Positions 1 to 64,000 of a DNA stretch of 64,000 nucleotides are shown piece after piece; within the stretch, counting starts at the first letter, position 1; the number at the start of each line of letters is the position of its first letter. The translations under genes and the position numbers were made by a program. Origin of the DNA: Strigamia acuminata. Lineage: Eukaryota. Location of the stretch: contig OX442314.1 in NCBI GenBank assembly GCA_949358305.1, positions 1,922,001 through 1,986,000 on the forward strand, given 5' to 3'. The notes beneath the pieces were generated by a model, which did not search any database, had not been told where the DNA came from, and saw only the letters and a program-made list of their open reading frames with translations.

Positions 1-760
1 AGTCTTTCCTTGAGTGGTCGCCAATTTGATTCAATGGTCGGTGTGTTTGTCCAAGTGTCTGGATCCACAAAATTGCGTAAATGGTTAACGGTCAGGTGTG
101 AAAAGCCCTCCTCATCCAGATTGTTGTAACCTTTCCAACAATCTGTCATAATCGTTGTGGTTCAACATGCTTGTCAATCAAGGCAAGGAAGGTTTGTGCA
201 TGTCTCTTGTTGTTTCTACTCAAAATTTCTACTCGAAATTTCCCATTGGCTCCTGTCTCTATCATTCCCAGGATCCAACTGCCCTCTACAACCCTCCCTC
301 TTTCATATTTTCGACAACCTATTTTGGACTCATCGATTTCAACCACATGTCCAGGTCACCCAATTCTTCTCTCAGACTCAAACTTTGAGTCAAGGGCAAC
401 CATGCACATTTCGCGACAGTATGAATACCAGTCTGCCACTGTAGCAGATTACAACACACTGTCGCGAATCGAGCACTCCCTGATTGTCATTTCATATGAC
501 ATTTTCGTGGCAAATGTTTATGTCAGCAGGATGCAAACATCAGGTGTTTTTTGTTAATGACAACTGGAGTGGATTTCCCATTCGTTCCTGATGCAATCTT
601 CTACACCTAAAAGCCCCCAACCCATGCTTGTTTGGATCTAATGTCATTGATCAACGACTCTTTGGACAATTTCTAATCCTGGGGATCAAATTTCGCTCCC
701 AGAGCCACTCAAGACAAGTCTCCCTACTTCAAAATGCGTGGAAATGCGCAAATAAGTTTA
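1..760 (-). mobile_element. Degenerate Merlin/IS1595-like DDE transposase remnant, truncated by the window start
   Basis: Minus-strand frames read TVADWYSYCREMC..., GHVVEIDESKIGCRKYERGRVVEGSWILGMIE, IMTDCWKGYNNL...HLTVNHLRNFVDP...TIESNWRPLK. These are the VEIDES / TD / IES DDE motifs of Merlin/ISXO2 transposases, broken by stops and frameshifts. The right boundary is approximate. Confidence 0.85.
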
Positions 761-1078
761 GTCGTGGTTGTGCTTCCGCCATTGCTCTGGTTTGCATTGT
801 TTAAATTTGAACGGGCTGAAAGCAATCGCGTCCACTTCAAACGAAAAGAATAACCAAGTATCGGCAACGATGGGAATAGTCAACTTCATTTTGGAGTTCT
901 TTCCGGACAACTGCGTGTCGTACGCCTCATGTTGCGTCTGTAGTGTTTGTTTGATTATCATTAGTTCTAATATTGTCACTAATCGACGCTAGTCGTCTGT
1001 AGAGTTGTAATTGATTTGATTGATGTTAAATGAGAGTACTTGTAATGGCGTACGAATGAAATAAACCACGCAGTTAAC

Positions 1079-1209
1079 CAGGGGGTCGTCTAGGGGTCGT
1101 CCAGGGGTCGTCCAGGGGTCATTCAGGGGTCGTTCAGGGTTCGTTCAGGGGTCGTCCAGGGGTCGTCCAGGGGTCGTCCAGGAGTCGTCCAGGAGTCGTC
1201 CAGGGGTCC
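1079..1209. repeat. Tandem array of the 10-bp unit CAGGGGTCGT(C), about 12 copies; possibly subterminal repeats of the Merlin element
   Basis: The caggggtcgtc units are directly visible, with few substitutions. Confidence 0.85.
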
Positions 1210-1782
1210 ATGTTCAAGGGATTTGTTCAAAGGATTTGTTTACTTTGTGGCTCTGGATTTCACAGAGTTCGAGCAGTTGGGTTTATATTTCCATTGGAAA
1301 CATAGCGGCGCATCTCGTATTTGTTGGTCGAATGGTTGCGACCGATCGATCTCCGTCTAGCGGTCTATCTGCCGACGAAATTCAACTTTGTATCAATAAA
1401 CAAAGACAATTCAAACACAACGGCGCAGTTCAGCGCGCGCAATTCCAAATTCATCTCTTTGAGCCATGCAAGTATCGGCTTTTATGTTCCTGAGTAATTA
1501 ATTAAACTTCGGATTAATTTCTGTTATGAATATCACACCGATTTCTTAATTTAATCGTGAAAATCGATGAAAACAGTTGAATTTTTTAAATCCCGCCAGA
1601 AAATCCCGCCAGAGCAACGACGATGAAGAACGACGGCGACGACATTGCGGATCGAACGTAGTTCGCCGTTGCGCCCGCGCCAGATACCGAAATTGACATT
1701 ACGAAGTATTTGATCCTAACTATCAAACAAAACCATTAAAAGGGATTTAATTTATATATAGGAAGTAGCTTTGATTTTTCAT

Positions 1783-3236
1783 AAAACGAAGACAGAGTCA
1801 TGAGTAGATCGTACACACACCACGTCAATTGCTACTTCAAAAACCAGTTTCGATGCGTTCTATGTGTTCAAAGTGAGGAGAAACACCGTTTCCACTGGAC
1901 GGACGCCAATCACGAAGGAGCTGAATTCGATCTGGAACGTTTCCCCAACAGACGGTGAATTCCGTATTTTGATTGGAATTACAATTTTTCATTGCAATTT
2001 CACTTTTTTCCATTGAAAATTCACTTTTTTCCAATGAAATTTCAATTTTTCTATTAAAATTTAAATTTTTTTATTGAAATTTTACTTTTTTTGTTGAAAT
2101 TTTCCTTTTTTCCATAGAAATTTCAATTTTTCATTGAAATTTCAATTTTTCATTAAAATTTCAATTTTTTCCAATGAAATTTCAATTTTTTCATCGAAAT
2201 TTCACTTTTTTCATTGAAATTTTAAATTTTTTATTGAAATTTTTTTTTTTTCCATTGAAAATTCATTTTTTCCATTGAAAATTTACTTTTTTCCATTGAA
2301 AATTTACTTTTTTCCATTAACTTTCAATTTTCCCATTGAACTTTCAATTATTCCATTGAACTTTCAATTTTTCCATTTAACTTTCAATTTTTCCATTGAG
2401 CTTTCAATTTTTCCATTGAACTTTCACTCTTTTAAAAATTTTCTATCTAAATAACCATCATCATCGAACGAATGTTCCATTAACCGTTTCCTGTGTGGTT
2501 ACAAAAGCCCTCGAATGGTATTTGAGGGCGGCTCTTATTTCAAACCGCTTCTCTGATGAATGCAGAACCGCTAGTCAAGAAAAGGAAAGGGACCGTGAGG
2601 AAAAAGAAGTTGATGACGCATGCCGCAAACAACCAACGAACTCTTCTACAAAGAAAAGTGGTACATCGAAATGGAAGACAGAATCAAACGTAATTTAAAA
2701 TTATAAATCATGTCATGTGATTACGTGTGATTCTATTCTAGAAGCGCAGCGCCAGAGGATAATCGGCGAAAGACAACGACGAACTAGTGGAGTCCCGAGC
2801 GGAGTGCAAGCAGCAAGTGCACTGCAGCATGTCTTGTAGAAGCAACTCATCCTCTAATTAAAGGATGAGTTGCTTCTACAAGACATGCTGCAGTGCTCGC
2901 AGTCTTGCATCGCCTCCTTGGCGCTCTCGGAACTGCACCTCCAGCCGATGCAGTTCCTTATTTGTCGTTCGAGAATCGAGAACACCTGGCAATAATTGAA
3001 ATATGATTGATTAACTTTTGTGATTCATCAATTATTTATTATTTGCGTTTGATTAATTCATCTGTTGGAGAAACGCTCCAGATCGCATTCAACTCCTTCA
3101 TGATCGGCGTGAGGTGAAAACGATGTTTTTCCATTACTTTCAACAAATCGGCATTGTATGCATATCGAGACTGGTTTTGCACGAAGCAATGGACGTGGTG
3201 TCTGTACAATCTACTTGTGTCTCTGTCTTCGTTTTC
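1783..3236. pseudogene. Tail-to-tail inverted pair of decayed gene fragments of unknown family, meeting at a perfect 35-bp-arm palindrome (2819-2896)
   Basis: 1783-1952 (+) and about 3060-3236 (-) align: aaaacgaagacagag...caccacgtc.attgct...aaaaccagt...acgcc.atca.gaaggag.tgaat.cgatctgga.cgtttc.ccaacaga. Splice-like boundaries and in-frame stops are present. Confidence 0.55.
1985..2430. repeat. Degenerate AT-rich tandem repeat (about 20-22 bp unit, ttttccattgaaatttcaa)
   Basis: Visible periodic T/A tracts; related to the array in the dynein intron at 25870-26410. Confidence 0.8.
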
Positions 3237-3875
3237 AACAGTGTTTCTAGTCTTCTACCATACACGTGGATGCGAATGCGGATACGTGACGTGTATCACG
3301 TAAATATGACGTGACACAATGAAAATAGGAAAAAACAAATTGTAATTCATGTAATATTTAATTTAAAAAAATTAAATTCAACAGAAAATACATTTATTCG
3401 CTCAATTTTGAAAAAAATGTTCGAAAATCAAATTATTTCCATGCAATTAAAACAAATTTACACTTTTTTCAAACATTTCTCAAAGTAAAATTGTGTCTAA
3501 CAAAAAATCTCACTCCAGATGTAAAATGTAAAATAAACAGAAGAAATTGAGAATAAAAAAATAAAATTGCTGGAAAAAATTTAGTTTATCATGGAAGCGC
3601 CATTTTGTATAAAATTAAATCCCAAAATCGCAAGGATTCTGATTCTGAATAAATTTCTGTGGTATAATTTTGAATTTTAATTGTTTATTGCAAAATTTGG
3701 CACAGTGTGCAATTTTTAACTTAATCTAAATAAAATTGTAAAATTAATAATTTAAATAGAATCCATTTTGGATGATGAGGTGCATATCATAAAGACATAC
3801 AAGGGGGTGGCTGTTCTGGCAAAAATATTAGTGTTTTTTGCCAAGAAATGAGTGTGTTTGGTTGGGCATAACTTG

Positions 3876-4056
3876 TGTCATGTATTGTGCCGATGACGTT
3901 ATTGTTATGCGCCCCCTGGCGAATGAAAATAATATGTTATGTAACTGAGTGCAATTGCACTCACTCATGTTTACGACTCAGCTGAGTAAGGTTAATAAAA
4001 CGTGAGTTCATTTGTGCACCATCGATGTTGGTTTCATTCAATACGAATACAGTTCA
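3876..4056 (+). repeat. 5' LTR of the Gypsy element
   Basis: Direct repeat of 8263-8443; contains AATAAA and the 18-bp palindrome TGAGTGCAATTGCACTCA. Confidence 0.97.
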
Positions 4057-4057
4057 C

Positions 4058-4075
4058 TGGCGACGAGATGGGATT
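4058..4075 (+). promoter_or_regulatory. Primer binding site complementary to the tRNA-Ser(GCT) 3' end
   Basis: TGGCGACGAG-ATGGGATT lies 1 nt after the LTR. It matches the remembered complement of eukaryotic tRNA-Ser(GCT) (TGGCGACGAGGATGGGATT) with one G missing. Confidence 0.75.
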
Positions 4076-4199
4076 AATTGTGATGTGTTTGTGCGTGTGA
4101 GGACGATTTGTGAGCGAGTTTAACCGGGGCGAAGTTTTTGAGTGAATAATACATCGCGACCTTCTCAAGGACGTGTGCGGTGATTCATACGAGTGCGCC

Positions 4200-7100
4200 A
4201 TGTCGGTTATCGGCAAAATTGGTGAGTTTGACGAAGCAAAAGAGGAATTTTATCTGTATATTGAGCGTGTAAAACATTTTTTCACTGCGAACGCGATTAA
4301 AAGCGACGTGCAAACTTCCACGTTGATGGCGGTAATGGGCCCCGCCACGTACAAACTTTTAAGAAACTTAATGCAGCCAACGGAACCCAAGGACTGGACA
4401 ATGGATGACATTATAAAAAAATTATCTGATCACTACAGGCCTGCCCCAATAATTATTGCTGAACGTTTCAGATTTTTGAAGAGAGACCAGCGCGTCGGTG
4501 AATCGGTGGCGGCGTACATTGTGGAGTTGAGGCGTTTGGCTTCGACGTGCAACTACGGTACCTTTTTGGACGAGGCCATTCGCGATAAATTTGTGTGTGG
4601 TTTGGCGTCAGAGGCGACACAAAAACGATTACTGGCGAAAAAGGATTTGAAATTGGCGGACGCTTTGGACACAGCGGCTGCCATGGAGATGGTCGACCAC
4701 GACACAACAGAGTTGAAGGTGCCAGTGGCGACCGTGAGTAAGGTGGAAGGAGGGCGCCCTTTTAGGCAAAAATTCGAAAGAAACAAGGAAAAAAGAACAT
4801 GTTTTCGTTGTGGTTTTAATCATTCAGCGGATAAATGCAAATATATCGGCGCAACTTGTCATTCTTGTGGAAAGATGGGCCATATTTCTCCGGTTTGCAG
4901 GTCGAGACCGAGCAAGGACGTCAGCATGGACAAGCAGACGTTTCGTGGCGAACCAAAGTTCACAAAGAAGGTGGCTGCGCAGGAACCGGAGGAGGATGAC
5001 AAATATGCGGTTTTCGAGATGTATCCGGTTCATTCGATTGGAAAGTTGGGTAATTGTAAAAAATACGTTGTTCCTGTGTGCATTGCGGACGCGCCCATCG
5101 AGATGGAGCTGGATACGGCGGCGGACGTGACGGTTGTCGGCGGAAAGTGGTTCAGAGAGAATTTTCCTAATGTTGTTTTGGATCCGTGCCGTATAACTTT
5201 GCTCTCATACAGCGGTGACACGGTGGAAATTGATGGCCAAACTGAGGTGGTGGTTACACACGAAGGAGGGAAGTATACCTTGCCTTTGGTCGTGGTGAAA
5301 GGTGACCGCCCGGGCCTTTTTGGCCGAAATTGGATTAAGGAGGTAAAATTGGATTGGAAAAATATTTTTACAGTGATGAACGTGGAAGTCCCGGATAAAG
5401 AAACCACAACTATAGAGGATTTATTAAGGAAGTACGCATCTCTGTTTGAACCAAATAAGGAGCCGATTAGGAATTTTAAGGCGACCATCAAATTGAAGAA
5501 AGATGCAAAACCGGTTTTTTGTAAACATCGCCCGGTCCCCTATGCTTTGAAGGCAGCTGTGGAGGCCCAGATTCAGCGGCATTTGGACGCGGGAATTTGG
5601 GAACGTGTGGAGCATTCGAAGTGGGCGACACCATTGGTTAATGTCGTGAAACCGAACGGATCAGTGCGATGTTGCGGCGACTTCAAGATAACGGTAAACC
5701 CACAATTAGACATTGATCAATATCCTTTACCTACCCAACAGGACATATTTGCGACGTTGTGCGGTGGCGAGGAATTTTCGACCGTAGACTGTTCGGATGC
5801 GTATGAACAGATCGAATTGAGCAAGCAGGCCCAGGAAATTCTAACTTTGAACACGCACATGGGTTTGATGCGCCCTAAGCGTTTGGTATACGGGTTTGCG
5901 GGAGCGTCCGGCATTTTTCAGCGGGCGATCGATTTGATCATTCAGGGAGTGAAGCGCGTGGTGGCGTTTCAGGACGACACGATGACCACCGCGCCATCGA
6001 GACCCGAACATTTGATGGGTTTGGAAAATCTTTTCGAGCGTTTTAAGAGAAATAACGTGTGCCTCAATCGAAAGAAATGTAAATTTTTGCAGAAGAGGAT
6101 CAAATACCTGGGGCACATTATAGACAAAGAAGGCATTCATCCCACGACAGAAAAAATTGATGCAATTAGCAAGGTGCCATCACCTAAGAACGTGTCGGAG
6201 TTGCGTTCTTTTCTCGGATTGTTGAACTACTATTGTAAGTTTTTGAGGGGGTTATCAACTAAATTGGCCCCTTTGTACAGTTTGTTGCAAGATAAGGTCG
6301 AATGGGATTGGTCGGAGACGTGCGAGCAGACTTTCCAGCAATGCAAGAACGCACTGACGTCCGAGGCGGTGCTGGTGCATTACGACGTGGGTAAGCCGCT
6401 TCGTTTAACGTGCGACGCGTCGCCTGTGGGCGTTGGTGCTATTCTGTCGCACATCATGCCGAATGGCGAAGAGCGCCCCGTAGGATATTCATCCCAGACT
6501 CTAACTCAGGCTCAACGGGGTTATCCACAAGGGGAAAGGGAAGCTTTGGCAATTGTGTGCGCGGTCCAGAAATTTTATCAGTATTTGGTGGGTAGGGAGT
6601 TCACCTTGGTTACGGATCATTTGCCGTTGGTCGCAATTTTCGGCGATAAACGGGGTATCCCGACTTTGGCGGCCGAGCGCATTCGTCGGTGGGCATTATT
6701 GTTGTCGACTTTTCGATACAAAATCGAGTACAAGAAGGGAAGCGAGAACATAAACGCAGACGTTTTATCCCGCATGCCTGTGACGGATGGTGTTGTCGGC
6801 ATCGAATCGCACGTATTTAAGTTGTCGTTCATCGACGACATACCCATTGTGGCGAAAAACATCAGCGCCGCAACTAGAACCGATAGGATTTTGGGGTGCG
6901 TGATTCGTTATATCGAGAGCGGATGGCCCGGAAGCGTTAAGGATCCGGAGCTCTTGCCGTTTTCGCGTCGGCGTGACGAATTGTCCATTGACAGCGGATG
7001 CATAATTTGGGGAATGCGTGTAGTTATTCCAGTTAAATATCGACCCCATATGTTGGACCTTTTGCACGACACCCATTCCGGTATGGTAAAGATGAAGTCG

Positions 7101-8210
7101 ATAGCGCGCGCTTTTGTTTGGTGGCCGGGTTTGGATGCGGAAATTGAGGACATCGCAAGGAGATGCCATGCTTGTCAACAGTGTCAGGCCGACCCTCCGG
7201 AGGCGCCATTCAAATCATGGTCATGGCCATCCGGTCCCTACGAGAGAGTGCACATTGATTTCGCGGAGTTGCGAAAGGTGCATTATTTGATCATGTACGA
7301 CAGTTACTCCAAGTGGATTGACGCCATACCGATGACAACAACCACGTCCGAGCGGACCATAGAGGTTCTGCGTTGGAGGTTCGCGGATTTTGGGGTGCCG
7401 GCTGAAATAGTGTCGGACAACGGACCCCAATTTTCTTCTGCCGAATTTGCGACGTTTTTAAGCCTGAATGGAATCAAGCAGACGTTGGTGCCAGCGTACT
7501 ATCCGGCCACCAACGGAGCTGCGGAGAGAGCGGTCCGCACTTTCAAGGATTCGCTTGAGCGAATGCTGACCGACGATAGGGACAGCACGACGACGAGTCA
7601 TAAGATTGCGAGATTTTTATCTCGTTACCGTAACACGCCGCATTCAGTCACTGGTAAGACCCCCGCTGAACTTTTCATTCGCAGGACTGTGCGTACCCGT
7701 TTGTCTTTGGTGAGACCGGACGTTAGGCGCCACGTTCACGAGCAGTTGGACAAGATTCACACCACGCAGACGGGACGCCAGGCGCGAGTTTTTGAGGTTG
7801 GACAGTCGGTGTGGGTAAAGAGGCACCACATTCGTGGCACCGAATGGACACGTGGAACCGTGCAATCGATTCAAAGTTCAAGGACTTATGTAGTGGTTTG
7901 CGGCACAACATCTAGAACGTTTCACGTGGATCACGGGACGCATCATAACACCCCGGCTTACGGGGGGGAGACATTTCAACACGATGACGGTGCGGACGAG
8001 GAAGACGTCGTTGTGCAGAACGCGCAGCCGATGCCGGAGGTACAGGGCACAGAAGCCGAGGTGAACCCCGCACCAGAACCGCACGAGGTTCAGCGGGCGG
8101 TGCCCCATCAGGAGGATAATGCCCCAGACCGGGAGAACAACGCGGAGCCGAGGCGTGCGGACTTGCACCCAAGAGAGACATTACAGAAACCGAAAAGACT
8201 AAATTTGTAA
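4200..8210 (+). CDS. Gag-Pol polyprotein (gag with two CCHC knuckles, protease, RT, RNase H, integrase)
   Basis: CFRCGFNHSADKC and CHSCGKMGHISPVC; ELDTAAD protease; RT FQDD; RNase H CDASPVG...EREALA...TDH; integrase H-x3-H...C-x2-C and VHIDF / SDNGPQF / NGAAER. First in-frame ATG is at 4200. Confidence 0.95.
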   Translation: MSVIGKIGEFDEAKEEFYLYIERVKHFFTANAIKSDVQTSTLMAVMGPATYKLLRNLMQPTEPKDWTMDDIIKKLSDHYRPAPIIIAERFRFLKRDQRVGESVAAYIVELRRLASTCNYGTFLDEAIRDKFVCGLASEATQKRLLAKKDLKLADALDTAAAMEMVDHDTTELKVPVATVSKVEGGRPFRQKFERNKEKRTCFRCGFNHSADKCKYIGATCHSCGKMGHISPVCRSRPSKDVSMDKQTFRGEPKFTKKVAAQEPEEDDKYAVFEMYPVHSIGKLGNCKKYVVPVCIADAPIEMELDTAADVTVVGGKWFRENFPNVVLDPCRITLLSYSGDTVEIDGQTEVVVTHEGGKYTLPLVVVKGDRPGLFGRNWIKEVKLDWKNIFTVMNVEVPDKETTTIEDLLRKYASLFEPNKEPIRNFKATIKLKKDAKPVFCKHRPVPYALKAAVEAQIQRHLDAGIWERVEHSKWATPLVNVVKPNGSVRCCGDFKITVNPQLDIDQYPLPTQQDIFATLCGGEEFSTVDCSDAYEQIELSKQAQEILTLNTHMGLMRPKRLVYGFAGASGIFQRAIDLIIQGVKRVVAFQDDTMTTAPSRPEHLMGLENLFERFKRNNVCLNRKKCKFLQKRIKYLGHIIDKEGIHPTTEKIDAISKVPSPKNVSELRSFLGLLNYYCKFLRGLSTKLAPLYSLLQDKVEWDWSETCEQTFQQCKNALTSEAVLVHYDVGKPLRLTCDASPVGVGAILSHIMPNGEERPVGYSSQTLTQAQRGYPQGEREALAIVCAVQKFYQYLVGREFTLVTDHLPLVAIFGDKRGIPTLAAERIRRWALLLSTFRYKIEYKKGSENINADVLSRMPVTDGVVGIESHVFKLSFIDDIPIVAKNISAATRTDRILGCVIRYIESGWPGSVKDPELLPFSRRRDELSIDSGCIIWGMRVVIPVKYRPHMLDLLHDTHSGMVKMKSIARAFVWWPGLDAEIEDIARRCHACQQCQADPPEAPFKSWSWPSGPYERVHIDFAELRKVHYLIMYDSYSKWIDAIPMTTTTSERTIEVLRWRFADFGVPAEIVSDNGPQFSSAEFATFLSLNGIKQTLVPAYYPATNGAAERAVRTFKDSLERMLTDDRDSTTTSHKIARFLSRYRNTPHSVTGKTPAELFIRRTVRTRLSLVRPDVRRHVHEQLDKIHTTQTGRQARVFEVGQSVWVKRHHIRGTEWTRGTVQSIQSSRTYVVVCGTTSRTFHVDHGTHHNTPAYGGETFQHDDGADEEDVVVQNAQPMPEVQGTEAEVNPAPEPHEVQRAVPHQEDNAPDRENNAEPRRADLHPRETLQKPKRLNL

Positions 8211-8262
8211 ACCTATTGTGATATTTTTATTCTTTTAATTGGCTTTTTAAAAGGGGGGATAT

Positions 8263-8443
8263 TGTCATGTATTGTGCCGATGACGTTATTGTTATGCGCC
8301 CCCTGGCGAATGAAAATAATATGTTATGTAACTGAGTGCAATTGCACTCACTCATGTTTACGACTCAGCTGAGTAAGGTTAATAAAACGTGAGTTCATTT
8401 GTGCACCATCGATGTTGGTTTCATTCAATACGAATACAGTTCA
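8263..8443 (+). repeat. 3' LTR of the Gypsy element
   Basis: Follows the PPT, is identical to the 5' LTR, and is followed by the ACTTG TSD. Confidence 0.97.
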
Positions 8444-8715
8444 ACTTGAATGTTTTTAATAAATGAAAATATTTTTTTGGCTTAGATAAAAACTGAATTT
8501 TGTGTTCAAAAAACTGAATTTTTGGTCCAAAAACTGAATTTTTGGTCCAAAAACTGAATTTTTGGTCCAAAAACTGAACTTTGCATAACTTTGCAAAATA
8601 TTAAATCGCAAGGATTATGAAAAAACGGCTGAAGAACAAAATTTAAAACTACAAAAACGCCGGCAACACTGCGCACCGATTAAATTTTAATTCTTTATTG
8701 GTTTATATTAATTAA

Positions 8716-9558
8716 TTAAAAGATGTTTAAGAAATCTGCTTTGATGAAACTAAACACGATACACACAAGAATAACGAAAACAAATCTAGTCGGGCTACCG
8801 AGAATTTCCCGGTGGCCTGTGGCCCGTCCTTGACCCTGTGGCCAGAACCATCCAGATTTCTCGGTACTTAATTTGTCCCCAGTCCAGCTCTGGTTGGCTA
8901 TAAATCCGTGGAGTTGGCTGAGGGCTTCGGTCCATCCCTCCTTTGTGAACGTGGGCCAAATGTGGTGTGCTTCGATCGGACTGAGCACGACAGACATGCG
9001 CTCGTTGTCGTTGCTACAACGCAGCCCCGTCAAGATGAGACTGAGACGCCAGAAAGCGGCGTTATGTGAAATGGTCTTCAACCAATCGTCGTAAAGGTTG
9101 AGAACGACCATTTTCGCTTCGCTGGCTCCGTTGATCAAATCATCAAACTGACTTACTTCAAACAACGCTTGGAAATATAATTGCACTTCGTACGCCTTCA
9201 CCTCGATGACGATGTCGGGCAAATCGCGCAAATGCTTTCGCAACGGCTCGAACGCTCCTTTGCGGGAAACGACAATCCGTTCGGGTCGTTCCTTCGCCGG
9301 CAAAGAACGGATGAGTGCGGACACTTGTTTCGCCGTTTCCCATTTCGCTAGTTCGGGTGAACGTTGTTTATAAGCCGCCCAGTCGGACGCGTGAACAATT
9401 TTCAAGAATAATTGTCCGGTGATCGAGTTGAAAATGTAAATGGCGCCGTTGATCGGGATAGTCGTTAAATTTCCTTCTGCAGTTCGGTGCGTTTTGACCC
9501 TATAAGCACAAGTGTCGTCGACAAACCAACTAATTTCGTGTGTCAATGAGAAATCCAT
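8716..9558 (-). CDS. Stand-alone Prp8 RNase H-like (domain IV) protein with C-terminal hydrophobic tail, copy 1 (280 aa, intronless)
   Basis: WFVDDT...EGNLTT.PINGAI.IFN..TGQLFLKI.H.S.WA...LAKW.TA..V.ALIRSLP...NLYDDWLKTIS...HHIWPT is colinear with the Prp8 RNase H-like domain. It has its own ATG and stop, TATTTAAAAG upstream (9614-9623 on -) and AATAAA just after the stop. Confidence 0.9.
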   Translation of the reverse strand: MDFSLTHEISWFVDDTCAYRVKTHRTAEGNLTTIPINGAIYIFNSITGQLFLKIVHASDWAAYKQRSPELAKWETAKQVSALIRSLPAKERPERIVVSRKGAFEPLRKHLRDLPDIVIEVKAYEVQLYFQALFEVSQFDDLINGASEAKMVVLNLYDDWLKTISHNAAFWRLSLILTGLRCSNDNERMSVVLSPIEAHHIWPTFTKEGWTEALSQLHGFIANQSWTGDKLSTEKSGWFWPQGQGRATGHREILGSPTRFVFVILVCIVFSFIKADFLNIF

Positions 9559-10472
9559 AGTTGGGTGTCAGTCGAAGCGTCGGGCTCTTAATAACCACAG
9601 ATTGCTCTTGTGTCTTTTAAATAGTCATAAATGACACGCAGAGGACTCGTATATCAAAACGTTGCACACACGTCCATTCATTCGATTATCTCGCAAAACA
9701 GTCGGCAGATTAAACGTTTGAATTGAACGGAAAAATCACCGGAAATAAGAATTTTAGAAATATTGTGTACTGGAATTTGTAGTACACCTCGCAGTACCTG
9801 AGATTACGCGAGATCTTAAAGCTGCTGTTTTTGGACGAGATGAGACGTCAAATCAAATACAGTTCGCGCATGTTATCTTGATGCTAAATTCCTATTGCGC
9901 ATCCCATTCTGCGTAGACGATTTTCTAATTCCAGTTGTTATTTAGCAGCATTAAACCTAATAATTACGCCTAAAAAATAAACAACAATATTTTGGTCGTA
10001 CAGGTGTAAATTACTTTTAATAATGAGTTTGTAGCTGTTTATTTACTTTATTGATGAAAAATGCAGATATCTCGAGAACGAACGCTCGGATCGTCAAAAA
10101 CTAAACACCAAACAAAAGAGCGGAAAAAGAAGCCAGTGAGTCAGAAATAGTTAAAATAATTTATAATGTTCTATAATTCTATAATTGTATAATTATTTTT
10201 TCTTAAGGTCCAGTTTTACTCCGTCAAATTGAGTAAAGCTTTCAAAAACGCACACGGATCCCAGGCCAGAAGGAACCGTCCATTGAGAAGGATATACGGC
10301 CATATTCCGACAGTAGAATGGGAGGTGTTTCGTCGTGCCACCGTAATAAAGCAACATTCTTTAATATTCTGTTCATTTCTGAAACATTTCTTTTCCACAT
10401 TTGTTCAGTTCTATTTCTGAGACCATCCCAGCACTGAGGCATTACGTAGACAGCTTGAAGAGTAGCTGAAGT

Positions 10473-10588
10473 TTGAAATTCAATTCATTAATGTTGCATC
10501 GGAATACGAGCGGCCGTCGTATCGGATCGACGAAGGCCGTAGATACCTGCAATGCGTCGAATTTCATTTACAGTAGAACGCCGATTAT
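10473..10588 (-). pseudogene. Displaced partial copy (5' hairpin, H box and intronic flank) of the dynein-intron H/ACA snoRNA at 29719-29872
   Basis: Near-identical to about 29788-29902, including the flank aatttcatttacagtagaac.ccgatta; the 3' hairpin and ACA box are missing. Confidence 0.8.
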
Positions 10589-10639
10589 TTATGGCAGGGC
10601 GCGTCGAGGCAGCAAACGTTGCAGAACACGTCTGAGGTT

Positions 10640-12150
10640 TTTACACCAGATATGTACGAGGAAGCCGTCAGTTGTCCGGACCGTGAAAAGTGGCTTGACG
10701 CCATGGAAAGTGAAATTGATTCGCTTCACGTTGTGGTGATTCGGCATCACCTGAAGAAGTAATTAGCGACGATTATTATGTTACTAATACTCGCCACTAG
10801 GTCGCGCTAGAAATACCGACTAGACTAACTAGTCTCGTGTTTCTGCGAACCTGCATAATCAAAAGGATTTGCATATGACGTCATTTCCGGTTAATATATA
10901 ACACCGATGCTTGACCGGAAACGACACTACAGTTACCACTTTCAGCAAGAGCACCATTTACCTCACCTTTCAGGCCGTTTCACGGATTGATCGAGGACCG
11001 GTGCCCGCTGACCACTTCAACTGTACAACAGCCACATTTATTTAGCGTAGCCAATCTACGCTAGAATAAATATCCAAACGATATTCGTTTAATTCGCACG
11101 AGAAAGCGAATTCTCGCGTGTTCATTATAACACGTGGAAAACTACCCTAGACAACAACCAGACCACGCGTAGGACTAAACAATTGGATCCGCCATTGTTT
11201 AGCGGCACATCGTATTCGCAGACGAATCCGAGGACCACCGTAGGAATCATCTACATTCATATTGTATTAGTAAGCGTGTTTAATAAAGCAGTATTATAAC
11301 TAGTATTGTATTCCCGAGTATTATTATTTATTATCTTTAACCACAAAGTCGAATCACGACAACGTGAATCAAGTTTGGCGATTGGTCAAGCAACGGCTGG
11401 AAATGAGGACGATCCGCAGCAAGTGGATCTTTAGAATCAAGCTGAATGCAGATAGATCCATCAACAAATACAAGGCTCGTTTGGTGGTGGTTGGCTATGC
11501 CCAACGCCCAGGCATTGATTTTACCGAGAAGTTTTCACCAGTTGTCCGCACAGAGTCTTTACGGATCATTTTGTTTCTGGTTGCGACATTGGGTTTGAAG
11601 ACCAGGCAGTTTGATGTCAAAACTGCTTATTTATATGGAGATTTGGAGGTGGAGATATTTATGGAACAGCCAGAAGGTTTTTCCGAGGACGAACAAGAAG
11701 TTTGCAAGCTAGAACGTAGTCTCTACGGATTGCGCCAGTCTGGACGCTGTTGGAACAGACGCCTGAACGACGAGCTTATAAAATTGGGTTTGGAACCGTT
11801 GACTGACGACGCGTGTGGCTACACTTATGTAGAAAAAGATGGCATACTCATCCTTGAAGTGAAAAAATTTTGGATTGGCTACTGGTGGGTTTGAAGAAAG
11901 TCTTCGAGATCGTGGAGTTGGGCGAGGTCCATTACCTGCTAGGAATGGAGATTCGGGTCCCAGGGGAAGGCATATGGATTGGGCAACAGAAATTTATTGA
12001 CGAAATTTTGGACACCTTCGATTCACAAGATCGTTCAAAGGCCTGCACACCAGTGGTGGTGGGGCAAGATCTCGATATTTTTTAGGATTCCAAGAGCGTC
12101 GATCAATGAGCGTATCAACGGATTTTGGGCTCCGTGATGCATTTAATGAT
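10640..12150 (+). mobile_element. Ty1/Copia reverse transcriptase remnant, decayed and interrupted by a solo LTR
   Basis: TPDMYEEAVSCPDREKWLDAMESEIDSLH / VNQVWRLV...KWIFRIK...YKARLVVVGYAQRPGIDF...QFDVKTAYLYG...SLYGLRQSGRCW. The YVDD region is missing and frameshifts follow. Confidence 0.9.
10732..11361 (+). mobile_element. Solo LTR (630 bp) with 4-bp TSD ACGT
   Basis: TGTGGTGATTCG...CGAATCACGACA termini form an 11/12 inverted match. ACGT at 10728-10731 and 11362-11365. Removing the insert restores the Copia frame S-L-H-V-N-Q-V-W. The strand is inferred from internal TATA and AATAAA motifs. Confidence 0.85.
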
Positions 12151-12517
12151 CGTTACGACCCCGAGTTCAGCCGTCGAACGAGCTGTGAACCATACTACGA
12201 ATTCTCACCAAAAAAAGCGATGACCAATCGTTAAGAAGGTTGTGGGCCAACGAAAACAATAAAACAGCAAGCGCCTGAAAGTGAAAATCATCCCGCTATA
12301 CTGGAAGAATTAATGCTGAATTTAACAATTCCGATGTCATCATAAATGTTTACGAAAGTGGTCAATATACGATTGACCACTTTTTGTTTACAGTTGGTGT
12401 TATTTTGACTATTCATGGACTTCAGTGTTTAAAGATATTGTATGTAAACTATTTTAAATGTATAGAATTCAATAGTTAAGGAATTATTTTTATTTTTAAA
12501 GAAGTGTCTTTAGATTT

Positions 12518-12725
12518 AAGGGAGAGAAGATGTAAGATTTGCATTTATTCATTTTTACATTTTTATATAATATATTATTTGTTTGTCATAGAATCGTAGT
12601 GTTAAATTTAAGTCGTTTGAAGTGTGTTTATTTTTAGTTTAATATAGTATGTTACGTGTGTCATTATTATGTGTCATTGTATTGTTCTTTTGTTAAATAG
12701 TTTACCTTCTAAATCTAAACCAACA
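12518..12725 (+). mobile_element. Possible PPT plus 3' LTR relic
   Basis: The purine tract AAGGGAGAGAAGA is followed directly by TGTAAG... and ends ...AACCAACA; no partner LTR was seen. Confidence 0.3.
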
Positions 12726-12784
12726 CAAACCCACCGAGAGCAGTACCGGATTATCACAACGACATACTGGTAGCTACAAGGACC

Positions 12785-13135
12785 TTGGATGAACATTTTT
12801 CAACTCGGCCCCGCGATCGGGCCGGTGCATTTGCTAGGAGGTTTTTACAAAAAGTAAACAAGCAATGTAAGGCGAGTCTCGAAAGTTCGCCTGAAAGTGA
12901 ACATCAACCGGAACCAAACGGAAGGTTCCCAACACTAGTTTACAAGCCGAGATTTACTATTAATATATATGAATGTGGACCATTATTCTGTTGTGCGGTT
13001 TTGATTGTATTGGCCGTTATTGTAATTTGTTGTGTAGTGGCGGTATGGATTTTCTGGCCAAAACAGAAAAGTTCATATTTTTATAAAGGTACAAGAAGAA
13101 AAATATTGAATTTTTACCAAAACAAGAAAAAGTAG
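12785..13135 (+). other. Exon-like fragment encoding a single-pass membrane segment of unknown family (probably a pseudogene or partial gene)
   Basis: ...INIYECGPLFCCAVLIVLAVIVICCVVAVWIFWPKQK: a hydrophobic stretch followed by basic residues. There is a possible donor AAG/GTACAA at 13088/13089 and no in-frame ATG. Confidence 0.35.
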
Positions 13136-14590
13136 TAGAGCAAAGGAAATAGATTTGACCAAGATAAAACCTATCTATATCATGTGGGCTTTGTTAAATT
13201 ATGCATTTCCATAGTATTATTAAATTATCTAGATATATTGTTATTATTGCAGTTGCCAAAGACGCTAGCCTTTCTATGGCAACCCAGCACAGTCAGAAGA
13301 AATTGTAGAAAGTCAAGAGAATGAGATAAAAGGATTCCAATAAGAGACAATAAAAAGTTGGATATTAATCAAACTGAACACCAGCATGTTGTTGTTTTCC
13401 AATAGCAAAAAATTTTTCTTTTATTTGTTAATCTTTGAGGATTTTTGCAACTCTGGAGAAAGTCATTTTGAAAAAAGTGAAAACTTCTCAAAGGTTTACA
13501 AATATTTAAGTTTAACAACAGCTAGGCTGGTCAAAATGACCCAATGGGTTTCCAATAGTTTTTTGATGCTTTACATCATAAAACAGCAAACGTGGCATTT
13601 TTCTTAAAAAAGAATTAAAAAAAAAAGAGAATTCACCTAGAACGACTGAAACCGATCCGATTGGTCCGTGCACGTTCAGAAACACCTTGGGGCGTCCCCA
13701 ACAAAGATGAAAAGACAAAGAACAACCACTCCTAGCTGGCCAAAGTCCTGTACCATGGGTCATCCAGAAATAGATGACTGAAAAATTTTCTACAGTCCCA
13801 GAGAAGTCCAACTGAGAGCATTTCAACACCTGAGTACCAAAATTTTCAAGTTAAAAACATTATTCAATGCAGCAATTGCTATACTGAAACTGAAAGCCAA
13901 GTCGCCAGGTTCCATCAATTCAGTTAATACAGGTTATAAGATCAAGTGGTTTTATTTAGTTTTAATTAGTTGTATTTAGTTTCTGTTGTATTTAAAGTGT
14001 GAATTACCAAATGCAAATAATAAATGAATAATTAATTAGATCAAGTGCAGAATCAGTGTCAAGAGAAGAAAAGAGTATCAAAGTGATGAAAAGCATTGCA
14101 CCACTAGTGTCTATGCGTATGCAAGGCAATATTGACGAACTTTTCGTTTGTACATTGCAAAAACCGTCCCTTTTCCTTTTTTATAGATTAAAGCTTTAAA
14201 ACAACTTACAGTCATTCCAATGTTTGTATTCTAATAGTATGAAAACATACATAAAGGAGAGCGAGGTGTCTGTGAAGACCAACTAACAGTTGTTGCTCAT
14301 AACCTTTGGGAAGAGCAAGAATACTACTGTACAGCTTGTTTGGAGACCCATATTTGCAGAAGAAAAGAAACTCAAGGAAGACAACGTTAAACAGGAATAG
14401 TTCCATGAAAGAAGCTCATTGCCAGTTTTGGAATGAAAAATTTACATTTTTAAGAAATAAGAATTTACCAAAACAAGAAAAAGTAGTAGCGCAAAGGAAA
14501 TAGATTTGACCAAGATAAAACCTATTTATATAATGTGGGCTTTGTTAAATTATGCATTTCCATAGTATTATTAAATTATCTAGATATATT
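13113..14590. repeat. 127-bp direct repeat (13113-13239 and 14464-14590)
   Basis: The copies align without gaps and with 3 mismatches by eye. Confidence 0.9.
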
Positions 14591-16318
14591 TGATGGATTT
14601 TACACTGAAAACATTGACATTCTTAAATTAGTAGTGGCGTTTGCTATTGTCATGTTAATCTTTGCTATAGTCATTTTTTTTGGATTGAAATAAAATAATA
14701 ATAAAAATTATTATTTTAAACCGAAATAAAATAATAATAAAAATTATTATTTTAGACCGAAGCGCAGTTCCTTGAAGAACGCCGCCAAAATAAAATAAAA
14801 AGAAAATATCAATAGATCCTTGACCAAAATCAAGATAAAAATGGATGAGACGCAAATTCAATCAGATAGTAAAGTGGAAAGACAAAAATCCACGTTTTGG
14901 GTCAATGGTAAATGCTACATTCATAGATTGCAATGCACTCCCACAATACCAAACGATTTGCCAAAATAACATGGCAAATTCACATAGAATAAAACAAATG
15001 GTTTGGAAATAAATAAATGTCTATTTCATCAGACTGGACCAAACATCAAATGGAAAATTAGAAGAAAATAAATAAACTGAAGGAAGGAAAGAATGAAATC
15101 ATCCTGTTTGGCTGGATGACCAGAGCTCTCGTTTAGTCCACTGGCAGGATCGCCCAGTGGTCCAGGGGCTACCACGAGGAGGTAGAGAGTTGGATTTTTA
15201 GCCCCCGCACAAAAACAAATACAATTTTGGCAAAAATAAAATCAAATCGCCAAATGATTTATCACCGACTTTCCAGAAATAAATAGAATGCTAAACCTAA
15301 CGCAGTTCCTTCACATTTTTTAGACACGAACAAATCAGAAATATTAACAAAAATCAAACCATTGACTCACCAATCCGACCTTAATCCGTTTCCTTGATCA
15401 TGAATGAGCAAAATTCTTCATGAATCCCATCAAAAAAGGAATGAAACGTGTGAAAAATATAAAGAGAAAATGCAGGATCTGAGAGAGAAATGTAATGCAG
15501 AACACAAACACGCGATCGTTGCTATGCCGACGGAAAAGCATCGCAAGTTGTTGCCACCAGAGCGGCGCTGCAACTCAGTGTGAGGAAAGTTTGAATGTGG
15601 AGATTGGGAAAAAAGTCGAAAACGATGATACGGTTGTAAGAAATGAATTGAACATAATTGATTCTGATTTTGATTTCTGCGATAAATAATACATTAATTC
15701 CTGAATTTCGTTCAAATCAAATTTCCAATCGTTACAAATTAAATTTGTAATTAAGTTAATAAAAAAAAAAATTCAAAAAAATTCAAAAAAACTGAATGTT
15801 CGGTCTAAAAAAACTGAATTTTCGGTTTAAAAAAAACTGAATTTTCGGTCTAAAAAAACAAGATTTTTAGAAGTGCAAAGCGAGGGTAAAATCCAAAAAA
15901 TTTGCTGCCGATTTTTCTGGGCAAAAAAGAAATTTCTTTACGGTTGCTTTTCTGTCTAAAAAGTTGATACTCAATATGCTGTTAACTTTCTTGATAAATT
16001 ATGCATTCTAAGAAACTATTAATGCAAAATTAAGAACTTTTAATTGAGCTCAAATTATACAATCAAAGCAGCAAAACAAAATGTATAATTTGATCGACTA
16101 CACTTTATAACTTATAAATGAAATAAATTAAATAAATTAATGTAAATGTTTATCACATTTTGAGTGACAAAAAAATATTCATTCTACATACTGGTTATGT
16201 CAAGTTAGAAAAAAATCAATAGAATTTGATGAAATGGTTAAAACAAAAGAAATTTTTTTTTTCAATTCTCATCGAAACAATCAACTATCAGTATTGATTG
16301 GTATTCATCTCCTTCATA

Positions 16319-17425
16319 TTAATCTTCATCTTGATGGACCAATCTAGTTTGCAACAACTGCTTACGCCGGGTTTTCTTTTGACTGGACCACGTATCCACC
16401 CTGCACTCGACTATTGAGTCTAAAACTTGCGACCGTGTTTGACTCGTGATCTTCGTACGACAAACCGGACATTCACTCTTTTCTCTGACGCAGTACGAGC
16501 AGATCGAATGCGAACAATTCAACACAACAGCCTGAAACATTGAATGAAATATGAAAATGAAATATTAAAAAATCAAAATCAAAATCACCATCATTAAAAG
16601 TTCCGAACACAGGCAGCACCGGAGTTCGATGTCTAGGTAATCGCTCTGACGTTTGTGAATCTCCAATTCCCGGCTCACATTCTTCAGACGCTGCGCAGTA
16701 CGATCCACTTGGCCCTTCATGTCGTCCATCGATTTTTGTAATTGGATATTATCAATCTTTACGCGTTTCCTTCGCTGAATCGGTTTTTGTTCCAGCAACG
16801 CTCGAACTCTCTCTCTCTCGTTCGCCTGACAATTGATCCTCTCTTGTTTCATTAATTCATTCCGGAAGTGCTCGACTTCCTTTTCCAATCTCTCGTTTTC
16901 TTTCTTCAACTTGTCACCGCCAGAGAAACCTGTGGTTTCGGTGAAAGTGAAAAATAATTCTTCGTCCGGTGTTTTCTCGCCAAAACAAACCGAGTAGCCA
17001 TCTTGCAATGGCGTCTGCTCGCGCGCTACTAATTTTACGCCATTAACATAAACTCCGTTTTCACTCTGTGAATTATTAAAAAATGAACTCATTAAATATG
17101 TATAATTTTCATCCTAAATTCATTATTTCGTACATTATTATCCTTCACGTGCCACACGCCGTTCCATTTGGTGAAAACTGAATGTATGCGCGACAGTATC
17201 GGCGAATCGAGTGTATAATCGGCGTTCGGGGCCCAACCAACGGTGATCTGCGGAAACAACTCAATTAAATAATTCTTTTAAAATAAAACTAATTATTAAG
17301 AAATTAGTTTATACCACATCTTCATCTAAGCTAATTATTCTGTCCACTGCATATTCGCGACTATCTGCCCGCCATGGGAATAATTTCGTGTACGAAATTA
17401 GACACGACGACTTCACCGTGGCCAT
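16319..17425 (-). CDS. FHA-coiled coil-RING E3 ligase, divergent RNF8/CHFR-like (about 304 aa; exons 17425-17315, 17247-17134, 17065-16589, 16531-16319)
   Basis: GT-AG introns all in phase 0. FHA motifs ITVGW..., LSRIH, WHVKDNNSENGVYVNG, GYSVCFG; an EK-rich coil; C3HC4 RING CCLC...CSH..C..C...CPVC. Confidence 0.85.
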
Positions 17426-17899
17426 GAGTAAACTTATTGAGCGACAGCTGACGAGTGTTCGTATTACTTAGGTTTTAGGTACCTTGATGACTTAGGCGCC
17501 TTTTCCACCGGAAAAGGATGCAGATAGAGCTAACTAATCGAGTGAAGGATAATGCCAATCAGAACCGAGAAAACATGCGAGAGACTACAGTAGTTCTGAG
17601 TGGACAGCCATAGAATTTCTCAAAAAATGTCCGTGATTAAATGATCTCTGGAGGGGTTGGCGACGACAAATATTTATCAAAGTAAAATTGTTTCCAACAA
17701 AAAATCTCACTACAGATATCATCAAATGTAAAATAAACAGAAGAATGAGAGATAAATAAATAAAATTGCTGGAAATTTTTTTAAAAGGAAATGAAGTTAA
17801 TTAGTTTATCCTGGAAGCGCCATTTTGTATAAAATTAAATCCCAAAATCGCAAGCATTCTGAATAAATAGATTTTAATTCTTTATTGGTTTATATTCAA

Positions 17900-18742
17900 T
17901 TAAAAGATGTTTAAGAAATCTACTTTGAGGAAAATACACACGATAGACACAAGAATTACGGAAACAAATCTAGCCGATCTAGTTGGTGGCAGTGCTGGAG
18001 CTGGACTGACCCGTAGCCTGTCCCCGTGGCTCGACCCATCCAATTTGTCCCCAGTCCAGCCCTGGTTGGTGGTCTTGTTGACTATCAATCCGTGGAGTTG
18101 GCTGAGGGCTTCGGTCCATCCCTCCGCTGTGAACGTGGGCCAAATGTGGTGTGCTTCGATCGGACTGAGCACGGCAGACATGCGCTCGTTGTCGTTGCCA
18201 AAATGCAGCCCAGTCAAGAGGAGACTGAGACGCCAGAAAGCGGCGTTATGTGAAATGGTCTTCAACCAATCGTCGTAAAGGTTGAGAACGACCATTTTCG
18301 CTTCGCTGGCATTGTTGATCAAATCGTCAAACTGACGTAATTCAAACAACGCTTGGAAATATAATTGCACTTCGTACGCCTTCACCTCGATGAGGATGTC
18401 GGGCAAATCGCGCAAATGCTTTCGCAACGGCTCGAACGCTCCTTTGCGGGTAACGACAATCCGTTCGGGTCGTTCCTTCGCCGGCAAAGAACGGATGAGT
18501 GCGGACACTTGTTTCGCCGTTTCCCATTTCGCTAGTTCGGGCGAACGTTGTTTATAAGCCGCCCAGTCGGACGCGTGAACAATTTTCAAGAATAATTGTC
18601 CGGTGATCGAATTGAAAATGTAAAAGGCGCCGTTGATCGGGATAGTTGTTAAATTTCCTTCTGCAGTTCGGTGCGTTTTGACCCTGTAAGCACAAGTGTC
18701 GTCAACAAACCAACTAATTTCGTGTGTCAATGAGAAATCCAT
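17900..18742 (-). CDS. Stand-alone Prp8 RNase H-like (domain IV) protein with C-terminal hydrophobic tail, copy 2 (280 aa, intronless)
   Basis: Close paralogue of 8716-9558, with the same Prp8 motifs, the same upstream TATTTAAAAG (18816-18825 on -) and AATAAA after the stop. Confidence 0.9.
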   Translation of the reverse strand: MDFSLTHEISWFVDDTCAYRVKTHRTAEGNLTTIPINGAFYIFNSITGQLFLKIVHASDWAAYKQRSPELAKWETAKQVSALIRSLPAKERPERIVVTRKGAFEPLRKHLRDLPDILIEVKAYEVQLYFQALFELRQFDDLINNASEAKMVVLNLYDDWLKTISHNAAFWRLSLLLTGLHFGNDNERMSAVLSPIEAHHIWPTFTAEGWTEALSQLHGLIVNKTTNQGWTGDKLDGSSHGDRLRVSPAPALPPTRSARFVSVILVSIVCIFLKVDFLNIF

Positions 18743-19110
18743 AGCAACACAAGTGAGTGATGTTGTGTGTCAGTCGAAGCGTCGGGCTCTTAATAACCAC
18801 AGATTGCTCTTGTGTCTTTTAAATACTAAAAAATATCGAAACGTTGCACACACGTCCATTCATTCAATTATCTCGCAAAACGAGACATTCCGATAACCAG
18901 TTTGTGCCATTTATTTTCCAGTTTATTAATTGATGATGATTATTATTATAACTGCGAAATAAAACTTTAATTTTTTTCAAATTTAGTTCTATTTTAGATT
19001 TGTTTTTCCCGCGGTAGTTTCGCCGCCATGTTTTGGCTCGGACAATAGCTCCGCCTGGTGGCGATAATCGCCAGTTGAATACATCTTTTGTGGTTGCGAT
19101 GACATTGATC

Positions 19111-19872
19111 ATGGCAAACGGAGACGTAGCGGAGATTTTGGACTTGCTGTGCAGTCCCAAGAAGCTGGAGAGAGACAGAGCGATACCGAGCCTGGAGAAA
19201 TACATCGAGGTGGCGAGTCCGAAGGAAATCGAGACTTTGGGCGACACGCTCATCCGTCACGCCGAGAATTCCGACCCGACTTGGGAGATGCGCAACTCGG
19301 CCATGCTCGGCTCCAAATGTTTGCTCGTTCACATGCATTCCCACGACAAATACGGCGAAGAATTCGCCAAGGGGATTCGGATCCTCGCCCTGCGACTTCT
19401 CACCGACGACGAAGTTCGCGTGCGAATGGCGGCGGGTCTGTTCAAAACAATTTAAAAACATTTAATTAACTTATTTTTTATTTTTCTTTTCTTTTCTAAA
19501 CTAAATGTTTAACTTGCTCGAATTATTACAGAGCACTTCAATCGATGGTGGACGGTTGCGGCCAACGGTTTGAGGAGTACATGACTCAAGAACTCGTCGA
19601 CCTCATCTTCGAGAGTTTGTCGCATGCGAATCGTTTTGTCCGCGAGACCGGCTTCGGCGTTCTCTCATCCCTCATCTGCGGCTGCGCGCTCGAACAGACG
19701 GCGGACGGCGATCCGGCGTCGCTCACGGAATCGAGCCCGATTTTCCGCTTCGGCCACCAGTGTGTCGGGCTGACAGACAATTGGAGCCAGCATGTGCCTT
19801 TGGCGGCCGCCGTGGCCACGAGGAAGTTTCTGTCGAGCGTCGGCGAACACACCAAACAGGCGTTCTACCCGG
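19111..19872 (+). pseudogene. Truncated HEAT/ARM-repeat protein gene fragment
   Basis: LLTDDEVRVRMAAG, LSHANRFVRETGF and GLTDNWSQ..LAAAVA are HEAT-like. The two exons (19111-19435, 19532-about 19872) have incompatible splice phases, and coding sequence ends abruptly in AT-rich repeat. Confidence 0.65.
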
Positions 19873-20532
19873 AAAGAGAAATCTATAGAAATCGGGCAAA
19901 ATTGTGAAAAACCTTTTCCAAAATGGCTAAATTTCAAGTAAAATAGCGCAAATCGTGCAAAAACTTTTCAAAAACCGCTAATTTTCAAATAAAATGGTGC
20001 AAATCTTGAGAAATCTCGATAAATCTTGTGCAAAATCGTCAAAAAATGAGGTTGAGCAGTTGAGCGTGAATTGACAAGGATTAGATAAGATTAGTTGTAT
20101 GTGCCTCCATAGTCAAGAAGAATTGATGAATCTGGAATGGCTGAATTTAAATTATTTAGATTGTAAGGAGACTTTAATTTTACGTTCATTTCCTTTTCAA
20201 CTTGGCATAAACACTCAAATAAAGTGTACCTTCCCTTTCTTTCATTGCCTTATTTATTTACATTTATTGGAATTACAACATTTTCTAACATGGTTGACAC
20301 GAAAAGGGTTTTTGCATCCCAAATACACCCTAGACATTCCGCGCACTAATTACTCATAAAAATACCTAAAAATACATAAAAGTTATTGGAGCTACTGTTT
20401 GCAATACAGTATGCAGTATGGATATATCCTTGCTGTATGGATGTCACACCTGTAACAGGTAAAAACATGCTTTTTTTGAAAAACAGCGCCATCTGTTGGA
20501 TGTTAAAGCAACTTACGCAATACCATAGTATG

Positions 20533-21444
20533 AAGTCCATTCATTTCGTCGCCATTCATTTCGTCGCCCTCGTATTTTTTTTTGTTAAATGCAATGTTGG
20601 AAATTTTTTTTTCATTTCGTCGCCTTCATTCCTTCAACATCTCATTTCGTCGCCATATCATTTCGTCGCCGTGTCATTTCGTCGCCATATAATTTCGTCG
20701 CCATATCATTTCGTCGCCATGTCATTGTTGTGGCATTTCTGTTGCAAACAGCGAGGAGTTTCAGTACAGTTTTGTTTTGGCGGTTACGTACAATTTACGT
20801 CACGAGTTGTGACAATTCAAATCCCAAAACGGGCCAAAACGTCATTGTTACGTTTTGGATTGTGAACTATATAACCAGCAAATAAAGATGATTGTGTCGT
20901 CTCATCATCTGGCGTTTCATCCGCAGCTTCGACTCTTTTCATTCGTAACTTCGAATCGTAACTTCGAATTGTTGTGCTTCAGCGAGAGCAGGCTGATACG
21001 GAGATCGCCATTGAAAAGGTCAGACGTAGAATTCCACGACCAAAGAAGAAAAAAGACCTGGAAATTTTAGAGGCCAAACTGATGTCTCTGGTGGCAGATA
21101 GGCTGACAATGACTCCATTAGAATTCATTCTCGGCATTGCTCACATCTATAAATTTTCTTAAAGTAATAATAAAAATTTGTGTTCTTTAATCCTATCATT
21201 TGATTTTGTAATCCCATCAATTTGTGTTCGGTTTGGGTTGTTTCGGTTAATTAGCCGTATCATTTCGTCGCCCTTCATTTCGTCGCCGTGTCATTTCGTC
21301 GCCCTTCTGTTCGGTTTGGGTTGTTTTCATTGTTTAGCCATATCATTTCGTCGCTCTTCATTTCGTCGCCATTTTTCCGTTTTGGGTGTCATTTCGTCGC
21401 CAAAAACGGCGACGAAATGACACGGCGACGAAATGAAGAAACCT
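20533..21444 (+). mobile_element. Non-autonomous Mutator-like (MULE) element with subterminal CATTTCGTCGCC arrays
   Basis: Imperfect TIRs (..ttcatttcgtcgcc / ggcgacgaaatgaa..) and a candidate 10-bp TSD CCATAGTATG / CCATAGGATG. The internal LQREQADTE...RPKKKK...EFILGIAH resembles a MULE transposase C-terminus. Confidence 0.65.
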
Positions 21445-21559
21445 CCATAGGATGGCAATACTAAATATTTGAAAAACAGCGCCATCTGTTGGACGTAAGA
21501 GCAACACACGCAAAACTAAATATTTGAAAAACAGTGTCATCTGTTGGACGTAAAAGCAA

Positions 21560-21799
21560 CACGGGATTTTATTTCCACGGGATTTTATTTCCACGGGATT
21601 TTATTTCCACGGGATTTTATTTCCACGGGATTTATTTTCACGGGATTTTATTTCACGGGATTTATTTCCACGGGATTTTATTTCCACGGGATTTTATTTC
21701 CACGGGATTTTATTTCCACGGGATTTTATTTCCACGGGATTTTATTTCCACGGGATTTTATTTCCACGGGATTTTATTTCCACGGGATTTTATTTCCAC
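21560..21799. repeat. Minisatellite with 16-bp unit CACGGGATTTTATTTC, about 15 copies
   Basis: Directly visible near-perfect array. Confidence 0.95.
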
Positions 21800-22057
21800 T
21801 GGAACAGGTAGTTGTCACTAAATCTCGTATAAAATCGCAGAGTTCACTCGTAACTAGCACCACGAGGCGGGAACCTTATATTTTTCAAAATTTGCCCAAA
21901 ATCTTTCAACCTCTTTCTTTCTCAATAGTTGGAAAGTGCAAATTAGAACAGACTAGGCTCAAGTTTTGCCTCGTTTTTTTTACATAACATATATATTTAT
22001 TAATATTATCATTCATGAATTTGTCGGTACAAATAAATTATTCACTCGTTCGTTCAT

Positions 22058-42025
<19,968 letters not shown>

Positions 42026-42687
42026 TTTGTCGCTTCGAGTATCACTGCATAATAATAGTTTTAGGGTTAAAGCCGTTCGAACTGATCGGATGACAAAAGT
42101 ACTGAAAAATCAGTCCGTCATCCGGGGATCAAACTGAACTGCTGCAGCGAGTGCGGTACGCCAATTATGACATCATCGTCATTTTTGAAAGATTTTAAAT
42201 ACCTAAATAAATGGAATAAATAAAATTATTCAGCATTTTTCGATCGGGAAAAAAGCTTTATTTTTATATCTAGTTTGTGGAATATATTTTTAATAGTATA
42301 CAAAGTTTCGTGTTCGCATCCGGGAATCGAATTATACATCACGTGATTTATATGTTGGCTAAAAGTGCTACCCGGTACACCACGACGTCATCCTTACATT
42401 TAAATAAATTAAATATTAAACTGGAATTAATTCTCGAAAAAACAAAACTAGTCGGGGGAATTTTATAGGGAATTAATAAAACCGAGCGAGCGAAATCGGA
42501 AAAGGAAAAAATGTAATTTAATTCGGAGCACGTGACCAATCGTTTTGATAATGGAGGTCGTGGGCACTTCCGATCTGAGTGCAGTGCTTGCGATAATTCC
42601 TTGAAAGGATTAGTTTTTGTTTTGCTAAGACCCGCACGAAGCGTACACATAGCGTGATGTTTAATGCCCGCCGTAATCGTTTGTGAG

Positions 42688-45605
42688 ATGCCCGATTCGC
42701 AAAAGTTGTAAGTCTACACCGGACAATATTCTAATTATTATCGTCGTCGTCGTTTCTACGGTCTATCGCTTTCATCGTTCTCTATGTGCGGATATTTTTA
42801 ACTGTTGTATGACTCTTTGTTTAGCCATTTCTGGATGATAAATGAAGCGAGTTCCTGCCCGAACACATTTCGCTGATTAGCTGGAATGCGCCACGAAAAT
42901 ATCCACTAATATTCACCTTTTTCTCACCTAGAAATTTTTTTAATTTTTTTAAAATATAAAATTTTTAATTTATTTATTTTTATTTTTAATTTTTTTCGGG
43001 AAAAAATTTTTATTTCGGAGAAAGAAAAAATTCTTTTGTGTTTTTTTTTTTTTTCGGTTTTATTCTTCAGTTTGTGAGTCCGTGAGTCATAGTATTTGAT
43101 AAATGACAAATTCGTGATTGGTGGATCGTGTCCCGACCTGTTATTTCCCTTTTTTATTATTTCCCTACAGAGAAAAAATGCGCAAAATAAGTTGGCGCGA
43201 GTCCAAAATGAGGAAAAATTAATTTTTTTATTTTTAACTTTTCTAATTTTTGTTATTTAATTTAATTTAAAAATTCATTGCGCAGAAGCGACGACGTTTC
43301 TTCCGGTCCCAGGTGTCACGACAACAGCGAAACCACTCCAGTCTCGAACCCTTCCACGCCGAAGAATGAGCGACGGGACAACGGCCACGGATCGCGTCAA
43401 CAACTCGTCAAATACGGCGAACTCATCATCCTGGGGTAAACGAACTTTAATTAATTAATTAATCAATTAAATCTAATTTAATTTAATGTTAATTAATTCA
43501 AGGTACAACGGATTTCTACCTCAAGGCGATAAAGGCAGACGGCGCAGCAAATTCGTGTTGTACAAACGATCAAAGTCGAACGGCGTCAAACCCTCGAAAC
43601 ATTATGTCGTCAAAACTCCTCAATCGTCCAAAGTATTTGAAAAATAAATCGAAATTACGACAAATAAATATTTTAATGTGATTTTTAGGCCATTTTGGAC
43701 AGTCAGCAGCACTCGATTTCGTACACTTTATCGAGAAACCAGGCCATTATAGTCGAATACATGCCCGATGACGACACAGACATGTTCCAAGTGAGTTTTT
43801 ATTTGTTTAGATTTTATTTTTATTTATTTTTTTAATTTTTTTAACTAGATCGGCCGTTCCTCTGAGTCGCCGATCGACTTCGTCGTCATGGACACGATTC
43901 CTGGGAACAAAACGGGCGAGACGAAAGTGACTCAGAGCACAATCTCCAGATTCGCTTGTCGCATCCTCTGCGATCGGAACAATCCGAGCATCGCTCGCGT
44001 CTACGCTGCAGGTTTCGATTCGTCGCGAAACATTTTCCTGGGCGTGAGTTTGTTTCCCCGATATCAAAAAAATATTTTTTTTTTAAATAAAATTTATTTT
44101 TGGTAGGAAAAAGCGACGAAATGGCAAAACAACGGGGAGATCGACGGGCTGACGACGAACGGCGTACTCATTATGCACCCGCAAGGAAATTATTGCGGTG
44201 GAGGAACGTCGGGAGTGTGGCGAGAAGTTTCCGTGGGCGGAGGGATTTACGGGCTGCGGGAATCGCGCTCGGCACCCCAGAAAGGAGCCATGGCGAGTTG
44301 GATCGATGTGGTTATAGGGTGTAATTATTAACGTGTGTAATTATGTGCAGATCGAAGATGAGAGTAACGTGCTGCGCGATGGGTCGCTCATCGATTTGTG
44401 TGGAGCCACGTTGCTGTGGCGTTCGGCTGAAGGACTCGCATCTTCGCCCGTGAGAACGATAATTCTATTTTCCTTGATTTTCTCTGATTTTTCTTGAATT
44501 TCTTAGCGAATTTATTGATTCTTATTGATTTTCTTTGACTTTTCTTCATTTTTCTTGAATTTCTAACGAATTTCTTGATTTTTCTTGAATTTCTAACGAA
44601 TTTCTTGATTTTCCTTGATTTTTCTTGAATTTCTAACGAATTTCTTGATTTTCCTTGATTTTCTTAACGAATTTCTTGATTTTTCTTGAATTTCTGAATT
44701 TTCCTTGATTTTTCTTCATTTTTCTTGATTTTCTTAACGAATTTCTTCATTTTTCTTGAATTTTTTCATTTTCCTTGACTTTTCTTGATTTTTCTTGAAT
44801 TTCTAACGAATTTCTTGATTTTTCTTGAATATCTTTACGAATTTCTGGATTTTTCTTGAACTTCTTCACGAATTTCTGGATTTTTCTGGATTTTCTTAAC
44901 GAATTTCTGGATTTTTCTGGATTTTCTTAACGAATTTCTGGATTTTTCTGGATTTTCTTAACGAATTTCTGGATTTTTCTGGATTTTCTTAACGAATTTC
45001 TGGATTTTTCTTGAATTTTTCAACGAATTTCTGGATTTTTCTTGAATTTCTCAACGAATTTCTGGATTTTTCTGGATTTTCTTAACGAATTTCTGGATTT
45101 TTCTTGAATTTCTCAACGAATTTCTGGATTTTTCTTGAATTTCTAAACGAATTTCGTGATTTTTTTAACTTACTTAAATTTCTTGAATTTCATGAAAAGA
45201 CTCAACGGCATTTAGAACGACGGGTGGACGAATTGAATGCGGGCCGGCCCCAGTGCCCGGTCGGGCTCAACACGTTGGTCATTCCGCGCAAATCCACGAT
45301 GACGAACAACGAGAAGCAGCCGTACGTGTACGCGACTTGCGGTCACGTGCAGGGTCTCCACGAATGGGGCCAGGAGAAGGATTCGGACGATCGCACCTGT
45401 CCCATGTGCCTAAAAGTATTTAATAAACAAAAAATTGTATTTTAAATTGTTTTACTAAATTCCTTTGACCTAAATCAGGTCGGCGCTGTCGTGAAGGTGT
45501 GCGTCGGCATCGAGCCCGTCTACTACGTGGACGACGAGCCGCCAAACTATGCCTTTAATCCTTGCGGTCACATGGCATCGGAGAAGAGCATCAAGTAATG
45601 ATGAT

Positions 45606-45646
<41 letters not shown>

Positions 45647-45785
45647 TTTGATTTTAAGGTATTGGTCGCTGGTTCCGATTCCGCACGGCACCAACGGATT
45701 CCACGCCATGTGCCCGTTCTGCGCGACACCTCTCGAGGGCGACCCCGGTTTCATCAAGCTCATATTCCAAGATTACGTGGACTGA
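42688..45785 (+). CDS. Pli: Pellino E3 ubiquitin ligase; exons 42688-42707, 43286-43435, 43503-43632, 43689-43790, 43849-44043, 44107-44292, 44351-44449, 45200-45415, 45479-45594, 45659-45785
   Basis: VKYGELIILGYNGFLPQGDKGRRRSKF, FQIGRSSESPIDFVVMDT, STISRFACRI, DGLTTNGVLIMHP, RPQCPVGLNTL, CGHVQG, CPFCATPL...KLIFQ. The first micro-exon is inferred from phase compatibility. Confidence 0.96.
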
Positions 45786-46356
45786 TTGATTGATTGATTG
45801 ATCTCAATCTCACGGAAGTGCGCAAAGAATTATTTTTGAAAAATGCGACTCGTCACGTCGCGTTTCGTCCGCTCCGCGTCAAGCCGCGAAAATGCCGAAA
45901 ATGCGCCATATCAATCTCGCACGCACACACGTCACATTCCTCTCTTTTCTTTCTTTTTTAAATTTTTTCTTTCGTTTCATAATAAGAGTGTGATTTGATG
46001 GGATGACGGTACGAAACGCTGCAATTTTTGTTTCCCGGAGGTTTTATTTTTCTAAGTGACCAAAAAAATAAATAAATAAACGAATAAAATGTATCTGGAT
46101 TCTGAATGTCGTCGTCGTTCTGGTTCTTCTGTACAGTTTTGCGTTTTTCTTTCCCTTTTTCGTAATTCCTAGTGGGATTATTTATACCATCGCAGTTCCT
46201 TTGTGTTGTAAAGTTCTATTGTATTATTAATTATTATTAATTATTATTACTTATTCGTCCAATAAAAATGATTTTCTACCGTGTCATTGTTGGTGTTTAT
46301 TGGTTGGGGAATAAAATGTTCAATAAAGCGGCGAAATCTCAGGAAAAGAAGAAGAA

Positions 46357-47242
46357 ATGGAAACGGTCGAACGAAAGCGCGCAGAGCGGCTCTCAATTGG
46401 GCGGACCCGAGACGGATTCCATCGAAAGTCAAGTCTTGTAAGACTAGAATTAATGAATGGTTTACTTTTAAAATTGACGCGGCCGAATTGCAGCAGCGAA
46501 CTTCAATTGGCCGCGCAAATGCTGGAGAAGAAACAACTGGACGAGTTGATCGCGCCGCTCACGGATCCCGGCTTAGACGAATTGCCGGCTCTGCCCAGTA
46601 TACGATAAACGTGCGTAAATGTCGATTTTGTTTGCTATCGAAATTCATTCAGATCTGAAACCCGACTACGATCGAGCGGGAAAGGCCATGTACTTGCAAA
46701 TGTGTCACGAACTCAACTTGGTTCCCGTCTCCTACTACTTGCGTCATTGCGAAGACAGGTTTCTCAATCTCGGACATCGCGGCCTCGGAGGTCTCGGCGT
46801 GCGAGCAGTCTGCAAAGCACTGGCCGTAAGCATCGTTTCATTCCTTCATTCTTTTATCTCATTTTATTTTATATATTTTATTTGTTTATTTAAACACTCA
46901 AAGTAAATGTTTGTGTGTTTACACCTCCTGTACCAGACCCTACCGGTAGACGACATATGGTGTCACCAGGGCCGGATTATTATTATTATTTTTATTATTT
47001 TTATTTTATTGTTTACACTCCGAAAAAGTAAAGTAGAGTGCGGAGATGGACTAGTTAACAATTTTTGATTTTTTAATCGGTGAATATTAAGTTTTGCGAG
47101 AAAGTGTCGATGGTGGTAATGGCATGCCAATAAACATCGTGGAGCGTCATAGGCTTTATAGATTATAGGTGAAGGAGTTTACTATTACCGTATTTTTTAG
47201 ACTTCTAAACTTGATGTTTAGAAAGTCTAATGAAACGGTCAT

Positions 47243-47273
<31 letters not shown>

Positions 47274-50200
47274 CGTCGTCATCGATTCTGCAACACACCT
47301 ACGCAATCTGTTTACATCCCGGCTTTTGGAAAATCTTTAGAAAAAGTTTGTGGATAACCATTTGAATGATTTAATTTGCGAAATTGGTTGTTTTGTGTCG
47401 TTAATCAATTTCAAATTTACATTTATTATTATTTCAGTTCGATGGTGATACGAGACGTAACATTAAGGAGTGCCGCAAATCAAAGTTTGATTTAAGTTTT
47501 GATTTGGGTTTCTTTAATATATTGGGGTAACAAACTATGGAAATTTCTCTTGGGATGTTTTTTTTTAATTAGGGATAGAGGGGCAGGGTTTAGAAGTCTA
47601 ATATGTAATGCTGCCCTGCATTACAAATGTTAACTTGTTCTAATAAAAGACGCCCTCGATTACAAGCCGCGGCTAATATTGAAGAAATTCACAACAAAAA
47701 ATTTACTGGTGAAGTAAAATTTAGTTAAGTATTTAAGCTGTAATAAATAAGATAAAATAAAATAAAAATATTGATATAAAACAGTGCCAAAATGGCAATT
47801 TTGAACATTATGCAGACAAAATTGCCACATTAGCGCTGTCAATTTGCGTTGGCACTATGTACGCACCGAAAACAATTTCAATTAGAAGTCACCCTCAATT
47901 ATAGGTCGTGGCAAAAAATCGCGATTTTTAATCGAAGAAGTACGGTTTCAATTAGCAACAAAGTAGAAAAAAATAGTTTTAACATTTTCAACATTTCCCA
48001 GCGTTTAAAGTTCTCTACTCAGTTGGAGGCCCCAGCCAGACCACAGGTGGTCTTTACACTGTTTTCGAGAGAACGAGTGTCTGTGGCGGGGCGAGAGATT
48101 GAGTGGGGCTAGAATGCCTGGCAAAGACAGAGAGAGATTGCATGGTGATAGATTGCGTGGGCCAGAGATTGCATGGGGAGAGATTGCGTGGGCGAGAGAA
48201 TGCTACCCCATCTCTCCTCCGACAACCCCAGATGATGCCACTGCTTGGTGAAAGAGCTTCTGGGTGGAATTCAGAAAGTAGTTGTGATCACTCGGTTGAA
48301 AACAGATTTTAGAGGGCACAGGTGTGGTTTGTTTAGGGTTCCGTAACTAATTTTGGGATAAAGAGTTTTAAAGTAGTTTTAATGAATTGGGGCAGTTGTT
48401 TGTGGGTCAGGGTGGTGCAGATTCTTTTCATTCATTCATTCGTTCGATTGCACGCAGACGAATCCTCATGTTTACACGCTCGACCTGAGCGACAACTTGA
48501 TGGGCATTCAGGGACTCGAATACGTGGCTGAATTGCTCCAGTTCAGCGTCATCTCGGAAATGGTAAAATCGTGAACAAAGGATAACATGGACATGTATGC
48601 ACACGTTCAGTGCGTTTTGCCACCGTTGGTGTCCCAAATGAACAAAGCCAGTCAAATAACGAAAAGACCATTTGAGTGAGATGAATGAAACGAATGTAGT
48701 ACTAGTAAACTAAGTGAGGGCATTTCAAAAATGTGAAAAAATTTGACCTCTGACCTTTTCTTCAAGGTCATTCCAACTCTAACTTCTAAACTAAGACTGT
48801 CCATGTCATCCTTGGTTCATTCTGCATTCGTTACGCGGCTCTTATTCAGCTGAATTCTTCGTTTATTCCAATTTTTCTTTGAAACCAATTTAATTTCTCG
48901 TCAGCATTTGGCGCAGAATAATTTGGGCAGTGCCGGTGCGCGGTTGATCGGCGAAGTTTTGTACAACAATCCACCGCACCTGAAAAAACTGAACATCGCG
49001 AGTAAAAGAAAGCCGAACAACATGATTGCACCGTGGTAATGTGAAATCTAATTGTGCAGATAACAACTTCCAGGACGCCGACGCGACGCACATCGCCTAC
49101 GGACTGGACGGCAATGACCGTCTCACGGCGATCGACCTGAGCCACAATGAGTTCGGCGTGCAGGCGGGCAAGATCTTCTCTAATCAGGTGGCCGTGACGA
49201 CCCTCGAACAGGTGGACTTGAGCTGGAACCACTTCCGAGCGGCCGGCGCGGTAGCACTGGCCACGGCCATCCGAGTGACGCCCATCAATCACCTCAACCT
49301 GGCGTGGAACGGGTTCGGCGAGGAGGGAGGCATCCTCATTGGCCGATCCATTATGTTCAACACGGCGCTGCAGTTTCTCGACATTTCCAGTAACCGCATC
49401 GGAGTCAATGGTGCCATGGCCATCGCCAAAGCTCTGGAAAAGAACGAAGCGCTCGTGACGCTCAAGGTAATGCCTACCTTCTCACTTGAACCACTTTTCT
49501 ACATAACTTTTAGAAACTCTCGTGTTCACACTTGTTCTAGTTTTCTACAACTCACTTGTCAGAACAAATTGGCGACTCTTCTACAACTTGAGGTTGTAAA
49601 GGGTGTCCCAAAAATAACGCAAGATTTGAATTTGCCGCCATTTGTGCAGTAAATTGTTGGCAACCCTGAAACAACAACAAATTGACAGCTAAGAGTTTAG
49701 GGTTAGTTTTAGGGTTAGTGAAAATGGAGTGTTACACGATACAACGTGTTTAGGGTTGGTAAACATGGAGCAATACTCGATACAACAACGTGTAACAATT
49801 CAATTACTGCAAGAGACATTTCCTGGTCGTGTACTCTCTCGTTTCGGTTACCAGAATTGGCCCCCTAGATCGTGTGATTTAACACCATTAGATTTCTTTT
49901 TATGGGGTTATTTGAATTCAAAGGTCTATGTCAACAAGCCCACAACCACCCGTGCATTACAATTCTGATCACCGAAACGAGAGAGTACACGACCAGGAAA
50001 TGTCTCTTGCAGTAATTGAATTGTTACACGTTGTTGTATCGAGTAATGCTCCATGTTTACCAACCCTAAACACGTTGTTGTATCGTGTAACACTCCATTT
50101 TCACTAACCCTAAACCTAACCCTAAACTCTTAGCTGTCAATTTGTTGTTGTTTCAGGGTTGCCAACAATTTACTGCACAAATGGCGGTTAATTCAAATCT

Positions 50201-52344
50201 TGCGTTGTTTTTGGGACACCCTTTACAAGTGAGCCAGTGACTTCTAAAACTTGCTGTCACAACTCTAAAATTGGTTTACTATAAAGTAGAAGTTTCTTTC
50301 TTTAATTGTTCATTATCTACAAGTAGAAATACAAGCCCCTACATTTCAGTGAACAACATTTCGCCAAACATAAACAATGTACAGTTCTTTTTGGGAATGC
50401 ATTACCCTACTGCCTCATTTAAACGCCCTGGCGTTTAATTTTTATTTGGGCCTATCGGTATCGGCCACGCCAAAAAATATCGGATGCGATATCGGCGAAT
50501 ACCGAAATATCGGCCGATAGCCGATACCGATACCTGCATCGGTCAATGTCTACAATAAACGCCGCCGAACCCCCAGCGTTTATTCGGGCCCGGCGTCTGA
50601 ATGAACCCGGGCGTTTAAATGACACAGTACGATATTTACTTCTTATAAAAACTGACTAATTTCTACAAAACATCCCCACTAGTGTCAACACCCACTTTTT
50701 AACTTCTACAAATTAAAGTTTCTAAAAGTTGCAACTTCGACAAAAGTGGTTCAAGTGTGATCAAGGCATAAGAAATGAAGAGAAGCGAGGTGAGTATTGT
50801 TTTGTTCCAATAGATGGAGAGAAATCCAATCACCTATGACGGGGCATTGGCGATCATCAAAGGCCTCACCAAGAATGCTCTATCCCAGCTCAAGGTGTTG
50901 GATCTGAAGGTAGGGACAGATTTCTACTACGAGTTTTATATAAGGAATAATTATTGATGGTTGGTCGGCAGGAAGTTTATGTGAGTCGGGAATTCGACGC
51001 TTTGTACACTCAGCTCAAACTCACTCGCGAAATTCAGATCTATTACACGTGCGGCGACTGCCACGTCAAGGAAATTGTGCTCAAGTCGCGGAGAGCCACG
51101 AGTAAAGTGACAAGACGAGCAGGATTAAGCATCAATATCCCCATAAATATCCAGATAAAATTTTTCGAGCAAAATAAATGCATTTTGAAGAGAAAAAAAA
51201 TAAATTTTGAGCTGAAATATTGGAATTTCACACAATCATGCATTTTTTGATAAAATAATGCACTTTTTTGATAAAATAATGCACTTTTTGATAAAATAAT
51301 GCACTTTTTGATAAAATAATGCACTTTTTTGATAAAATAATGCACTTTTTTGATAAAACAATGCACTTTTTTGATAAAACAATGCACTTTTTTGATAAAA
51401 TAATGCACTTTTTTGATAAAATAATGCACTTTTTGATAAAATAATGCACTTTTTGATAAAATAATGCACTTTTTGATAAAATAATGCACTTTTTTGATAA
51501 AAAAATGCACTTTTTTGATAAAAAAATGCACTTTTTTGATAAAAAAATGCACTTTTTGATAAAATAATGCACTTTTTGATAAAATAATGCACTTTTTGAT
51601 AAAATAATGCACTTTTTTGATAAAAAAATGCACTTTTTTGATAAAAAAATGCACTTTTTTGATAAAAAAATGCACTTTTTTGATAAATACATTTATTTTG
51701 GCAAATTAATGCATTTATTTTGGTAAATTAATGCATTTATTTTGGCAAATTAATGCATTTTTTGGTGAATTAATGCATATTTTGGATGAATTACTGCATT
51801 TTGATCTGATAAACTGCATTTTGATCCGATAAAACTGCATTTTGTATGATTACCAGGGCCCCTTGCTTAATCCTGCCCTGGTTACACGACGCCAAAACCC
51901 ATTAAATAATTGTTTGTCCCTTTCGCAGCCGTGGAGGAACGAGTGAGACGAGCGAAGCAAATAGCCGAAGCGAACGGCATTCGAATCAGCCAGATCGTGG
52001 AGGTGTTAGAAGACGAGGTCATGTCGGCCATCGATTTCCGCGCTTGGCTCGAAATGGCGGTAATTATCAATCAATCAATCAATTATTATCGCCATCATTT
52101 ATTACGTGCAAATTAATCACTTTCTGTCCAGCTCGGTGCCAAATTACAACTGTCGAAAGTGGTTTGCGACGAATTGACCCTTTGTTTGTCTTCGGACGGA
52201 AATATTTACAAATCGTTGAGTATTTTTAATCGATTTACGATTTTTTGTCATCCATTTCTTAGTTTTTCGATTATCACTAGGCAAATTATAGAACAATTTC
52301 AACTGTACACGCCACCGGTCACGCCGGCTGGAAAACTGAATTGA
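46357..52344 (+). CDS. LRRC74: Leucine-rich repeat protein, LRRC74-like; confident exons 46653-46825, 48458-48562, 48905-49001, 49060-49466, 50814-50909, 50972-51101, 51929-52059, 52132-52214, 52281-52344 (5' exons uncertain)
   Basis: YLQMCHELNLVPVSYYLRH...LNLGHRGLG...AL matches the LRRC74 N-terminal block. RI-like LRRs (LDLSDN, IDLSHNEFG, VDLSWNHF, LNLAWNGFG, LDISSNRIG). Phases are consistent through to the stop. Confidence 0.8.
47193..47639 (+). mobile_element. Helentron-associated non-autonomous element (HINE/DINE-1-like) in an intron
   Basis: 5' TTAGACTTCTAAAC with a nearby inverted copy, a (GTCT)n/(GTCC)n microsatellite, 3' subTIR GTTTAGAAGTCTAA, hairpin TGTAATGC-n6-GCATTACA and T-rich ends. 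Confidence 0.7.
49599..50223. mobile_element. Tc1/mariner-derived foldback element (arms 49599-49859 and 49960-50223), TA TSD
   Basis: About 260-bp near-perfect inverted arms flanked by TA. Contains the transposase relic MEQYSIQQRV / FPGRVLSR...WPPRSCDLTPLDFFLWGYL (rosa/maT-type motif). Confidence 0.92.
51238..51690. repeat. Intronic minisatellite with 21-22 bp unit TGCACTTTTT(T)GATAAAATAA
   Basis: Directly visible array of about 20 copies. Confidence 0.95.
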
Positions 52345-52353
52345 TCGGTCCGA

Positions 52354-53487
52354 TCAATCCAGGGTGAATATTCGCGCCGCGATGTCGTCCAGAAGCCAAT
52401 CGATCCCCAACAGCAAATTTTGTCCCGTCACGGCGCTGCACCACACGATGTGCCAATGATGGCTGCCGATGTTGTTCAACTCGAGCAGCTACATAACAAA
52501 ATCGTCAGAGTTTTTCAATGCAATTACAATAATAATATTTCAGTCGAGTACCTCGGAAATCTCTTGTATGCTCATTGCACCCGGCAAATCGTGTTTGTTG
52601 GAAAAAACCAATAAAGTCGCTCCGGCCAATCTCTACAAATTCAATGTCTGTAAAAATTGTGTTTTTTTAGTCTAAACTAGGGTGTGTGACCAGATTTCAG
52701 TTTTCGCCCAGAATATTTTAAAATAAAATCAAAAAATAACATAAATAACATTCAATTCATTGATTTTTCACCAAAAATCGAAAAAATGATCGAAAAACAA
52801 CAAAAATAACGAACAAATTCAAATTCACGTTGATTATTCATCCATTTAAACGGTAAAAATCCCGTTATTTGTGCATTTTTAACGGAAATTCATCGATTTT
52901 TCGCCCAAAATCGAAAAATAATCGAAGTAAGGTATATTTATACAAAACACGGTCACCCGGAGAAACCCTGAGACCTGGTCACCCTAAACTATCATTTAAA
53001 AATACTTCTTCTTTTAATAAACTGTGTAATTCGTGTTTGCAGTCGTTCAAACGTCGTCGGTCGGCGCTGTCGACGACCCACACGAGACCGTCGGTCGTCT
53101 CGAAGTAATTTCTCCAGTACGAACGTAACGACTTTTGGCCGCCGACGTCCCAAATATTCAATTTGAATCTAAAAAAAAAATAAAACACAATAAAATAATT
53201 TTATTCCCACTCATTTCTTCATTTATTCACCCTCTGTGTTCCAACGTTTTGATGTTGAATCCGAGTGTGGGCGAAATGGTGTGTATGTCTTCGCCATTGA
53301 ATTTCTTCAAAATTGTCGTTTTGCCCGCATTATCTAATCCTCTGCATTCAAATATCGTTCAATTAAGTGAAAATAACCAAAATCAACAAAATTCGGACGT
53401 GTCCACTTTCTCGTAAGGATACAACATGAGTATTCTGACTTCTTTCTCCTTCTGCTTCATCTTTTTCAGTATCGTTAGCAGCCCCAT
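52354..53487 (-). CDS. Arl2: ADP-ribosylation factor-like 2; exons 53487-53423, 53341-53231, 53168-53006, 52632-52552, 52488-52354
   Basis: [40 protein letters not shown]...[31 protein letters not shown]...[17 protein letters not shown]...CSAVTG...[14 protein letters not shown]. Confidence 0.97.
53342..53422 (-). other. U12-type (minor spliceosome) GT-AG intron, Arl2 intron 1
   Basis: Donor GTATCCTT and branch-like TTTTCACTTAAT about 20 nt before the CAG, with no polypyrimidine tract. Confidence 0.85.
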
Positions 53488-53950
53488 TATTTCCTTGCTA
53501 CACCCAAAAAGCAGCTCTGCACATCCAATCACGGCTCTTATCGCAGTTGGCCAATCACACCGCTCTATCTATCTTGGGCAACAGATGGCGCCAAAATCGA
53601 TTTTCGTACTGTCTGCTCGATCCGAGGTCTGGAAGTTTTTGATGTGTTTATCAAATGTGCTATTCTAGTCTATAGAGTATGAAAACAAGTCAAAATGTTT
53701 TCAGCAGTGTATTTATAAATAATAAAAATAAAAAATTTATTCGTTTTCCTCTAATTTTACGAGCACCCGATTAATTACAAATCGCGACCTCTGTTGCTCG
53801 TTTTGCGACCGCAATCTATCCAAATCCCAGTCGACTTGCGAATGGGGCTCACCCACAACCTTGCTGGAAAACGACGCGATAAAATGTCGACGCCCACGTT
53901 AATGCATCGTGGTGTTGTTAATTATTTCGACAGTGTTTATTCGTGATCGA

Positions 53951-56900
53951 ATGGCTCCGAAACCCGACCCGTGGGTCCGATTGTTCGATGTGCGCGACCC
54001 CGCGCGACACAAAAAGGGCTACACGGTCTACAAAGTCATATCGACGGTGCGCAATAATTAAACTTGGAACGATCGCAATTTAATTAATTAATTTGTGTTT
54101 AGGTGTATCCGCGATCGGCACCGGAAGCCGTAACGCAAGTAAAATAAATAAATAATTTTTAAAAAAAAAACTGGTTTTACAAAATGGATTTTTCTGCTAG
54201 ATTGTTGTTTGGAAACGCTACAACGACTTCAAAAACCTGCACAAAAGCCTGCAAATCCTGCACACCAAGCTGTATTTGAAAGGGGTCTTCCCTCCGTTCG
54301 CCAAAGCTCGTTTGTTCGGTGAAAAAGAAATAAAGAAATATCGAGGAATGGAATGATTAATTAATTGTATTGCAGGAAGATTCGACGCGAGCGTGATCGA
54401 AGAACGACGTCAGAGCGCGTATGCTCTGTTGGAGTTTGTCGCTCAGCACCCGCCGCTTTTCACGAGTCAATTATTCGTTAAATTTTTCGAAGTAATTTAA
54501 ATATAAGGTTGCACTGGATAGCAATAATGCAGAATTAACCGAACACGAGAAAAAAGCAATTTTTGCGTTGATAAAAACTGTTTTTGCGTTGAAAAAAGCT
54601 ATTTTTGCGTTGAAAAAAGCTATTTTTGCGTTGAAAAAAGCTATTTTTGCGTTGAAAAAAGCTATTTTTGCGTTGAAAAAAGCTATTTTTGCGTTGAAAA
54701 AAGCTATTTTTGCGTTGAAAAAAGCTATTTTTGCGTTGAAAAAAGCTATTTTTGCGTTGAAAAAAGCTATTTTTGCGTTGAAAAAAGCTATTTTTGCGTT
54801 GAAAAAAGCTATTTTTGCGTTGAAAAAAGCTATTTTTGCGTTGAAAAAAGCTATTTTTGCGTTGAAAAAAGCTATTTTTGCGTTGAAAAAAGCAATTTTC
54901 GGGTTGAAAATGCAATTTCCACGTCAAAAAAGGCTATTTTGGGACTGAAAAATGCAATTTCCACGTCATAAAAGGCTTTTTTGGGGCTGGAAAATGCAAT
55001 TTTCACGTCAAAAATGCAATTTTCGTGCCAAAAATGCAATTTTCGTACCAAAAATGCAATTTTCCACTCCAAATAATAAAAAATTTGCATAAAATATTCA
55101 ATCATCACTTAAAAATACAAAGTTATTAACCGATAAAATTCATTTTATGTAGTCTAACTTGTAAGTCATCAGTATTCATCTTAAAAAATGCGAAACTTAG
55201 ATGCAAATGATGTTCGGTGAAACCCTAATACAAACCAAATCATTTTTACCACAAATTCCAATGTGAATTAATTTTGTTTTCTTCTCACAGAGCGGTCAGA
55301 AAATCACCCCATCCAAACTGATCCGCGACCCCGCCGAGAGCCCGGACGTGTTCGATGTGCTCGTGGTCGCACCGCCGCTCGAATCGCTCGTGGAAAGACC
55401 GGCGGAAGCGAACTCGCGCCTGGGCGGAATTTGGCAATACCCGCGCGAATCGGTCAGCTCGAGTTCGGACAGCAGCACGGACGAGCGCACGACGACCGAC
55501 GGCGACGGCGACTCCGTCCGGAGCGCCGCGTCCACCGTCGAACTGTTTGATCCGTGTCGCGGCGTGGACGCCGACCGCTTCGTCGACAACAACGTGTGGT
55601 TGCTCGCCACGATGGCCAACTGCGGCAAAACGGACGAGGAAAGACTCGAGCTGGATCCGTCGCTGTCGGTGAACCTGAACACGAAGGCGGAGCTCGATCC
55701 GTCGCCGCCGTCGGTTCCGCCGCCGCAGTCGCCGGCGCCGTCGATGGACGAGTCGGATTACATCGTTTCGGCGGCCGACGCCATCAGCAAGGCGCAGCTG
55801 AACGAGGCGGATGGCAACTACGAAATTTCGTTCATGTTTTACAAGCGCAGCGTGCAGATACTTCTAGAGGGCGTTCGCGGGGATTCGGACGGGGCGCGCA
55901 GAGATGCGGTGCGAAAGAAGACGGCGCAGTACTTGAGCAGGGCCGAGGAAATCTACAGGAAATATTTGGTTTGCAACGGAGACCTTCACGACGTTGGTTG
56001 AAACGAAATGAGTGTTGATAAAATGCGAACCTTTAGTTCACGTTCGCGAACGACGTTTGTTAGTTCAAGAAGGCGTTCACCATAAAAATAAAAATTGAGC
56101 GAAGGAATTGGAGATTTTTATAAAAATTGAATTTACAAAAATTGACCAAAAGTTGAGAAATTTAAAAAAATTGACCAAAATTTTGAGAAATTTACGAACA
56201 TTTTGAGAAATTTTGAGGAATTTCTAAAAATTGATTAAAATTTCGAGATTTTTACAAAAAATGATTTCAATTTCGTGTTTTTTACAAAAAACGATTGAAA
56301 TTTCGTGATTTTTACAAAAATTTATCAAAATTCATCAAAATTTACAAAATTGATCAAAAGTTGAGAAATTTACAAACATTATGAGAAATTTTGAGGAATT
56401 TACAAAAATTGATTAAAATTTCGAAATTTTTACAAAAAATGATTGAAATTTCGTGATTTTTACAAAAATTTATCAAAATTCATCAAAATTTACAACAATT
56501 GACCAAAATTTGGAGAAATTTACAAACATTATGAGAAATTTTGAGGAATTTACAATAATTGATTAAAATTTCGAAATTTTTACAAAAATTACGGTAATCA
56601 AAATTTTGAGATTTTTACAAAAATTGATTGAAATTTCGAAATTTTTACAAAAGTTGATCAAAATTTTGAGAATTTTTACTCAAGCACACTAACTTTACTT
56701 TATTTTACTAACATTTCGCAAAAAAAAATTGTTACAAAAATTTTTCAGAATTTCCCAAAAAAATGCAAAAACAATTACTAAAAATTTTAGATAAATGAAC
56801 GCAAACTTTTAATCCAACTTCATGAACTTAAACTAATTCATTTCTGTAAAATTTCAAGTCAACATTAGCGTGAACACGTTCAGACGGCCGTGAACGTGAA

Positions 56901-59778
56901 CGTAAACAAGTTGCAACACCGCTTGAAATGATTAAATTAAATTACTTAATTAACTTTGTCTCTTATTTAAATTGCAGGTTCCTTCAAGAGACGCGAGTGT
57001 CAACGGAGCGATCGGCAGTTTACTCCAGTCGCCGCTTTCCGAGCTGAAAAACTACAAAGTTCTCGGCGTGATCGACAAGATCCTCCTGGTCCTCGACGTA
57101 GCGACGCAAAACACTTTTGTCATGAAAGTAAACAAACAAATAAATTCTATAATAAGCCTATTTTAATTCTATCTTCCTTAAAAATCTCTCCAGATTCTAC
57201 ACAAAACTTCGTCGCCGAGCGACCCTTACGCCACTTCCGTGGTTCCCTCAAAGATCCGTTTCATGGTGCAACTCTACAAATTCGTCGAAAGCGACTACGC
57301 CATCTTTCTCGTCCAGGAGCACGCCACCGGCGGCCGACTGTGGAATTACGTCCGCTCGTATTTAGTCAACAACAGTCCCCACGACTCGCGATCCACGATC
57401 CACGCCGACCAGGCGCCGACCAACGACCGCAACGTGTATTCGGGCAAAAAACTCCTCGTTCCGCGCGCCGACGACTCCGTGGCCGCGGACACGACCACGG
57501 ACGACTTAAAAACGGATCCGGCGGACGACGTCGACTCGGACCTGGTCGCCAAGGGCGAGTGCGCTTCGAGTTACGTCAACTTGTTCACCAGCTACGCGGC
57601 CTCGCTCGCCGGTGGTGCGGGCGCGGGCGACTCCGACGCCGACGTCGGGTTGGCGAAATGCCATCTGGCGGCAACGGCGAGCGACAGCGACCGAAGATTC
57701 GAAGAACTCGAGTCCCAACGGCGCGACGTCCACTTCCCCGAAGACTTGGACGAGTTGGTCGGGCCCGTGGAGCAGAACGGCGGCGTCGACTTGAACCGCG
57801 TTACGACGCTCGAGGACCTGGGTCGACTGGGCGCGGACGATCTGATCGAGTGCGCGCATAAATTGATGACCACCGTCGACCGCACGCTGCTCCGGGCGGC
57901 GGCGAAGCGCGAAATCTCGGACGACGACGACGATAACGCCAAGACGAGTTCGCCGCCACCGACGGAGCGTTTTAAGGAGAAAAAAGCGGGAGGGCGACGT
58001 CGGCGATCGCGGCCGATGAGCGACGACGACGTGTTCGCGTCGCCGCAGCACCAGCGTCACCACGAACTGCGTCGTTCTTTGTCGGCCGGCAGTCTGGCAC
58101 CGGGCGGCGCTCGGCGGCCCCGACTGCGTCATTTGTCGGCGGCGTTTGACCAGCTCGACTCGGCTAATTCGTCGAAAAACGCACGCTTGCCCGAGTCGTG
58201 CATTCGAGTGTGGGCCGCCGAGATGATCGTGGCCGTGTGGCAGCTGCACAGCCTTGGGATCGTGTGCAGGGACCTGTGCCCGGACAACGTGCTGCTCGGC
58301 AGCCGGGGTCACATCCTCCTCACTTATTTTGGCCAGTGGGCGAACGTTGAACGCACCGTGCGTCCGTCCGCGCTGGAGAACATGTACGCGGCACCGGGTA
58401 CGCGACACCGTTTCATTTAAATATCAATTCGCATGTTGACGCGCATTTCAAGCTTTTCTTCTTGAGAATAGAACACATTTTACTCAAAAGTTATCACGCC
58501 TCGTCATGTCATCCAGGAAAATAAAATACGTAAAGTAAAGCTTCAAATTGCAGCCCAGGCGTTTATTTATTTATTTTATTTTATTTGAACCCTGGCGGTT
58601 ATTCGGGCCGTTTTTTTTAAAAATTGTGATATTTTGGGACCCCAGCGTTTAAATGGGTCCCGGCACCAATTTGAAGCATTTCGATAGGTATTTAAATACA
58701 CGTAGAAATTAATTAGAATGTACTCTGTGTAGACTAGACAAGTTTGCAAGTCCCGACCTGTGTTTATCAATGTTTGATTGCACTAGTCATTCCTGAATTC
58801 CAGATTACGCGCAGATGTATCTGTACGAGACCGTACGAGATTTATGCGTAGTTCGCACTTGAACCACTTATGTACAAGTTGTGACTTTTAGAAAGTCTAA
58901 TTTCTACAAGTGTGAATGATCTATTTTTAGACTGTTCACACTTATTCAGTAGTTATGTAGAAATAAATCAGTGACACAGGTTATGTAGAAAAGTGTGAAC
59001 ATTGCATTTGTGAACTTGAGACTTGGCAAATTGGGAGAAAAATGGATTAAAAATGCAAATATCCTTGAGAAAATTAAACAGAAACGAAAATTAAACAACA
59101 CTGCCAACAACTTCTGATTAATCTATATTTAATTGACCAGCGTATACATTTTTTTAGACACCCTGTATTGTCCAGTCTACACAGAGTACGCTGTATGTCG
59201 AGATTTTGAAAATTGAAATTTCTCGAGTCCCCCTATTTCCCAGGACTGGAGACCTAAAAAAATGACAATAATTTCTTAGGTTCCCTAAGGAAAATTAATA
59301 TACTCCATACACTTCTAGTTTCTTGAAATTTCTTTTTAAAAAAGCCTTAAATGTGCGTCAATACAGTAAGTAAATCAAATTAAATAAAATTTCTTAAATT
59401 TTCTTAATAAACAGAATTAAACGGCATCGAGGTGGCGACTCCCGCCTGCGACTGGTGGAGCGTCGGCGCGCTGCTCTTCGAACTCATCACCGGCAGGACT
59501 TTGATCTCGTGTCACCCGGGCGGCGTGACGAGCCATTCCCAGCTCAACATCCCGCCCCACATTTCAGCCGAAGCACGTTCACTGCTCGTAGAAGTGAGTT
59601 CGTTTATATATTATTAGAATGTCATTTTTCTAAATTTCCTTTTTTCTGTTCTTTCCAGTTTTTGCGATTCGCTCCGAACGAACGACTCGGCGCCGGTGCC
59701 AACGGAATGGAGGCGATCAAAACACACTCGTTTTTTCACAATATTAACTGGGATCAAATTATTTATGAACACACGTAG
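53951..59778 (+). CDS. RPS6KC1: RPS6KC1-like PX-MIT-split pseudokinase; exons 53951-54046, 54103-54138, 54201-54318, 54376-54491, 55291-55992, 56978-57127, 57194-58397, 59415-59593, 59659-59778
   Basis: PX domain (KGYTVYKV, VWKRYNDF, FGRFDASVIEERRQ), MIT domain (DAVRKKTAQYLSRAEEI), and kinase halves split by a long insert, with degenerate VCRDLCPDN and TYFG motifs. Confidence 0.93.
54581..54893. repeat. Near-perfect intronic minisatellite with 21-bp unit TTTTTGCGTTGAAAAAAGCTA, about 15 copies
   Basis: Directly visible. Confidence 0.97.
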
Positions 59779-59895
59779 AATTTAAAATAAAATATATAAT
59801 ATATATTTGTATATAGGCGAAATAATCGTTATTCCGTAGACTAGAATGTTGCGACAAAGAGTAATCAATCAATTAATTAATTAATTAATTTAAAA

Positions 59896-61890
59896 TTAGA
59901 CGTTCTGCGCGAGTTTCTCGGCGTCTTGGCTGCTTAGTAGTTCCATCCTATCGGCGTTTTTCGGTAAATTCACCACGGGGTTCTGCGAGTACAGGTAGGT
60001 GGCGTACGAGACGATGGCGATGGCCGCGACGGTGTTGGCGTCGACGGCGATGCCGAAGATGATCCAGCAGAGCACGGCCGTGAACATGAGTTCGAGCGCG
60101 CTGGCGAACGTCTTCAAAATGGAATTCAAGTTTTTGAGAAACAGACTCGTCACGATGCCGATGCCCGCGCTGTTCACCACGATCAAGAGCACCTTGAACT
60201 GCGCCAGCGAGCCGATCGCCGCGCTCGTGAACGCCGTCGACAGCTGCCCGTTGAACGCCAGCACGCCCACGTTGCACACGATCGAGTCGCAGTACATGAA
60301 CACGTTTTGCATCATTATGTGCACGTCCGCGCCCGTGTCTTTGAGCAGATACTCGTTGTACACGCCGGCGAAACACGAGCAGAAAACCTGACCAATCAAA
60401 AATCAATCAAAAAATCATTTCACATTACACATTTCTCTCGTACTTGTAATAAGATTAAAATTAAATTGAAGCTCAGCACGGAGCCCACGTCGTTGGCGCT
60501 TCCGTCCGATTTATGCGCGGTCGTGTGCAGCTGCTTGATGACGCATCCGACGGTCAACAGCACCAGCGACATCCATTGCTTCCCGCTCAATTTTTTCGAA
60601 AATAGGATCTGCAAAATTTATTATGAGTTTAGATATTTAGAATTTAAGTCGTTATTTGTTTAGTTCACCTGAAAAATGATGCCGGTCACTACGACGCGAA
60701 ACTGAAGTAAAAGAAAATAAGTGGTGGGGTCGAAAGCGGCCAAATTGACGAATGTCAGGTTGTTGTACAGACAGTAGAGAAGAGACGGAACGAAATAGAG
60801 CAGGAGAACTGTAAAGCGAAACCAACAACGCTTAAAAATGTGTTATTAAAAACCGTATTATCCCGCTATTACGCCAGTAAATGAGAATTGAATCAAAACA
60901 AGCTTAGAAAGCGTTTTTATATGTCCAAAATGTAGGAAATTAGCCTCAATTTCTATAAATTTACCAAAATTTTAATAATAACTGTCAGAATTTCAAGAAA
61001 ACTCAAATTTGTGGCTCAAATTCCAACTCTACCATCATGTTTCACTTTTTACCGGCATGCCAGTATAAGCTTTATGACTGAAACTACTAATGTTATGGTA
61101 ATCCCATGTACAGCGGCATGCAGCTTAAAGCGGGGTAATACAATACGGTAATTTCGATCGTTATACCGTTTGTGTGCTTGAACATCTCGCTGAACATCTG
61201 GCGACAAGAATGACTGCAAAAATTAAACAAAAATAATTACCGTAATTTAATTTAATTTAGAATTGTAACACCCAATTCTGTTTATACATGAAAAATAAAT
61301 TCAATTCTGGTTTAACACGATTTCTTTTGATTTAACAGTTAAAAGAAAATTGTCTGCTTAAAATTTGATTTAAATTTTAAGGAGAAAGATTTCTATTTCC
61401 CATAATTTTCTATAAAATACTTAGGGAATTCCCCTTGTTTATTGCCTAAAAAATACTTGGGGAATTCCCCTAGTTTATCTTTTTTTTTCCTTGGAATATA
61501 TCTACACTGTAAAAACAGAATTGGATATATTCTGCTAGATCTCGGTATGCTGATTGAGGAAGAAAAAAATAAAATTATGTAATACATTACAACTTACTCC
61601 TTGAGATATATGCTCGTGGAAATGACAAGTTTGAGGCATTCCGTGAGTAATACAACGGTTATGGTGTTGTAATTGTATTGATTTTTCGAGTCCTGTGTGG
61701 CAGTGACTAGAATTCCTAAAAATTGCAATCCGGAAAAAATATAAAACTTCAATCATACGAAACGATGATTTCCGCGCGGCGCGTTCGTACCTTGGTTTAT
61801 AAATAAAACCATGTAGGAAATAAATACGATGAAACTCCATTTCGTCGGAAATAAGTCGGCGCTGAGCCAGCGCTGCTCGCCGGCAGCCAT
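59896..61890 (-). CDS. senju: SLC35A-family nucleotide-sugar (UDP-galactose) transporter, senju-like; exons 61890-61791, 61715-61598, 61213-61167, 60808-60669, 60608-60444, 60387-59896
   Basis: LFPTKWSFIVFISYMVLFINQGILVTA...YNTITVVLLTE..KL, YFVPSLLYCLYNNLTFVNLAAFDPTTYFLLLQFRVVVTG, CSCFAGVYNEYLLK, FLKNLNSILKTFASALEL. Confidence 0.9.
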
Positions 61891-62110
61891 ATTTAAATCG
61901 AGCGTTGCATGCTGGGATAATGAGGAGTTGTGCGCCGCTTCCATTGGCTGCGAGTTACCATGTAGTAAAGATAGTAAGAGCCGGAACTCTGCCGTTTTTG
62001 ATGCAATCAGGCTACGCCTCCAAACGACACTAGCGCTCGTAGTGGAGGGGCTGTCCAACAGTTTCAGATCAACGTGTGATACCCGCCAAATTGCAATGAT
62101 GGATTGGACA

Positions 62111-64000
62111 ATGGCACCTCTAAAGAGTAATGGAAATTATTGCAGTGCCTGCAAAAACTGCCAAAGGATTGGTTCAAAGAAATCTTTTTTTAGGTTTCCC
62201 AAGGATACAAATAGGTATAAAACAAATTTTAAAAATGTATTTATAAAACCTGTGCAATAAAAGTTGAATAGATTAAAAAGTTACATTATTTGATTAAATT
62301 TGTCTCAAATATTTGTATCATAGTAATTAATTTTATTTATAACATTATCTGCTAGATGTAAAAATTGGGTTCAATATTCACGACGAGACGATCTGGCTAA
62401 AAAAGAATCTACATACTTATACACACATAATCGGCTATGTGCAGACCATTTTGAAGATTCACAATTTATGAATGCAAACCTAAAGTAAGTTACAAGTACA
62501 GTTAGCAACAACTTCAACTTCATAACTTTCCTTTTGGTTATTTTTCCGTAAGTAAGCTCTGATACGTTATAAAGTAGATGAACACAGAGAAATATTACTT
62601 TTTCATCATCAAACCAAATCAAAAAATGCTAATGAAATGATGAAATTTTTTTACAACAGTTTTAGCAATTTTAATAATGTTTCATTTTTATTAGAAATAA
62701 ATTGGTGCATGATGCTGTGCCAACACTTTTTGATGTACCCAATCCACCACCGAAAATAACATTAAAAAGGCCAAAACGAGACCGCTCATTGCAAAATATT
62801 GGTGGAAACAAACAGAAAAAAATTAAGGTTTTTATTTCAATTTATTTTTGCAAAAAGCAATCTTACAAGTTCTTTCGAAATAGGTTTGTAAAATCGTCTC
62901 AGATGACCATCAAGCTTCAACTTTAACTTCAACCACAACTGCATCTAGCTGTAGTCAGCTGTCTTGTGATGTTTCATTAGATCATCCAGAAACTTCAAAT
63001 GTGCCTGATAATGAAACTTCAAATGTGCCTGATAATGAAACTTCAAATGTGCCTGATAATGAAACTTCAAATGTGCCTGATAATGACACTGCAAATGAAA
63101 TGGAAATTAGTACTGAGAATGCTGCAAGTGACTGCACTCCCAGAAAATTTCAACTGCAATGCCAGCTAAATAATGAGAGATGCAAAACATCAATGTATCG
63201 CAAAACAATACGGGAGTTGCAGACTCAGGAGCACAAAATAACGAATGAAGAACTTATAAGAGCACTCAGAAAAAAGTTACCATCACATTCTGCAGACTTC
63301 ATTGAATCTCAGCTCGAAGCATGTGGCAACAAACCAAAAGGAGTAAGATGGAAAACATCGGTAAAGCAGATTTCTTTGGCTTTACTGTATGCCAGTAGTA
63401 AAGCATACAAAATATTCAAGTCGATGTTTGCTACACCTGATGAACAGACACTGTCACGAGCTGTCGATTTATTCCCAGCCGGACCAGGTATTAACAATGC
63501 ACAGATAATTTTTTTAAAGAAAATGTCAACAAATATGACTGTGGACAAAGAAAAGGTCATTAGTTTGTGTTTTGATGAAATGTCTCTCCATGCAAACCTG
63601 TATTATGATGAATTCCAAGACATAATCCACGGCTACACGCAATATACCAACAACGGCGTATCACCTGCTCTACATGTTCTATTGTTTGTAATGTCTGGGT
63701 TGTATGGAAAGGCATGGAAACATCCCATCGCTTATTACTTTACAGGAAACAGTATGGCAAACACTGATTTTGAAGAAATCCTGTATGAAGTGATTGCTGC
63801 CATAACTGATTGTGGATTTCATGTCATTAATATTACTTGTGACATGGCAAGCAGAAATGTTGCATTGACAAAGCGATTAGGTGTGTCCAAGGAACAACCT
63901 TTTTTGATACATAATGGGAAAAAGATTTTTTGGATGTTTGATCCACCTCATCTTGTTAAGTGTTTTCGCAATAATTTAAAGAAGCACCCATTGGATACAG
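62111..64000 (+). CDS. Spliced THAP-domain P-element transposase (THAP9-like), 3' truncated by the window end; exons about 62111-62214, 62356-62484, 62695-62827, 62884 to beyond 64000
   Basis: THAP C..C...FRFPKD..RCKNW...LCADHF...AVPTLF, then LCFDEMSL, WKHPIAYYF, ITCDM and FDPPHLVKCFRNN. No stops in the visible frame. Confidence 0.92.
62989..63084 (+). repeat. In-frame 24-bp tandem repeat x4 (ETSNVPDN) in the transposase linker
   Basis: GAAACTTCAAATGTGCCTGATAAT occurs as four perfect copies. Confidence 0.95.

Follow-up and report, generated by a model that had tools for sequence, protein, structure and literature searches.

Prp8 is among the most constrained of eukaryotic proteins and is regarded as an indivisible scaffold. 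The locus described here raises the question of whether its RNase H-like (RH) domain can exist as a selected gene of its own and, if so, what such a gene might do. The window, the whole 64-kb stretch of DNA analysed, contains two intact, intronless ORFs of 280 aa, as the original prediction had claimed; we found that both lie on the minus strand, which had been left unstated, and that the plus strand carries many stops across both intervals, the 280-aa reading being present on the minus strand only. The features of the two copies, A and B, are as follows.

8716..9558, minus strand: copy A ORF, 280 aa, intronless (ATG to TAA translation; PF12134 E 5e-68)
8899..9543, minus strand: copy A Prp8 RH domain, residues 6-220, corresponding to human 1773-1987 (profile and PDB match, AF2 model)
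8785..8898, minus strand: copy A linker, residues 221-258, GC 57%, low pLDDT (composition, AF2 model, contigs)
8716..8784, minus strand: residues 259-280 of copy A, the hydrophobic tail, with the stop codon; T 51%, GC 28% (hydropathy, composition)
8694..8699, minus strand: AATAAA, 17 nt 3′ of the copy A stop (sequence)
9615..9623, minus strand: putative TATA-like TATTTAAAA 5′ of copy A (sequence only)
17900..18742, minus strand: copy B ORF, 280 aa, intronless (ATG to TAA translation; PF12134 match)
18083..18727, minus strand: copy B Prp8 RH domain (PF12134 E 4.2e-68)
17900..17968, minus strand: copy B hydrophobic tail and stop (frame identical to copy A)
17881..17886, minus strand: AATAAA, 14 nt 3′ of the copy B stop (sequence)
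18817..18825, minus strand: putative TATA-like TATTTAAAA 5′ of copy B (sequence only)

Identity of the domain and selection upon it

The first ~220 residues were predicted to be the Prp8 RH domain, and the PF12134 profile matched residues 6-220/222 with E-values of 5e-68 (A) and 4e-68 (B), scoring 229.6 and 229.8 bits against a cut-off of 25; all of the motifs quoted in that prediction are present. The best PDB match was the human RH domain (E 1e-70), and across the domain the copies share 58% identity with animal Prp8 (55-58% with the RH domain of Prp8/PRPF8). The AF2 model of copy A, built on an 86-row alignment biased toward the Prp8 RH family, reached a pLDDT of at least 90 at 185/280 residues and an rmsd of 1.3 Å to 3enb (Foldseek rmsd 1.3-1.4 Å, TM 0.93 on target), with a predicted RNase H fold that includes the beta-finger and the helical subdomain, so that profile search and structure prediction both bear out the assignment. 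We searched the window by tblastn with ten C-terminal Prp8 fragments, spanning ~200 residues upstream of RH and the Jab1/MPN domain, and obtained meaningful E-values at copies A and B only, with neither Jab1/MPN nor upstream Prp8 exons elsewhere in the 64 kb, in keeping with the claim that the ORFs end before Jab1/MPN. The copies are not full-length Prp8: they lack the flanking RT, linker, endonuclease and Jab1/MPN regions within the gene and have their own ATG, stop and AATAAA. Because two pieces of copy A (8720-8927 and 9596-9891) were found with zero differences in contigs of two DNA runs, its ORF is no assembly error. Rfam returned 0 matches.

Both copies share fold and boundaries with the RH domain (domain IV) of canonical Prp8/PRPF8, whereas they are separated from its remaining ~2100 residues, lack its loop 1957-1961, have gained a new linker and a hydrophobic tail, and sit on a branch of ~1.1 changes per site, compared with ~0.06 for canonical Prp8. 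Trees left A and B unplaced, as their branch is long and subject to long-branch attraction, and no close relative was found: identity over the entire domain reached at best 56% among 148 hits and, in a second set of 913, 53% for the 150 that were listed.

Despite this divergence, the domain was under purifying selection in the past. In neutral runs started from flatworm Prp8 as a stand-in for the parent DNA, 4.4-7.1 stops were expected where 0 are observed (P 0.001-0.015), and the 57/74 conserved sites kept by the copies (41-42 ± 3.4 under neutrality) were reached in 0/1000 runs of each of three models. The four indel events that set the copies apart from canonical Prp8 all preserve the frame. 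The substitutions show only a slight lean toward conservative ones (P 0.03-0.045), and the excess of retained hydrophobic residues is marginal (73 against 67-70 ± 3). These results, with the RH boundaries, uphold the view of a domain cut at its structural edges and long diverged yet still open. Between A and B, 5 of the changes in codons 1-110 are synonymous and 2 are non-synonymous (omega 0.12, p 0.01), whereas codons 111-220 are indistinguishable from neutral (omega 1.6, p 0.31), a division picked post hoc with the data already seen; the dN/dS comparison of the copies proposed earlier thus indicates constraint in the first part only. The core half evolves more slowly than the helical half (Fisher p 0.011). 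Zero stops or frameshifts occur among the variants listed of the two DNA runs. We consider the family very probably functional now or recently.

Origin and duplication of the copies

By hand translation, one canonical prp8 contig, which we infer from its equal depth ratio (0.36 and 0.38) to come from the organism of both runs, contains SSYTAFSRL as well as a polypyrimidine-TAG acceptor directly before TFEG, while copies A and B read through this site with no intron (one intron compared). Intron-like sequence opens 13 of the 265 Prp8 hits at exactly the same point, where tick model P0095 also breaks, and sequence comparison indicates that the intron before TFEG is widespread and ancient. Since this intron of canonical prp8 has been lost in both copies, they likely arose by retroposition from prp8. 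Neither a poly(A) tract after AATAAA nor a target-site duplication was found at the copies, and neither is expected, because the insertion is old and the A/B pair is itself a DNA duplication. The DNA contigs also yielded snippets from no fewer than two further diverged paralogues, which translate in an open frame and have derived residues in common with A and B, which agrees with the prediction of a family; parent and paralogues are known from loose ends of up to 30 nt only. The idea that the ATG was recruited from Tyr-Gly codons of the parent, with decayed prp8 lying upstream, was rejected as unsupported, the frameshift-aware score not exceeding that of shuffles (p 0.2, 0.49).

That A and B are related by duplication at the DNA level follows from a detached 3′ flank of the A block that matches the B side.

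8681..9699: duplicated block around copy A, 87% identical to 17868-18881 (comparison within the window)
3470..3642: 3′ flank of the A block, now detached from it by an insertion of ~5 kb; 81% identity with 17667-17862 (comparison within the window)
3876..8443, plus strand: young Gypsy LTR retrotransposon in the A 3′ flank, with identical 181-bp LTRs and an intact 1336-aa ORF (ORF, profile, repeat match)

The depth of A-specific contigs relative to a neighbouring gene was about half in X1 and about a quarter in X2, and copy A is likely hemizygous, with copy-number polymorphism. Core depth in X1 was 219, which fits three copies (A, B and B′), the expectation being 150 for A and B alone and 301 for two of each; the B promoter has a separate second allele (B′) distinct from A, and B is apparently on both haplotypes. 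Copy B lies head-to-head with a HEAT-repeat-like gene, 357 nt apart, and an intact, diverged FHA-coiled-coil-RING gene (ubiquitin ligase) lies 475 nt downstream of B, outside the A block. Splicing of B into this latter gene was discarded as unneeded, since an ATG exon belonging to the FHA-RING gene itself lies at ~17425.

The hydrophobic tail

The original prediction described the tail as membrane-anchor-like. Judged by hydropathy alone, the best 19-residue Kyte-Doolittle (KD) window scores 2.53 (A) and 2.52 (B) and starts at residue 259; the unbroken apolar core, however, spans just 14 residues, and AF2 predicts the helix of copy A (256-279) with low confidence (pLDDT 50-62). The tail DNA is ~50-51% T and 28% GC, and the copy A linker partly matches high-depth repeated DNA. 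Copy B retains the tail in the frame of copy A despite compensating frameshift indels within the linker, and the shifted frame of copy A meets a stop immediately. The tails differ by 6 non-synonymous and 1 synonymous changes, and since 7 random changes kept KD at or above 2.0 in 64% of runs (at or above 2.5 in 15%), conservation of the tail is weak evidence. In favour of the tail, KD of at least 2.5 over 19 residues was reached in 3/1545 stop-ended open segments of the window and in 3/119 of the T-rich ones. Against it, T-rich read-through yields such tails readily: among the 265 Prp8 hits, 17 reached at least 1.6 and 5 at least 2.4, apparently as gene calls reading through introns.

From its composition, the tail probably originated in non-coding DNA. 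Read-through of non-coding sequence frequently gives hydrophobic tails, which are captured for degradation or membrane targeting (bioRxiv 10.1101/2022.07.20.500724). The tails described here resemble the BAG6-triaged de novo tails in leading from T-rich DNA to a hydrophobic C-terminus and differ from them in that the domain to which they have become fixed is old and selected, and in that both copies hold them in frame. A membrane anchor is plausible on hydropathy, with a BAG6-type degron as a live alternative.

Possible roles and competing explanations

Kept in both copies are D1781, D1782, T1783, R1787, H1791, R1865, K1866, Q1894, YDDW and W1839, together with the beta-finger. Much of the AAR2-docking face is altered (V1874K, K1840E, E1843K, L1877R), with reversals of charge in the neighbourhood of V1874, position 1840 being K in 38/38 long Prp8 rows. 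W1839 and V1874 form the core of AAR2 interface I (PMC9629490); with W1839 kept, the copies may still bind AAR2, but the suggestion of a sink for splicing factors is weakened at least for AAR2. In Prp8 RH, the strand-1 DD are the only catalytic acids present (PMC3985635); the copies likewise have strand-1 DD only, with a non-acidic S/T at position 1864, and their residues indicate that they are not active RNase H enzymes, no nuclease residue having been restored. Retention of the DDT/beta-finger/R1865 face could reflect RNA binding or may instead reflect fold stability.

Membrane-anchored proteins of small-RNA pathways such as PNLDC1/Trimmer, active exonucleases of another family, carry a membrane helix C-terminal to an RNase H-type fold. 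Copies A and B are like them in joining an RNase H-type fold to a (predicted) C-terminal hydrophobic segment, and unlike them in that their active site is incomplete and their fold comes from Prp8.

Both copies are intact genes and belong to a family that likely arose from prp8 by retroposition. In the reading that we tentatively favour, at somewhat less than even confidence, RH and tail would form a membrane-tethered, non-catalytic RNA-binding module or decoy in the cytoplasm, off the spliceosome. A spliced partial prp8 cDNA would have inserted long ago; copy B would have come to adjoin a housekeeping gene head-to-head, whose promoter it may borrow; and read-through into T-rich non-coding DNA would have supplied the tail. 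The free RH domain inhibits Brr2 unwinding in vitro (PMC4045393), and because it can thus act in trans, tethering and the altered AAR2 face would spare U5 assembly from interference. The kept DDT/beta-finger/R1865 face would then bind structured RNA, or a protein aimed at that face, at the membrane. The family would subsequently have expanded, a DNA duplication of B giving rise to A, which would still be polymorphic.

Undescribed RH-only proteins also occur elsewhere in databases: in Anaeramoeba flamelloides (KAJ3431121.1 and KAJ6235765.1, 265 aa, identical at 257/265), Symbiodinium (278-292 aa), Escallonia, Ziziphus and a metagenomic RH-ubiquitin fusion (P0152), some of which lie on short contigs and may be fragments or gene-calling artefacts. 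Like the copies, they are short, diverged and of the same domain span, whereas none of those viewed has a hydrophobic C-terminal tail, and W1839, kept in A and B, is lost in 13/16 alignable ones. Plant and Symbiodinium proteins fall on separate branches, which suggests independent origins. None of 11 pattern hits in viral contigs was confirmed, 80/80 kept metagenome loci (of 276 confirmed) carry Prp8 beyond RH, the ESM Atlas gave no usable match, and at title and abstract level we found no description of a stand-alone or membrane-tailed Prp8 RH. These independent RH-only proteins, the likely intron loss by retroposition and the likely hemizygosity of A all lie beyond the original prediction. 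It is possible, if rather doubtful, that RH is an exportable module released repeatedly at the same boundaries in unrelated eukaryotes (this invertebrate, Anaeramoeba, Symbiodinium, plants), shedding AAR2 docking, and here expanding in the cytoplasm, outside splicing, as a family of decoys or tethers that bind RNA at a membrane and serve host defence or genetic conflict.

A rival reading, which we regard as unlikely, is that some viral or parasite factor targets a surface of Prp8 and that the copies mimic this surface and sequester the factor on a membrane, turnover and copy-number change marking an arms race. The likely copy-number polymorphism of A, the several diverged paralogues and the faster helical half would fit, as would the targeting of U5 proteins in viral infection (PMC9785106); against it, positive selection is non-significant (p 0.31), no sensor or signalling domain is fused, and the available text of PMC9785106 has 0 mentions of 'RNase H' and no pathogen factor binding RH. 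We consider it equally unlikely that these are decaying retrocopies, once functional or weakly constrained, whose tail is plain read-through, a BAG6/proteasome degron disarming a potentially dominant-negative fragment. Such decay would suit the T-rich, GC-poor tail, given the frequent capture of read-through tails for degradation noted above, the fall in GC3 (0.59, compared with 0.88 in the dynein gene), the neutral-looking second half and tail, and the TE-rich surroundings, but it is opposed by the selection that the domain has experienced across deep divergence, by the recent constraint seen within codons 1-110, and by variants free of stops and frameshifts, open paralogue snippets and compensating linker indels.

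Less probable again is a selfish drive or toxin factor, in which an essential gene has given rise to a truncated and mislocalised duplicate, with the adjacent FHA-RING ligase possibly as antidote. Precedents are Sd-RanGAP, a truncated duplicate (PMC12941216), and toxins that stem from an essential gene and have ubiquitin ligases as their antidotes (PMC12680543). [quoted passage not shown] Carriage as cargo of a DNA transposon (Helitron, Pack-type) or an assembly error in which two alleles were laid out as a duplication, to which the TE-rich region, flanks matching high-copy repeats and the near-identity of A and B might point, is highly improbable and largely rejected, since no terminal inverted repeats or hairpin ends were found bounding the block, the core is low-copy, cargo would not keep conserved sites, and the X1 depth and separate B′ promoter allele rule out false duplication.

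If a selected, expanding one-domain Prp8 family has been relocated by a tail of likely non-coding origin, RH must be useful alone. Its copies would be natural variants in which the RNA/metal face is uncoupled from the AAR2 face, a separation that bears on the role of the RH pseudo-active site, and would clearly exemplify a hydrophobic tail that arose de novo and was apparently retained. As RH-only genes recur in other eukaryotes, the question becomes testable in culturable organisms.

Two stand-alone Prp8 RNase H-like ORFs and their neighbours

The original prediction of two intact 280-aa ORFs, A and B, carrying the Prp8 RNase H-like (RH) domain was borne out: both matched PF12134 over residues 6–220/222 (E ~5e-68), and each matched human RH at E 1e-70. 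The AlphaFold2 model of A, built from an 86-row alignment, had a mean pLDDT of 83 (≥90 at 185 of 280 residues) and superposed on human RH crystals with an rmsd of 1.3–1.4 Å (Foldseek); the linker (229–255) was modelled as disordered and the terminal helix (256–279) with low confidence. Searching the window with ten Prp8 fragments spanning regions up- and downstream of RH recovered nothing else meaningful. Both ORFs have G at +4, and lie among the following features.

8716–9558 (−): A; putative TATA-like element 65 nt upstream, AATAAA 17 nt past the stop
17900–18742 (−): B; putative TATA-like element 83 nt upstream, AATAAA 14 nt past the stop
Head-to-head with B, 357 nt apart: HEAT-repeat-like gene (weak HEAT match, E 0.08)
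16319–17425 (−): FHA-coiled-coil-RING gene (RNF8/CHFR-like), multi-exon and intact, adjoining B on its downstream side
3876–8443 (+): Gypsy LTR retrotransposon, identical LTRs, intact 1336-aa gag-pol ORF; a very recent insertion
100–760 (−): broken transposase remnant, by eye presumably ISXO2/Merlin-like
1783–1961 (+) and 3055–3235 (−): coding-like inverted pair, 77% identity, without Pfam match; another small duplicated gene or pseudogene
11403–12100 (+): degraded Copia-type reverse transcriptase fragment (RVT_2); surrounding DNA matches very high-depth repeats
22356–40076 (−): cytoplasmic dynein heavy chain, ordinary host gene, GC3 0.88; the host is an animal, and one piece of this gene comes nearest to arthropods among the named matches (beetle 76%, psyllid 74%, vertebrates ~72%)
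55612–58420 (+): MIT + kinase gene, which we take to be RPS6KC1-like, ordinary host gene
59896–60315 (−): nucleotide-sugar transporter, ordinary host gene

In the FHA-coiled-coil-RING gene the FHA Gly-Arg motif, whose Arg we assume to bind phosphothreonine, reads Gly-Trp, so that this gene may be a diverged paralogue.

Selection and functional surfaces

Flatworm Prp8 (P0003), to which A is 58% identical over 210 columns, served as a proxy for the parent. For each of three neutral models, 1000 simulations gave 4.4–7.1 expected stops, with probabilities of no stop of 0.015, 0.002 and 0.001, supporting the notion of a diverged domain kept open. Of 74 conserved sites (kept in ≥90% of 70 Prp8 rows; of the 86 aligned rows, A, B and a further 14 that were short or resembled paralogues were omitted), 57 were retained versus 41–42 ± 3.4 expected, and none of the neutral runs attained 57. 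All four indel events were in frame; substitutions were only mildly conservative (P 0.03–0.045), and hydrophobic retention was marginal. Between A and B, omega was 0.61 overall, 0.12 in codons 1–110 (p 0.01) and 1.6, indistinguishable from neutral (p 0.31), in codons 111–220, a split chosen post hoc that coincides with the core/helical subdomain border. GC3 was 0.59 in the RH copies versus 0.88 in dynein.

Both copies share D1781, D1782, T1783, R1787, H1791, R1865, K1866, Q1894 and YDDW with Prp8 (human numbering) and have a full-length beta-finger, which together with R1865 we take to contact RNA. The catalytic acids missing from Prp8 RH were not restored in A or B; according to PMC3985635, Prp8 RH has the strand-1 DD only. 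PMC9629490 places W1839 and V1874 at the core of AAR2 interface I and reports that W1839A abolishes binding. A and B keep W1839 and carry V1874K, K1840E, E1843K and L1877R; position 1840 is K in 38/38 long Prp8 rows. Unwinding by Brr2 is inhibited when isolated RH is present in the micromolar range (PMC4045393), so a free RH copy would be able to act in trans.

Origin of the copies and their tails

Evidence on parent and paralogues came from 12 contig loose ends, out of 20, translated by hand (snippets of up to 30 nt), one being A's own tail and one unreadable. Two from one contig read canonical SSYTAFSRL and a polypyrimidine-TAG acceptor immediately 5′ of TFEG; this canonical-prp8-type contig had depths of 76 and 420 in two DNA runs (X1 and X2), or 0.36 and 0.38 of a neighbouring gene. 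An intron-like start occurs at this TFEG-side point in 13/265 Prp8 matches, and tick gene model P0095 is interrupted at the same position, suggesting that the intron is old. Since A and B read continuously through the site, this one intron supports retroposition, and the family was likely retroposed from prp8. The canonical snippet and B differ in the third base of 4/6 codons for the same residue, hinting at an old origin. Other loose ends gave diverged, in-frame RH sequence (e.g., KDLIAKATET, KFIGLIAEAT, EVLDAFIEHL, SDAALSRLAS), some with derived residues of A/B; these short snippets indicate at least two further paralogue loci, in agreement with the proposal of a family.

The A block (8681–9699) and B block (17868–18881) are 87% identical, and the 3′ flank of B recurs at 3470–3642, parted from A by ~5 kb including the young Gypsy element, showing that the pair arose by duplication at the DNA level. 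Copy state was judged from DNA-type contigs of X1 and X2, from one study. A-block-specific pieces had depths of 103–121 versus 209–211 for the neighbouring gene in X1, and 247–302 versus 1043–1112 in X2; the B promoter occurred as two alleles (123 and 97 in X1, 535 and 609 in X2). The collapsed core in X1 had depth 219 (expected: 150 if only A and B are present, at most 258 with three copies and 301 with four). Depth is not copy number, but B appears present on both haplotypes and A hemizygous.

The tail (residues 259–280) is 50% T and 28% GC versus 49% GC in the core, and thus probably came from non-coding DNA. Its best 19-residue Kyte-Doolittle mean, 2.5, was reached in only 3/1545 stop-ended open segments of the window and 3/119 T-rich ones. 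The linker has many indels, and one stretch of it is translated in one frame in A and in another in B, yet the two copies finish in an identical tail frame. Weighing against a maintained anchor are the apolar core of 14 residues and the six non-synonymous changes and one synonymous change between the two tails; in addition, random change often leaves moderate tail hydrophobicity intact, and tails at ≥2.4 occurred in 5/265 Prp8 matches, apparently through intron read-through. Part of the linker/tail of A (8742–8939) matches repeated DNA at >10x core-contig depth, hinting that its linker is repeat-derived. Hydrophobic tails of non-coding origin can lead to degradation or membranes, according to bioRxiv 10.1101/2022.07.20.500724. 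Among the rival readings, a pathogen decoy and decaying copies with a degron tail are improbable, each to the same degree. A selfish element, a kind with precedents in PMC12941216 and PMC12680543, is less probable still. Transposon-type element ends were not found around the duplicated block, and transposon cargo or an artefact is very improbable.

RH-only proteins elsewhere and interpretation

No close relative was found among the protein-database matches listed, viral contigs or the metagenome loci retained, and the literature, covered at the level of listings and opening lines of abstracts, yielded no description of a stand-alone or membrane-tailed Prp8 RH. Seventeen short diverged matches, picked by eye, looked RH-only, including Anaeramoeba, Symbiodinium, Escallonia, Ziziphus and a metagenomic RH-ubiquitin fusion (P0152). 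The Anaeramoeba and Symbiodinium proteins comprise P0136/P0265, P0072/P0075/P0077, P0197 and P0215; with the fusion included, the majority lack the Trp that binds AAR2. The two Anaeramoeba records share 257/265 residues and both lie on Mb-size contigs. In the tree, plant and Symbiodinium RH-only proteins fell on separate branches, and A/B grouped, unreliably, with other long branches. W1839 was lost in 13/16 alignable RH-only proteins versus 7/38 long Prp8 rows, or 7/25 equally diverged ones (Fisher p 0.001; rows non-independent). Released RH domains thus seem to have repeatedly shed AAR2 docking, A/B by another route. A and B have a hydrophobic tail, whereas the RH-only proteins viewed elsewhere lack one.

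The reading we rank first, tentatively, is that an RH domain was retroposed long ago and its fold maintained by selection; the copy would have become detached from U5 assembly, and the new tail would tether it, its RNA/metal face acting in the cytoplasm. The RH-only proteins of Anaeramoeba and Symbiodinium and the RH-ubiquitin fusion merit separate study. A selected partial retrogene is a known kind of gene, with prp8 an unexpected parent, and RH-only genes appear to have been present, unnoticed, in databases already.
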